Translations under genes and position numbers: made by a program
Notes under the pieces: generated by a model
Seen by the model: only the letters and a program-made list of their open reading frames with translations
What the model was told of the DNA's origin: nothing
Databases searched by the model: none
In this document: piece after piece, positions 1 through 64,000 of the stretch
How the letters are laid out: each line of letters starts with the position of its first letter
Position numbering within the stretch: the first letter of the stretch is position 1
Assembly: GCA_044892525.1 (NCBI GenBank)
Contig: CM097885.1
Coordinates: 31,250,001-31,314,000 of the forward strand
DNA length: 64,000 nt
Direction of reading: 5' to 3'
Source of the DNA: Schmidtea polychroa
Lineage: Eukaryota

Positions 1-3000
1 TGAAAAAGAAAATGACGTGTTTTGCATGCGGAGTTGAAGCCCACGTACGGCGGGAATGTTCAACGATTCAATGCCAGAGATGTCACTTACGTGGACACAA
101 GGAGATTAACTGCTATACAAATTTGAAAGAAGGAAGTTTCAAACTAATTTAAACATGAGAAACAATAATTATTATGCCCATCGAACCACAAGCTTTAAAC
201 AACAGATCAACAATCCAGGAAGAACTATTGCAACAATTGAAGCTAATGATGAGACGATGCCACTGGAGTATTCAGATGATGCAGAAGACAAATATGAGGA
301 TATCCAGCACCCAAAAGTACATGCTTCAACACGGGAGGCAATGATCGGAGCAATATACTAGGTAATTTTGATATTGATGTAAATATTGGTCATAAAAATT
401 TTGATAATGTAAATAATCTTTATATATATATATATATAATAATGTAGAACCTTCATGTAATAAAATTTGTAATTTTAAAAAGTTTCCTTTAAATAATTTT
501 AAATGTTATGGTTATTTTAATGCTGATCGATCTTTAATAAATAATAATAATAATCCTAAGAATCAAGAAGAGTATAATGAAATTAAAGAAGCAGAATATA
601 ATAATAAAATAGTAAATGAAAATGTTTATAAAATTATTAAAAAGGCAAAAGATAAATTAGAGAGAAATGAAATTGGGTGGATTAATGAAATATCAGAGGA
701 GCAAAATATTTTCACTAAAAATGAATGGAAACGATCGATACTGAGTTATGACAAAATGCAAGGTAGACCGAGTACAACTCTTGAAATTCAGGGCTTTAGA
801 ATGGAATGCTTACTAGATACAGGAGCAAGAGTAAATGTAATGGCAGAAGCAGTTGTGGACAAATTAGTGAATGTGAAAATCATAAAAACAGATGAGATGT
901 TAAGATGTGCCAAATAATAGTAAATTAGAGACAATCGGAAAAATACATATTGATGTCAGAATTGGTAATATGGAAAGAAAAATAACATTTATAATAGTTA
1001 AAAATATTGTTCCAGATATAATAGGCAGGGTGGAATTGCAGAAAGAGTTTGGAATTGAATTAAACTACATCAAGCAAAATGAAGAAGGATATAATGAATT
1101 TGTGTGTGAAATAGAAGCTAGATTTGGGGAAAAGATTACAGATAACGAGAGATGTCAAAAAGCAATAGAAATTCTAAGATTAAACAAAAATAAAAGACTG
1201 TTAGAGATTGTTAAAAACAATAAAAGTGTTTTTATGGCTAATAACTTGGATATCGGATGTACTGATTAAATTGCACATAAAATCATCACAAAAGAAGGGC
1301 CAATTATGATAAAACCCTGAAGACAACCCATCAATTTAGAGAAGAAAATAAATGCTGCTATAAAAAATTTAGAAAATAATGATATCATAAGAAAATGTAA
1401 TTCACCTTGGAATACGCCGTTAGTATGCGTGTGGAAAAAAGACAAAAAAGATATCAGACTTTGTTTAGATTTTAGACAGCTTAATAAGATTACTGAAAGA
1501 CAAGCTTTTATAAGTTCTATAGACCTTGGGAACACTTATTATCAGGTGAAATTGGACATATAATCGCAAGAAAAGACAGCATTTTCTACTAAAGAAGGGC
1601 AATTTTGTTTTAATAGAATGCCTTTTGGCATTGCGGTGGCACTGGGTACATTCCAAGAATTAATGACAAAAATATTGAAAGATCTATGGAAAGAAGGAGT
1701 TATGGTGTAATTAGACGATATTTTAATTTTTACAAGAACAATTGAAGAACATTACAATGTGTTTGGAAAAGTTCTAGAGAAAATACGGGAAGCTAAATTG
1801 AGAATCAACCCAGAAAAATGTCAGTTATTAAAGAGCGAAGTAAAGTTTTTAGGGCACATTATTAACAGTGAGGGGATTCGGACCGATCAAAGTAAAATTG
1901 AGGCTATTAAATCATTCCAGAGGCTTAAGTGTATAAAGAATTTGAGAAGTTTTTTAGGTATATATAACTATTATCGGAGATTTATTAAGGAATATGCAAC
2001 AAAATGAAAAGCGCTAGAAAGCATATGTGGAAACAATAGTGAAAAGATAATCTGGACTGAGGAATGTGAGAAAGCTTTCGAAGAAATGAAAATGGCTTTG
2101 ACTACAGCGCTAATTCTCGTATTTCCAGATTTCGAGAAAGAATTCATATTAGATACAGACGCAAGCTTTGATACAATTGGAGCTGTATTATCACAAAGAG
2201 ATGAAATGGGGCATGAACACGTTATTGCATATGGATCCCATGGAATGAGTAGCCATGAAAGAGGATATTGTATAACACGAAAAGAGCTTTTAGCTATATA
2301 TTATTTCTGTCGTCATTTCAGCCATTATTTATATGGTAAATGATTTGTTTTGCGCACTGATCATAAAGCAATAACTTTTATGTTAACGACAAAGAAGCCT
2401 ATAGCAGCACAGTTCTAAACGTGGATAAATTACTTGAGCAGTTTAGACATAAAAATGGAGTTCAGAAAAGGTACGGCGCATACGAATGCAGATATGCTGT
2501 CTAGAAATACATACGGAAAATGTGTACAATGTTTGATGGACCATGATAACCCCAAATCAGGGCGATTAAAAACTAGATTGTTAACATTGATGACAGAAAA
2601 TAATGGGAATGAATGGCAAAGAGATAATGCAGAAATACAAGATATAAAAGATCAAATAAATGAAAGGAAAAATAATAAATATATGTTAAAAGGAAATATT
2701 ATCTATACCAATCAAAACAAAATATGGATACCAGAAACAAAAAGACGAGAAATGATTAAGTAAACACATTTATTATTATGCCACGCAGGAGTAGAAAAAG
2801 TTATGAAATATATTAGGAACAATTTTGATATAGAAGATTTGCTAAATGAAGTAAAAGAGACTATTTCAATATGTGAAGCATGTCAGAAAACAAAGTTTTA
2901 ACTACAGAGTCAAAAGAAAAAACCCAAGTAATTCAAGTTTCAGAACCTATGGAGAAAATATACATGGATATTTGCAGTCCATTAAGAGAAACCTTCAGAG

Positions 3001-3982
3001 GAGAAAAATATATTTGTGCAATAATCGATCGTTACAGTAAATAAATATCTCTAACTCCTATTAGAAAGCAAGATGAAAATACAATAAAGGCAGTTCTGTT
3101 AAATAATTGGATATTGAAATTTGGAGCTCCTAAAGAACTACATGTTGATTGTGGAAAGAATTTCGAAGCAAATAGCATTAAAGAACTAGCAAAGGCAGCA
3201 GGAATTGAGTTGATATTTTCGAGTCCGTATCATCATAATACTAATGGTGTAATTGAAAGACAATTTCGTACTATAAGAGACTATATTAACGCGTCACTCA
3301 GAGAAGGAGTTTAAAAAAGTTGGGCAGAATTAATAGCTGATATAGAATACGTTTTAAATGCGACAGCTCAAAAAAACAACTGGAGTGAGTCCAGCAGAAA
3401 TTATATTTGGGAGAAAGATTAATAGATCGCAATGGCATGGTAATAATGAAGTAGATAGAAATGAAATCATGCGGAAATTAGAGGCTAAAAGACGGCAAGT
3501 GAAAGAAATTGGCACAACTAGGAACTTAAAAGTGGGGGACAAAGTATTGGTGAAACAAGAAATTAGAAACAAAGATCACGAGAGATATGAAGGACCAGAC
3601 ACAGTAATAAAACGAAATCATGAAAGAAGTTACTTATTAACAGACGAAAACGGGAGAAAAATAACGAGGAATATAGAAAAGTTAAAGCATTTTAAAGAAA
3701 GGGGGATGTAAGGAGTTTGTAAACCCCTATATAAAATTACAGCAACTATACATTGCAGTTAATAAAAACACTAAATTGCAATTTATGTTAGTAAAAATCT
3801 ATCTCGAAAAAGTGTTGTAAAATCGAATTTTTTAGTTACCGCATGTACGGAATAGTTTAGTCTGGGAATTTAGTTTCTTCGGGAGCCTAAATCTCGAAAA
3901 GTAATAAGTGATTTGAAAATAAAAATAGGTTTGAACATATATTTTACGTATCTACCCATACCTTGCTGGAATACACCTTATG
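1..3982 (+). mobile_element. Degenerate Ty3/Gypsy LTR retrotransposon, 5' part outside the window (gag Zn-knuckles, PR, RT, RNase H, IN, PPT, 3' LTR)
   Basis: Knuckles CFACGVEAHVRREC and CQRCHLRGHKEINC at ~18-114; protease LLDTGARVNV at ~810; RT motifs SPWNTPLVCVWKK, CLDFRQLN, RMPFG and degenerate (Y)LDDI; RNase H LDTDASFDTIGAVL; integrase HVDCGKNF, SPYHHNTNGVIER. Order PR-RT-RH-IN; many stops and frameshifts. Confidence 0.95.
3707..3982 (+). repeat. Putative 3' LTR of the Gypsy element
   Basis: Polypurine tract AAAGAAAGGGGGA directly followed by TGTAAGG at 3707; TATA-like CCTATATAAAA and AATAAA inside. Right end is uncertain (CCTTATG at 3976-3982). Confidence 0.6.
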
Positions 3983-4457
3983 CTGAAACACAGTGTACAA
4001 ACATAATATGTATTACACACCCATTATGACAATAAGTCGATCTCGACACACTCTTAACAAAAAAAGTAGATCTTGTATACAGAAAAGTTGAACACCCCTG
4101 TTATAAATAATGTTTGCAGTAAATCAATTAAATTGTTCCGTATATGAAACATTTTTTGCCTTCTTTCTTTCTGAACACTTTATTTTTTAACGAAAAGTAT
4201 AGAAATTGCAACTGAAAAATTTTGAAAAAGTACATAAATAAAGCTACTCTGAAATATTTAAAAAATATTCATCAATAGCTCACGATAGTGAGCGAACCAT
4301 CACAATCATAACAGACATCCACGAATGCCATTACAAATGGCATGAAATTGGCACGATTTGTAGGAGAATATAATTAAATTAATTAATTGAATAAAAAATT
4401 AAATAAATAAAAGTTAAATAAAATATTAAACGAATGTATGCTCTAGATTGATTTGGT

Positions 4458-6330
4458 GTACAAATTCCTTATGAATACATTACTCGACATTGAATAAAAA
4501 TCCTCGTGAAGATTTGTTTAAATATTTCAATTTCATTTCATTTTTGAATTTATTAAATATTATTATTTAATTACTAGTTAATTGCAAGGCGCCTAAGGCG
4601 CCCGTTGACAAATCATAAAATAAATGAACAGTTTGACATACTAAATATTTATTAAAAATTCAATTTCTTGTATTCTTAAGCAATTTGAAAATTATTTCTG
4701 TTATATATATGGAATGAAAAAAAAATTGCCAAAAAACTTAGAAAGCGCTTTTTCAAAACTCGTTATTCGTGTAAAAATTCTATGATAGTATTAGTGAAAG
4801 AGAGAATTTTTTATGATATTGTTAGGATCAACCAATCAGCGAGCGTTATAGAATCAGTCAGTGAATCAGTCAGTGAATCAGTGATGAGCGTAATTATATA
4901 TTATTTAATTATGGATGTTATAAATGCTACAAGTATAACAACTGTCATGGTGATCACGATGGCCAATTTTATTAAACCGCCAGAAAACTAGAAAATTCGA
5001 GCGAATATTGAAATTTTGTGCAAGAATGAAAGATTTTTCGAGCATTTGAGAAGAATACAGAAGGAAATTTGTAAAAGGCTTTTTATACGCTAATGCTACA
5101 AAGACATAAAACAACTCATGAAGACTGTAACTATTTGGATCGTCTAAGAGAAGCAATCAAAACGCCAATGAATTTTTATGGATGATTTTCAAGAAGCTCT
5201 CAAATATTGTTAAGGCAATCAAGCAAATGAGTTTTGTGGGAAAATAAATATATTAAATGAAGAGGAAATACAGAAATCTCTAATTTTCAATGCAATATAG
5301 AAGATATTGAAATGAAGAATGATTTAAAAATGAATGAATTCAACACTGTGGATGAAATGAAAGAAAGAATTAAGAAACATGAAAAGTAAATAATGAAATT
5401 TACTAAAACAACAGCCAAATTGCAGCACTGAAAACTAGTATTAAATTTGCAGATGTCGTAAAAGGTTCGAGGAACTTTCAAATAAAAACAGTTAGAAGAA
5501 GTGAAGCTCCAATTAAAAGAGAAGTCAGTAATTCGAGATCACATTATTTTATCGAAGATTTCAAACAAGATTTATTGATTTTCGATTTCAGGAAAATAAT
5601 ATGCGAATTTTAAAATGTTGGGCTTGCCACGAGAAAGAGCATAAGAGATCAGAATGTCCAAATGTTAAATCTAAAATTACTATAAATCAGGACATTTCCG
5701 TCATCAGTGTGTCGAGCTTCGATCAAACAAAGAACAAAAATATCTAAAACAAGTAGCAGCCATATTGCAAGTTGATGATGAAAATGAATGTCAATGCCCA
5801 AACGGATATGCTCCACCACAAGAGGTGGTGATCGGAGTAAATGTAAGTAATGTATTGCATAAGAAATATTTGAATGGGATGATTGATGCTTGTTTATCTC
5901 CTGTGAATGATAAAAAAATTAAATATTTAAATAATAATTATGATTGCTCGTTAGATTTAAATATGTATAGTGATTGGTGTGTTGATAAATAACGAATGGA
6001 TAATTTATTATGTAATAAAGACGATAATTTAAATTTTGATGAATATTTTTGTATAATTAATAATGATAATAATTTAACTAATAAAATAATAAAATATGAT
6101 AAATTAAATGAGACCTATTATTTCTATTTTTAGTAATAATCATGAATTTCGGTGTTTTTTAGATACAAGGGCAAAAATAAGTGTGATTGATATGTGTTTC
6201 TACAAAATGTATACAAATTCCTTATGCTTACATTACTAGATGCTGAATAAAAATCCTCGTGAAGATTTGTTTAAATACTGCAAACAAATTGCATTGCTCT
6301 TTGAATTTAAGAAATATTAGTATTTAATTA
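4458..6330 (+). mobile_element. Highly decayed LTR-retrotransposon gag/protease remnant flanked by ~120-bp imperfect direct repeats
   Basis: Direct repeats TACAAATTCCTTATG...GAATAAAAATCCTCGTGAAGATTTGTTTAAATA at ~4458 and ~6211; Zn-knuckle CWACHEKEHKRSEC at ~5616; protease-like FLDTRAKISVID at ~6155. Confidence 0.6.
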
Positions 6331-6675
6331 TGGATGTTATCAATACCAAGAGTATAATAACTAACATAACTAACATTGACTATTTTCGAATTTAGCAGAA
6401 ACAACATCACAGCAACACAAAAAAAATTATTAATTTAAAATTTCAAAAATATTCAAAATGTATTGAATTGACCTGAGAAAACTAAATAATTTATGTTATA
6501 GACGTTACATAATTATCATTTATTTTCATTTCGATTATAGATCGATGTTTTTTTGACAAAATGTAGATAAATGACATTTAAGTCAAAACAAATCAAAGGT
6601 GAACAAAGGGATAACTAAATTTACTGATTGTTATTTAATTATTTGTTGTGGAAATAACTTATTAATTTAATTTAG

Positions 6676-8430
6676 ATATCTGTGTAAAATTTTAAAAGAG
6701 AAAAAAGGTTTCAAAATGGTTTTAGAAAAGGTCGAAAATTTATATTATGAAATTTTATTAATTATTTAATTTTAGCCTGAATATCTTAATATATGTTTCT
6801 GGTACACACCGGAAAAATTTCGACACATTGAAGGCGAGAAAGAGAAACATAAAATTCTTAATAAAGTAATTTTTAATGTATTAAAAATGGCTTGTTATTG
6901 GCGACTAAATTTTATCTGGTTCCTGGTGTCCTTATTGTCCCAACAATAAATTAAGGTCCATGAACATCACGACCACAATACAAGTTAGATCGAATAAAAT
7001 GGTCAAATAATCAAAATCAAATAATGAAACAGAGATCGAGTTGTTAAGCGAATAATGTGACAGTCCATCAATGTGTATTTATCCCAAAATGATAATTTCA
7101 GATTCAAATCGTATTGATGGAGCAGCAACTGACTCGGATAAACAAAATTCTTAGCTCCAGGAATAATTTAGTCAAATTTATGTTCACATTTTAACTGTGT
7201 TCCTCTCGAAAAAATTTCCTAACACTTCTTTGCACTTGCTGCTAGAGTGTAGCAATTTTAGTTGAATTTTTTCTAGTAACATTATTTTAGCATTTATTAT
7301 TAAGTCAATATTATAATGGAGTTATTATATTGAGTTCTTTATATATCATTTTGTTGCGTAGGTAGGCTTGCCAACTCTCCCGTTTTTGCCGGAAGTCTCC
7401 CGGAATCGGCTTCCGTCTCCCGGTTAACGATGACCCGGGAGATTTAAATCTCCCGTCTTTCCGTTTTTACAATATTTTACAATTTTTCAAGAAAAAAGTG
7501 CAGTTTTTGAAGTTTTAACTTTTATTTGATTTCTCTAAAATCATCAAAGCTATTGGAGTCAGCCCGACGACATGAAAAATAAAATTTTAAAAACAAACAA
7601 AAATAGCATGATTTGTAAACTGTACTATGTAATATGTATAAATAATTGTTCTGTTTAAATCTTTATCATATTAGTCATCATATAGTTAAAATCACTAACA
7701 TATGTAAACCAAAAAAGTGAAACAACACTTGTTATATTATTTTTTAAGCGTTATACTGTTCGCAATTTTATAATCTCCCGGGTTAGAGGTTGTGAGAGTT
7801 GGCGACCCTATGTGTAGACTATGTATAAAAATTATTGAGCCCAGTCGAGTCATCGATAAAATTTGCCTTGGGACACCCGCTATGTCTGTTTGTATATGTG
7901 GTGATTGCGTGTGGGTGAATTCAGATTTTTGTATTATAAAATATAACAAAAAAATAACATACTGTAACATTTCTTTGTTTTGAAATGTTTTACTGACTTT
8001 TATTTCTTTAACATGGCTAACTTATTTAACAATCCAAAAAAATGAAAAGCTCCTTTTGTTGAATTTAAATTATAAAAATTGAAAATATTTTCTTAATTTC
8101 CCATGTCTCCCTTGGGATGTCTATCGAAGCGTGAACCAAAATCGTAAAGATTTTAAATAGTTTGTGATTGTGTCAATATTTATGAGAAATTCAAACAATA
8201 GTTGTGATATTTGCCGTTTTCATTACATAATTCAATTTATTAAGGTAACGGCAAAAATCAAGCAGTCAATGCTTGAAACTGGAACAACAATGATAAATTA
8301 TCAACCACTCTTTGGAAAACCAAACTTTTTTCGAATTATTTTATCAAATGCTTCTTGTAGAAAAGATGACCTTGATTTCGTAATAGATGAAATTGTCAAA
8401 TTAGGCGAAGAAATAGTTTTGGATTGCTGA
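6676..8430 (+). CDS. PLP-dependent group II decarboxylase (GAD/GADL1/CSAD family), last three exons: 6676-6730, 6776-6865, 8245-8430
   Basis: Spliced peptide YLCKILKEKKGFKMVLEK/PEYLNICFWYTP...ILNK/VTAKIKQSMLETGTTMINYQPLFGKPNFFRIILSN...DLDFVIDEIVKLG matches the GAD/CSAD C-terminus; phase-consistent GT-AG introns; upstream exons not found in the window. Confidence 0.9.
7363..7810. mobile_element. hAT-type MITE in the decarboxylase intron
   Basis: TIRs TAGGCTTGCCAACTCTC and GAGAGTTGGCGACCCTA; degenerate 8-bp TSD TGCGTAGG/TGTGTAGA. Confidence 0.75.
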
Positions 8431-9275
8431 AAAGATTTTACGACAATAGATGGCGGCGTTATTGGAACGGTTTATTAAACAGTTTATAATTATTGTTTAT
8501 CTATCTATAGTTAACTATAGTTAAACAAAAAATACTTTTGCATTCCTTTGTTTTAATGTACTTACTCGTTTATTTGTTTTACTTTTTATTTATAAAAATA
8601 TACTTTGTCTTTGTGAATTCATCTCTAAATATTCAATTTTGAGTTTTAATTAATTATTTAATATGTAAAATGGGTTAGATCGCAAAATACGGCCTTTTTT
8701 CAAAATAAGAATTTGAATTATTTATTTATTTAATCCCTATGTCAATATATTTAAAAATTTCAGGAAAGAGAGCTCTTGGAGAATATGAAATAATAGATAT
8801 TTTACAGAATACTGGCTTTTTAAAAACGCAAGTTAATTGTGAAAATTGCACAATTTTTTTGGGTCTACAGGTGTATAACGCGCACCTTGATGGCTTTAAT
8901 TTTAGGTGAAATTCATGCACGAATAAATCATCTATCAGAATTGGATCTATTCTGAGTAATTCAAAGCTTAGTTTAAGCAAAGTCTTGAGTCTAATTTATA
9001 GGTTTTCCCATGAAATACTTGTTGTTGTTGATACCGGTTTGGAACCCGGTACAACTAATATAATATATTTTTAGAGAGGCTCTAGAAAATCATGAAAAGG
9101 CTAATTTTGAAAATCTCGGTGGAGAAAATCACAAGGTGCAGATTGACGAGATTGTCATCTCCAAAAAGAAAATATAACAGAGGTAGAGTGTTGCCTCAAC
9201 AGTGGTTTTTTGGCGCAATAGATATCATTTCAAATCATTGTATTTTACGATGCATAGATAATAGAAGTAGAGAAA

Positions 9276-10829
9276 AGTAGTAGGATTGGGGCTCCCCAGA
9301 TCAGGAGCTCCCCGCATCACATATACCCCCTCCCCCCCCCCCCCGGGAAAAAATTTTTTTTTTAAAAAATAAAAGGTCAAGGTCATTTATTTTTTTTTTT
9401 TATTTAATTTTTTGTTTTAATTAAGTGATCTGGCGGGCTCCTACTTTTTTTCATCCCAAAAATTAATGTTCCCGCCAACGGACTTTATTGGACGATACCT
9501 CATCTTAAAGCTCAGTCCAAGACCTTTCGAATGAGCTATAGGTATCATATATATCCTTAATAGTTTTAATGTTATTAACAATTGATGACCACCATCTTTT
9601 CAACGTTAAATTATTATTATTTTCCAAAATATTATTAAGTGATCTGGCGGGCTCACACTTTTTTTTCATCCCAAAAATTAATGTTCCCACCAACAGATTT
9701 TATTGACCGATACCTCATCTTAAAGCCCAGTCCAAGACCTTTCGAATGAGCTATAGGTATCATATATATCTTTAATAGTTTTAATGTTATTAACATTTGA
9801 TGACCACCATCTTTTCAACGTTAAATTATTATTATTATTCAAAATATTATTAATTGGCCGGGCGGGGACATACTTTTTCTCATCCCAAAAATTAATGTTG
9901 CCATTATTCGAATTTATTAATCGATAGCTTATTTTGAAGCGTAGTCTAAGACCTTTCAATTGAGCCATAGAAGGTATCATCATCATTAACATCGGCAAAG
10001 TTATTAAAGTTTTACCGAGACCATTTTTCAAGGTCATTTATTTTTCAAAATATTATTTTCAAGGTCAAGGTCAAGGTCATTTATTTTTTCAAGGTCATTT
10101 ATTTTTTCAAGGTCATTTATTTTTTCAAGGTCATTTATTTTTTCAAGGTCATATTTTAAAATTTAAATGTACAGAGTTCCCGACAACGATAATTATTCAA
10201 CGATAGCTCATTTTAAAGCCCAATGCAAGACCTTTCGATTGATTCATAGAAGGTATCATCATCATTATTATTGACAAAGTTATTAACAATTGATGACCAC
10301 CATCTTTTCAACGTTAAATTATTATTATTTTCCAAAATATTATTAATTGGCCGGGAGGGCCCCTACTCTTTTTCATCCCAAAAATTAATGTTCCCATTAT
10401 CCGAATTTATTGGACGATACCTCATCTTAAAGCTCAGTCCAAGACCTTTCGAATGAGCCATAGAAGGTATCATCATCATTAATATTAACAAAGAGAATGA
10501 CTCACCCAATGACTCACCCAACGATGTCTAATATTTTTAGAACGATGACTCATCAAGGTCATTCCCAAGGTCATATGACTCATCAAGGTCAAGGTCATTT
10601 TTTTTTTAATTTAATTTTTTGTTTTAATTAAGTAATCTTTTTATTTTCAAGGTCATTTAATTTTCAAGGTCATTTAATTTTCAAGGTCATTTAATTTTTC
10701 AAGGTCATTTAATTTTCAAGGTCATTTACTTTTCAAGGTCATTTAATTTTTCAAGGTCATTTATTAAAATAATTATTATTTTCTAAGTTTTTAGTTTCTA
10801 AGTTTTATTATTATTATTATTATTATTAT
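9276..10829 (+). repeat. Left terminal inverted repeat (~1.55 kb) of ~214-bp degenerate units plus TCAAGGTCA/TGACTCA arrays
   Basis: Reverse complement of 22601-23953 apart from one extra ~214-bp unit and one extra 17-bp unit; looser homology continues inward to ~10960. Confidence 0.93.
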
Positions 10830-10831
10830 CA

Positions 10832-10965
10832 TATATACACCGAGTCTATCCGACAAGATATTCTGTCTCCCTATGGGTATTGCTAGCAAGGGTACTACTC
10901 ACATTCAACAAGTCACAAATGTACTACTCACACTCAACAAGTCACATGGGTACTGTTCACAAAGC
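10832..10965 (+). repeat. Conserved ~65-bp motif (TATATAC..AGTCTATCCGACAAGATATTCTGTCYCCCTATGGGTA) followed by 29-bp tandem units
   Basis: Further copies on - at ~19335-19420, ~21210-21301, ~22470-22591 and on + at ~63440-63505. Confidence 0.85.
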
Positions 10966-11027
10966 TACTGGTAAAAATATTCAAGACAAAACTTTCTAAA
11001 TTCTAAATATTATTCTTTAAATATACA

Positions 11028-11386
11028 CTAAAATTTATTAACACATTCACATTCATCATCTCCACAGTTCATAACATTTTCAACAACATGATCTATACAA
11101 TCCCTATATACACACGGTTCAGTATCCGTAAATTCCTCCATAGGTTCATCAATTTCTTGAATGCTTTCCTCATCATCTTGAGTGTTTTCTTCATCTGTTT
11201 CATCAAATTCCGAATCTTCACTCTCTGCTACCCAGTCTATATTTAATGCGTTTGTAACAGATAATATATCCGCCATTTTCACACCAGATATTTCTGCTAA
11301 TTTTTCCAATAAAAAGTTTATTATAAATTCTAAATATTAAATAATTCGATAATTAACTAATCATATTAACCTTTTTCTGTAGTCAT
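11028..11386 (-). CDS. Polinton small acidic protein of unknown function; exons 11386-11371 and 11329-11028
   Basis: ATG ACT ACA GAA AAA G|GTTAAT...TTTAG|AA TTT: a 41-bp intron joins in frame to give MTTEKEFIINFLLEKLAEISG...; D/E-rich middle and Cys-containing C-terminus. Confidence 0.7.
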
Positions 11387-11482
11387 TATTAGTATTTTAA
11401 AACTATAGTATATATTTGTTTATAGAAAATATAGAATATAAGCGAAAACAAATATGACTAAATACATTTATTAAATACAACA

Positions 11483-11902
11483 TTAAAATAACTGTGAAAG
11501 TCTAGCAGACATAATTTTCCAAATTGGAGAATACACATCATTATTATCAACTTTATATCCTTGGATTGTAATTGTTATATACCAATTTTCGTTTTCTTTG
11601 AAACTGATTTCATCAAAGGAATCATAAAATTTTGCATATCGGTTGTTGAAAAATGCATTTTGATTGCATGATAGATTCGTATTCAACCTTTTGAAAACAT
11701 CATCTATGGTTTTAATATCTAACATTGAAAGCGTGCCGGTTAAGAATTGAAATTGGGTAGGAATTAGCTTGATCGGTGACACCAATTTCATATTGATTTC
11801 TTCTTTTAAAAAATACATTTTGTAGTTGTGGAACATTTGAACAGGTTGTACAAGTTCTGGAACTACTTTTGGTTTTTCAGTGCTTGAAATTTTCTTGGTC
11901 AT
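11483..11902 (-). CDS. Polinton hypothetical protein (139 aa)
   Basis: Intact ORF with upstream TATAAAA and CCAAT boxes; no family recognised with certainty. Confidence 0.75.
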   Translation of the reverse strand: MTKKISSTEKPKVVPELVQPVQMFHNYKMYFLKEEINMKLVSPIKLIPTQFQFLTGTLSMLDIKTIDDVFKRLNTNLSCNQNAFFNNRYAKFYDSFDEISFKENENWYITITIQGYKVDNNDVYSPIWKIMSARLSQLF

Positions 11903-11935
11903 TGTGAATTATGATTAAAATGAAATGGTATAGGG

Positions 11936-11969
11936 TTTTTATACCTATGACTATTGTTTATCATCCAAT
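11936..11969 (-). promoter_or_regulatory. Pol II-type core promoter (TATA box plus CCAAT box) for the 139-aa gene
   Basis: Minus strand reads CTGATTGG...GGTATAAAAACC; TATA box at 11943-11936, ~40 bp upstream of the ATG at 11902. Confidence 0.55.
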
Positions 11970-12010
11970 CAGATTGCAGTATGTTTTTGTTTTAATTGAA
12001 TGATAAATAA

Positions 12011-12475
12011 TTAATTAAGTGATAATAAAAAATCTAAAAATTCTTTTCCTTCAATTATTGATTTAATTTCAGATATGATATTATCAACTATACTTTTGTA
12101 TTCAATATTTTTTATTCCAAGAATTACTATCTTACCGCTAGCGAATATATTTACACACATAGGGTTATATTTTATATATCTCAAAGCTGGAAATAATTCT
12201 GGTTCATAAAAGCATGGTATTAATTTAGCTAATTTATTTAAATTACAAGAAAAACCTATATCGGAAGTTACGGTTATCGATTGTATTTCTAAATCATAAA
12301 CATTATATTCACTAGCTTTGATTATTTCCTTACACCCCATAATTCTACATTTACCAGTTTTGAAATATATTATTGGATATTTATTACTTCTATTGATAAG
12401 TTGTTGTGGTTTCCCTATTGGAAATACCATTTTTGATACATCAGTTTTTGCCCTGTAATTTATATTTGAAAGCAT
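12011..12475 (-). CDS. Virus-encoded TATA-binding protein (TBP)-like protein, core domain only
   Basis: Two TBP repeats: LSNINY...IIYFKTGKCRIMGCK and EIQSITVTSDIGFSCNLNKLA...FYEPELFPALRY...VNIFASGKIVILGIK (canonical TBP has YEPELFPGLIYR and LLIFVSGKVVLTGAK). Confidence 0.9.
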   Translation of the reverse strand: MLSNINYRAKTDVSKMVFPIGKPQQLINRSNKYPIIYFKTGKCRIMGCKEIIKASEYNVYDLEIQSITVTSDIGFSCNLNKLAKLIPCFYEPELFPALRYIKYNPMCVNIFASGKIVILGIKNIEYKSIVDNIISEIKSIIEGKEFLDFLLSLN

Positions 12476-12579
12476 TTTAATGAAATAATTTTAAAAACTT
12501 TGATATATATAGGTATTTAAAAACAGAGTTCATTTAAATTATCAATATAAACAATAATTATATAGTTTAAATTTAAAAA

Positions 12580-13218
12580 ATGGAATTACGAAATGATGCA
12601 GTATACCAAATCGTTGGTCCAAGTGGTAGCGGGAAAACTTTATTTGTTTGTAAATTACTAAAATCAAATTTGTTTAAAACAAAATTCAACAATATTTATT
12701 GGCATAGGGGCGCCGACGAAGAACACGGATTGACGCAATCAAGTTTCTGTCAGTTGAAAAACATGAAAATAGTAAAGGGCTTTGATAAAAACTGGTCAAG
12801 TCGTTTGAAGAAAGATGATGTCATCATTATCGATGATTTGTATCAAGAAGCCAATAAAGAAAAGGACTTTAATAATTTATTCACAAAAATCAGCAGACAT
12901 GTTGGTGTAACAGTTATTTTCATAACACAAAATCTATTTCATCAAGGTGGTGCACATCGAACACGTAATTTAAATGTACAATATTTAGTTATTTTCAAGA
13001 ATCCTAGAGATGCAACTGTCATTGATTTTCTTGGACGACAAGCATACCCTAATAACCGTAATTTTCTTATCAGTGCATTTCAAGATGCCACGAAAATACC
13101 GCATGGGTATATATTTCTCGATTTCACACAACAATGCCCTGATGATATACGGGTAAAAACAGATATTTTCAACCCAAAAGGTGCCATGGTATATAAACAA
13201 AGTTCAAAACAAAGTTGA
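12580..13218 (+). CDS. FtsK-HerA/A32-like genome packaging ATPase
   Basis: Walker A GPSGSGKT, Walker B IIIDD, ITQNLF and YLVIFKNPRD motifs typical of Polinton ATPases. Confidence 0.95.
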   Translation: MELRNDAVYQIVGPSGSGKTLFVCKLLKSNLFKTKFNNIYWHRGADEEHGLTQSSFCQLKNMKIVKGFDKNWSSRLKKDDVIIIDDLYQEANKEKDFNNLFTKISRHVGVTVIFITQNLFHQGGAHRTRNLNVQYLVIFKNPRDATVIDFLGRQAYPNNRNFLISAFQDATKIPHGYIFLDFTQQCPDDIRVKTDIFNPKGAMVYKQSSKQS

Positions 13219-13231
13219 AAACATATAAATC

Positions 13232-13726
13232 ATGTTTTCAAAAACAAGGATATCGGGTAAAAAACAACCAAAAGTTCCACCAACAACTAGTTATACTCCA
13301 TCTAAAGATCTTATTACAGAAAATTTTCCTGCAATGAATCTTATTTCGAAAAATCCTAAACCTAAACCAAAAAGTAAAACCACAAAGAAAGTAAAAGTTG
13401 TTAAAAATCATCGGAGTTTCCCGTTTTTCAATACATTGTTAAAGGCACCAAGTATGAAAAGAAACAGTATTTTGCAATCATTTCCAAATTATGTTGTCGA
13501 TGATTTACTCGATATTATACTTAAAGTAGTCAAAGGCAAGATTAAAATCAGTAAATCTAAAAAGCAATTATTGAGTAAACATAGGAAACCTTTGCTATCA
13601 TTAGTAAATAATAAAAATCGTCAACAAATGAGAAAAATTATATATAAACAACAAGGGGGATTTATCGGTGCATTGATACCTTTAGCAATATCATTATTAG
13701 GTGGAATAATAGGAAGTCGATCATAA
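13232..13726 (+). CDS. Basic Polinton protein with an adenovirus pX-like hydrophobic C-terminus
   Basis: Lys-rich body; ends QQGG|FIGALIPLAISLLGGII, resembling the adenoviral pX GG|xLPxLIPxI cleavage and hydrophobic tail. Confidence 0.8.
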   Translation: MFSKTRISGKKQPKVPPTTSYTPSKDLITENFPAMNLISKNPKPKPKSKTTKKVKVVKNHRSFPFFNTLLKAPSMKRNSILQSFPNYVVDDLLDIILKVVKGKIKISKSKKQLLSKHRKPLLSLVNNKNRQQMRKIIYKQQGGFIGALIPLAISLLGGIIGSRS

Positions 13727-13729
13727 ACA

Positions 13730-13957
13730 ATGGGTGCTAATCCTTCATTACCAGACATTAAATTTAATATTAAATCTTCTTGTTGTAATGGAGAAGATTT
13801 GGACGAACCCGGAAGACGAAGCCGGTTTTGGTGGAGTGGCAAAATTAAGGAAAAGAGTTCCGAATTCGAAAAAGGAAACACAGAAGTGGTTATCAGACCA
13901 GCTTGCGTACAGTTTGAACAAACCAATGCGGAAACGATTCCCAACAAGAGCATATAA
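13730..13957 (+). CDS. Small, putatively N-myristoylated protein overprinting the integrase 5' end
   Basis: ATG lies 3 nt after the previous stop in AAACAATGG context; MGANPS fits MGxxxS; SSCC could be acylated. Confidence 0.5.
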   Translation: MGANPSLPDIKFNIKSSCCNGEDLDEPGRRSRFWWSGKIKEKSSEFEKGNTEVVIRPACVQFEQTNAETIPNKSI

Positions 13958-14843
13958 AACATATGGAATAAATGATTTATGGCAAATGGATTTGATGGAG
14001 ATGATACCCTATTCGAAAATTAACAATGGGTATAAATATATTTTAACATGTATTGATGTATTCAGTCGGTTTGCCCGAGCAATACCCGTCAAGGCAAAAT
14101 CTGCAGATGAAATGTCCAAAGCTGTTAATCATTTATTTAAAGACGGACATCCTAAAAACTTGCAAACTGATTTAGGTATTAATATTATTATTTTTATTAT
14201 TATTATTATTATTTTAGGTAAAGAATTCTACAACAGTAAAGTCAAGCAAATCCTCATTAAATTGAAAATAAACCATTACTCAGTACATTCTCAATACAAA
14301 GCTGCTCATGTTGAAAGATTTAACCGAACTTTGAGAGATAGATTAAAGAAATTATTCGTGCATCAAGGTAATAAAAAATGGGTATTGGTTTTACCAAAAA
14401 TAATAACCAGTTATAATCACTCATCACATCAAGGACTGAATGGATTAAGGCCGATTGATATCACGTCAAAAACAATCTATTCTAAAAAACCTGAAAAAAT
14501 TACAAAACCGAAATATAAAGTAGGTGACCATGTTAGAATTAGTAAAATTAGTGCATCACCATTTATTAAAAATTTCGATACAAATTGGAGTGATGAAGTC
14601 TTTGTAATTTCAAAAATAAATACTAAACAGAATCCTGTAATGTATGTCATCAAAGATAATGATAACAATATTGTACAAGGAAAATTTTATGAGCAGGAAT
14701 TACAAGTTATTCCTCCCCCAAAAGTATTTAGAATTCAGAAGATTTTGAAAACTAAAAATAAAGGCAAGGATAAACAATACTATGTCAAATGGCATGGTTA
14801 TCAAAACCCATCATGGATATCAGAAAAGGATCTAGTAAAGTGA
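13788..14843 (+). CDS. Polinton RVE (DDE) integrase with C-terminal chromodomain-like region; 42-bp intron at 14176-14217
   Basis: LWQMDL, CIDVFSRF, QTDLG|KEF after removing GTATT...TTTAG, AAHVERFNRTL, YKVGDHVRIS, NWSDEVF, YYVKWHGY; likely start MEKIWTNP at 13788. Confidence 0.95.
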   Translation: MEKIWTNPEDEAGFGGVAKLRKRVPNSKKETQKWLSDQLAYSLNKPMRKRFPTRAYKTYGINDLWQMDLMEMIPYSKINNGYKYILTCIDVFSRFARAIPVKAKSADEMSKAVNHLFKDGHPKNLQTDLGINIIIFIIIIIILGKEFYNSKVKQILIKLKINHYSVHSQYKAAHVERFNRTLRDRLKKLFVHQGNKKWVLVLPKIITSYNHSSHQGLNGLRPIDITSKTIYSKKPEKITKPKYKVGDHVRISKISASPFIKNFDTNWSDEVFVISKINTKQNPVMYVIKDNDNNIVQGKFYEQELQVIPPPKVFRIQKILKTKNKGKDKQYYVKWHGYQNPSWISEKDLVK

Positions 14844-15856
14844 ATTTTTATACTATTTTACCAAGCAATAGTTGCCCGCTTATTCATCCAGATAATCAAG
14901 CCAGTAAATTCATGGTCAATCTCCAGAATCCGATTTCTTTAAATGGGGACTGGGAAGTTGCACTGCAAGATTTTACATTCGTGTACAATACATTCCCATT
15001 TTATAGTCAATGTAAGATTGATTTCAAAAGGAATGCTATGAAAACATGTAGTGGTATCTTTATTATCAGTAATTATGATAAAACATATCATATTCCGAAT
15101 CAAATATTAGATCAGCACTGCTCTATGTTTTACAAGGATGGATTAAATATCAGTTGTGATTTTAAACCATTTACAATAACATTCGAATATATTGAAGATG
15201 CCAGACGAATGGGTTGCAATAAGTTGAAAAATGAAGTTATGGAAACAGAATATTTATTACGCTTTGATCTATTTGAAGCAAACAGTGTAATGAGAGAAGA
15301 AATCAAAATATCAGTGTCGTATAATAATGAAGTTGAAGAATCATTCACCTTCGCTGACGAATTATATATTGATAAACTTGATGTGTTACTTAAATATTTA
15401 AAGTATAATTGTTCACACATATTTAAAAGTTTGGACATTGTGAAAGATTTGTTATTTACCTTCAGTTTGAATGATGACATTTGCGAAGTTACATTTGATA
15501 AAAATTTGACAAATACACTTGGATTAGAGAAGCAGCAATATCGGGAAAAATCGGCTGGTATACGTAAACCAAGAATACTTGAACATCATCAACAAATGTT
15601 CATATATACTAATATTATTGAGCCTATAATAGTTGGTGATTCCAGTGTTCCTCTATTGAAATCGGTGTGGATTGGAAAATATGAACATGATGAAGTTGTC
15701 AATATAAATATAGATAATCCCATGTATTTACCAATTTCAAGCTCATGTATAAACAATATAGAAATAAATATTCGTGACGATAGTGGAAAACTTATAAACT
15801 TCCCAAAAGACTCAAAAACTCATTTGACACTACATTTTCGTAAAGTAGATGGCTAA
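14813..15856 (+). CDS. Minor capsid protein (penton)
   Basis: FYTILPSNS..PDN..F...L..PISL.GDWEVAL N-terminus; MFIYTNIIEPIIVGD..VPLL...YLPI...IEINIRD..G...LTLHFRK C-terminus. Start is 14789 or 14813. Confidence 0.88.
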   Translation: MDIRKGSSKVNFYTILPSNSCPLIHPDNQASKFMVNLQNPISLNGDWEVALQDFTFVYNTFPFYSQCKIDFKRNAMKTCSGIFIISNYDKTYHIPNQILDQHCSMFYKDGLNISCDFKPFTITFEYIEDARRMGCNKLKNEVMETEYLLRFDLFEANSVMREEIKISVSYNNEVEESFTFADELYIDKLDVLLKYLKYNCSHIFKSLDIVKDLLFTFSLNDDICEVTFDKNLTNTLGLEKQQYREKSAGIRKPRILEHHQQMFIYTNIIEPIIVGDSSVPLLKSVWIGKYEHDEVVNINIDNPMYLPISSSCINNIEINIRDDSGKLINFPKDSKTHLTLHFRKVDG

Positions 15857-16211
15857 TTCCGATATTATTAGTATGTATAGTGATAGCCAATCTGGTGGTG
15901 AATTACCATATTTTATTGGTAAACAGTATGGATCAGGTTGGTTAAAAACAATAGGGAGATTTGCACTTCCCATTCTTAAACGTATTGGTAGTTTTGGCAT
16001 GAAAACTGCTAAAGATGTGATTATGAATGAACAGAAAATATTACCATCCCTAAAAACAAATGCTTTAGCGGAGTTAGGGAAGGTTCTACCTGGAGTTGCT
16101 GGTATGTTTCAAAAAGATACGCCTCCAGCCCCAGCTCCAAAACGTAAAGGGCATGGAATATCGCGTATAAACAAACGAATGAAAGGACATGGAACTATAT
16201 TTGCAAAATGA
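15849..16211 (+). CDS. Small basic Polinton core-like protein
   Basis: QSGGELPYFIGKQYGSG..IGRFALPILK pattern and basic tail with GxG motifs; lies between the minor and major capsid genes with overlapping start/stop codons. Confidence 0.8.
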   Translation: MANSDIISMYSDSQSGGELPYFIGKQYGSGWLKTIGRFALPILKRIGSFGMKTAKDVIMNEQKILPSLKTNALAELGKVLPGVAGMFQKDTPPAPAPKRKGHGISRINKRMKGHGTIFAK

Positions 16212-17431
16212 TTTGTGGTAAATCCGAATTATGTATATTTGATAGACCATCGCCCCAGGCTGTAATAGAATTTGGTGCCTTTGAGGAAGTTTTTCCTATG
16301 AATTCAATTACTGATAGTAGAAATGATATCGAGTTTTATATTAATGGTTCGCAAACTGAATATTTAGATTTGAACGATACTTTATTGACTGTTCAGATCA
16401 AGGTTGTAGATAAAGATAGAAAGGTTTTGGATGCCAATGCGGATGTATTACCAAACAATTTCATGTTTCATACTCTGTTTAAAGATGCAGTGTTGGGATT
16501 TAATAATATCAAGATTGAGGGTGGAAATAATACATTCATTCACAAGGCTTTGATAGAAACTATTTTAAATTACAATTCAGATACTAAAAATACCTGTCTT
16601 ACACCTATGGGTTATGCAGCAGCAGATGATGAAAGAAAAAAGTGGGTTAAAGGCTCAAAAGTATTCACTATGTGCTCATCATTACAACTTGATTTTATGG
16701 ATCAACCGAAATATTTACTACCGGGAGTTAATATACATATTAGACTGAAAAGATCTGATTCTGCATTGTCTCTTACTAGTGCAACTGGTGCACCAATATG
16801 TCAATTAGTTGATGCAAAATTATTGGTGAGAAGAGTTCGAGTAGACCCGTCAGTATTAGCTGGTCATCAATTGGGGCTTAATTCAAAACATGCAATTTAT
16901 CCTTTAAAAACAAAGGAAATTGTACAATTTGCTATTGCTAAAGGTGCTTCATCATTCTATAAAGAACAAATATTTGGTGACAGAAGAATGCCTAATTTTA
17001 TTCTGGTAACATTTCAAAGTGAAACGCAATATAATGGATCGTATACTGCTTCCAGCTCAATTTTCAAAAATTTTGGTGTTACTTCATTGACTTTATCGAA
17101 AAATACTGATTATAGAGAAACATATACTCAAGATTTCGAGAATGATAATTACTGTGCGACATATATGCAGAGTATTGTTAGAAATCTAGGTTATTTAGAT
17201 AAAAACTTGAATTGTGGAATAACTCTTGAAGAATTTAAAAGCAAATACCCATTTTTCACATTTGTTCTAGCTCCCGATTTTGATTTAAATCAGAGTCAAT
17301 TACCACAAAACGGGAATTTACGACTGGATATAAAGTTTGCAAAGGCCATTACTGAACCAGTACATGTTATAATATATGGAGTATTTGAAAATGAAGTTCA
17401 AATTACTGCAAATAGAACCGTGCTAGTATAA
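16208..17431 (+). CDS. Major capsid protein (double jelly-roll, Polinton PY type)
   Basis: CGKSELCIF..P..Q, IEFYI.G..TEYLDLNDTLL, PNNFMFHTLF, QPKYLLPGV, HAIYP, GNLRLDIKFA, VIIYGVFENEVQITANR. Confidence 0.92.
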   Translation: MICGKSELCIFDRPSPQAVIEFGAFEEVFPMNSITDSRNDIEFYINGSQTEYLDLNDTLLTVQIKVVDKDRKVLDANADVLPNNFMFHTLFKDAVLGFNNIKIEGGNNTFIHKALIETILNYNSDTKNTCLTPMGYAAADDERKKWVKGSKVFTMCSSLQLDFMDQPKYLLPGVNIHIRLKRSDSALSLTSATGAPICQLVDAKLLVRRVRVDPSVLAGHQLGLNSKHAIYPLKTKEIVQFAIAKGASSFYKEQIFGDRRMPNFILVTFQSETQYNGSYTASSSIFKNFGVTSLTLSKNTDYRETYTQDFENDNYCATYMQSIVRNLGYLDKNLNCGITLEEFKSKYPFFTFVLAPDFDLNQSQLPQNGNLRLDIKFAKAITEPVHVIIYGVFENEVQITANRTVLV

Positions 17432-17459
17432 ATGTATACAGAAACACCAAAAAGTTGTC

Positions 17460-17843
17460 ATGGAGTAAGTTTTTCAATACTGTTTAATTTATTAAAGTAG
17501 TTCTGTTCAGGTCAATAGAATTGGAAAACAGATATTGGGAAATGAATTTGTAGGAGTTTTTCCTCTCGATAAAATCCCATATTTGAGCAATAATCAAGCC
17601 ATAATCGTCAATACTCAATCGTCTCATCTTGGTGGAGAACATTGGATTGCTATATATGTGAAACCTAGTAATATATTCGTGTTCGATCCTATGGGTTTCT
17701 ATTACCCTGCTTTGTTGGTATCAAAACTACAAACAATGGGGAAACCTATTGTATATAATAAAACAATGTTTCAAAATCCCTTGACACAAACATGCGGTCA
17801 ACATTGTTTAGCTTGGTTGTTGTATAAAAAATTTGATGATTAA
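17460..17843 (+). CDS. Adenain-like capsid maturation cysteine protease (spliced)
   Basis: FVGVFPLD, IVNT, GEHWIAI (His), FDPMG (Asp), FQ...TCGQHC (Gln/Cys). Donor GTAAGT at 17465; the acceptor at 17500 gives MDSVQVNRIGK from ATG 17460, while ATG 17432 with the acceptor at 17510 is also in frame. Confidence 0.92.
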
Positions 17844-17873
17844 TAAATGTATTTTGTATCCTTTGTTGTTGTT

Positions 17874-17904
<31 letters not shown>

Positions 17905-20900
17905 TTTTATTATTATTATTATTATTATTTGTGATTTTGAAAGATATATCACGTTATAATTGCTATATAATTAGCTGAATCGATGAAGAATTATGATCAA
18001 TCAATATATTTCATCTCTAGTTAGGTATTTGATGATACATGTGGTTAAATATTGATTTTAGTGAATTTTGATCTTTTAGTGGACTCTTTGAATTTAGATA
18101 CTAAATTATTTCAATGGACGGATGTCTGTAACAAATAAATAAAATTCATATTTTGAAGAATTTTCTATGGATTTTAAGAGAATTGATATATTAAAGGTCT
18201 GATATATTATAGCCGGTTGGAATTAGTGAAGGTTCAGTTAAAATGGTAATATATGATTTTTAAGGGGTGTTTAAAATGATAGAAATATTTGGTGAGGAAT
18301 CGGTTATGGTGGAAATGTTTGAAATCTCTATTTAAATCGACAATGTTCTTATTGGTAAAATTTTAAAGGGAAATAGTCAGTATTTAGCTATGAATTAATA
18401 ATAGTTCCTGTGAAATTATATCGTTTTAGAGGTTTATTAGGTTGTGATGAATGTTATTGCACAGTAATTTAGATTTATGTTTTAGAACCAGTTTTTTATT
18501 AATTATCCATTGTTTTATTAAGTCGTTTAGGGTTAATGATCAATTTACTTGGTTTTCACAATGAAATATTTGAAATCTTTAGAATTAATTGGGATTGATA
18601 TCAAAGGTTATTGCTTTAAATTATTTTACTTAAGAAGTTATTTTATTCATTGTGGGGACATCAGTGACAAAACTTGAGAAATATTGACTTAAAAGTTGGA
18701 AATCGACAACGGCTAAAGAAAATTGATCTTTATTGAAGGAATTTTATGATTTTAATTAGAAATTAAATCGGTTGAATATTAAAGGTAAAATCTATTGAAG
18801 GAATATTATTATCGGATGGATAAATGATATTTTGCTAAATTACCTTTGCTAAATATTATTTTAAATGACTAAAAATAACAAAATTAACCAATATTCATAA
18901 ATTTATCGCACAAAATATCCATGTTTTGGTTACTCAAACATCTTAAATTTCTCGCAAAGATATATTACGTCTAATGATCATCTAATTAAATTAGAAAATA
19001 ATTGTTACTTTATATTTCTAACTAATAAGCCCCTTAATTGGATAAATGATAACCATATTTCTATTATGACTCCTTTAAATATTTTTGCCTCAAACAAATT
19101 TACTCCAAATGATAAAGAATTTAAAATTATCAATGAATAATGACCATGTTTTTCTCATATTATTAACTATTGTAACGAACATTAGATGAATAAATTAATT
19201 TTTGCTTTAAATGACTACAAAGTTAACCAATAAATTAGTCGCTCGACATAAGTGTAAAGTTACATTTAAAATATTCACGAATTTCTGATCATCTCACTAA
19301 ATTACCTAAGAATTTCTAAATGATTAATATAGCCTTGCGACATGTTGAATGTGACCAGTACCCTTGCTAGCAATACCCATAGGGGGACAGAATATTTTGT
19401 CGGATAAACTAGGAGTATATGGTCTTTATTGATATATCAAAATACTGTTATTTATAAATCAACTAAAAATACTCAAAAATACTATATTATTTTACTGAAT
19501 GATACCTTAAATGTTTTTAATATACATATTTCTAAAATAAATCAACAGTTCAAACCAACAACATGTATGGATGACCACCCATTGTTAATTTATTCCCAGT
19601 GTCACGTCCCTCAAAAATACCGTGAGTGTTTTAACAAAACTGAGCTCAAAGAAACTTTCCAGATAACAACTCACCTGAATGTTTTGAACAAAAATGAGCG
19701 AAATTGAGAACAAACGATTAGATGGCGATTAACTTCTGGCCACAACCCTAACAACATGAAAATTAAGATTTTAATTATTGAATTCGTTGTTTACTGCCTG
19801 GAAATACTAACAGAATATTTTTTAATTCAAAGAATCTTCATTATAAATTTTGAATTTAAAAAATTAAATGAAGGATATATAAGTGTACATAAAATTATAA
19901 TATTATATAAAATTATACTATATAATAATGTTAATGTTTAAATATGCTTAAATAACTAAATTGTTTAAATATTTTTAAATAACTAAATTAAATTATTTAA
20001 ATTTAAATTATTTAAATATACTTTTGATATAACTTTATTTCTTTCGTTTTAGTATCCATAAAGTAAGTAAATAAAGAATTTACTACAATATTTTAATTAT
20101 TTTACTTAGTAATGAAGAAAATGAATTATATGATTATGAAGAAGATGAACCAGATAAAATGGTGAAACACTAAATGACTTATGTTCTGGATTTAGAAATT
20201 TCTTATTAAAACATGAATTATAGAAAAAAATGAACCAGACAAAATGGTGAAACATTGCTATGTTCCGGATTTCTTAAATGAATTAGCTGATTGTGGGTGT
20301 CCTTCAACATGAATTATCAGACTTAAATTATGTAAACTTTCAACGATTGTCAAGAAAAATGGGAAAAACCGATGTTTTAGCAATTAGATATTGTAAAGTA
20401 CTACCTGAAGAATATTATTATTAATGTAAGACATGAATTAATTCTTTAAAATATATATATTATATTTAGGTATCTGTGTTTTATGGTGGGAAATGACATT
20501 GAAAAAGTATACCACAAATAACAGTTGCCTAATTTATCAAGCCTGTGACGATAAAATGCTAGATAATGTAAGTTAATTGCTTTTAAATCAATATAAATTT
20601 TAGCAATGATAGTTGACGCCGCATCAGAAACTAAGAAATACGTCCAATTTGCAAGATGTATTCCATGAAATCACTATCAAATGGCCTGATGGAGAGATTA
20701 ATTTTGAGATAGATTACCAACAGAAGAGCGAGAAAAATTTGTAAATTAAATATAATAGGGTTGGGTGGGTCCTCTTTATCCCTTAATTAATATATATTTA
20801 CAAGCTGATCGTCGTGGTGGGCGGTTGTAATCCAACTAGTGGGAGGCCTCTGTAAATATATATTTGTGTTAGTGAAAACATTAATTAATTTGGTTATAGT

Positions 20901-21459
20901 GCCAATGACGCATGTATTTTGAAATTATACGTTTCGAATGTGCTGGTAGTTGACTACCCATGCTAGGCGTAATGTTCCGTACGGAAAACTATAATGCCCA
21001 GGTTCTTCTGACCCCACTTGGGGGAGGCACAGACGACCCTTGTGGACGCGAACAAATATCCACCGTGTCTTTCAGGCACAGATATTTGGTCACTGCTCAT
21101 TAGGCCTGGCAATACTAAATGCATACACTTTGCCTTGTCCTCTCTTGTCTTTATTTTTATCGTTTAAATAGTGTGTGTGATAAGTTTTATTTACTAACCC
21201 TAATTAATATACCCTTGCGATATGTTGAATGTGAGTAGTACCCTTGCTACCATTACCCATAGGGGGACAGAATATCTTGTCGGATAGACTAGGAGTATAT
21301 ACACCCATGTTAAACAAGGTATGTGTATATAGAATGTATGTGTAAAATTATCGCTCCTTATTGAAAATTTCATGTAAAGGCAAACACAGAATACTGCAAA
21401 CATATAATAATACTCTACCCCATAACTTAGTGTGTAAAAATTATTTAAGGTTTTTTCAC

Positions 21460-21526
<67 letters not shown>

Positions 21527-22051
21527 GTTTAATGGGTTGTATATGTGTGTAAAAAATATTTGAGGTTTTCACGAATATTGATAATAATAATGGTTTATGA
21601 GTGTTTTTATGTTTTTGACTAATATTTGCAATAATAATAATGGTTAATGGGTTGTGTGTGTGTGTGTGTAGAAAATATTTTAGGTTTTCACTAATATTGA
21701 TAATAATAATTGTTAGTGGGTTGTGTGAGTGTAAATAATATTTTAGGTTTTTGACTAATATTTGCAATAATAATAATAATAATAATAAGTTTAATGAGTT
21801 GTATGTGTGTGTGTAAAAATATTTTAGGTTTTTAATATTGATAATAATAATAATAATGGTTAATGGGTTGTGTGTGTGTGTAAAAAATATTTTAGGTTTT
21901 CACTAATAATGATAATAATAATGGTTAATGAGTTGTGTGTGTGTGTAGAAAATATTTTAGGTTTTTAATATTGATAATAATAATAATGGTTGAGGGGTTG
22001 TGTGTGTGTGTGTGTAAAAAAAAAAAATATTTTAGGTTTTCACTAATAATG

Positions 22052-22104
<53 letters not shown>

Positions 22105-22105
22105 T
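21460..22105 (+). repeat. Degenerate ~60-bp tandem array inside the Polinton
   Basis: Recurring (AAT)n-GGTTAATGGGTTG(TG)n-TAAAAAATATTTTAGGTTTTCACT units, about 9 copies. Confidence 0.85.
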
Positions 22106-22350
22106 CCCGCGCGTGTTAATATCATTCCCAATAATAATGATGATAATAATTTTTATATATCAGTAGATAGATCTCGCACTGGGCCTTAAAATGAGCTATA
22201 GATCAATAAAATCTGTTGGTGGGAACAATAATTTTTGGGATGAAAAAAAGTAGGTCCCCGCTGGATCACTTAATAATATTTTGAAAAATAATAATAATTT
22301 ATGTGTCATCGTATGAGTCATCGAATGAGTCATCGTTCTAAAAATACATG

Positions 22351-22407
<57 letters not shown>

Positions 22408-22600
22408 TTCTTGGGAGTTGTAATAATAATTCTTTGAAAATATCTTAGTCATTATTAATAATACTAATAATACCCTAGCGAGTTGTTGATTGTGAGCAGT
22501 ACCCTGGTGACTTGTTGAATGTGAGTAGTACATTTGTGTGCAGTACCCATAGGGAGACAGAATATCTTGTCGGATAGACTATGAGTATATAATAATTATA

Positions 22601-22602
22601 AT

Positions 22603-22660
<58 letters not shown>

Positions 22661-23953
22661 CTTAGAAACTAAAAACTTAGAAAATAATAATTATTTTAAT
22701 AAATGACCTTGAAAATTAAATGACCTTGAAAATTAAATGACCTTGAAAATTAAATGACCTTGAAAATTAAATGACCTTGAAAATTAAATGACCTTGAAAA
22801 TAAAAAGATTACTTAATTAAAACAAAAAATTAAATTAAAAAAAAAATGACCTTGACCTTGATGAGTCATATGACCTTGGGAATGACCTTGATGAGTCATC
22901 GTTCTAAAAATATTAGACATCGTTGGGTGAGTCATTGGGTGAGTCATTCTCTTTGTTAATATTAATGATGATGATACCTTCTATGGCTCATTCGAAAGGT
23001 CTTGGACTGAGCTTTAAGATGAGGTATCGTCCAATAAATTCGGATAATGGGAACATTAATTTTTGGGATGAAAAAGAGTAGGGGCCCTCCCGGCCAATTA
23101 ATAATATTTTGGAAAATAATAATAATTTAACGTTGAAAAGATGGTGGTCATCAATTGTTAATAACTTTGTCAATAATAATGATGATGATACCTTCTATGA
23201 ATCAATCGAAAGGTCTTGCATTGGGCTTTAAAATGAGCTATCGTTGAATAATTATCGTTGTCGGGAACTCTGTACATTTAAATTTTAAAATATGACCTTG
23301 AAAAAATAAATGACCTTGAAAAAATAAATGACCTTGAAAAAATAAATGACCTTGAAAAAATAAATGACCTTGACCTTGACCTTGAAAATAATATTTTGAA
23401 AAATAAATGACCTTGAAAAATGGTCTCGGTAAAACTTTAATAACTTTGCCGATGTTAATGATGATGATACCTTCTATGGCTCAATTGAAAGGTCTTAGAC
23501 TACGCTTCAAAATAAGCTATCGATTAATAAATTCGGATAATGGCAACATTAATTTTTGGGATGAGAAAAAGTATGTCCCCGCCCGGCCAATTAATAATAT
23601 TTTGAATAATAATAATAATTTAACGTTGAAAAGATGGTGGTCATCAATTGTTAATAACATTAAAACTATTAAGGATATATATGATACCTATAGCTCATTC
23701 GAAAGGTCTTGGACTGAGCTTTAAGATGAGGTATCGTCCAATAAAGTCCGTTGGCGGGAACATTAATTTTTGGGATGAAAAAAAGTAGGAGCCCGCCAGA
23801 TCACTTAATTAAAACAAAAAATTAAATAAAAAAAAAAATAAATGACCTTGACCTTTTATTTTTTAAAAAAAAAATTTTTTCCCGGGGGGGGGGGGGGAGG
23901 GGGTATATGTGATGCGGGGAGCTCCTGATCTGGGGAGCCCCAATCCTACTACT
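22601..23953 (-). repeat. Right terminal inverted repeat (~1.35 kb)
   Basis: Reverse complement of the left TIR; ends ...CCCAATCCTACTACT. Confidence 0.93.
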
Positions 23954-24908
23954 GAGAAACATTAAGAAATGTTATCCTCGAAACTATAACTGAAGGATAT
24001 ATTGTTCATTCTGATAGATGGACCTCTTATATGAGTATTTTTAGAGAAGAAGTAGGTTTTATATACGAAAATGTGAATCACAGTCAGAATTTTGTGGACC
24101 CAGAAACATGTATCCATACAAATGCGATAGAAAAAGAACTCAAGCAATCGCTAAGAAGAAAATTTCTTCGATCTGAAGAAATCTCGAACTATATCTTACA
24201 GAATTCTGTACCAGGGATAAATATCGTAATAGCAAGAATGGCATGTTTACATTAATTTGTGAAACTTTAAAGCTGGTGAAAACTGATTAAAAAACTTTTT
24301 TAAACATTTGTAAGTTTAAAGTATCTTTTTAAATATTTATTATGTGACTGTTAAGAAATATTTTGAAAAAAGGCTGTATTTTGCGACATAACCGCAAAAT
24401 GATATAAAAGAATTTTAACATAAAATTTACTTATTATTTTTAAGGAAAATATATTATATTAAAAAATAAATTATCTACATCGGACTTTGAATAATTTTTT
24501 CAAGTCATTTATAATTTTAACCAAAATTCAAAAACTAAATTATTTCCGTCACTGTTTTTCTGTAAGTTTCGTTGAAGATACCTAAATAATAAAATTCAAT
24601 AATTATTGAATGAAATAAAATGATCAGGGGGGAATGTATGAAAAGGAGGATGGGTTGTTTCAGAATTCTGAGAAACAAAAAGTGATAAAAAGAAATTGAA
24701 AAAGAAAGAAAAATAACAGAATCAATAAAAGCTAAAAAATGAAATACGACAAGGTCGTTCTTAAGTAACAAGTAAAAAGTGAAGTAAAAAAATAAAGACA
24801 AAATCGAAATTAAATCTGCAAATCTCAATAGCCTGTACGACATAGTAAAAAGGAATCACTGGGGAAACCGAGAGATGGCGTCTCATAAAAATTATATATC
24901 TCCACAGC

Positions 24909-27190
24909 CAAGACCGTTCCTGGCGGGGGGAGCAGAAGGTGCCCCCGCACGTGAGCGGCCAAATTGAAGGGCGACCGCCAACCTGTTATTATTATATTTA
25001 AAACAAATTGATTTTAGATAATCTATCAAATAAAGTATACTTAATAAAAGTAAGTTTTACTATTTAGAAAATTTATTATGAATAAGATGTCAGAATTAGA
25101 TGTCAGAAAGAAAAACAAAAAGGAAATCCGGTGCTTATTATCGAAAAAACAAGGAAATAAAAATAACAGAAATAGAAAAACTAAGTGGATCTTTAACACA
25201 GTTTTTGGAATCCTCAGAAATATCATCTGCGGCAAGTACGTCAGAAAGGTTTAATACAGAAATTTATACTGAAGAGCCTAATACATTTCTGGATGTGCTA
25301 GATTCGTCTTCAAGTCCTACAAAGAAGCCAGAACAGCCGCAAGATGACTCATCATCTTCAACATCAGAGTCAGAAAAGTCCGAAGAAGAGTTTTCTTATG
25401 AAACAGAATCAGTAAGTTTGTCTTTAGTGCTGGCAGATCCAGGAACATGGCCTGAATCGATAAATAAACAACTTTTAGAAATTTTAGTGAAGAAAGGACA
25501 TGTGCAACTTCGTGATAATGTTCATTTCCCATCGGATGAGACAAACAGAAGATTTTCTGCAACATATTTTTTTTGAATTTTAGAAAATGGTGAAACAATT
25601 TCCAGAAACTGGATAGTTTACACTACTAAATTAAATATTGTATTTTGTTTTTGCTGCAAACTATTCAGCAAAAATATTATTAAGCTGACCAGTGGTGGAT
25701 ATTCTGATTAGCGACATGCAACAATGTATTTTGTTCAACATGAAAACAGTGTACAACATATCGAATGTTCAAAAAAGTGGTGTGAATTAAAATTGCGGAT
25801 GCAAAAGAACTGCACAATAGATAAAGAGCTTCAAACATATTATGAAATGGAAACAAAATGATGGCGTGGTATTATTGAAAGAATGATAGCTATTGTTCAA
25901 TTTTTATCTGGTTAGTCGCGGCCCATTGACAGAGTTATACAATATAAATAATGGAAATTTCATGAAAACTGTAGAAATGTTAGCTAAATTTGATCTGTTA
26001 ATAACAGAGCATGTAAGAAACGTACAAACGGCAAAACAAAAAAAAGACATATGCCACATTATTTGGGAATCCATTTTCAAAACGAAATCATTGAATTATT
26101 AGCAGCAGCTGTAACAAAGAAATTAACAACCATTATAAAAAATTCAAAATATTTTTCTATTATACTTGATTGCACGTCAGATTTAAGCCATGCCGAACAA
26201 ATCAGGTTTGTTTTTCGGTGTGTGAATTTGACGCAAAATGAAGCAGTATTTTCTTGGTTTTTCTCCATTAGCTGATACGACTGGTGAAGGTTTATTTAAC
26301 TTCCTTACTAACGAATTGTTGCCTAAATTTAGCTTGGATGTACAAAATGTTCGTGGTCAAGGCTATGATAATGGATCCAACATGAGAGGTAAAGATATAG
26401 GACTTCAAAAAAGAATTATAAATAGAAACCGTAGAGCAACTTTTGTACCATGTGCAACACATAACTTCAATTTAGTTCTTAATGATGCTGTTAACATTAA
26501 TAATGAGACCGTTGGATTTTTCGATATTGTTCAGGAATTATTTAATTTTTGTTCTGCCTCTCCATATAGATGGAATATGTTAAAAATCAAAATTAAATTT
26601 TTAACTTTAAAACCCTTAAGTATTACTAGATGGTCGAGTCGTATTAACGCTATAAGACTATTGCACCAAAATATTAAAGAAATTTCTGAAAGTTTAATTA
26701 ATTTAAGAGATGATCAAAGTAGAGATATAAGCACAAGAAATAAGGCACATTCGTTATCTGGAAAATTAAAGTCATTTAAATTTTTATGTTCGTTAATTAT
26801 CTGGCAAGATATACTCTCAAAAATTGACGTGGTTAGCAAAATGCTACAAAATTCCAACATTGACATTAATGAATGCAGTAAAGCGTTGGGTAATTTAAAA
26901 AGATTTTTAAATGAGAAACGAAACGATAGCAGTTTTAATGAATATATAAATGAAGCTACAAACCTTGCACAAGTTATTTATGTAGAAAATGAATTTCCAC
27001 AAACCCGTATAAGAAAAATACCTCGTCAATTTTTAAATGAATCATGTGATGACTTTGTAGAACATCCTAAACAAAACTTTAAAATTAATTTTTATTTTCG
27101 TATTGAATTAAGTTTCTTTTACGGTTTCTTTGAATTGAAATAAAATTTTACCGAATACCATTTTTTTCAATATTTACATGGCGGCAAATG
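24909..27190 (+). pseudogene. hAT-superfamily (ZMYM1-like) transposase pseudogene with GC-rich left end
   Basis: DPGTWP, FCFCCKLF, YFSIILDCTSDLSHAEQ, RGQGYDNGSNMRG, FVPCATHNFNLVL, LKPLSITRWSSR; stops and frameshifts; no right TIR seen. Confidence 0.88.
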
Positions 27191-29789
27191 TTTTAATAAA
27201 TAACACAAATAAATAACACAAAATAATAATTTTAAGTAATTCTTCAAAGAACTTACCTTCTAATTAATATTTCTAATTTCGTTAATGAAATTACGAATAC
27301 GAGAAAGCTTTCTATTATTAAAGACTACAAAGAAACGAAGAATAAAAATGAATTTATTTGGAAAAGTACTTAACAATGGATTAATTTAAACCCGATAAAA
27401 TGAAAGAGGTGTTTCGATTTCACTGGGCTCTGATCTTTTCAATTTTTCCGACGCCGCAAAATGCATGCAACAACTTATAAAATCATTTAAGTTGGAAACC
27501 AAAGATGTGGTAAGTTTCGAATTTTTCATCAAAGACCCACACCAATCCAAGCAATGATTGTTGGTTTGGTACATTGTCGTCACGTATTTCAAGCACCATT
27601 GCATCCGTTCAGCACACTGGACATTGCGGCAGTTGACTGTTGTGAATATGCTTGAAAATATCATAAAAACTGCAAATAATACGCAGGTCCATTTCCGATT
27701 TCCTTCATTAGTCCAAGGAGAAACTATAAACAGCACTAAAGTAAAATTAATTATTAAATATTAAAAAATTTGAAATTTGAAAAAAAACATTGCTATGAAA
27801 TTTGAATGAAACTTGTTTTTCATGAAACTTAACCCTTTCAACACTTAATTAATGAAATAATACGTAAAATCTTTGCACGGTCACACCTCTATCACACTAC
27901 AATTGACACTGAACAGGCATGAACCTGTTGATACACTACAAGTACTGTACTACCAACTTAACAACATTCGCATAATACCATAAACTACTGGAACACACAT
28001 ATTACATTGAATTTGGGATAAAGATGACATAGAAATAATTTTTCAAAAATTGTTGTAAGGGTTAATCAAATATATTTATTTTTATTTATTTTTTTGTTTT
28101 TTTACTCAAATTTTCAGGTAAGCCTTTACAAACAAACGCTTATTTCTTTAAAATTCTTTTTTAAATATAATACAAAATATTTATCTATATTCTGAAGAGA
28201 AAAGAAAGATAGTGGAAATAGAAATGGTGAAAAAAATAAAACATTTTTACTGTCATAGATATTTTAAATATATTAACGACGTCGGCTATTTTAAATAATA
28301 AAATTTTAGTTTTAAATATTAATTTTATTTTTATATATTCTAAGATTGATTATTTTATAAATATATTAAAATTATTATTATTGTTTTTAAATTCGCTGAG
28401 TTTATTAAATAAAATTCATTGGTAAATTAAAAATAAAATTCGACTCACTTTCACTTTTTAATTATACGAATTGGTATTTAATGGCTGTGATCGCACATTT
28501 CCAACCTTTTTATTCTGAGGGAATATTTATTTGCATTGGCTAAATTTAAACTAATATAATAGAGCCATTCATGATCCATTAAAATCCCGGAACCATATCA
28601 ATGTCACATAATGTAGTAATATCCGGTTATTCAAGCGACCTTTGTTTTTTTGCGAGGAATATGATGGAATTTATTTACAGTTCTCATGTGTTTTTATTCA
28701 TGTCCCAAACAGAGATTGACACGTGGACTTCTACGTGTAAAGTGTTATTTCTATTAATGTCGACAAACAGACCTTATATCTCTATCAGTCTCTAGTCTTC
28801 ATAAATCTGATAATAAAACTAGAGAATAATCACAAATTGAGGAAATGAATATGGAAATAGCTATCTAAAATCTTGTTAATGGACTATATTAATTACTATA
28901 TTAAAATCCAATTTTGTTATCAACAAAAACTATTTGTTAATATTTTATTTTTAAATTTATTTTGTGTTTTTCACATTATATAATTAAATCAGAAATTAAG
29001 TAATTAAAAAATTAATTAAAAAATTAATAAAATATACTAATTATCAGTATATTAAATATATTATATTATTAAATGATTTCAATTTTTATTTTTAATTTTG
29101 CACATAAAATAATTTCCAGAAAAATGTTAAATTGTTGATATTTCATTATAATTAAAATAAATTAAATTGTTCCGGAACGAAATAAAGAAGAGGGAGCTTG
29201 TTCCAAGGCTGTGAAGGTTTGGTATAAAATGAGTTAACAGAAGGTTAAAATAGGGAACTTCAGGATCCGTATAAATAAAATTAATTTAATATTTAAATAA
29301 ATTAGTAATTAATTAATGTTTAATTAGTATTGATGGTCTCATAATATTTTAGACGACAATACCAGTTTCGCTGCTATTCAGAAGAAGAAAATATAATAAC
29401 AAATCATAGAATGAGAAACCATCACACAAAATTCAAACCGAATCAAAATAACTCGCCCTCATCTACTTCAAACAAATATCAAAAAATAAAATATTTCGAA
29501 CATTTTATGCACATATTTCGATTTGGTAATTGCGATTGAACTAAACTAATTGAATTTAGGATGTTATTTATAAAACATTTGTTGGTTTTGTAGAAACATA
29601 TAACTAATTGCAATAAATAATTGATATATCTGCTCCATTAGTCAATATAACAACTATTAGAAGCTACTAACACATCTTCTAAATTATTTTTTAAATCCGG
29701 TTAGTCTATCAATGCTACGTATCTCTTGTCTGCTTGTCTTGTATTCTTTCTAGTTCCTTGATAACCATTCCCTGCTTCGTATCGCTCTC

Positions 29790-30460
29790 ATTGTCTTCAA
29801 AAGGTTTCATTGATTCTCCATTATCTCACTCTTTCTAAAATTTGTGAAACAAAATGCCTCTTTATGACCTCCCAAGCTACACCTCATACACCTTATTTTT
29901 TGACAATCTCTTCTCACGTGTCCCAGGGTACCACACGCATAACATTCGACATCCTTTCTCTGTATCTGTGGACACTGACTTCTTAACATGTAACTGCTTT
30001 CTTTGTTATGCAATCTCTACTCAAATGTCCTACCTTGTGACATGTCCAACATTCGTTCTTAGTTCTGTTCGGTCATTCTTCTCGATACTCTCTCCGCTCG
30101 CTATTATATCTTGGTGATACAATATTTCTTGCTTGATTTGTAATCGCGTCTCTGTAACTTCTTGTTATATTCGGTTCTGGCCTTCTTTCTCTCACTGCAT
30201 AGATCTATTCTGCAACTACACGAGATTCATTTAACTTCTTGATTATTTTCTTCCCTCCCGTTGTTCCTTTGGTGTCACTTAGACACAATTCTTGTTTCAA
30301 AGTCTTCTCAACAGCACAATGTACCAGCAGATATTCTCTTAAACTTTCCTTGTTTAACTCATGCCCCAATATTTTATCGACTAACTCGTCTATGACAGTA
30401 AAATATTTATCGGGCTCTTCACTCGTCTGTCTATAAGACATAGCATCGTAGTCGCCAACC
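29790..30460 (-). mobile_element. Gypsy gag fragment
   Basis: Tandem CCHC knuckles CYACGTLGHVRRDC and CMRCSLGGHKEAFC, similar to those at the window start; upstream gag-like ORF 30441-30205. Confidence 0.8.
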
Positions 30461-30756
30461 TTTAAGTACCGAAGAGCACATTCTAAATTATCGATGGTGT
30501 AATGGGCACCATTTATTTTTTCAAGGTAAATTTATAGTGACTTTCTAATTAATACTTTAAAGGCCTCCATTTCGAAAATCCATACAAAAATGACGCGAAT
30601 TCGAGTTATCGGCCATTAAAGTGTTATTAACGCAAATAATGTACAAAACAACATATTAAATTTAACGTATATTACCTTTATTCAATATAATTATATATTT
30701 ATTAATCATTATGTATATCTATAGCAAACTAAAAATATAATACCAAAAAACTTTTA

Positions 30757-31155
30757 TTAAGTCAATGTGATTTTTGGCACCAGGAGTATCAGTGGGCAAT
30801 GTCTCATAATTAGGGATGTAAGCTGATATATTGTTTTCTTGACGAATGCCATCCGCGATCTTTCCTTATAACATTTATTATTTTGGTCAACTCCTGTATA
30901 TATATCTCTGATCTGTTTGTTGATCAGTAATTCGATCATCACTTCTTGTCTTGAAGTAGGCATTTGTACCACTCTAAAATATTTATCGTACTCTTTTATG
31001 AATGTTTCAACAACATCTCCTCTATGATAATCGTTTGAAAATAGCTTCTTTATGAAGAAATCCATAGATTTGGTGGCCATATTAGAAGCTGCTAACACAT
31101 CTTCTAAATTATTTTTTAAATCCGGTTCAAAAGTTAACGTCATACATAATTCCAA
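30757..31155 (-). mobile_element. Probable retrotransposon gag N-terminal fragment
   Basis: GDVVETFIKEYDKYFRVVQM..RQEVMIELLI resembles Gypsy gag N-termini; 31081-31127 is duplicated at ~29657-29703. Confidence 0.5.
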
Positions 31156-33273
31156 ATATTTATTTAATGAAATATTGTATAATTTTCAAAAAGATTTTCA
31201 GCCTTGAATAAAATATTTTCAAAACCATTTATTAAAATTTCAATATTGTTGGGCTAGAACTGACTTCTAGACCCAAATTTCTAATTTTGACTGAAATGTG
31301 TAAGTACACAGCATGCAAAAAGCAAAAAGTATAGTTAAATATTAAAAACTACACCAAATAAACAATAGTAATTAAAGGAAAAAACAACAAAAACCTAAAC
31401 ACCGAAATTAAATAAAATTATACCAAAAGCAAGAGGTTATACAAAATAGAACTCGAAAATAACCAAATAAACACAGATAAACATAAAACAGACTCGAATA
31501 ACTTAAAAGACGACAAAAACCGAAAAAATTCCAGAAAAACCCAGAACATTCCATAAAAATGGCGATGACCATCATAAAAGCTACCTTAAACAATAAAATT
31601 TAGGAAAAAAAAATTAATTAGTAATAAAAATAAAAAATCTTAAAAAGAAATTCATAAAACATAAGTTAAAATAAAAATTAAATTAAAAGTAATATAGAAT
31701 GTTCTGGAACCGTTCCAAATCCATCATGGACGTAAAATTAACGAAAAATAATTAAAAAATAAAAATTTAAAAATAAAAACAAAAATTATGGCACAAAAAT
31801 TGCCATTAAAAATATCAAAATCGCAAAATAGAAAATTCTGGAATAAAAAGAATTCGAGTTTGTTTTAATGCATCAATACATACACGTGTACAAAATAGGT
31901 ATATATACTGACACGTTTCAGTCAGAATAATCATTATTTTATGCCAAATTTTGAACAAAAACTTTTCCAATCTACATAGTGAGTATATATGATTGAATTT
32001 TTTATTATTATCATGTAGTTATGATTTATTTAAGATTAAAGTAATTCCATATTTGATGTTTTTTTTTTTTAATTTTTTGATGTATGAATGTTCAATGGCG
32101 TACTGGTATTCCTGCGTCGTTGTTCAGTCCTGCATCCAATTTGTTAAAATCCTCATAGTACATGCAAACATGCATTATTTATATTATATTAATCTCTTAT
32201 TATATGGCTCTTTTTGTTCGGGGCAGCCGGAGGTCGAACTACTTCATGGTCCTGCCATGGAGTTAGGTCGAGGAAACCCTCCGTCTGACTCTTCGTATTT
32301 ATTTAAGGTCAGCCGTAAATGGTTGACTTAGCACACAACACTAAGGTTTGTGGAAGTGGTCACAGTGGGGCCATGGAAGCAATATTCTTCCCGACTCATT
32401 GCGTAATATACAATTAAACTCAACACTTAAAATCCTGAACAATAACTCTACACTAAGGTTCTAATTTGAGTAGAGCTCGTACCTAAAATTACACAATTCT
32501 ACACTCACATTAATGTAGCTAGTTGATCCATAATGGTAATTTCAATTATACTTAGACATATGCCGAACTAGATTTTGTAGTAAGGATCTTTGATAAAGTA
32601 ATAGAAATAAGAGAGATATCCGGCATACGTACAGGTATAACTTGATCTAGATATGCTGATTCCGAGTAAAGATAGACATTTTAAATCTAGTTCCCACTTT
32701 AAAATGTTTGTAAATGTGTAGGCTTTTAGTTGTAATATTCTTGTTGTTAACTATAAAACTATAAGTTATAACTAATTACGATAGCTAGGTACAAATCACG
32801 TCGATCCTGAAAATGTAAATTATTAATGGAGAAAGTCTGATCAGAGATAGTAGTAAACAATTTTTCGTATAAAAATCAACTTAGGATTGGTTACAGATAG
32901 GCGATAGACGCGCTAGAACTCTGAAGTTTAATCCACAAATAGGACCAGGAAATCTGTAAGTACTGCGGAAAACAATGTTGATCATAGAAAGGAAGTTGTA
33001 AGAAGTATATTCCGTCGACTAAAAATTTCAAATTATAAAGTATGAAAAAACGAATTACAAAATACAAAAGTACAAATTTTAGATTATAAACTTATAAATT
33101 ATAAGTTAAGCAATTATGACTTATAAAATATGAATGTATAAATTTCAAAATATGAAATTATAATTATAAATTACAAGATTGTAAATCCCTAAATTGAAAA
33201 ATTTAAAATTATAAATCGAAAATTATCAAAGTACAAATTATAAAACATAAATTTATAATTCTAAAACATGGGA

Positions 33274-33760
<487 letters not shown>

Positions 33761-34289
33761 GTTAACTACAAAAAAAATCGATATCCCAATCCGATATCGA
33801 TCACCTGAAAATTTAGAAATTAGCAAATTAAATAAATTACTTGTATGCAGAGCAAACCACTCATAACGAGCACAACCGAAGGAAAGGTAAGCAGACGAAG
33901 AGCTTAGTTCGTTGCTAGCACCTGTCGCCCTAGCGTGCCCGAATTTAGTGGCCTAAAAATGATGATCCAAAAACTTTACATTTTATTCAAGTATAAACTA
34001 AAATTTATAAATAGTAATTAAAATTACCACTTAGGGGTAAAAAATTCTGGAATGTAAATGATTAATTTAAACAAACGGATTTTCGACGAAATTCCTTTTT
34101 AATCTAGTTGATAATGAATGTGATTTTAATCTATTGTTCTTAGGCTTATATGTGTTAGCTGGAAAATAAAGAATTTTCTTTTTCGTTAACGTTGAATTTT
34201 TAAAAAGGGGGGAAAAGGGATAAACAAAATCCCGTGTTTAACTTCGTAACATAATCTGTATAAAGTGACCTGATTGTTACTTTGCAGAA

Positions 34290-34655
34290 ATGTCCTACTC
34301 TGACAGCAGCAGCATCGAAGAAGCCGATCGGCAGACGATCACCCGACTCCGGACCCGGTACATTTGGTACCACATCCATCGGTGGAGTCAGGGACGGGAC
34401 CTGGACTGCACAAATCGAGTGATCCGGAAGGGCCCCGAAGTAGGTGCCCCGGCGTGTGTGAAGGAGGAGCCGGGAAACGACCTTTTACAGGAGGCCCGCG
34501 ACCGAGCGGCCGTCGAGGTGGACGCGGCCCAGATGCGACTGAAGAAACTCGACATGCAAATCCGGGCAATCCGAGAAGGAAAGACTCTGGAGGACCTGGA
34601 GGAGGCCGAGGCGACCCCGCGAAAAAGGGGGAGGCCTCGCAAGTACCCGGCCTAA
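34290..34655 (+). CDS. GC-rich ORF encoding a coiled-coil protein with a C-terminal AT-hook (121 aa), probably repeat-borne
   Basis: Intact ATG-TAA ORF; PRKRGRPRK AT-hook; GTATAAAG ~30 bp upstream; far more GC-rich than its flanks. Confidence 0.55.
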   Translation: MSYSDSSSIEEADRQTITRLRTRYIWYHIHRWSQGRDLDCTNRVIRKGPEVGAPACVKEEPGNDLLQEARDRAAVEVDAAQMRLKKLDMQIRAIREGKTLEDLEEAEATPRKRGRPRKYPA

Positions 34656-35473
34656 CTCGTCCTCAATTCCAACTCGCGATAGACATGAACTTTACTCTGA
34701 ACAAATCTCCTCTGTAATGAATTAATAAGATTTGATTTGATGATGAACTTTACTTTGAAGGAGTTTCTTCTTTAATAAATTATCGTAAAAATGGGTTGGT
34801 CTTCAATAATGATAAAATGCCTTTATAACCAGTACCGAGCTTATCAAGCGAATATCATGGTGTAATAACATAATCTAAGAATATTTCTTTTAGTGTTCAA
34901 ACTATTGGAGAACCTACGGAAGGACAGGGAAGAAGCACAAAAACAGGCCGAGGATCTCCGAGTCCGAGTGGACAGACTCAAGGGACGGTGCCGGGAACTA
35001 GAAAGCACCTGGTTTAGTCCCAGGATATGAAAAAGAAGGTGGCGCAGGTCCTCCAACTGCATACCCAAGCCGCACAGGATCAGATTGAGATCCGGGCCTT
35101 GAAGCTCCAACTCCGCGCGTTAGAAACCGAACGCAATGAACAAGCGGTTCACGGAGCCACAATAAGTCAAATCCGGCCGTTGACGTGGAGTTGACAGCAA
35201 TTTACCCTCCGGCCGCGAAAGATAAGCCCAAAAGGAAGCGGCTGGGACGAAACATCCGGGAAAAGCTAAAGAAGGCCAGATTAGCCGAGTATGAACGACA
35301 AGAAAGGGCGACGCCCACGTAATCCCAGCAATACGAACAGTCATCTGGACTATACGCATTGAATTTTTGGTTGTTTATTGTTATGGTGTAAATACAATTT
35401 AGTTAACAAGTGTTGTATGAGCTGTATTGTCCGCAAATATCGAGTGATTGAGAATTAGCGAGTTGAGATTTTG

Positions 35474-35712
35474 GGAAAACAATTTTGATAAGGGACCTGA
35501 GAAATCGGACACATACCTTCTATCGGTAGTCCGTGAACCCATGGAGTACTCGACAATTATAGTGCCTTGATGCGCTCACTTTTTGCGAGTACTCAACCCT
35601 TGGTACAGTACCAACGTTGATTACTCAACGGGTACCAAGCGGAAACTCTAATGTTGTATTTTGGGTTACGCTGGTAACAGCACTTAATCATTCAACCACC
35701 AGTAACCCACCA
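35474..35712 (+). ncRNA. Candidate structured RNA element, copy A
   Basis: Several stems with compensatory changes relative to copy B (36556-36806, -) and copy C (50965-51153, +). Confidence 0.6.
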
Positions 35713-36555
35713 ATATTTAAAATATATTTAATTAAAAATGATTTACTAATAAAAAGCTTGTTTAATTTTTCAATTTAAAAATTTAAAAATTTCAATTTAA
35801 AAAATTCAATTTAATAATTATTTTAAAAATTATTTTAATCGTCAAATATTTATCATTTAAAATTATCTTAATAAATCATTGAAATATTTAATTCTCAGCT
35901 GAAAACCCCTCACATCAAAGAAAGCACGGACACTTGATCTGGTGATTGTATGTAGAATGTTGAAGATCTTGACCATCATCAGGCTTCACTTTCTTGAATG
36001 TCTGGCATATTTGCTTTATTGATTCTGACTAGATTTATTGATTGGGAAGTTGAATATTTCATTGTTTTTTATATTGAATTTGATTTTGGAAAAAAGAGAG
36101 GATTATTTATACAATGATTTTTAATTTGATTTTAATTTAATTAATTTAATAATATATTTTAAGTTCAATTATTAAATTGATAAAAGTGGGAGTCAGGGGC
36201 ACTACAAATTTCATGTTATGTTGAAATTGAATTTTGTTTAGAAATGTATAAATAAAAGTGAAAGTTGAGATGGATTTATGGAAATAATAACAAAAACTTT
36301 AAGAATTAAAGTCTTATTTTAAATTATATTTTAATCCTCAAAAATTAAATCCTATCCAAAAATATGACTGACAAATATAAATTCACAGTGGAATATATTA
36401 ATGCAGAGATCCAAAGACATCAGTTCAATATTAGTAAGCCTAAGAAGAATTTCACACCAATGAGAAAAGCCCGTAATACTTTCTGTGAAACATATTCAAA
36501 TAATGAATTTTTTGAAATTACATCTTCATCTCGGATGTTAAATGAAATATTAATA

Positions 36556-36806
36556 GTGGTGGGTTACAGGTAAGTATAGATTTTACCTTTTCGAGCTGTT
36601 TCCAGTGTAACCCAGAATACAATGATCTGTATTTTTGCTTGATATCCATTGAGTGATCAATGTTGGTACTATATCAAGTAGGTGAGTAATCGCAGAAAGT
36701 GAGCGCCTTATCTACACTATAACTGTCAAGCACTCGTTGGGTTCACGGACTGCCGATAGAAGGCTTATATCCGATTTTGCCTGGTCCCTTTATTAGATTG
36801 TTTTCC
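36556..36806 (-). ncRNA. Candidate structured RNA element, copy B (inverted relative to A)
   Basis: Colinear diverged homologue of 35474-35712 that preserves the stems. Confidence 0.6.
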
Positions 36807-37547
36807 AACGCCATGACTCTTTCATCACGCTCATCACATACACACTACCATTATAAGTTCGTGCATATGCACACACATAATCATGGGTGACTATCTGGTG
36901 GGAACTAATATCTACTTATTAAAATATAACACATATTCATATCAGGCCAGTTCCCTAGCAGACACAGATATGATATATGAAATAATATATAACATTAATA
37001 TACCAAATTAAAATTAAATTTAGCAGCATATATTAATAATTACTAATAAAAATGAAAGTGTTAAAATTAGGGTTGATGGGTAATAATATGTAGTAATTAT
37101 TAGGAGTAAAATTAATGGATAGGAACGAGGGCCCTCATATGAAAGATCTATTAGATTTGGTAAGTAGTTCCCAAAAAAAATTTTCCAATCAACTATTAAT
37201 AATAAATAAAACAATAGCATTAAAAAATAATAATCACTTCAATAAAATTATTAGGCACATAGTAGATATAAAGTGGAAAATAATAATTGTATCGATAAAA
37301 TTTATCTTGTTTATGGAAAATATGCCAACAATAGTTTAAAATTAAATTTAACTTATTTTTTAAAATATTACTTATAAATTATGTCTTAAACAGTCATAAA
37401 AAGGATATATTTAAAAATAACTATTAATTAATCTTCTTTTTCAATTTAAATTTCAAAAATTGTAATTAATATGTAAAAAATTAAGATATGTGGAATTTGT
37501 TTAAATTTAGCCTTTCTATTTATACATTTAATTTGTTATTTGAATTT

Positions 37548-40500
37548 ATGGCGTTATTTAGAACTACTAATATGATTAATATATTACGTAAAAATATATG
37601 CACAACTGCAATATTGTCTGAATTTCAATACAAAAAGTTAGACTTGCAAGAACTTAGAAAATTTGCATTTTCAGATCCAAATTGTGGAAAAGAAGGTTTT
37701 AAATCATTTCAATGAAATCCTTTCATATTAAAATACAGTTAGTGAACATATTGTATTACCCGATGGGTTGGGAGAAGCAGTAGGCAAGCGTCGATATGAA
37801 TTATTGGCAGAATTGTATGGAGAAGTAAGAAAGTATTTATTCGTTTAGGTAATACTTGTATCAGAAAGCTTGGTCCGAAGAAACTCAAAAAATTCGACCT
37901 GGATCTACTTTAGAAAATCCGAATTATATTGCAAGTAACAATTGGCGAAGACAGTTCGTTTGCACATGTAATTTTAATTAAAATTTAAGTCTATTAAAAT
38001 AATATTTCAAACATTTCCATTTAACAATTATAATTTTATTACTCAATTCTTAAGATAAAATTTAAAATTTTACAATAATACCAAATTCTTAAAGTCTCTA
38101 AACCTCAATGGAAACATATGGGGATACTGAAATAAGTCAGAGTTTATCATAAGATCCATCAAACTTTAATTTTTTAAATATATTATTTATGATTAAGAAA
38201 GGGGGATTTATAAAAATATAAAAAGAAATAGAAGGTTAATGTGTAAAATGTGCAAGATGTCTCTTTTATAAGAGGCGACCTTAATTGATATACTTTAATT
38301 CAAAAGTTATAATGATTAATTAGAAATTGATGCATTTTCAGATACTTATTATTAATTACAGAAATCAAAGAACCAAATTTATCATTCTTAAGACATTTTG
38401 TTATTAGTTTGTCATGTTGTAATAGTCCATTTTCAATTGAAGATCAATTCTTTAAAATTTGATGTATTTATTGATCTAGTTTCTTGTTGGGAATGGTTTT
38501 CTTTACAGTTGTCATGGTAAAAAATAATTTAATTCCTGACTCTATTTTTCCTAATTCCTAGACAGGTTTCTATCTGACAGAGATACTTTGATCTATGAAG
38601 TTTCAATTTGAAGGAAACTTGTCGGGTTGGATGGGATAGGAAATTCTGGAGTCCATTTTGAATGCCTGCTTGTCTATTTCTTGATTTTTACGTTCCCATT
38701 ACGTCGTCCATGTGTAATTATTCATTTGCTATTATTATGAAGTTTCCATCTCGTTAACGAGTTCATTTCGTTTTCGAATATCTCTAATTAAATGATCTGT
38801 TGGGATTAATGGTTAAAGGCACAAAATAAAACAGAAGCATAATAAAAATTAAAAAAGACCCACAAAAATGACAAAAATACTAAATTAATTAAAAAATTTA
38901 TTAAATGTAAAAATTAATATCGATCAGGTAAAATAATAGAAATAATAAAAATTAAGCGAGTGTTCCCTAGAAAAAGTTATAATAAAATAACTAAAAATAT
39001 TAATTAATCGCCAATGGAAAGCCCGAATCAATGGGAAACCCGAACGATGAGAAAATACCGGAGCGCATTGAGACCTGGCTAATATGAAGTTGAAGCGAAC
39101 TCGACCGAGCACCAATTAGGAATAAAATTTGTAGAATTACAATAATCCCTCCCAGAAGATTGAAAATAACGCTGATCCAATATAGGATAATGTCTTTCAG
39201 AAAAGTATAAAAGGAAAAGCTGAAAAAAAGACAAATTGTCTGTTGATCGAAGAACCAATATCAGAGGGCGTTTACGAAAGAAAAAAATCCAAGTAAACCT
39301 AGAGAGAATTATAAATTATCGTATCAGAAAAGATAATTGCCCTTTGGACAACCTAAAGTCCAAATCGAGTGACTAATTGTAATTGTGATAAAGATTGAAT
39401 GCAGTTGTTTTATGTTTCGTTAAGAATTCTTTATTCAACGTTCATTATATTCTTGGTAATATCTAGTGAAAAATTCATTCCATTAGTTACATTAGCTTAT
39501 AATCTCCTTTCCAAAGCTTGATAAATTCCTATTTGATTACTCAAGTAATTATTCTCTTTATTTATAGAATTCCTCAATTTGAATTACAACTTCAATCTAT
39601 CAGGTTGAAATATACGCTTTACACAACTTGCCATTATGTAAATATATCGATGTCCAGAAATTGGTACAGTTGATTTATTGTTTCTCACAGTTTCCAAATG
39701 ATATCATCATTCTTTCTCATTGCATTTTTCATAATTTATAATTTCTGTCATCGATTGACTACTTTATTAAACACAATTAAAAAAAAATCTTTAATATTTA
39801 CATCTCTCGATATCTTTACATCTTATGTTAAAATCAATAAAATATTTGAAATTCAACAAAATATTTCACAAAACTTATATATATATAATAGAAATCACTT
39901 CGTTTATATAAAATTATAATTGTCGCTTCATTTAAACAAAATATTAAAAGCCACTTCATTTAAACAATATCAAAAATCACTTCCAATAAACAAAATATTA
40001 AAAACCACTTCATTTAAACAAATATTAGAAACCACTTCATTTAAACAAAATATTTTAAACCACTTCACTTAAACAAATTTTAAAACATCCATATTCCTGG
40101 ATAAACATTACTAGTTCATTTGACCAAAATTTTGAAAACCAATCCATTTAAACAAATATTAGAAACTACTTCATTTAAAAAAATATTGAAAACCAATCCA
40201 TTTAAACAAATAAAGAAACCACTCCATTTAAACAAAATACTAGAAACCACTTCATTTAAACAAAATATTTAAAACCACTTCATTTAAACAAAATATTGAA
40301 AACCAATCCATTTAAACAAAATATTAAAAGTCACTTCATTTAAACAAATATTAGAAACCACTTCATTTAAACAAAATATTTAAAACCACTTCACTTAAAC
40401 AAATTTTAAAACATCCATATTCCTGGATAAACATTACGAGTTCATTTGACCAAAATTTTGAAAACCAATCCATTTAAACAAATAAAAAAACCACTCCATT

Positions 40501-41345
40501 TAAACAAAATACTAGAAACAACTTAATTTAAACAAAATATTAAAAGCCACTTCATTTAAACAAATTTTAAAACATCCATATTGATATCTATATTACTGGA
40601 CAAACATTCAAACAAAATTTTAAAAATAATTTGATCTAACAAAATATAAAAAATCTCCATAAAATTATATCTAATATCTAATATAAACTACAGTAATACG
40701 CCGCACTTACGTACACTTTGGGACCGGAGCGTGTACGTAAAACAAAAATGTACGTAAAATGAATCTACTGCTTTTATTAATGAATAATATGTTTGAAATA
40801 AACTAAAACAATAAACATATAAATAAAAAGAAAAAGAGGGATATTATGCATGTAGTTTTATACTTTTATTTTAGTGTACGTAAAACGGGGTATTACTGTA
40901 GTTAATATAAATTATATATCTTAATCTATCGCTAAAATATCGAAATTTTCGATATTTTGAATTCATAAATTGGTACCAATATCAATCACATATATTTCCA
41001 GGTTTTGAGCATATCAATTGCTCCTTCGTACATATGCTTCACAAAGGCATGCCAATGCGCTGCCAATGTGGGCATTGGTTCAAATTAGTATCATTTGATG
41101 AATATTATGCCATCATTAATACGGCAAGAGAAAAGCGGTATGGCGAAATTAAAGATTCGGCAGAATTTATAGCGCTTGAATCGGAATTGAAACGATGTCA
41201 GGATGAATTCAATGAATTATCATTCAGTGGCAAAGCGGTCAGTGAGTTATCACCGGAGGCACGTGAAATAATGGGTAAGATGAAGGCGGCCTGGGCAGGT
41301 ATAATTAAAACAAGGAAACAAATCGAGCATATGCTGGATAATTAG
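37548..41345 (+). CDS. COX5B: Cytochrome c oxidase subunit 5B-like; exons 37548-37695, 37739-37824, 37865-37967, 41002-41345
   Basis: Transit-peptide-like N-terminus; LPDGLGEAVGKRRYELLA; GSTLENPNYIASNNWRRQFVCTC; LHKGMPMRCQCGHWFKLV with four Zn-ligand Cys; all introns GT-AG and phase-consistent. Confidence 0.88.
39925..40620. repeat. ~29-30-bp minisatellite (AAACCACTTCATTTAAACAAAATATT) in COX5B intron 3
   Basis: About 20 tandem copies, with a higher-order duplicated interruption CATCCATATTCCTGGATAAACATTAC. Confidence 0.9.
40691..40898. mobile_element. Tc1/mariner (pogo-like) MITE
   Basis: TA|CAGTAATACGCCGCACTTACGTACACT...AGTGTACGTAAAACGGGGTATTACTG|TA. Confidence 0.85.
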
Positions 41346-44300
41346 CATCGTGCGCTATTGAAAGTTTTTGTTATCAGTTGTTTCCAATTTAAATTTAGAA
41401 GTTTTATTTTATTATTTTAGATAGAATTATTATTGATTTGCAATTATTTAGTAATTGAACTTGAGTGCAAAGTCCGGAATCAATAATAACATGTCAAATA
41501 TTATTAATGCAACAAATTATTCAATTGTTTTTTATTAGGATTCATTAAAAATTTCATCGAGGAAAATTTATAAATAATTTTACAAAGGAGTATTTTGATA
41601 ATTGACGATGTTTGTGTGTTGGTTTCAGTCATAATTCTTATTTTATTTTTATTGATTTTCACTTTCTCTCAACATATTTCCTATCTTTATAGATTTTTAC
41701 TCAATTTTATTAACTATTTTCGATTTATTGATTATCCTTTAATGATTTTTTTACTCCGTATTTAACCCTTTCGGCTTAGGTGGTGCACGTGTTGAAGTTA
41801 AAGTGCTTTATTATCCGAAAGCTGAAATAAGGTAAGTATTTACAATATTTTCTAACGTGAAGAGTTAGAAGTTGTAAATTTAAAAATTGCGAAAGGAGAA
41901 ATAATTAAAAATAATTATAGAAAATAATATTTCAATTATCTGTTTGAACGTTTCTATTAGTCTTAGTTCTTGTTTTCCGGTTGCATTATTGATTTTTCAC
42001 TTACATACAATAATTTTGACTTCTATTGAATTTTGATTTAGAAGTTTGTTAAGAAGAATGAAAATTTATTTAAAAGTTGATATTTTAAAATATATGTGGA
42101 GTTATTGCATATTACGTTGCGCTTAACGGTGAGTGATTTGAGCTGAACATGTGGATAGACTAGTTCTATTTTATAAAGTATTAGTTAAACCTGTTGAGGA
42201 TGCCTTAATAACAAATTTATAAATAAAAATACTTTGGGGAAGATCGTCATGACAAACGGACGATCTATGAGAACTCAGAAAAGAAAACTGAAGCAAAAAG
42301 AGATAAGAAATACGGATGAAACAATAGAAATCCGACATGAAAAAAAAATGTCAGTACATCTGTCAATGATAACTCAGTGGCAGGGAAAATTGGGAAATCC
42401 TGTTAGAGAAAAAAGTGGGGAATTGAAGATAAACTGAAGTACCGCAAATTGACGAGGTATTAAAGGAGGTAGCACAACAGAAGAAGGCAGAACGAGAAGA
42501 ATTTAAAAGGAACAATCGATAAACAATTTGGGAAAGACCAGTTAGAGGAAATTTTGGGAATAATTTGGAGATATAATAATTTATTTGGAGAAGTTGAATA
42601 AATTTGAAGCGGAAAAATTTAAGAGAAAACGAAATAAAGAGAAGTAGCAAGTTTATTTAGTCATAATAGGGTAAGGCTCGGTGAGTAAATCCAAGTCAAA
42701 TCAGAAAACAACCAGTTCAAATTTACCAATTAATACACTCCACAGTTGTGAGAGATTTATCAAATCAAGGTTATACAAGTATGCTATTCCTCACCATAGT
42801 GTTGTAATAAGCACGGTATCATTGATAGTTAGCTTTTGAGCCAACTGTATGATTGAAAATATTTGTGATATTCAATAAAGTTTCCAGTGTTAATTGTTAT
42901 TTATGGGTCGGTCAAACACACGCTTGGAGTTATAGTAAGAATTCTAATTTTAAAATTTACTACAATGTCTTTCAATTGCATCATCAGCTCCAAGAAGTAA
43001 ACCAATCAATTGAAAGATCATGCAAAAGCTGCGTAGACATGCTTCTATCGCCTTTAACTTCAGATATATGTATCACTGGGGTCAATAAGGTGGCTCCTCC
43101 AGCCAAAGTCACACCTCTGGTGCCTCTCATCAAATCTAAGCGCCGACAACCGACTCGGTCAAAGCGTAATACGAAACGCAAAATACTTCAAGCGAAACTG
43201 GAAGCAAATTTGATCGCCAAAAATGTACAAGTCGCTCTTCAGACTCAGTCGGTGAACCACAGTCCCATGACTACGCAATTTCGAGTGATACCACCATCGA
43301 GCACTACTAGGGAGGGAGATGCAGCCGATTTCTTTGATATCGATGCATTATTTTCTGTACCAGCATCATCTACAGAATTCGTAAAGTGTAGAGCAAACTG
43401 TCTGGACGGTGTGATGTTTTTGAAGTGGACATATATTTTCTCTTTCCGTCGAATCTTTGACTCGGCGGGTTGTATCTTAGTTGTGATCTGTTATCCAATT
43501 CTCGGTATTGGTAAAAATAGTACTGGATGTCTTTTTTTTCGTTTTAGTTTGTCAGAATTTCTTTGAATAAAATAATTTTTCTGAATGATTAAGACGGAGA
43601 TCCTGAAGGTAAAAGGAAATAGAGTTACCTCAGATTTCGCAAAGTGAGACAGGACGTAAAACATTCTATCAGCTGTCAGGAAAGGAGTAAGCCGGAATAT
43701 GGTGAATGAGTAGTCCTAAGGCAGGGGCTCACCTGCTTCACTATATTCCGCCGTCATGGCACATTACCATCATGATGTAAGTCATGGGTTTCATGACGTG
43801 AGAACGATCATGGGGGTCTGACTAGCGGTTGACAAAATCAGTGTGTTTAGAATGATTGACCTTCCTCCCTTGGTAGAGAGTAAATGCGTGTTGAATTAGT
43901 CAGCACTCCAACAATATTAATTCAATATCATATTCCTCATTTCCTACATCAGATATATATATAGTCCGCTCAAATTATATTATTTTCTGATCCTTTCGTA
44001 GCATTAATCAGACAGCATTCTGTCTATATTTTGCCAAAATTTCTTTTATTCATAGCATACGGTGGCATCTAAATGCCACTAATATTAGCATTCTCTTTGA
44101 ATTTCGAAATTCATCTTCTCTATATTTCCACCAAATAGTCTTACTCCAATCTCTAATCAATTCCACATCCATCTATCCATACAACCATTCTAGCCGGCAA
44201 CTGAATGTTTTTATATTAAGACTTTCTCTTTCAAAAATAACAAAGAGTAGCCTTTTCCTGCCACAACAATAAGCTACCAACAAAACTGTAAACCAGAGCC

Positions 44301-45043
44301 TGATTGAGGAATTGAATAGGCCCGGGTGATTTGAATGATTCGGCCTAGTGTTGGGCTATGATCCAAATAACCATTTTCGATTTTCATGTTTTAATTAACT
44401 AGGTAAATGGTCAACTGAGACGACCCACATAACATGTAAACCGAACAAAGAATACTTAAATTATTATAAGACATAAATAAAACAGAAATAAAAACATAAC
44501 AAAAGTTAAAATAACTACAAGAAAAGTAATAAAATTAAAGAAAAGCAAGCAGTTACACACAAAACACATGAAAAGAATTAAAAAGAATAAATCGCCGAAA
44601 AAAGACAAAACAGCAGAAATTACTACCTTATACAGAATGGTATGTAAAGGCGATCATTCGATCAATCAGGAATAAAGAGAAAAGAAATTAATGTAAAAAA
44701 CAGTAAATGAAAACAAATAAATAATTTATAAGGATAGCGATTACGATAATAATATTAGTAATGACAATATTTTCAACGACGATAATTAGAACAATGAGAA
44801 TTATGATGATAGTAGTTGTCGTGATAGAGGTTGTAATAATAGTAATTGTAATAATAATTATCACAATAGTAATTAAAACAATAATAATTATGACTAAAAA
44901 TATAAGGATGATATTAATAATTATAATGATAATCATAACAATAATAATTATAGCAATAATAATTATAATAATAATGATGATAATATTCATAATAATAAAC
45001 ATTCTAACCATAATAATTATAACGATATTGGATGGTAGTAGTA

Positions 45044-45755
45044 CCGTGTTTCTTCAAATTAAGCCCTAACACAATTTTTAAAAAAAAATTATATTGTAGG
45101 CCTAACACCTAAATTAATCACTAGCAATTTTGTTTTTTGATATATATTAAATAAAATTTCAGATCGCTATATATGTTAAAATTAAAAACATAGTTATATG
45201 AATCTACGTATGTAAAAATTGTGGCAAACCCAATACTACTACTACTACTTTATAGGTTTCTGATTCAGAATTGAAATGGAATTTTAAAATCCTGACTATG
45301 TTATATGTTTACTGTGCGCGTTATTATACTGTATAGTAATAAAAATATGTATCTTATGTTGTTAATATAACTCGAATATTTTTATGTTTCAATTAACTAA
45401 CCAATCAATTTATAATTAATAAAATATATTACAAATTCACCTAATTGAAGTAGTTTTTTTAAAAAATATATAAATATATAAAAACCCTCTCAATACCAGT
45501 CATCATTAGGTATATTTGACATTGTTAAATTGTCGGTAAATCTAGTGTTAATAGCTATTTGATAAAATTGAATAAATTTTTAATAAACATTTTAATTGAT
45601 TAAATTTTTATTTTGAATATTTGTATAATTTTTAAAAGTTTATTTTTATTCCAAAAAATAGAAAGCCTCCCGAAATTAAGCCCTAAGTAAATTTTTGCCA
45701 AATTTTTATAAAAAATATATATTTAAGCCCGGGACTTAATTTTGGAGAAACACAG
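45044..45755. mobile_element. Tc1/mariner (Tigger/pogo-like) MITE
   Basis: TA|CCGTGTTTCTTCAAATTAAG...CTTAATTTTGGAGAAACACAG|TA. Confidence 0.8.
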
Positions 45756-47527
45756 TAGTATTTGTAATAGCAGTTGTTGAAAAAGTAATACTTGTAATGG
45801 TAATACTTCTAATGTTAATGATAATAATAGGAATTAATGGAAACAATAATAAGTAGAGTAAAGTAACCTTAAAATAACCTTAATCATAAGCTGAATATAG
45901 AGTAAATTGACAGTACAACTCCACCCATGATATTACATTTTTCTTTATTAGTTATGTTGAGGTCTCACTATTTGAGATTCTCAACTTACTGGTTCTTATA
46001 TATTAGTTATCAAATGACAATAAGATCGGGACACTAATATTTATTTAAATAAAATATTCACCTATGAAACTGATTTACAAACTTCCACTAAATTTTCTGG
46101 TGAATATTGCGTGTTGTGTTTTGTGTGAATGACAGTGATTTATGTTGTATAATACTTGTAAAAGTATTGTAAGACTGAGATGATTGATCTCGTACTGTCT
46201 TTTATTTTATTTTTGAAATCTTTGAAGATTTACCCTCAAAATTTACAATCTAAGATAAGATCTGATTATTTTGATTTGGCTCGTATTTGTCCTTCGTAAT
46301 GCACCGTAGTAAAAAAGCTATCTTAATAATAAAAATTATCTTATTTGTTGTCAAAGGTTAAGAAAACTCACGAAATTAGTGAACTACTATCCGATTAACT
46401 ACTCCACAGACGGCAGTTAACTGAGCAGAGCGCCGGGTACAAAACGCCCTCACTTGCTCACACTAGAACTGCTTCTCACGCACACTATCAAAGGGTAGTA
46501 AAACTCAGTACAAATCAGAAATTGCTACCGGGAAAGCGCGCGCAGTTCTTGCGTTCAGCTCGGTTCGACCCTCTGTGGTTCAGGCCAAACAGATGCCACA
46601 TTATAATCGAATTGAACCTTTCGGCTATAATAATCACTATCTGTTGGCTCAGATTATGAATGTAGATCATGACACACGACACGCTACGATTCTAAACATA
46701 ATTCAGTATTCGGTATTGAATTGTTGTAATGTAGATAATTAGGAAAAGACGTAGTGAATAACTGCTATCGCATTGGCTCAAAGAGTGCTACCGGCCTATC
46801 GGGCGATGCTTGATCGCCTGAGAGGTCGATCTGTCCCTGCTGTAAACATATTCTTTTCATTCCGTTATTTTTATAAATATTACCTTAACTCCTTTAAATT
46901 CCAATGTAAGTGTGTCTCATTCCAATTCCTTACGCAACTAATTGGATATTCATGCCTCTAATTTAAATTTATAATATATTTCTGATAATTGAGCAACTTA
47001 TTTTCTACGTCATCTATCATTCGCTCTGTAATTGAAGTCTCTCTACTTATTTAAATACCATTTCTTTTCATGAAAAATTATCAAGAAAGCGCCGAGGGTT
47101 TAAATATTGACTAAACTACAACCTTCGACCTACAGTGAATATTGCATGACCTGAAAATCACTTTTGGCGAATTTATTAAAGTATTTTTTTCTCCATGTTA
47201 ATGTAATTTCCAAATTCTGCAATGGAACTTTGTAGAGAATCCGTATTGCTGTAAAATATATTTATTTCTTTTCTAAAGTCTCATATTGTCTTCATTTAGG
47301 CCATATTCTCGAGATTCTCTCCTATTTCCAATACGTTCAGCTGTCTCAACAACTTTCAATTTAAACCCGGTAATGTAACTTTGATCAAAAGTCATTTGAA
47401 AAAGGATATGCGGAAAATTTGTGAATGTCCAAAAAACATCGATATTTTTACTGATTCATAGCCAAGCTTTTTAATGTCAATTGAAAAGAAATCAGTGGTG
47501 AAATTTGAAAAAATGTTCTTATAAAAG

Positions 47528-47637
<110 letters not shown>

Positions 47638-47703
47638 GAATTTAGACATAATAAACATCTTAATTATAAAAATATCACAAACATTTTAAGCGATAAAAAA
47701 CTA

Positions 47704-60731
<13,028 letters not shown>

Positions 60732-60804
60732 CTAAACAAGAAAAATTAATTTAAAATTACACCAGAAATACACCAGACTGCAGATTGATAGTATAAAATA
60801 AATA

Positions 60805-60979
<175 letters not shown>

Positions 60980-63366
60980 TGGTCTATGAATTTAAATTAG
61001 TAACTTAATTAGTGAATAAACCTGAAACTTCTGTCCCCGTGAGACATTGAGCATTTTTCTAGTTTAATAAGCATTTAACACTCAGTAACATATCAGTCAA
61101 AAGGTCTGACAGTGCTTTGTTGCTCCGACGGTAAAAATATTTAAAATACATTAATAATTTAAGATTTGTGCCTGACAATGTATTTTTAACATAGCTGGGC
61201 CAATGCGGTTGATATTAGCATGTTCAAAAAGACCTGTTTTTCCGTGGCACTGAGAGTGATAAAGTGAAAAGCTATATTTATTTTACATTCTTTTTAAATT
61301 TAATAACTTTAATTTTAGAAAAAATTAATTTTTTGAAAGTTAGATAAATACTGAAAAAAAATGTTTCCTTAATAATTGAGTTTGGACTTAATGAAACAAG
61401 ATACTTTGTCACAATAATAAACATTTGGATTGGTATAAAAGAACATGGTGTCATCGAAGAATGATAAATAATACATACTTTCACTATTTTAGAATTCAAC
61501 CAAAATTTATCTATATATAATAAGTAACATATATGGTGCTCGGAAAAATGTCGGAAAATTTTAAAAAGATTGTTTTTAATAATACATTTTTTAATTTTTT
61601 CATTGGTTATTTCATCTAATATATTTTTTCGCTACTATTTTGTGCCAATTTGTCTTAGTACCATATAATATTAGTACATTTATTTGTTTAATAATTTTAT
61701 TTTAGAAAATAAAAGTGATTGATTAAGATAATTTCAGCCAACCAATTTTTTCCAATTGAAATGGCTTACTTTATTTTAACTAATACTACAAGATGACGAC
61801 AATTGATAAACACAAAAGTCATAAACATCAAAAGGTCAGAATATAACAAGTGATGAAGACAAACAACAAGTGCGTGTTTTCATATTATTATTCAATCCAC
61901 CCTTTTCTGTGGATAAACTCTCAATTATTTCTCGGTTCTAGTTACACGCGAATCACAAATTACATCTTGATTACGTTGAGAACAATTTTTGATACATTTT
62001 ATAAGTTTCACGGAAAGTTCATTTTTGTGAGAAAATTTTTATCCACCGCAGACATCGACTTTCATAAAACACCAAAACTGACAAATACGGACTTTGATAT
62101 GGCAACAACTTTATATTCTAATGTTAAAACATTTCAGTAGCTATTTTGCACATACATAAAATTAAGATAAAATTAATTCTTAATTTTACTGTAAGCTTCA
62201 GTAGAAAATCATATTTTATTAACCATAATTATTTAACTCTATATATGTTTCCATAAATTATACTGTTGGACCAAAACTGAATTTAGGCTCACGTAATAGT
62301 AACGTAGCACGCAGAAACAATATTAAGTAAAGTTAAACAAATACACGTTAATACATCAACTAAACTTATAAAACACCAAAATGATAAATAACAGGAAGTA
62401 AACAAATGCAAGTTAATCACGATAAAAGAAAGTAGGAATGAAAAAGATTTCCACAAAATATCATTAAAAAATGAACTAAGGGTCAGAATTATAACAGAAG
62501 TGATAAGAAATACTAGAATATTCTATGAAAATGACGAAATCCACCATATCTACCAAAACTAGTTGAAATTAACTAAAATATAAAAATTTAGAAATTAAAT
62601 TATCAAAAACTAAAATAAAATAACCCAAAAATTAAAAGAAATAAGAATTATATAATAAAATCATAAAGTAGCATAAAATATTATTAAAAAATTGGCATAT
62701 TCATCATGGTGGCGAAATTAATTAAAAATAAATAAAATATAAAAATTAAAAAATAAAATAAATCATAAATTATAAAAAATCGCCATCGAAATTGATGAAA
62801 ATCAAAATCCAAATTAATCAGAAATAAAATAATACAAATTTGTTTTATTGAATCAGTGCGGACATATACTAGCACACCAAAATTAAACTATATATACCGA
62901 CGCATTTCAGTCACAATTTAATCAGAAATTTTTGGCAGAACAAAATTTTCGTTTGAAATACATAGTTGAATACTGAATGTAAAGGAATTTCTATTGTACG
63001 TATGTTATACTCTAATTATTTGATATAACCAGAGAGTTGATTTTGTGTTTTGTTGTTTCATTTTCTTAAAACGAAATCACTGGCTAAAATTCATACTTTT
63101 CGGCCCACAGCGACTATCATAAGCTACAACTTAGCACAATTAGATATCGAAACAAACTACGAGGAGTGGCAGTATTTACTATACCAATTATTGGAGTAGT
63201 TTTTACTACGCCGTTTATCTGAATCTCCTAGGAGCCTTTGTGGACACCGACTAGTTACAGGCGGCTACAACTACAATAATCACGAGAAATAGTGAACAGT
63301 AAAAATAGAATTCAATGCACAAGCAGCAATTTTAAATGCCCTTCACATGGGCTATTTCGAGATAGT

Positions 63367-63538
63367 GATTCTAGGACATCTCCCCCATCTGTTATAACCC
63401 CCCCCCATTATCGTTTACTCGCATGACCCCAACATATTATATATATAGTCAGAGTTTATCCGATAAGATGTTTTGTCCCCCTATTGGTATTGGTCGCAAG
63501 GGTAAACAAGACAATGAAAAATATTAATACCTTAATGA

Positions 63539-63577
<39 letters not shown>

Positions 63578-63754
63578 CATTATTATAATTATTATTTTCA
63601 AAGAACTATCATAAATTTAGTATAAAGATATATGAAGATATATAAATACTATATATAAATAAAATTAGTATAAAGATAATTGGATGGGAGTCATATTTGT
63701 TTAGGGGGAGGGGTGAAGTCCGGGGGATGTCCGGAGAGGAGATGTCCTGATACC
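63367..63754. mobile_element. MITE, possibly MULE-type, containing a copy of the Polinton internal motif
   Basis: TIR core AGGACATCTCC/GGAGATGTCCT; imperfect 9-bp TSD CGAGATAGT/CAAGATAGT. Confidence 0.6.
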
Positions 63755-64000
63755 CAAGATAGTGTATATCAATTCAATATTTCATAAAAAGGGTGTGTTA
63801 ATTATTGCATACCCGACCTATACTCTACCAGTCCGTATTTTCTAGAATAGAGCAAGTGAAGTTCATATTTTCTATATACATGTCGTCTATTTCACAAAAC
63901 CAAGTTGCACGATAATGTACTTCGATAACATATTTCATAACCTCGCTATTACGACTGGTTGATGTGTTCCGTGCCAAGACGGAGACTCTCAATTTTCAGG

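Follow-up and report, generated by a model that had tools for sequence, protein, structure and literature searches.

Defective-interfering and snap-back genomes, and helper-dependent adenovirus vectors carrying stuffer, keep their origins, have lost replication genes and need a helper; the first two arise by template switch or fold-back. Non-autonomous Polintons, reportedly described by Kapitonov and Jurka in 2006, are said to be deletion derivatives that have ends in common with an autonomous partner and are mobile in trans. Animal Polintons or Mavericks (adintoviruses), as described in PMC8502044, PMC8097293 and PMC4028283, have in common with the element reported here AGT-repeat ends, long TIRs and a 6-bp TSD, as well as an RVE integrase, an A32 ATPase, an adenovirus-type protease, a double-jelly-roll MCP and, probably, a penton. 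In nematode Polintons the polymerase module is exchanged while the structural genes stay alike, according to bioRxiv 10.1101/2023.08.22.554363. Tlr1 and the Polinton-like viruses (PLVs), as described in PMC5499653, resemble the present element in having capsid genes, an ATPase, in Tlr1 an RVE integrase, and no active pPolB; they differ in being old lineages with a helicase replacing pPolB, whereas the present element is without a helicase and retains the protease. The literature search, with subscription papers, Repbase and supplements outside its scope, found no capsid-complete, pPolB-less class formed by arm swap.

The window, a stretch of 64,000 nucleotides from Schmidtea polychroa, contains a Polinton of 14.7 kb (9276..23953) with capsid, integrase, ATPase and protease genes. 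Long TIRs, AGT-repeat ends and a 6-bp TSD, the hallmarks of Polintons, are all present, and both termini read AGTAGTAGGATT. The left TIR (9276..10950, forward strand) has the end AGTAGTAG and internal 215-nt and 17-nt repeats, and the right TIR occupies 22470..23953 on the reverse strand; their inner edges are approximate and their length is ∼1.5–1.7 kb. The TIRs are 99% complementary across 1,039 nt, but the left one has one 215-nt unit more than the right, repeat counts are unequal, and gapped identity is ∼94%. Comparison of the flanks reveals a perfect TSD, GAGAAA, at 9270..9275 and 23954..23959. The perfect TSD and near-identical TIRs claimed in an earlier note on this DNA are thus borne out.

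The genes of the element begin, on the reverse strand, with a small acidic ORF of 82 aa belonging to no family (11028..11276; 100% identical in autonomous sisters), a 139-aa ORF (11483..11902) for which neither Pfam nor an Atlas search gave a usable match, and a TBP-like protein of 154 aa with one TBP repeat matched (12011..12475; PF00352, E 1e-15; 98 homologues). The remaining genes lie on the forward strand: an A32-type packaging ATPase (12580..13218; PF04665, E 2e-7), an RVE integrase with chromodomain (13788..14843; PF00665, above cut-off, and PF00385) in which the D, D, E motifs are present, and a double jelly-roll major capsid protein (MCP; 16208..17431) whose predicted fold has a pLDDT of 91.8. 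The MCP model is matched by the MCPs of iridovirus, PBCV-1, mavirus and Sputnik (E 1e-16 to 1e-12); a search of the PDB with its sequence was empty. Two basic ORFs, one of 164 aa (13232..13726; 53–56% identity to counterparts in two other autonomous families) and one of 120 aa (15849..16211; ORF call and sister comparison), are presumably PZ-like, judged by position, and core-protein-like, respectively. The frame at 14789..15856, one gene upstream of the MCP, encodes a probable minor capsid protein (penton), in a gene order matching that given in PMC4028283; its Atlas neighbors are mostly Preplasmiviricota (0.97), and its fold, predicted from the single sequence without alignment, reaches a pLDDT of only 31. 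The series closes with an adenovirus-type protease (17432..17843; PF00770, E 1e-6) with His, Asp, Gln and Cys motifs present. The earlier description of the virion and integrase genes as uninterrupted has to be qualified: the main frame of the protease has no ATG and the integrase contains a 42-nt AT-rich insert. Both interruptions are flanked by GT..AG and are likely introns (17465–17510, behind a short first exon of the protease, and 14176–14217 in the integrase). No RNA run was among the sequencing runs listed as containing this sequence. In the contigs of four runs there is no splice joint and the TAT tract discussed below is passed over; they are uninformative on expression and on the joint.

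That these 14.7 kb hold no pPolB, as the earlier note stated, is confirmed. Stop-free frames reach at most 427 aa in the element and 146 aa behind the protease; tblastn of three pPolBs against 17850–22600 gave no match; and a profile built from 15 pPolB frames of the same genome gives −2.0 bits for the element and −2.8 for 17850–22600, where 20 shuffles score −1.9 to −6.0 and two positive controls more than 1,100. A decayed pPolB in 17850–22600 is ruled out by tblastn and profile. A six-frame scan found no PolB motifs in the element, but DxxSLYP and YxDTDS, the motifs named in the earlier note, are unsuited to such a scan: because the pPolB of this family has DINNLYG and GDTDS, they would miss the enzyme even if it were there. 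No helicase, including SF1 or SF3 helicases of the Tlr1/PLV type, and no other replication gene was found in the element. A pPolB frame of 1,370–1,388 aa is present in sisters that share the ends, among them the autonomous copies L035, L044 and L047; PF03175 (E 5e-28 in L044) is missed on the whole frame and matched on its C-terminal part.

Elements of the family consist of arms: S carries the structural genes, P carries pPolB and X is non-coding. Five combinations of them occur in this one genome (S-P, S-X, X-X, P-P and S-S). In the window copy an arm of the family's gene-less palindromic satellite, X-X, has taken the place of the polymerase half, which leaves the element without a polymerase. 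The replacement begins at a (TAT)n tract (17862..17930, forward strand), beyond which the non-coding X arm (17930..22470, forward strand) is 91–95% identical to arms of X-X palindromes and of other S-X copies. A sub-terminal motif at 10877 and 22546 has two extra copies inside the X arm (19376, 21256). X is not a decayed P arm as judged by these comparisons: nhmmer yielded only simple repeats, and 305 frames of autonomous elements match X only in the common sub-terminal repeats; X matches no RNA family in Rfam. The source of X was not found by these profile, frame and RNA-family searches, a point that counts against the origin proposed below.

Among 100 S copies, the first of 340 MCP-probe sites and all on one chromosome, 62 are autonomous S-P, 31 are S-X and 7 are other forms. 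Of 17 lone pPolB sites, 11 are further S-P elements and none is the reciprocal product X-P. An end-pattern search gave 1,043 matches, and ten sisters chosen by their ends (3 S-P, 3 S-X, 4 X-X) all have a perfect TSD. Probe matches number 340 for MCP, 239 for pPolB and 1,592 for the abundant X-X; the first two counts exceed the highest vertebrate figures, 287 copies in total and 38 intact ones, in PMC8502044, PMC8097293 and PMC4028283. In the same sources the vertebrate Polinton mean is 17 kb, comparable to the 16–18 kb of the autonomous sisters here, and defective vertebrate copies are decayed fossils, whereas the present one is a very young copy with a clean arm replacement. In three elements (L097, L118, L128) a related S end is joined to a different pPolB, an exchange like that in nematode Polintons (bioRxiv 10.1101/2023.08.22.554363). 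Those Polintons swap polymerase for polymerase, whereas in S-X a non-coding satellite arm takes the place of the polymerase.

All 33 S-X joints lie at the TAT tract behind the protease gene, and they fall into seven classes, of which the recurring ones hold 13, 7, 5, 3 and 3 joints. The joint class of the window copy is present at four sites, on four chromosomes, and these sites are 96–99.8% alike across 3 kb. Entry points inside X-X could be located for five of the seven classes among four sampled X-X elements, at short A/T microhomologies. Within a joint class, X adjoining the joint differs by 0–1.6% and distal X by 1.6–2.4%, a gradient that fits few origins, subsequent copying and additional exchange. 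In a tree of X arms (42 rows, 4 left out for want of the core stretch), S-X and X-X are mixed, with 5 label changes and no bootstrap tree (0%) having only one; the tree is weakly resolved, with 8 of 32 inner branches starred, and the starred ones require only 2 changes.

Over positions 11028–16600 (5,573 nt) the S arm of the window copy is identical to that of autonomous L036 and to those of the S-X copies L042 and L046, whereas X of the window copy differs by 5–6% from X of L042 and L046. S-X copies have integrated separately: 27 of the 31 were retrieved, 7 of these have no detectable end, and 19 of the 20 with both ends located have their own perfect TSD. Left and right end variants differ, within 45 nt of the terminus, in 12 of the 20. 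Such mismatched ends are not significantly more frequent in S-X (11/19) than in S-P (1/6; p = 0.16), and repeat-unit slippage may account for some.

The reading preferred here, to which we assign a probability of roughly 0.72, is that S-X combines an autonomous S arm with one arm of X-X through a template switch at (TAT)n and then uses the pPolB of a sister in trans. The polymerase would have switched repeatedly from one to the other of S-P and X-X genomes as they replicated, on free linear DNA and in the course of protein-primed strand-displacement copying, and the same fold-back chemistry could give the X-X, P-P and S-S palindromes. Integration would be by the family integrase, own or sister's, and later copying by a sister's pPolB acting on the common ends. 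X may, speculatively, be stuffer that holds the genome near packageable size. The absence of X-P from the 17 lone pPolB sites counts against the template-switch model, since a plain crossover would predict the reciprocal product. As in non-autonomous derivatives, ends and sequence are common with an autonomous family, the enzyme is missing and the integrations are the element's own; unlike defective-interfering genomes, S-X is inherited as a chromosomal insertion and keeps the full structural module. We infer replication by pPolB in trans, and the helper proposed in the earlier note stands on that footing (no pPolB, a TSD in 19/20 S-X copies, pPolB sisters with the same ends). Its further proposals, a capsid-supplying satellite or an obligate bipartite genome, are not supported: complete S-P elements hold 62/100 S modules, one of them identical to the window over the 5,573 nt, so the helper is independent of the capsid of the window copy.

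Origin within the chromosome is unlikely, though it explains several observations. A broken integrated S-P repaired from an ectopic X-X would have P converted in place, leaving an S-X immobile by itself; the old TSD would be kept, as the perfect TSDs lead one to expect, X-X donors are very plentiful, and a one-way process fits the absence of X-P. However, the same joints recur at many sites with near-identical X beside them, and conversion would have to run to the very end, given that the left and right variants differ in the last 45 nt. The population might instead be a virus becoming segmented, with S-X supplying particle and integrase genes, P-P the polymerase and X the stuffer, which would keep all forms within a packageable range of 11–18 kb, a reading to be regarded as doubtful. 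Improbable, too, is a facultative split genome in which S-X, with capsid and integrase, and the pPolB-only elements each supply what the other lacks and S-P is dispensable. The pPolB-only partners with the same ends that the earlier note envisaged do exist, so optional complementation is conceivable: the P-P palindromes L143/144 and L148/149 have matching TSDs, and in L148/149 one of the arms bears a 1,359-aa frame with all motifs; L147 is a P-P with truncated pPolB, and L130 is a 6.4-kb P-only element with family ends. Nevertheless, they are few (3–5 of 58 pPolB-probe sites in the surveyed range), complete S-P is the majority form in the census and again among the lone pPolB sites, and S of the window has not diverged from that of S-P. 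A long-lived separate satellite lineage, with a single loss of pPolB and supplying capsid to others, is very improbable; ∼31% of S modules are without pPolB yet have open frames, but the reading is largely refuted by the identity to an autonomous sister and the seven joint classes, and the X arms are not a single clade. A one-off deletion, decayed pPolB or mis-assembly, named earlier as refuting cases, is scarcely credible, for although the joint lies within a simple repeat unbridged by public contigs, S-X makes up 31/100 copies with distinct TSDs, this exact joint is at four sites, and X is foreign sequence, neither a gap nor a pPolB remnant.

Surveys that demand pPolB together with integrase overlook about one third of the capsid-bearing copies in this Polinton family. 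Replication and particles of animal Polintons are so far unobserved, according to PMC8097293. A single genome in which young copies number in the hundreds and fall into five arm combinations, each a frozen replication product, makes it possible to ask by counting whether Polinton genomes recombine in the free state and whether a capsid size limit is obeyed, and the S-X class places the hotspot of switching at a single (TAT)n tract. If the segmentation reading were true, the population would be a natural record of a one-piece DNA virus splitting and indirect evidence for particle spread of an animal Polinton.

The element at 9276–23953 is a real feature, bounded on both sides by copies of GAGAAA and carrying AGTAGTAGGATT at both termini. 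Its TIRs are ∼1.5–1.7 kb long, with 99% complementarity across 1,039 nt and unequal counts of internal repeat units on left and right. The gene set comprises two small ORFs, a TBP-like gene, an A32 ATPase, a basic ORF, an integrase with chromodomain, a probable penton, a small basic ORF, MCP, and protease. The predicted MCP fold (pLDDT 91.8) resembles the double-jelly-roll capsids of iridovirus, PBCV-1, mavirus, and Sputnik. The probable penton gave no usable fold and is judged to be one from gene position and Atlas neighbours. The short TBP-like gene (12011–12475, minus strand) has counterparts with 51–56% identity in other autonomous families of the same genome, and TBP is among the gene labels in a Polinton figure legend (PMC8502044). 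The GT..AG stretches inside the integrase and protease genes are likely to be introns, one in each. Neither flanking ORF (8182–8430 and 25100–25576) has a Pfam match; the first is probably similar to an amino-acid decarboxylase at its C-terminus, the second to a hAT-type transposase at its start. A 27–28-nt tandem-repeat array lies beyond the element at 39899–40645.

The definition of an autonomous Polinton in PMC5499653 requires pPolB, and this feature is missing from the window element: tblastn gave no pPolB matches in it, a six-frame scan of it found no pPolB motifs, and a profile of 15 pPolB sequences scored it at shuffle level, with controls above 1,100 bits. The element has those features of a non-autonomous Polinton derivative that are open to sequence test, and it behaves like a defective, helper-dependent Polinton. 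The dependence on a helper proposed in the earlier note is supported. Tlr1 and PLVs also lack pPolB, but there a helicase is described as serving instead (PMC5499653).

Ten sister elements were chosen with the window element's terminal 100 nt, from 40 scored matches, in the AT-rich, 781-Mb animal host genome with its four large chromosomes. All ten have perfect TSDs, and they are of three kinds. Three are complete (S-P): the same arm of structural genes (S) is followed by an arm (P) with a pPolB frame of 1,370–1,388 aa. The pPolB of element L044 matches PF03175 (E 5e-28) and has every exonuclease and polymerase motif. Three others are window-like, with S followed by a non-coding arm (S-X), and the remaining four lack genes and are palindromic, with two X arms (X-X) on either side of a 650–700-nt loop, with arm-to-arm identities of 99.97, 99.8, 97.3, and 95.1%. 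Exact 26-mer probes have at least 1,592 sites in the genome for X, at least 340 for MCP, and at least 239 for the family pPolB, and a degenerate end pattern has at least 1,043, all lower bounds with reversed controls of zero. Among the first 100 X sites, 64 form 32 inverted pairs and 3 sit behind the MCP probe.

A census of the first 100 of the 340 MCP sites (chromosome C1, 1–237 Mb) placed the pPolB probe downstream of MCP in 41; the remaining 59, when retrieved, held pPolB (21), X (31, counting the window element and both halves of a single fold-back element), or other sequence (7). The 17 lone pPolB sites in this range, without the MCP probe, comprise 11 S-P elements with variant MCP, one copy with a rearranged S piece, one truncated and one interrupted copy, one 6.4-kb P-only element, and two sites belonging to one P-P palindrome; no X-P was found among them. 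Two more P-P palindromes checked outside the range have the family ends, one with a matching TSD and, in one arm, a 1,359-aa frame in which every motif is present. The pPolB-only partners anticipated in the earlier note do exist. At 29.79–29.89 Mb of C1, three or more similar S-X copies lie clustered, two sharing six right-end flanking bases; they probably arose by local duplication and not by independent insertion.

All 33 S-X joints examined, where S passes into X, lie at a (TAT)n tract behind the protease gene, in seven classes of 13, 7, 5, 3, 3, 1, and 1. Five entry points could be traced within four sampled X-X elements, every one at short A/T microhomology; two had no counterpart within these four. 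Within a class, joint-adjacent X is nearly identical and distal X more variable. The window element stands 11–13 of 400 nt apart from the nearest class, so it is a separate event. Its joint is present at four sites on four chromosomes, with 96–99.8% identity across 3 kb, which rules out a private mis-assembly. From 11028 to 16600 there are zero differences from autonomous element L036 or from S-X elements L042 and L046, and this identity of S with that of L036 argues against the dedicated satellite considered in the earlier note. The window X arm differs by 5–6% from those of L042 and L046 and by 6–9% from X-X arms. A tree of 38 X cores, with 4 rows left out, mixes S-X and X-X arms and gives 5 changes, with weak support, and 0 bootstrap trees had only one.

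Among 27 retrieved S-X elements, both ends were detectable in 20, with perfect TSDs in 19 and end variants differing left versus right in 12. Both ends were found in 7 of 9 S-P elements (TSD in 6, differing ends in 2), and the contrast in differing ends is not significant (p = 0.16). S-X elements of this arm composition and with these joint positions originated repeatedly and integrated separately. They measure 12.5–17.6 kb, and S-P elements 16.2–17.7 kb. A size preference that is not strict is suggested, because 21 of 34 paired ends (first 100 end matches) span 11–18 kb and the others fall outside (7 at 5–11 kb, 3 below 5 kb, 3 above 18 kb).

Panhandle and snap-back models describe protein-primed strand-displacement copying. 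From such copying, and with end motifs like those described for Polintons (PMC8097293), we infer that a polymerase on an S-P template would slip at the TAT tract and continue on a co-replicating X-X molecule. The resulting S-X would have two valid ends (ITRs are described as origins; PMC9863843), could be copied in trans by a sister's pPolB, and would then be inserted through the action of the family integrase. X-X, P-P, and S-S would arise if a molecule folded back on itself. This template-switch model accounts neither for the lack of X-P nor for where X came from. The main rival is conversion in place in the chromosome, which would also yield S-X. Optional complementation of S-X with P-P is conceivable. 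The obligate two-part genome of the earlier note is ruled out because complete S-P copies are the majority.

Other arm rearrangements occur in this genome. L112/L113 and L120/L121 are S-arm fold-backs with the axis within the MCP gene, and L112 and L113 have a short X piece between TIR and first small ORF. In another family, a palindrome of 15.5 kb with pPolB only (L066:7198 to L068:2704; chromosome C3, ∼32.53–32.55 Mb) has at its centre a 1.66-kb remnant bearing the window family's ends, with the same six bases on either side in mirror image. Members of another autonomous family (L051, L062, L063) carry penton-like genes in tandem, two in some and three in others. L097, L118, and L128 join an S end ∼90% like the window's to a different pPolB (62–64% to family A), an exchange of polymerase across families. 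Nematode Polintons are known to swap polymerases (bioRxiv 2023.08.22.554363), and recombination among Mavericks has been suggested (bioRxiv 2022.07.12.499685); PMC6431247, PMC3014272, PMC11414722, and PMC11162782 give general background.

The S-X hybrid class was not reported in the literature searched, a scope without the founding 2006 paper and Repbase. A 29-nt sub-terminal motif occurs in the window at 10877 (minus strand), 19376, 21256, and 22546, and whereas each S-P arm has a single copy, an X arm can have as many as three; the additional cis copies could give X an advantage in copying or packaging.

Follow-up and report, generated by a model that had tools for sequence, protein, structure and literature searches.

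The Polinton/Maverick insertion and its genes

The window, that is, the whole 64,000-nucleotide stretch of DNA that was analysed, contains a Polinton/Maverick at 9276-23953, recognized by an AGT-type end motif, inverted repeats, a 6-bp duplication and genes for an integrase, an ATPase and a protease. Its limits and genes are as follows.

9270..9275 (no strand): left target-site duplication GAGAAA, 6 bp
9276..23953 (no strand): Polinton/Maverick insertion, 14,678 bp, termini AGTAGTAG; pPolB frame absent from this copy
9276..10831 (+): left terminal inverted repeat, about 1.55 kb, from end-to-end alignment
11483..11902 (-): conserved element gene, 139 aa, oriented towards the left end
12011..12475 (-): TBP-like gene, likewise oriented towards the left end (PF00352, E 1.2e-15)
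12580..13218 (+): packaging ATPase (Pox_A32, E 2e-7)
13788..14843 (+): retroviral-type integrase with chromodomain (rve, E 6e-8)
16208..17431 (+): putative major capsid protein, labelled by its size, its place in the gene order and its 165 unnamed homologues
17432..17837 (+): adenovirus-type protease (Peptidase_C5, E 1e-6), the gene probably interrupted by a small intron
22632..23953 (-): right terminal inverted repeat, from end-to-end alignment
23954..23959 (no strand): right target-site duplication GAGAAA, 6 bp

Alignment of the two inverted repeats showed that the left is longer than the right by one 215-bp unit and one 17-bp unit. The 139-aa protein gave no Pfam match and no usable Atlas match, and we take it to be SSB-like from its fold pattern. 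The capsid-candidate frame likewise gave no Pfam match, the major and minor capsid labels being drawn from size, gene order and unnamed homologues. The window copy has no long frame at 17.9-22.6 kb and no protein-primed DNA polymerase B, and is a non-autonomous derivative. In sister copies whose ends are the same there is a 1388-codon polymerase frame that is 59-66 % identical to PF03175-matching frames, although this frame itself gave no PF03175 match. In place of the polymerase side, the window copy has about 4 kb without long frames (17930-22600), and this frame-poor module is also found doubled and inverted between type A ends of gene-less elements (L029-L032).

Candidate small introns, unusual for Mavericks, may lie in the integrase gene (14170-14215, a low-complexity in-frame stretch) and the protease gene (17432-17511, a short GT-AG interval). 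A GC-richer motif with 29-bp repeats occurs four times in the element, just inward of both ends (10823-10961 and 22460-22585) and twice in the non-coding module (19338-19410 and 21205-21300). ARAGORN found no tRNA gene in the element. Each of the 102 matches scored for the capsid protein was 100 % identical, and exact terminus patterns in the genome numbered 647 for type A, the type of the window, and 1,709 for types F and H; judged from its sequences, the window's Polinton family is young and large.

Word arrays in the two ends of the window element

Both ends carry repeated short words, which are arranged as follows.

9323..9385 (+): C-run, A/T tract and first TCAAGGTCA (9377)
9420..9970 (+): 215-bp tandem units, single-strand folding z -2.7, outside the word arrays
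10028..10151 (+): 8 TCAAGGTCA, one single, three at 6-bp pitch and four at 18-bp pitch
10487..10518 (+): ACAAAG and, 10 bp on, a TGACTCA pair at 12-bp pitch
10545..10597 (+): composite block, two ATGACTCAT fused to TCAAGGTCA
10647..10759 (+): 7 TCAAGGTCA at 17-18-bp pitch with A/T spacers
22314..22332 (-): additional AP-1 (TGACTCA) pair, 12-bp pitch, immediately inward of the right end
22704..22797 (-): mirror array, 6 TCAAGGTCA
22847..22957 (-): mirror of the composite block, AP-1 pair and ACAAAG
23293..23416 (-): mirror array, 8 TCAAGGTCA
23843..23851 (-): mirror of the first TCAAGGTCA

The nuclear-receptor word YCAAGGTCA was counted 20 times on the plus strand of the left end and 19 times on the minus strand of the right end, with only 1 copy elsewhere in the 64 kb, and no YCAAGGYCR is present in the element interior between its two ends. 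The left-end copies start at 9377, at 8 positions in 10028-10151, at 10553, 10565, 10583 and 10589, and at 7 positions in 10647-10759. TGACTCA occurs four times per end, at 10498, 10510, 10546 and 10576 and, mirrored, at 22946, 22934, 22898 and 22868, and two of the left-end copies are fused to TCAAGGTCA. The counts of the initial annotation (about 20 YCAAGGTCA per inverted repeat, 8 of them at 10028-10151, and four TGACTCA sites with two fusions) were thus correct in number and position. Its statement that the arrays are mirrored at about 22700-23415 holds for the mirroring itself, but the inner array of 7 is incompletely matched, with 6 copies on the right. Two elements had been overlooked, namely the first nuclear-receptor word at 9377, which is 101 bp from the terminus, and a third word, ACAAAG at 10488, which lies 10 bp ahead of the first AP-1 word and which we take to be HMG-box-like. 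The 6-bp pitch of three TCAAGGTCA in 10028..10151 amounts to a direct repeat without spacer, and the composite block also has a CCAAGGTCA positioned 11 bp ahead of the second AP-1 word. The terminus-adjacent order of C-run, A/T tract and TCAAGGTCA was found in end types A, A2, F, G, H and H2 of the genome.

The arrays had also been described as phased. The even 17-18-bp spacing is real, but pitches of 17 and 18 bp correspond to 1.62 and 1.71 helical turns, which rules out helical phasing; pitches in other end types are 12, 19, 30, 31 and 34-44 bp. A hairpin role for the window arrays was ruled out by single-strand folding (z 0.05, 0.23 and 1.17). Separately, the 215-bp units at 9420-9970 and 10176-10493 and their mirrors form two stems that fold better than shuffles (z -2.7); their number differs between the ends, and they are shared with type G ends at 72 %.

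In the comparison with shuffled sequence that the initial annotation had proposed, the words are enriched: the left end has 20 YCAAGGTCA and 4 TGACTCA against shuffle means of 0.065 and 0.065, with a maximum of 2 in 1000 shuffles, and TCAAGGTCA occurs 38 times in the window with 0.42 expected. However, the 20 left-end copies stem from tandem duplication, so that shuffle statistics overstate the number of independent events and enrichment alone says little. It is the comparative tests, and not shuffle enrichment, that carry the weight.

The same words across the genome and the constraint on them

Genome-wide, TCAAGGTCA was found 97,461 times versus 3,031 for the reversed control (32-fold) and ATGASTCAT 67,878 times versus 2,876 (24-fold), and TCAAGGCCA was near background (4,195 versus 3,193). 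Among the first 100 plus-strand matches of TCAAGGTCA, 97 of the 99 inspected by eye fell in Polinton-type ends or inner arrays, these 99 being a non-random sample from the first 0.7 Mb of one contig. Most copies of TCAAGGTCA and of the AP-1 motifs in the genome appear to reside in Polinton ends. No matching ends were found outside the genome among viral and metagenome contigs. In viral contigs the capsid query found no relative and the composite word pattern gave 0 matches; a triple-word pattern gave at least 125 stretches there, and the 125 matches in 80 loci listed have spacers in multiples of 3, mostly with a 6-bp period, and were rejected as a different structure. The word pattern occurred in 7 metagenome contigs, and tblastn matched element proteins in none of them. 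Scattered ATGASTCAT clusters by TCAAGGTCA were seen, with no Polinton genes, in AT-rich eukaryote contigs of marine-type metagenomes (L254, L255, L257-L260).

Twelve end types, defined by their termini, were compared for shared 9-mers; three entries among them, one each of types I, D and G, are no real array-bearing ends, type D being one locus whose outer terminus was not seen, and type J consists of a short foldback unit. The 9-mers common to the most types were the words TCAAGGTCA, ATGACTCAT and ACAAAGAC, with ATGACTCAT in 8/12 types and TTCAAGGTC, ACAAAGACA and poly-C in 7/12 each, while orders, spacings and orientations vary. The words are therefore conserved in related Polintons, as the initial annotation required, despite poor alignment of the ends: type A, that of the window, has no blastn match to A2 and one of 30 bp only to F. 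At the loci inspected, other end types consist almost wholly of the three words in changing order, spacing and orientation, and a search of the genome with the AP-1-pair pattern gave 2,542 matches versus 0 in the control. Words per end reach about 33 nuclear-receptor and 34 AP-1 words in ends of 0.2-1.6 kb. In type F the medians over 33 ends are 20 for the nuclear-receptor word and 19 for the AP-1 word, with inverted words present, and the corresponding numbers in H and H2 are one and four; F, H and H2 bear their arrays or single modules without intervening 215-bp units. The short type I ends around pPolB-type frames have one TCAAGGTCA about 32 nt from the terminus (11/12 pattern matches, with 1 false member), and the distance from terminus to first host-factor-like word is 78-134 nt in A2, F, H and H2 and 101 nt in the window. 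The range to be expected of an adenovirus-type origin auxiliary region, about 20-60 bp between host-factor site and protein-primed terminus, includes the type I value. Certain spacings are fixed, with ACAAAG lying 10-11 bp from the bZIP word (7 types), the members of a bZIP pair 12 bp apart (7 types) and TCAAGGTCA 11 bp from AP-1 in A, A2 and F. The order from the terminus is also conserved, running from C-run through A/T tract, nuclear-receptor word and ACAAAG to AP-1 pair.

By the 12-type comparison, types B, C and E have neither the nuclear-receptor nor the AP-1 word, indicating that the words are not needed by all Polintons of this genome. Families B and C retain the same gene set, with integrases 71-73 % and capsid proteins 64-78 % identical, and have none of the words. 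Other bZIP palindromes are swapped in, namely TTACGCAA in C, TTACGTAA in E and pairs of TGACGTCA in foldback J.

Several further observations were made on these elements. The E array (L053 5200-5500) combines ATTACGTAAT with TAACTGACC and CACGTG, the J array (L123 6480-6900) an TGACGTCA triple with six ATTACGTTGCGG units, and the B array (L040 7900-8200) ATGAGTTAT with TTGCGC. At type I ends (L345/L346, L343, L347, L352) TCAAGGTCA is usually followed by ATATAGGTCA, the elements having polymerase-type frames and no capsid genes, and a target duplication was seen for one insertion. Also present are several palindromic insertions in which normal ends enclose two polymerase frames or arms in inverted orientation (L033, L055/L056 and inverted PF03175 pairs). 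Related Polintons carry Bcl-2-like and RING-finger genes by Pfam (L040:4775-5209, L096:1780-2271, L041:3327-4409), and two genes of family C are minor-capsid-like. Nesting of Polinton-type elements in each other's ends is frequent (L103, L094, L351); a family-C module between A2-type ends (L102/L103), considered as a case of end swapping, proved to be such a nested insertion with unmatched target duplication and was not counted.

Constraint on the words was examined by comparing the two ends of single insertions, where a variant present at both ends was probably in the replicating template, whereas one present at one end only is younger. The AP-1 consensus is RTGASTCAY, its C/G centre being free; the AP-1 words fit it, and the nuclear-receptor words fit YCAAGGTCA. 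The first set comprised 22 insertions, with 4 false pairs, 1 array-less pair and another 3 pairs from types B, C and E dropped, and was scored against the consensus. Changes fell on tolerated positions of the nuclear-receptor word in 23/27 both-end versus 17/35 one-end variants, and of the AP-1 word in 31/37 versus 14/44; counted by distinct contexts, the nuclear-receptor contrast was not significant (12/16, p 0.13) and the AP-1 contrast gave p 0.024. For the second set the prediction was fixed beforehand, and 16 of 20 new pairs were usable, with matching target duplications, after 3 pairs with different target duplications and 1 without terminus were dropped. Here, tolerated nuclear-receptor variants made up 26/29 at both ends versus 12/45 at one end (p 7e-8; distinct contexts 17/20, p 2e-5), with core changes in 1/29 versus 17/45. 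Tolerated AP-1 variants made up 26/30 versus 20/55 (p 9e-6; distinct contexts 15/19, p 0.003), with core changes in 2/30 versus 30/55. This set held 169 intact words of each kind, and the 5-nt spacer of AP-1 pairs took 7 forms among 59 at constant length. Word cores are depleted of inherited changes while spacers vary freely, in data from one genome and one radiation whose inherited variants are non-independent through shared ancestry among copies.

Within the nuclear-receptor word, inherited T>C changes numbered 37 at position 1 and 3 at position 7, versus 12 and 11 at one end only (p 0.0004; by distinct contexts p 0.024), a post hoc contrast, and the tolerated set fixed beforehand had wrongly contained C at position 7. 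The C>G change at the AP-1 centre was found in 24/232 paired versus 2/75 single words (p 0.053), suggesting that it may arise by template switching within palindrome pairs. The nuclear-receptor core is hit less than expected by one-end variants too (17/45 versus 30 expected), so that mutation bias may contribute.

These results bear on whether the words could have been multiplied neutrally, with slippage, unequal exchange and palindrome template switching amplifying ancestral words that element copying then spreads. Within one insertion the arrays do differ in length from end to end, the units are short palindromes that overlap, and unrelated AT-rich eukaryote contigs (7) also hold word clusters, all as such an account would have it. 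By contrast, cores are constant where spacers are free, words persist in ends that can no longer be aligned, words occur in single copy (H, H2 and I) as well as in arrays, and the window arrays have no hairpin potential. Neutral churn is already largely refuted and is very improbable as the explanation, and simple slippage alone is ruled out by word conservation, core depletion and the pattern of tolerated changes.

Candidate factors, proposed role and comparison with known systems

The host genome encodes proteins that could read these words. An NR5-like gene (L317) has an ESCKG P-box and an FTZ-F1 box, with SF-1 and NR5A2 as best matches (E 1e-32), and a second NR5-like exon is present (L326). 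A Jun-like bZIP has JunD as best structure match (E 4e-8) and a Fos-like bZIP has FosB (E 5e-7), in both cases over a short domain. Flatworm binding data are available from schistosome FTZ-F1, from another flatworm class than the host, which in gel shifts bound TCAAGGTCA, CCAAGGTCA and a no-spacer direct repeat and did not bind CCAAGGCCA (2/2 probes) or CCGAGGTCA (PMC8673669 S4 table). Mouse NR5A2, according to the available text of PMC8451941, prefers C at position 7. The nuclear-receptor variants retained in the ends, with C kept at position 1 and lost at position 7, appear to follow the flatworm FTZ-F1 pattern, a comparison made post hoc. The link that the initial annotation had drawn to a host nuclear receptor and AP-1 is borne out to this extent, that the tolerated changes fit NR5/FTZ-F1 and AP-1 and that the host has NR5-, Jun- and Fos-like candidates. 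The motifs assigned to planarian factors are unverified, and a motif by itself is no demonstration of regulation, as the available part of PMC10558129 points out.

It was further supposed that the arrays possibly work with the viral TBP, for which we found no support. Each end has 0 ATAAAC boxes, whereas 17 lie in the interval separating the ends, including those at 12547, 13193, 13723, 14770, 15794 and 16167, which are 19-65 nt ahead of the packaging, core, integrase and capsid frames, and B and C ends lack the words though their elements carry the TBP gene.

We consider it likely, from the sequence comparisons, that the ends carry multiplied conserved words serving as sites for host FTZ-F1/NR5, AP-1 (Jun/Fos) and an HMG-box protein that switch the element on. 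Bound host factors would open the element ends and activate it, selection on the words would act in the element's replicative phase, and tandem duplication would supply word copies that factor binding preserves, with more copies giving a stronger or more cooperative response. The end-adjacent genes (the 139-aa gene, the TBP-like gene and the polymerase) point towards the ends at the loci inspected, indicating that the arrays are not core promoters. Such a pad, resembling an adenovirus inverted terminal repeat, could have two jobs: with a somewhat better than even chance it would be a distal enhancer for outward-pointing early genes, and with a chance a little short of even it would assist, as an auxiliary region, the protein-primed replication that starts at the adjacent terminus.

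The words could instead be sites of an element-encoded protein (terminal protein-polymerase, integrase or a small protein) in replication, integration or packaging, their likeness to host motifs being partly chance. This would account for words that are symmetric at both ends and for the single word that minimal ends keep close to the terminus at a constant distance; purifying selection is expected under any binder, several small element proteins are unannotated, and several element proteins without known fold could bind DNA. We regard it as decidedly unlikely, given that three different words each equal a full host consensus, that tolerated changes track host-factor specificity and that families B and C, with the same gene set, are without any of the words; Pfam scans of 26 element frames (10 of the window, 16 of relatives) detected no bZIP, nuclear-receptor or HMG domain and hence no matching DNA-binding domain.

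Host factors might also bind as another receptor or bZIP dimer, or bind for silencing, latency, nuclear positioning or small-RNA transcription of folded units. In the available text of PMC8451941, TCAAGGTCA is the ERR consensus as well; in the host, matches number at least 13 for bZIP and 53 for zinc fingers; type A arrays flank 215-bp folding units; and genes face the ends, not away from them. However, the position-1 and position-7 pattern fits flatworm FTZ-F1, F, H and H2 arrays or modules have no 215-bp units between them, and ARAGORN reports no tRNA in the element, and we hold this explanation to be unlikely. No ERR-like best match was seen among the 30 of 53 zinc-finger matches inspected, 2 of which were compared with structures, and ERR is a weaker candidate than FTZ-F1.

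If host FTZ-F1, AP-1 and HMG-box factors do switch the element on, control by wounding or JNK, as the initial annotation had it, is plausible by analogy, its sole source being general AP-1 biology. According to the available portions of the sources, planarian Polintons are PIWI-repressed and desilenced during differentiation (PMC8532177), jun-1 is wound-induced (bioRxiv 2022.04.05.487111), and in Drosophila tumours JNK-Fos can induce Ftz-F1, whose motifs co-occur with those of AP-1 (PMC4610234). A doubtful extension is that the ends are evolvable AND-gates for FTZ-F1, AP-1 and HMG-box factors that wake the element in wounded or differentiating tissue, the gate being rewritten in each end type (AP-1, CRE or PAR/C-EBP, with or without FTZ-F1). 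If so, thousands of insertions would have distributed roughly 90,000 FTZ-F1 and 65,000 AP-1 words, some 20-30x background, a number sufficient for a role as injury enhancers scattered through the genome or as a factor sink, which nuclear PIWI would have to keep closed.

The ends would name candidates for the host trigger of Polinton/Maverick activation in animals, and do so in a system amenable to routine knockdown, and they display a cis-regulatory grammar evolving among sister elements. The arrays would offer a mechanism linking desilencing of Polintons as PIWI targets with jun-1 wound induction, and Polinton-borne copies of the motifs would bias studies of regeneration enhancers by motif enrichment, ATAC or ChIP.

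Among known systems, AP-1 is a helper of the polyomavirus origin, and baculovirus homologous regions are palindromic repeats inside a circular genome, with a viral protein as their main binder. The Polinton words, by contrast, are terminal and match host factors. Baculovirus homologous regions resemble the Polinton ends in their tandem repeat units, which are reported to be both enhancer and replication origin (PMC4535591). The exact words TCAAGGTCA and CCAAGGTCA are shared with the NR5A/FTZ-F1 response element bound by the flatworm factor (PMC8673669). Systems of Fos and Ftz-F1 cooperation differ in having scattered sites in host promoters of other species and, as far as the available texts go, no array at a mobile-element end (PMC8673669, PMC8451941, PMC4610234).

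Known Polinton/Mavericks share with the window element AGT-repeat termini, the 6-bp duplication, long inverted ends, integrase, ATPase and protease genes, capsid genes (putative in the window element) and, in its sister copies, pPolB; their accounts, in the available portions, treat end length and terminal motifs and mention no factor-site arrays (PMC8097293, PMC10748475). The window copy differs in the absence of pPolB and the presence of a TBP-like gene. Our literature search, run mostly without subscription papers and Repbase reports, found no factor-site arrays in Polinton ends in the texts available, where a lone remark concerns putative sites in C. elegans.

The closest likeness is to the adenovirus inverted terminal repeat, which in the available text of PMC5717082 comprises a core origin with NFI, NFIII/Oct-1, Sp1 and ATF sites, the NFI and Oct-1 sites aiding replication and the Sp1 and ATF sites aiding transcription. 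Both are linear protein-primed replicons with host-factor words, including a bZIP-type site, within inverted ends by the terminus, and in both replication and transcription roles adjoin, putatively so on the Polinton side. By contrast, the adenovirus repeat has single sites in about 130 bp, whereas Polinton ends have up to about 33 plus 34 words in 0.2-1.6 kb, and they differ further in the factors concerned, in adjacent genes that face the ends, in belonging to an integrated element and in that their sites are candidates drawn from sequence (PMC5717082, available text). Host-factor sites in linear viral ends are thus already known.

Follow-up and report, generated by a model that had tools for sequence, protein, structure and literature searches.

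The Polinton/Maverick element found in the window (the whole stretch of 64,000 nucleotides of Schmidtea polychroa DNA that was analyzed) carries what we see as a conserved viral TATA-binding protein (TBP) for late genes, in a class of elements for which we have found no such system analyzed. The protein and a shared non-standard box located before packaging and putative capsid genes together suggest a very small late-gene switch that would use the host Pol II. Judging from the sequences, it is moderately likely that this TBP is a late-gene factor that reads the box, TATAAACA, brings in TFIIB and Pol II from the host and avoids the regulators to which the host TBP is subject.

The TBP Gene and Its Product

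The TBP gene (positions 12011 to 12475, minus strand) is intact from ATG to stop, encodes 154 aa and lies, as proposed in an earlier sequence-only reading of this DNA, inside an element (9276 to 23953) bounded by long terminal inverted repeats (TIRs). Pfam recognizes the TBP family (PF00352) in residues 62 to 135 only, that is, in the second repeat, with an E-value of 1.2e-15 and a score of 57.5 bits against a curated cut-off of 22.9. The first repeat, beyond the Pfam-matched span, is recognized by structure, in an AlphaFold2 model built with 121 sequences (mean pLDDT 96.6) and aligned to yeast TBP. Both of the repeats claimed in that reading are present. In VIA-align, model residues 1–145 superpose onto residues 66–240 of yeast TBP (143 aligned, Z 12.6, rmsd 2.7), against a Z of 6.3 for the best non-TBP. 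The top Foldseek matches are TBPs, an Atlas search with the TBP as query returned only TBP clusters, and 35 of the 36 PDB sequences that match the ORF at E ≤ 1 are TBPs or TBP fusions. The product is a TBP-fold protein with, in the model, the two-lobe saddle, and the proposed fold is borne out by profile and structure alike.

Conservation of individual residues was counted in 120 relatives, with the canonical TBP P0129 as a reference. Exactly three of the phenylalanines that kink the DNA are kept (F38, F95 and F111, each in 120/120 relatives), where at least three of four had been claimed; by spacing, the fourth position corresponds to Pro23, which is Pro in 116/120. The EPE stirrup is there as described (E91-P92-E93, with E91 in 113/120 and E93 in 119/120 relatives). 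The first central Asn, N4, is found in 110/120, and the replacement of the repeat-2 Asn by Ser, noticed before, is at Ser66 and common to 111/120. Other residues are non-canonical yet conserved: N6 (109/120), R44 (119/120), M46 (119/120) and N109 (120/120), all of which we take to be DNA-facing from TBP structures.

The shortening of repeat 1 that had been noted can be located precisely. From N4 to P23 there are 19 residues vs. 30 in P0129, 11 short where helix H1 lies, and the linker from G47 to S66 has 19 residues vs. 34, 15 short where the long helix H2 lies. In the model H1 is missing and the H2 region is reduced to a helix of 4 residues, so the Polinton TBP as modeled lacks the helices on which TFIIA, TAF1 and Mot1 rely in the N-lobe. 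The G47–S66 linker has at most 25 residues in 100 of the 121 rows; in several distant relatives it keeps 29–32 hydrophobic residues with no obvious basic patch.

Organization of the Element

The host genome, that of an animal, is AT-rich and has a size of 781 Mb. The whole Polinton/Maverick copy (9276 to 23953, 14,678 bp) has the termini AGTAGT...ACTACT and a 6-bp target duplication, GAGAAA, on each side (9270–9275 and 23954–23959). Its left (9276–10698) and right (22746–23953) TIRs have inner ends that are approximate. To the left of the element there are decayed retrotransposon-like ORFs (1–3711), to its right an ORF (25100–27143) that we take by resemblance to be DNA-transposase-like, and farther along a tandem array of 27–28-nt units (39899–40592).

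The TBP gene shares the minus strand with a small acidic Cys-rich open frame (11028–11336, 102 aa from stop to stop) and with the gene of a 139-aa OB-fold protein (11483–11902), SSB-like by its structure matches. The latter is most like the T7 gp2.5-type and ASFV CP312R ssDNA-binding proteins, with middling values (Z 7.0–7.2, rmsd 3.1–4.0, 104–116 aligned), and an Atlas search with it gave no usable match. The TBP gene is head-to-head with the ATPase gene, 104 nt separating the two start codons, and is divergent from the virion block, as had been stated. This block, on the plus strand, begins with an A32-type packaging ATPase of 212 aa (12580–13218; PF04665, E 2e-7), followed by a basic protein of 164 aa (13232–13726), an ORF conserved in relatives and possibly a core protein, and by a retroviral-type integrase (INT) with a chromodomain, identified by Pfam (13788–14843). 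Next come a putative minor capsid protein (mCP, 14789–15856), a 120-aa ORF conserved in the Polinton relatives (15849–16211), a putative major capsid protein (MCP) of 407 aa (16208–17431) and the frame of an adenain-type maturation protease (17496–17843; PF00770, E 1.2e-6), which has no in-frame ATG and is possibly spliced. The mCP and MCP genes are presumed to be such by position and by resemblance to known capsid proteins, in the case of the MCP also by size; Pfam gave no significant match to either of the two ORFs of the window.

Several smaller features of this region deserve mention. Positions 14176–14217 of the integrase are an in-frame, AT-rich GT...AG stretch of 42 nt, and in a sister family the frame breaks at the same place; this is a probable spliceosomal intron, which fits nuclear transcription by Pol II. 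A 75-aa ORF (13730–13957), with a Met-Gly start and a Cys-Cys pair, overlaps the start of the integrase; similar starts appear in loci L022, L034, L040, L043 and L067, and its product is possibly a lipid-anchored virion protein. Shortly upstream of the protease and the small acidic frames (17460–17497 and 11337–11390) there is an out-of-frame ATG, located 33 and 38 nt, respectively, after a TATA-like box, and both frames may start with a mini-exon. Contigs from three runs that are only guessed to be RNA, and from a fourth run of uncertain type, overlap portions of this DNA; they have no clear spliced joint and speak neither for nor against expression.

In place of the pPolB of its relatives, the window copy has a stretch without long ORFs (17950–21150) that is repeated in the genome (3836 first-look candidates genome-wide, 40 of them scored). 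This copy has no pPolB ORF, and a tblastn search with long frames taken from 12 related loci brought up no remnant of one. Five scored copies of the stretch lie about 5.5 kb from a TBP match in the same layout, as judged by eye, which indicates that elements lacking pPolB have multiplied as a subfamily. The window copy is a pPolB-less, non-autonomous Polinton and not a complete virus. Its assignment is made by the TIRs, the 6-bp target duplication, the integrase, the ATPase and the protease, with pPolB missing among its marks; the Polinton/Maverick assignment of the sequence-only reading stands, for a copy without pPolB. Several matches to the TBP gene and to the 17950–21150 stretch also occur as inverted pairs a few kb apart (e.g., C1:34132423/34137440 and C2:188885103/188890247), which suggests palindromic non-autonomous derivatives.

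Distribution, Phylogeny and Selection

All 150 scored TBP matches of this genome are 99–100% identical and stop-free (there were 4142 first-look candidates, a figure that is not a copy number). Of eight pPolB loci retrieved from the same genome, six have a nearby TBP gene, 49–62% identical and in one case internally shortened; in the other two the fetched DNA was too short to reach the TBP position. pPolB is, then, present in sister elements that also bear TBP, and the genomic loci found through a distant ATPase carry TBP as well (6/6). Outside this genome we found 98 matching proteins, mostly of about 150 aa. Among 50 metagenome TBP loci, 22 have a core Polinton gene and 15 an SSB-like neighbor, and for those of at least 3 kb the proportion with one or the other reaches 19/21.

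The selection acting on the gene was estimated from 55 TBP frames, in which 91 pairs, not independent of each other, had a dS of 0.05–1.5. The median dN/dS is 0.26, with 90/91 pairs below 0.5 and none above 1, and the Polinton TBP is under purifying selection. Other TBP-bearing Polintons, which the earlier reading had thought worth looking for, do exist as sister families, and their TBP genes evolve under this constraint. One neighboring copy of the window's family has five replacement changes and no silent one, the pattern to be expected of a copy that decays once inserted.

We also built an unrooted tree (83 rows, 176 columns), in which 40 Polinton-type rows (30 labeled by similarity, 10 with known context) fall on one side of a 100/99 branch, apart from 43 cellular-type rows, and the host TBP rows (L085–L088) group with the eukaryotic TBPs (98/91). 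The host and cellular part of the proposed phylogeny is covered by this tree, from which the known giant-virus TBPs were left out. With 19 of the 21 longer metagenome loci being Polinton-type, the low dN/dS and the separation from the host TBPs, TBP is a gene of the Polinton lineage, as the virus-encoded TBP of the earlier reading implied, and not a stray capture.

A recent neutral capture from the host was also considered and is rejected by the dN/dS of about 0.26 and by the host TBPs lying outside the 100/99 branch. Within the lineage the gene appears to have moved. Between the window and loci L030 and L025 the dS of TBP is 1.79 and 1.22, far above that of the flanking genes (ATPase 0.53 and 0.31, INT 0.32, MCP 0.23, SSB-like 0.43), and this excess over the neighbors on both sides suggests that TBP was swapped between Polinton families.

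Some sister elements have additional genes. In one sister family, a Bcl-2 family ORF (L021:4775–5209, minus strand; PF00452, E 1.1e-7) lies beside the genes for the SSB-like protein and TBP; Bcl2 cargo has been reported previously for adintoviruses. A gene for a ubiquitin-conjugating enzyme (L040:222–719, minus strand; PF00179, E 1.7e-12) adjoins a TBP-bearing Polinton gene block. Three TBP-bearing elements contain an ORF of 154–161 aa with a similar start (L040:9591–10055, L063:5870, L071:6495), preceded by the box in two of them and with no Pfam match. As for the host, it has an intron-containing TFIIB (L092), several divergent TBP paralogues (L086–L088) and at least 13 intronless, divergent TFIIB-like frames of about 304 aa in two clusters (G000 C3 38.2–39.1 Mb and C1 23.8–24.2 Mb; e.g., L093:772–1686, minus strand).

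The ATAAAC Box

Within the window, TATAAACA appears five times in the 6.9 kb gene block vs. once in the 49 kb flank. On the plus strand it is located in the intergenic region 34 nt before the ATG of the ATPase (12546–12553), 40 nt before the 164-aa ORF (13192–13199) and, with uncertain assignment, 87 nt before the 75-aa ORF (13643–13650). A variant, CATAAACA, lies 66 nt before the ATG of the integrase (13722–13729), and another, GATAAACA (14769–14776), is found where the integrase gene ends, ahead of the putative mCP gene, and may there reflect protein-coding constraint. Two boxes (15748–15799), TATAAACA at 15748 and TATAAACT at 15793, precede the 120-aa ORF by 101 and 56 nt. The box of the putative MCP (16166–16173) is 42 nt before its ATG and inside the 120-aa ORF, where it encodes I-N-K; since I-N-K is found in the tail of 80/90 homologues of this ORF, the constraint on the protein is inseparable there from any on the box. 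On the minus strand a box (11417–11424) is found 38 nt before the ATG upstream of the small acidic ORF. The protease of the window copy has TATAAAT upstream instead of the box. If the spacing is canonical, the distance from box to ATG (about 34 nt) implies a very short leader.

In the fetched loci, we counted motifs in the 100 nt before each start, with similar sequences collapsed and with L001–L015 and matches lacking a clear start or enough upstream DNA left out. ATAAAC precedes the ATPase in all 15 of the regions left from 23 after dereplication, between −30 and −49 (in shuffled sequences, a mean of 1.2 and at most 4), and the putative MCP in 9/9 (shuffle 1.0). It is also upstream of the 120-aa ORF in 7/8 regions, the protease in 3/4, the 164-aa ORF in 5/8, the integrase in 6/11 and the mCP in 3/10. 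The frequencies before the SSB-like gene (2/11), pPolB (0/3) and the TBP gene itself (3/34, shuffle 1.9) are low. Taking four late genes together (40 regions), ATAAACA occurs in sense orientation in 36 and in antisense in none, and the base that precedes ATAAAC in the ATPase boxes is T (13/15) or C (2/15).

The upstream regions of the TBP genes are of another kind, with an Inr-like motif in 27/34 (shuffle 7.5) and a TATAWAW-like box in 15/34 (shuffle 4.3); CCAAT (10/34, shuffle 5.6, maximum 13) is not significantly enriched. In the window, the candidate for a host-type core promoter of the TBP gene (12479–12511, minus strand) consists of TATATATA about 30 nt before an Inr-like TCATT.

The box extends to distant members of the group. 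Three loci, L071, L074 and L075, also have it; their ATPases share 35–39% identity with that of the window, and their TBPs fall outside the 25-row group of the query. From this we infer that the box is probably older than the loss of H2. The promoters that we examined all belong to lineages that bear TBP and are related by descent, and the box is a candidate target of the TBP. Searches for a TBP-less Polinton gave no confirmed locus in viral contigs (with TBP, the ATPase and three further queries) and a single match, to an unrelated bacterial ABC-type protein, in genome contigs, so that a dependence of the box on the TBP gene is a possibility. In TATAAACA there is now a candidate target for the redirection of host Pol II that the sequence-only reading had suggested.

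A Proposed Mechanism and Its Alternatives

The way in which the late-gene factor could work can be described in four steps. The host machinery would read the TBP gene early from its ordinary TATA and Inr promoter, and the product would then serve the late genes. The TBP would bind TATAAACA about 30–50 nt before the ATPase, the putative capsid and other morphogenesis genes, its recognition presumably retuned by Pro23, Asn6, Arg44, Met46, Ser66 and Asn109 on the DNA-facing strands. To judge by the conserved residues, the EPE stirrup would recruit TFIIB and hence Pol II, and the TFIIB would be that of the host because the elements encode none: a profile search of the window element and loci L016–L084, most of them partial, did not find it. 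Finally, as H1 and H2 are missing from the N-lobe of the model, the protein would bypass TFIIA and TFIID and escape Mot1. The window copy, a pPolB-less derivative that keeps the late module, would need a polymerase from sister elements. To the more complete version of this proposal, a single-protein late switch of a widespread Polinton lineage in which a minimal TBP retuned to TATAAACA depends on nothing from the host but TFIIB and Pol II and does not respond to TFIIA, TFIID or Mot1, we give an even chance. Counted against the late-factor reading are the box frequencies before the SSB-like gene (2/11), the mCP (only 3/10) and the integrase (6/11), together with the TATAAAT of the protease in the window copy, the short leader that canonical spacing would leave, the coding constraint at the MCP box and the common descent of the loci.

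The contact with TFIIB was examined by predicting the complex of the TBP with a host-like TFIIB core, 92% identical to the exon of the host. The ipSAE is 0.47, vs. 0.00 for the best of three controls, the runs agree in at least 90% of the contacts and the partner has a pLDDT of 86. By the scale of the prediction tool this is weak support, given that scores of 0.60 or less were obtained for 5/78 solved complexes and for all four of the 180 mismatched pairs that passed; moreover, TBP–TFIIB is a solved pair, and the prediction may merely reproduce known structures.

A different possibility is that a host factor (the host TBP, a TBP paralogue or a forkhead protein) reads the box, the viral TBP being a general booster that raises the supply of TBP and evades Mot1 and TAF1 without any preference for the box. 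ATAAACA fits the forkhead consensus, the host has several TBP-like and TFIIB-like paralogues, of which the divergent TBPs (L086–L088) could read the box, and all of the box-bearing Polintons examined also bear TBP. In Arabidopsis protoplasts TATAAACG kept 27% activity with the host machinery (PMC10005294, Table 4), which indicates that a host TBP tolerates TATAAAC in part and speaks against exclusivity; a C(-25) TATA variant has also been solved with wild-type TBP, according to the title of entry 1qn3. Against this stand the strict orientation of the box, its narrow spacing, the T or C before ATAAAC in 15/15 ATPase regions and the absence of the forkhead-type GTAAACA from the late-gene regions (0/40), which point to a core-promoter element rather than a forkhead site. 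Nor would a generic booster be expected to come with an invariant C at position 7 of the box and with conserved non-canonical residues on its DNA face. On balance we consider a host reader unlikely. The forkhead site in particular is disfavored, the box being sense-only and GTAAACA missing from all 40 late promoters.

It is quite unlikely, in our opinion, that the TBP provides the DNA-binding part of a viral initiation complex with several subunits, as in the beta- and gamma-herpesviruses, in which another protein of the element supplies the N-lobe surface or the contact with Pol II. The loss of the two helices would expose a face of the sheet, according to the model, and there are small conserved neighbors, the acidic and the 164-aa ORFs. 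However, the commonest neighbor folds like an ssDNA-binding protein, no neighbor is constant across loci, and E91 and E93 are kept in 113/120 and 119/120 relatives, whereas viral TBPs with a partner of their own keep the first in about 40% as reported in PMC7221094.

We regard as very unlikely a decoy function, in which the protein would dampen host transcription by sequestering TFIIB or by sitting on the TATA boxes of host genes, the box being unrelated to it. The TFIIB stirrup is indeed the best-kept partner surface and one of the four kinking Phe has been lost, but the other three, like many positions of the DNA face, vary little or not at all, and a dominant inhibitor would be harder to tolerate in thousands of candidate copies, many of them intact. 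A decoy for Mot1 or NC2, which the earlier reading had also put forward, is not favored because the H2 basic patch that they bind, as described in PMC7221094, is absent from the N-lobe of the model. Finally, a role outside transcription, for example in replication, integration or packaging through the bending of the terminal DNA, would fit the adjoining SSB-like gene of 15/50 metagenome loci and the retention of TBP in a pPolB-less derivative, but is extremely unlikely since the TFIIB-contact glutamates would be needless and the box maps to gene starts (5 in 6.9 kb vs. 1 in 49 kb).

Comparison with Known Systems

The late-gene factor proposed here shares with the cellular TBP family (eukaryotic TBP and TRF, archaeal TBP; PF00352) the two-lobe saddle, three of the four Phe, the first central Asn and the EPE stirrup. 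The Polinton subgroup differs in the loss of the N-lobe H1 and long H2, in Pro for the fourth Phe, in Ser for the second Asn and in several polar residues on the DNA face. Of the traits of a canonical eukaryotic TBP, the complete set of four Phe, the Asn in both repeats and the basic patch of H2 are lacking and the stirrup glutamates are retained. The protein is a member of the TBP fold family that is neither a canonical TBP nor a host paralogue.

In the text of Ravarani et al. (PMC7221094), two C-lobe glutamates of TBP bind TFIIB, and a basic patch largely on the N-lobe H2 binds TFIIA, TAF1, Brf1/2 and Mot1; most viral TBPs are described there as diverged at the TFIIB glutamates (about 40% kept) and accompanied by a TFIIB of their own. 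The word Polinton is absent from the main text of that article. The TBPs of the Nucleocytoviricota resemble ours in being virus-encoded and, as reported in the same work, in having lost the eukaryotic N-lobe signature, and there are fold matches in BFVD. They mostly have diverged glutamates and their own TFIIB, whereas the Polinton TBP keeps the glutamates and comes with no TFIIB in the fetched loci.

The closest parallel in function may be found in the beta- and gamma-herpesviruses, whose TBP-like late factors are described as binding a TATT box and bringing Pol II to structural genes within a six-protein complex (PMC4893493; PMC12197705). With these (BcRF1/ORF24/UL87, the vPIC) the Polinton system would have in common a viral TBP-like protein, a variant TATA box before structural genes and the host Pol II, and BcRF1 is a distant fold match to the Polinton TBP (E 5e-3). 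The herpesvirus proteins are large, form part of six subunits and read TATT; the Polinton TBP is a stand-alone protein of 154 aa with TFIIB glutamates and TATAAACA, in an integrating element of 15 kb. Five more viral proteins complete the complex in herpesviruses, and the window element has few unassigned ORFs. On present evidence the Polinton TBP is not a member of the vPIC, to which it would be most similar in the way it works.

Like other Polinton/Maverick elements (Polintoviricetes, adintoviruses), the window copy has TIRs, a 6-bp duplication, an integrase, an ATPase, a protease and putative capsid genes; unlike a typical one, it lacks pPolB and has TBP. A 'TBP' label does appear in the legend of Figure 5 of Starrett et al. 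(2021; PMC8502044; bioRxiv 10.1101/697771), for MELD viruses with an adintovirus-like PolB. This is a TBP-like gene of a Polinton-related midsize DNA virus, known from a legend entry in the section on non-animal datasets and comparable to ours by its label alone. The text of that section has no analysis, promoter or mechanism for it, and the portion of the supplement consulted has no match to TBP. A TBP in a Polinton-related virus is, therefore, not wholly unreported. The main texts of three Polinton surveys make no mention of TATA (PMC11161782) or of TATA or TBP (10.64898/2026.06.19.733378 and 10.64898/2026.10.13.758929), and in the literature outside subscription papers and Repbase we found no analysis of the Polinton TBP clade or of the box. 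The sequence-only reading was right in that TBP is not reported as a routine Polinton gene in the surveys covered; its impression that the case had not been described holds for any analysis of it and gives way, for the bare presence of the gene, to that single legend label.

Biological Significance

A TBP gene together with a defined box gives access, through a single protein and an intergenic fragment of 104 bp, to the questions of whether Polintons go through a genuine viral cycle and of how genomes of this size control the timing of capsid genes. Planarian Polintons have been described as piRNA-repressed and as rising during differentiation (PMC8532177). The Polinton TBP is also a natural deletion experiment, in which the TFIIB surface has been kept and the regulatory surface dropped. 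As the candidate copies of this genome number in the thousands, their expression, if it occurs, could also reach TATAAACA sites of the host. If the single-protein late switch is real, it would be a convergent and much smaller counterpart of the herpesvirus vPIC, and would provide evidence of a timed viral program in Polintons and a natural orthogonal pair of TBP and promoter.

Follow-up and report, generated by a model that had tools for sequence, protein, structure and literature searches.

A compensatorily conserved four-domain RNA fold at the LTR end of Burro-type elements in Schmidtea polychroa, a likely U5 leader beside a tRNA-Pro primer site

A 64,000-nt stretch of the genome of Schmidtea polychroa (hereafter the window) contains two diverged, oppositely oriented copies, A and B, of a repeat in which substitutions on one side of several stems appear to be matched on the other. 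From these and a third copy, the original prediction was that selection acts on an RNA structure carried by a large retroelement, for example an IRES, a packaging or export signal, a ribozyme or a non-coding RNA, and an analysis of covariation among genomic copies and a search of Rfam were proposed as checks. The locus raises the questions of whether base pairing is maintained across the genome, what kind of element bears the repeat and what the repeat is likely to do.

The dispersed repeat of about 240 nt is present as described: in the alignment made within the window, copies A and B (the latter starting at 36556 or 36557) share 73.8% identity over 271 columns (E 2.6e-40) with all of the listed substitutions, and an nhmmer profile search of the window returned exactly three copies, of which the third, C, is partial and comprises domains 3 and 4 only (Table 1). 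Folded alone against shuffles, A and B have z values of -2.9 and -2.4, respectively. The inverted arrangement of A and B is incidental, the two being separate insertions. Judged by homology, copies B and C are decayed or truncated LTR ends of other lineages, for which an LTR start and a TSD were looked for and neither was found. Being solo or truncated LTRs without a primer site, all three copies would be relics of the function proposed below.

The window holds several further features apart from the repeat. At 9276-23953 lies an element with terminal inverted repeats of about 1.4 kb and ORFs resembling integrase, packaging ATPase, capsid and cysteine protease, which we take to be Maverick/Polinton-like; exons with kinase motifs on the minus strand at 52700-59300 presumably belong to a gene like that of the protein kinase A catalytic subunit. 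The regions 417-3711, 25100-27143 and 39851-40653 presumably contain decayed gypsy-like pol and pieces of hAT-like transposase, and a 27-28-bp tandem repeat is found among them.

Copy A forms the 3' end, and the repeat the last 240 nt, of a 4,466-bp solo LTR. The same termini occur as pairs in two full elements, G000:C1:213400517-213432409 (31.9 kb, TSD ACAG) and C2:79963885-80006414 (TSD AAAA), the window LTR thus also flanking elements of about 32 kb. A solo LTR of the copy-B group (L228, 4,182 bp) has the same start bases and the TSD CTAT; TSDs of 4 bp accompany all four insertions for which both ends were recovered, namely the window solo LTR, the two full elements and L228. The flanks of the window LTR (31079-31246 and 35713-35916) form one joined repeat at two other loci (L095 and L234), and the LTR was therefore inserted into an older repeat. 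These termini and TSDs and the elements of about 32 kb bear out carriage by a large retroelement. The ORFs of the elements encode a Gag zinc knuckle, MATH, a Monjiviricetes-type fusion glycoprotein, PR-RT-RH-IN, ankyrin, a TRAF zinc finger and BIR-RING, with a Pfam family assigned to 14 of 22 element proteins. In two elements the Pfam order is PF00098, PF24664, PF00077, PF00078, PF17917, PF00665, the fusion glycoprotein lying between gag and pol, and the cargo domains MATH (PF22486), BIR (PF00653) and ankyrin (PF12796) are present as well.

This layout matches the one described for Burro/GYPSM1, giant gypsy-like LTR retrotransposons of planarians, in the accessible part of PMC6431247: like those, the elements exceed 30 kb and have long LTRs, a gag-pol fusion glycoprotein, MATH, ankyrin and BIR-RING. 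By the described domain set and order, the length above 30 kb and the long LTRs, the element is assigned as a Burro-type giant gypsy element. The same part of PMC6431247 has nothing on LTR RNA structure, primer tRNA, spacer or plus-strand primer.

The LTR itself contains splice-like sites, which suggest a transcription start near 33.8 kb and hence a long R region, and two coding-like blocks. The intact one, an ORF of 121 aa, has no Pfam match. The basic motif at its end is presumably AT-hook-like.

Table 1. Features of the solo LTR, the three module copies and the proposed fold, in window coordinates
Feature	Position	Strand	Basis or remark
Solo LTR of Burro-type giant gypsy element, 4,466 bp, TG...CA, 4-bp TSD ATAT	31247..35712	+	termini, TSD
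Putative intron in LTR, donor-like site near 33887, acceptor-like site just before ATG at 34290	33880..34289	+	read from sequence
121-aa ORF inside LTR, basic motif at end	34290..34655	+	sequence; block about 80% kept between lineages
Second coding-like block, Arg/Lys-rich end, not intact here	34889..35321	+	71-74% between lineages; no ORF of at least 100 aa listed
Candidate poly(A) signal variant AATACA, 322 nt from LTR end	35391..35396	+	sequence; AATAAA in other lineages
Copy A, conserved structured module, predicted U5	35474..35712	+	sequence alignment, covariation
Unpaired GGGACC, complementary to tRNA-Pro variable loop	35492..35497	+	GGGAC in 63/65 primer-site-bearing copies
Domain 1, 5-bp stem and 3-bp stem, conserved 7-nt loop	35506..35533	+	inner stem, 3/3 pairs with double changes
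Unpaired GAACCC, complementary to tRNA-Pro T arm and to terminal-helix 5' arm	35535..35540	+	114/157 copies
Domain 2, 9-bp stem, conserved internal loop, 5-7-bp apical stem	35544..35594	+	double changes in 5/9 and 2/5 pairs
Domain 3, 8-bp stem, conserved 8-nt bulge, 6-bp apical stem	35599..35639	+	double changes in 6/8 and 2/6 pairs
Domain 4, terminal helix and GNRA hairpin; helix 3' arm is LTR terminus	35654..35712	+	terminal helix, 0/8 double changes
Copy B (36557-36806) and adjoining remnant of 5'-truncated LTR, other lineage	36557..37320	-	homology to L223/L224 up to 37320
Copy C (51023-51155) and upstream LTR remnant of old lineage	50462..51155	+	homology

First-look candidates in the 781-Mb genome numbered 2,500 for A, 2,234 for B and 773 for C, counts that are lower bounds since 40 of each were scored. 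Among 30 A-type loci scored, conservation rises sharply at the 5' start of the repeat (the module, in what follows), similarity extends far upstream and, in the other direction, stops at a shared CCA end or no more than about 45 nt from it, and in three of them an 8-nt spacer and a primer-binding site continue past the CCA end. A profile search of all genome loci collected gave 201 matches, 168 of them distinct, and after 11 partial copies had been dropped, 157 near-full-length copies remained, which form 64 clusters at 92%. A scan with a 19-nt motif for homologues outside the S. polychroa genome yielded 21 metagenome loci and one viral locus, none of which holds the module, and these 22 pattern loci were set aside as chance matches. 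Some loci are composite: one (L230, 6592-7088) has two modules of different lineages head to tail, in another (L044) the final 40 nt of the module are duplicated, and in a third (L226, 5215-7460) one LTR is nested within the (TA)n tract of a second. The idea that tandem modules mark transcription starts was rejected, as the two-module locus L226 is such a nested insertion.

Because dead copies decay at random, letters absent from all four nearest neighbours were masked before analysis (1,357 of 40,416 cells). Of the 53 pairs in the structure examined, 32 lack a second state shared by at least five copies, 16 vary in both columns and five in one. Across the 157 masked copies, 14 of the 16 two-sided variable pairs are kept canonical by double change, compared with 134 of 1,726 background pairs (the other column pairs whose commonest state is canonical) and with none in six slid controls; the pairs variable in one column are kept at a rate (3/5 against 1,554/4,435) that does not differ significantly from background, and p-values from these comparisons are optimistic, since the helices were chosen after viewing the same copies. 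A second set, left unmasked, was assembled by hand from the 75 clusters formed at 95% and comprised 40 natural copies: A, B, 20 of the 22 multi-copy or primer-site clusters and 18 other singletons. Here 94.2% of cells are paired and double changes are seen at 21 of 52 pairs, a result that 500 shuffles never equalled; slid controls reached 30-37%. Unaided, RNAalifold predicted 36 pairs, 20 of them with double changes; it missed the GNRA hairpin and the apical stem of domain 3 but recovered the terminal helix and the rest of domains 1-3. The non-Watson-Crick states at the lineage level comprise 14 G-U, three A-C and one other, and this excess of G-U favours sense-strand RNA, as the minus strand would read the G-U states as mismatches. 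An unsupervised G-test/APC ranking is dominated by ancestry rather than by helix pairs; on the tree, most pairs have one or two joint changes and few have more, and the copies are all from a single genome. On the strength of base pairs kept by compensating changes across diverged lineages in domains 1-3, we regard the module as a real RNA structure under selection, and in this respect the proposed covariation analysis upholds the original prediction.

The individual substitutions on which that prediction had relied fared unequally over the 157 copies. Three are compensations at the lineage level: the A-T/G-C change in the small hairpin (GC 68, AT 58, GT 25), the G-C/A-T change in the CTTGGTAC helix (AT 95, GC 46, GT 9) and, real but rarer, the G-C/A-T change in CGTTGA/TCAACG (GC 131, GT 7, AT 6). 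Two are rare: the G-U form CGGAT/GTCCG is indeed present but limited to nine copies, and the second supposed pair in CTTGATAT/ATATCAAG changes in only two. The outer T-A of TACC/GGTA is not a pair at all, TA being found in nine copies and mostly mismatches elsewhere. The GNRA loop holds up, with GAAA in 99 copies, GTAA in 42 and GAGA in two (GTAG in five). The enclosing TGGGTTAC/GTAACCCA helix, said to be invariant, nearly is, but with no double change in its eight pairs it provides no covariation evidence, and its 3' arm is the LTR terminus, which in the available text of PMC3601003 is the integrase site.

Single-stranded elements of the fold are also conserved. The loop of domain 1 reads TTCTATC in 104/157 copies and TTCTAAC in 30/157, and the bulge of domain 3 reads AGTACCAA in 108/157 and AGTTCCAA in 19/157. 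In domain 4, the segment TTGTA (35654-35658) can lengthen the terminal helix in a 5' LTR only, where the 8-nt spacer comes next; the extension into the spacer was predicted in all four natural leaders folded, and at one position of it 11 of 65 copies have C.A instead of a pair. The start of the LTR mirrors the 3' arm of the terminal helix. The module alignment gave no covariation support for a pseudoknot or a long-range helix. The column pair 35-65 co-varies, but along one deep split only, and inspection of the module loops revealed no conserved dimerisation palindromes. Domain 4 has what we take to be a resemblance to group II intron domain V; this reading was dropped, there being no catalytic triad.

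Where does this fold lie in the transcript? Among 26 primer-site-bearing representatives, mean identity is 79% in the module, 56% in the 300 nt upstream and 66% downstream, and the module is common to lineages whose upstream LTR does not align; its divergence tracks neither that of the downstream leader nor that of the upstream LTR (rho 0.25 each). Measured from the LTR end, AATAAA is found at 300-350 nt in 27 of the 64 clusters and at 350-400 nt in 12; it occurs in 10/64 and 8/64 clusters at 200-300 nt, which is the 5' edge of the module, and in 0-2/64 in the last 200 nt and at 400-500 nt. The peak is located past the stop of the last LTR ORF; lineage A has the variant hexamer only. Since AATAAA clusters upstream of the module, the latter is probably U5, with a predicted location after the poly(A) site.

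Immediately beyond the module, exact junctions of LTR end, spacer and primer site number 276 (68 and 208 for two end variants), with none for reversed controls; a TT variant of the LTR-end pattern added three new junctions only. The spacer is 8 nt long in nearly all junctions listed. Four such junctions lie 15.8 kb apart at G000:C1:39.42-39.47 Mb, in either a tandem array of partial elements or an assembly artefact. The primer site is complementary to a host tRNA-Pro(UGG) gene, the match comprising 18 nt common to the lineages and 23 nt in lineage A. A tandem array of tRNA-Pro(UGG) with a 475-bp unit is present at G000:C1:130.90-130.95 Mb (L110), and the 3' part of this tRNA has 1,555 exact matches genome-wide. 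As far as complementarity can tell, the tRNA-Pro(UGG) of this array is the primer tRNA of these elements. The unpaired motifs GGGACC and GAACCC are complementary to it as well, with a joint chance probability of about 0.04, which is weak; both motifs have intramolecular partners, there is no lineage with an alternative primer, and for GAACCC, pairing with the T arm and pairing with the terminal helix are not separable by covariation.

The position at the LTR end, the adjacency of spacer and primer site, the match to a tRNA-Pro gene and the covariation in domains 1-3 are observed, and together they form the basis for a functional proposal that we consider likely: the 3'-terminal 240 nt of the Burro LTR form four domains in the genomic RNA, as a U5 leader displaying the neighbouring tRNA-Pro primer site for reverse transcriptase (RT) priming and RNA packaging. 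If it does lie after the poly(A) site, the module would occur a single time in the genomic RNA, at its 5' end, where RT would copy it first. The terminal helix may act like the U5-IR stem of retroviruses, the unpaired GGGACC and GAACCC may contact the variable loop and T arm of the primer, and the conserved loops may bind Gag/nucleocapsid or RT. Among the functions originally offered, a cis signal of the priming or packaging type fits an LTR end beside a tRNA primer site; IRES, ribozyme and stand-alone non-coding RNA found no support.

The fold might instead serve RNA processing or export, by governing use of the upstream poly(A) site in the 5' versus the 3' LTR or by Rev/RRE-like binding of a basic LTR protein, functions that are compatible with a U5 leader for priming and packaging. 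The module does lie just downstream of both the AATAAA peak and the Arg/Lys-rich LTR ORFs, its terminal-helix extension can form only in the 5' LTR, and its large conserved internal loops resemble protein sites. However, transcripts of both LTRs would, before cleavage, hold nearly all of the module, the hexamer is outside any conserved hairpin, and the LTR ORFs diverge to 71-81% or beyond alignment whereas the loops stay fixed, so that we hold this account to be rather unlikely. Somewhat more improbable is a constraint on DNA, be it the integrase attachment site together with hairpins in single-stranded minus strong-stop DNA or hairpin-templated repair without selection. The terminal helix has the LTR terminus as its 3' arm, a sequence mirrored at the LTR start, which would by itself explain the invariance of this helix, and the double change seen in two of 157 copies is nearly private to copy B; the bias of the sense strand to G-U over A-C, with mismatches on the minus strand, and the conservation of unpaired loops and of the GNRA class speak against it.

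A new self-cleaving ribozyme in the LTR would accord with a multi-helix fold, near-invariant loops and a GNRA tetraloop able to dock. The Rfam search gave no match, either for the whole window at gathering score or for 35300-36950 at E up to 10, the hammerhead core CUGANGA is absent from both strands of A and B with their flanks, there is no covarying pseudoknot, and in a standard LTR cycle cleavage would be expected to part R from the primer site and block strand transfer; a ribozyme is thus very unlikely. An IRES driving the internal ORFs has the appeal that, with ORFs upstream in the LTR, those downstream need a bypass, and the module is of IRES-like size. It is hard to reconcile with the leader that follows, in which some 670-800 nt separate the LTR end from the first conserved ORF (160 aa) in most primer-site loci (L113-L142); this stretch is ATG-rich, with 20-35 ATGs in its first 670 nt in the four lineages counted. 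No Rfam IRES was matched either, and we judge this function highly improbable. An independent dispersed non-coding RNA or SINE-like unit would account for the sharp rise of conservation at the module's 5' start and for occasional tandem modules, but TSDs flank whole LTRs of 4.2-4.5 kb rather than a 240-nt unit, the 276 junction copies continue directly into spacer and primer site, and the two-module locus L226 is explained by nesting in a (TA)n tract. We find this last notion scarcely credible.

The other end of the elements is unusual as well. The 3' LTR is preceded, at 405 exact junctions, by a GC-rich motif complementary to the primer site and by a matching 8-nt spacer, and the same motif precedes all four internal LTR starts that were found independently of it. 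A polypurine tract before the 3' LTR was not seen in any of 20 junctions fetched, which had been selected by the motif, the longest purine run in the 60 nt upstream being 3-5 nt. About 110 nt before the 3' LTR (L236-L255, G000:C1 junctions) are conserved across lineages and contain two small hairpins, a U-tract and, at the end, the GC-rich motif. For six elements, the predicted duplex of the 5' piece, comprising the U5 end and primer site, with the 3' motif of the same element has an energy of -27 to -33 kcal/mol versus -15 +/- 3 for shuffles; part of this duplex is the terminal inverted repeat of the LTR. As the pairing is invariant, covariation cannot confirm it. The primer site would pair with the complementary motif before the 3' LTR, keeping the RNA closed as a circle until the tRNA displaces the motif. 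More tentatively, and with a probability that we place well short of even, Burro may follow an undescribed variant of the LTR cycle without a polypurine tract, in which a mimic of the tRNA 3' end circularises the RNA of about 30 kb via the primer site and then becomes the plus-strand primer, 8-nt extensions of the cDNA are trimmed by integrase, and the four-domain U5 switches between a closed (anti-PBS) and a primed (tRNA-Pro) state.

Several of these features have counterparts in known systems. U5 contacts with the primer tRNA are described for avian sarcoma virus (U5-TpsiC) and HIV-1 (PAS) in the accessible part of PMC3185550, and that of PMC3601003 offers a precedent in the retroviral U5-IR loop. 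As far as those excerpts go, the Burro-type module is like retroviral U5/PBS leaders in being a folded segment, probably U5, that adjoins an 18-nt primer site, and like the U5-IR stem in having a helix at its end predicted to take in LTR-adjacent bases; in its short motifs complementary to the T arm of the primer it may be comparable to U5-TpsiC/PAS. Unlike retroviral leaders, it has no sequence or Rfam likeness, spreads four domains over 240 nt and is separated from the primer site by an invariant 8-nt spacer after CA. The retroviral spacer between CA and primer site is usually 2-3 nt. In the yeast elements, cyclisation of Ty1 involves CYC5/CYC3, the primer-site region being complementary to the 3' end of the genomic RNA (PMC3592414, available text), and Ty3 has a bipartite primer site and a purine-rich plus-strand primer (PMC5371799, available text). 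Within these descriptions, the Burro-type elements resemble Ty1 in their predicted long-range complementarity between primer-site region and RNA 3' end, and differ from Ty1 and Ty3 in that it is the primer site itself to which the predicted 3' partner is complementary, and in that this partner stands where the polypurine tract would be; where Ty3 and retroviruses have a purine-rich primer, there is a GC-rich motif.

Literature searches on Burro, planarian LTR RNA structure, primer site and atypical polypurine tract did not turn up the module fold; the original Burro paper of 2018, which was outside the search, may give the primer site or the 3' junction, and PMC11410931 and PMC8532177, in the text available, mention Burro without LTR structure, the latter describing a rise of Burro RNA in animals depleted of PIWI. 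The element family and structured U5 leaders as a kind are known already; the fold itself is absent from Rfam and from the literature searched. A structure of this kind is expected at such an LTR position, which limits the surprise. Cis-acting RNA structures have been mapped for a few retroviruses and for yeast Ty elements, and none was found in the literature searched for the giant env-bearing elements of planarians, for which a single genome has supplied enough diverged lineages for the fold to be read by covariation. The outcome is a model of the Rfam type, a marker of the U5 end for all Burro lineages and a set of testable sites. If confirmed, the missing polypurine tract and the symmetric 8-nt spacers would point to unusual priming and integration in these elements.
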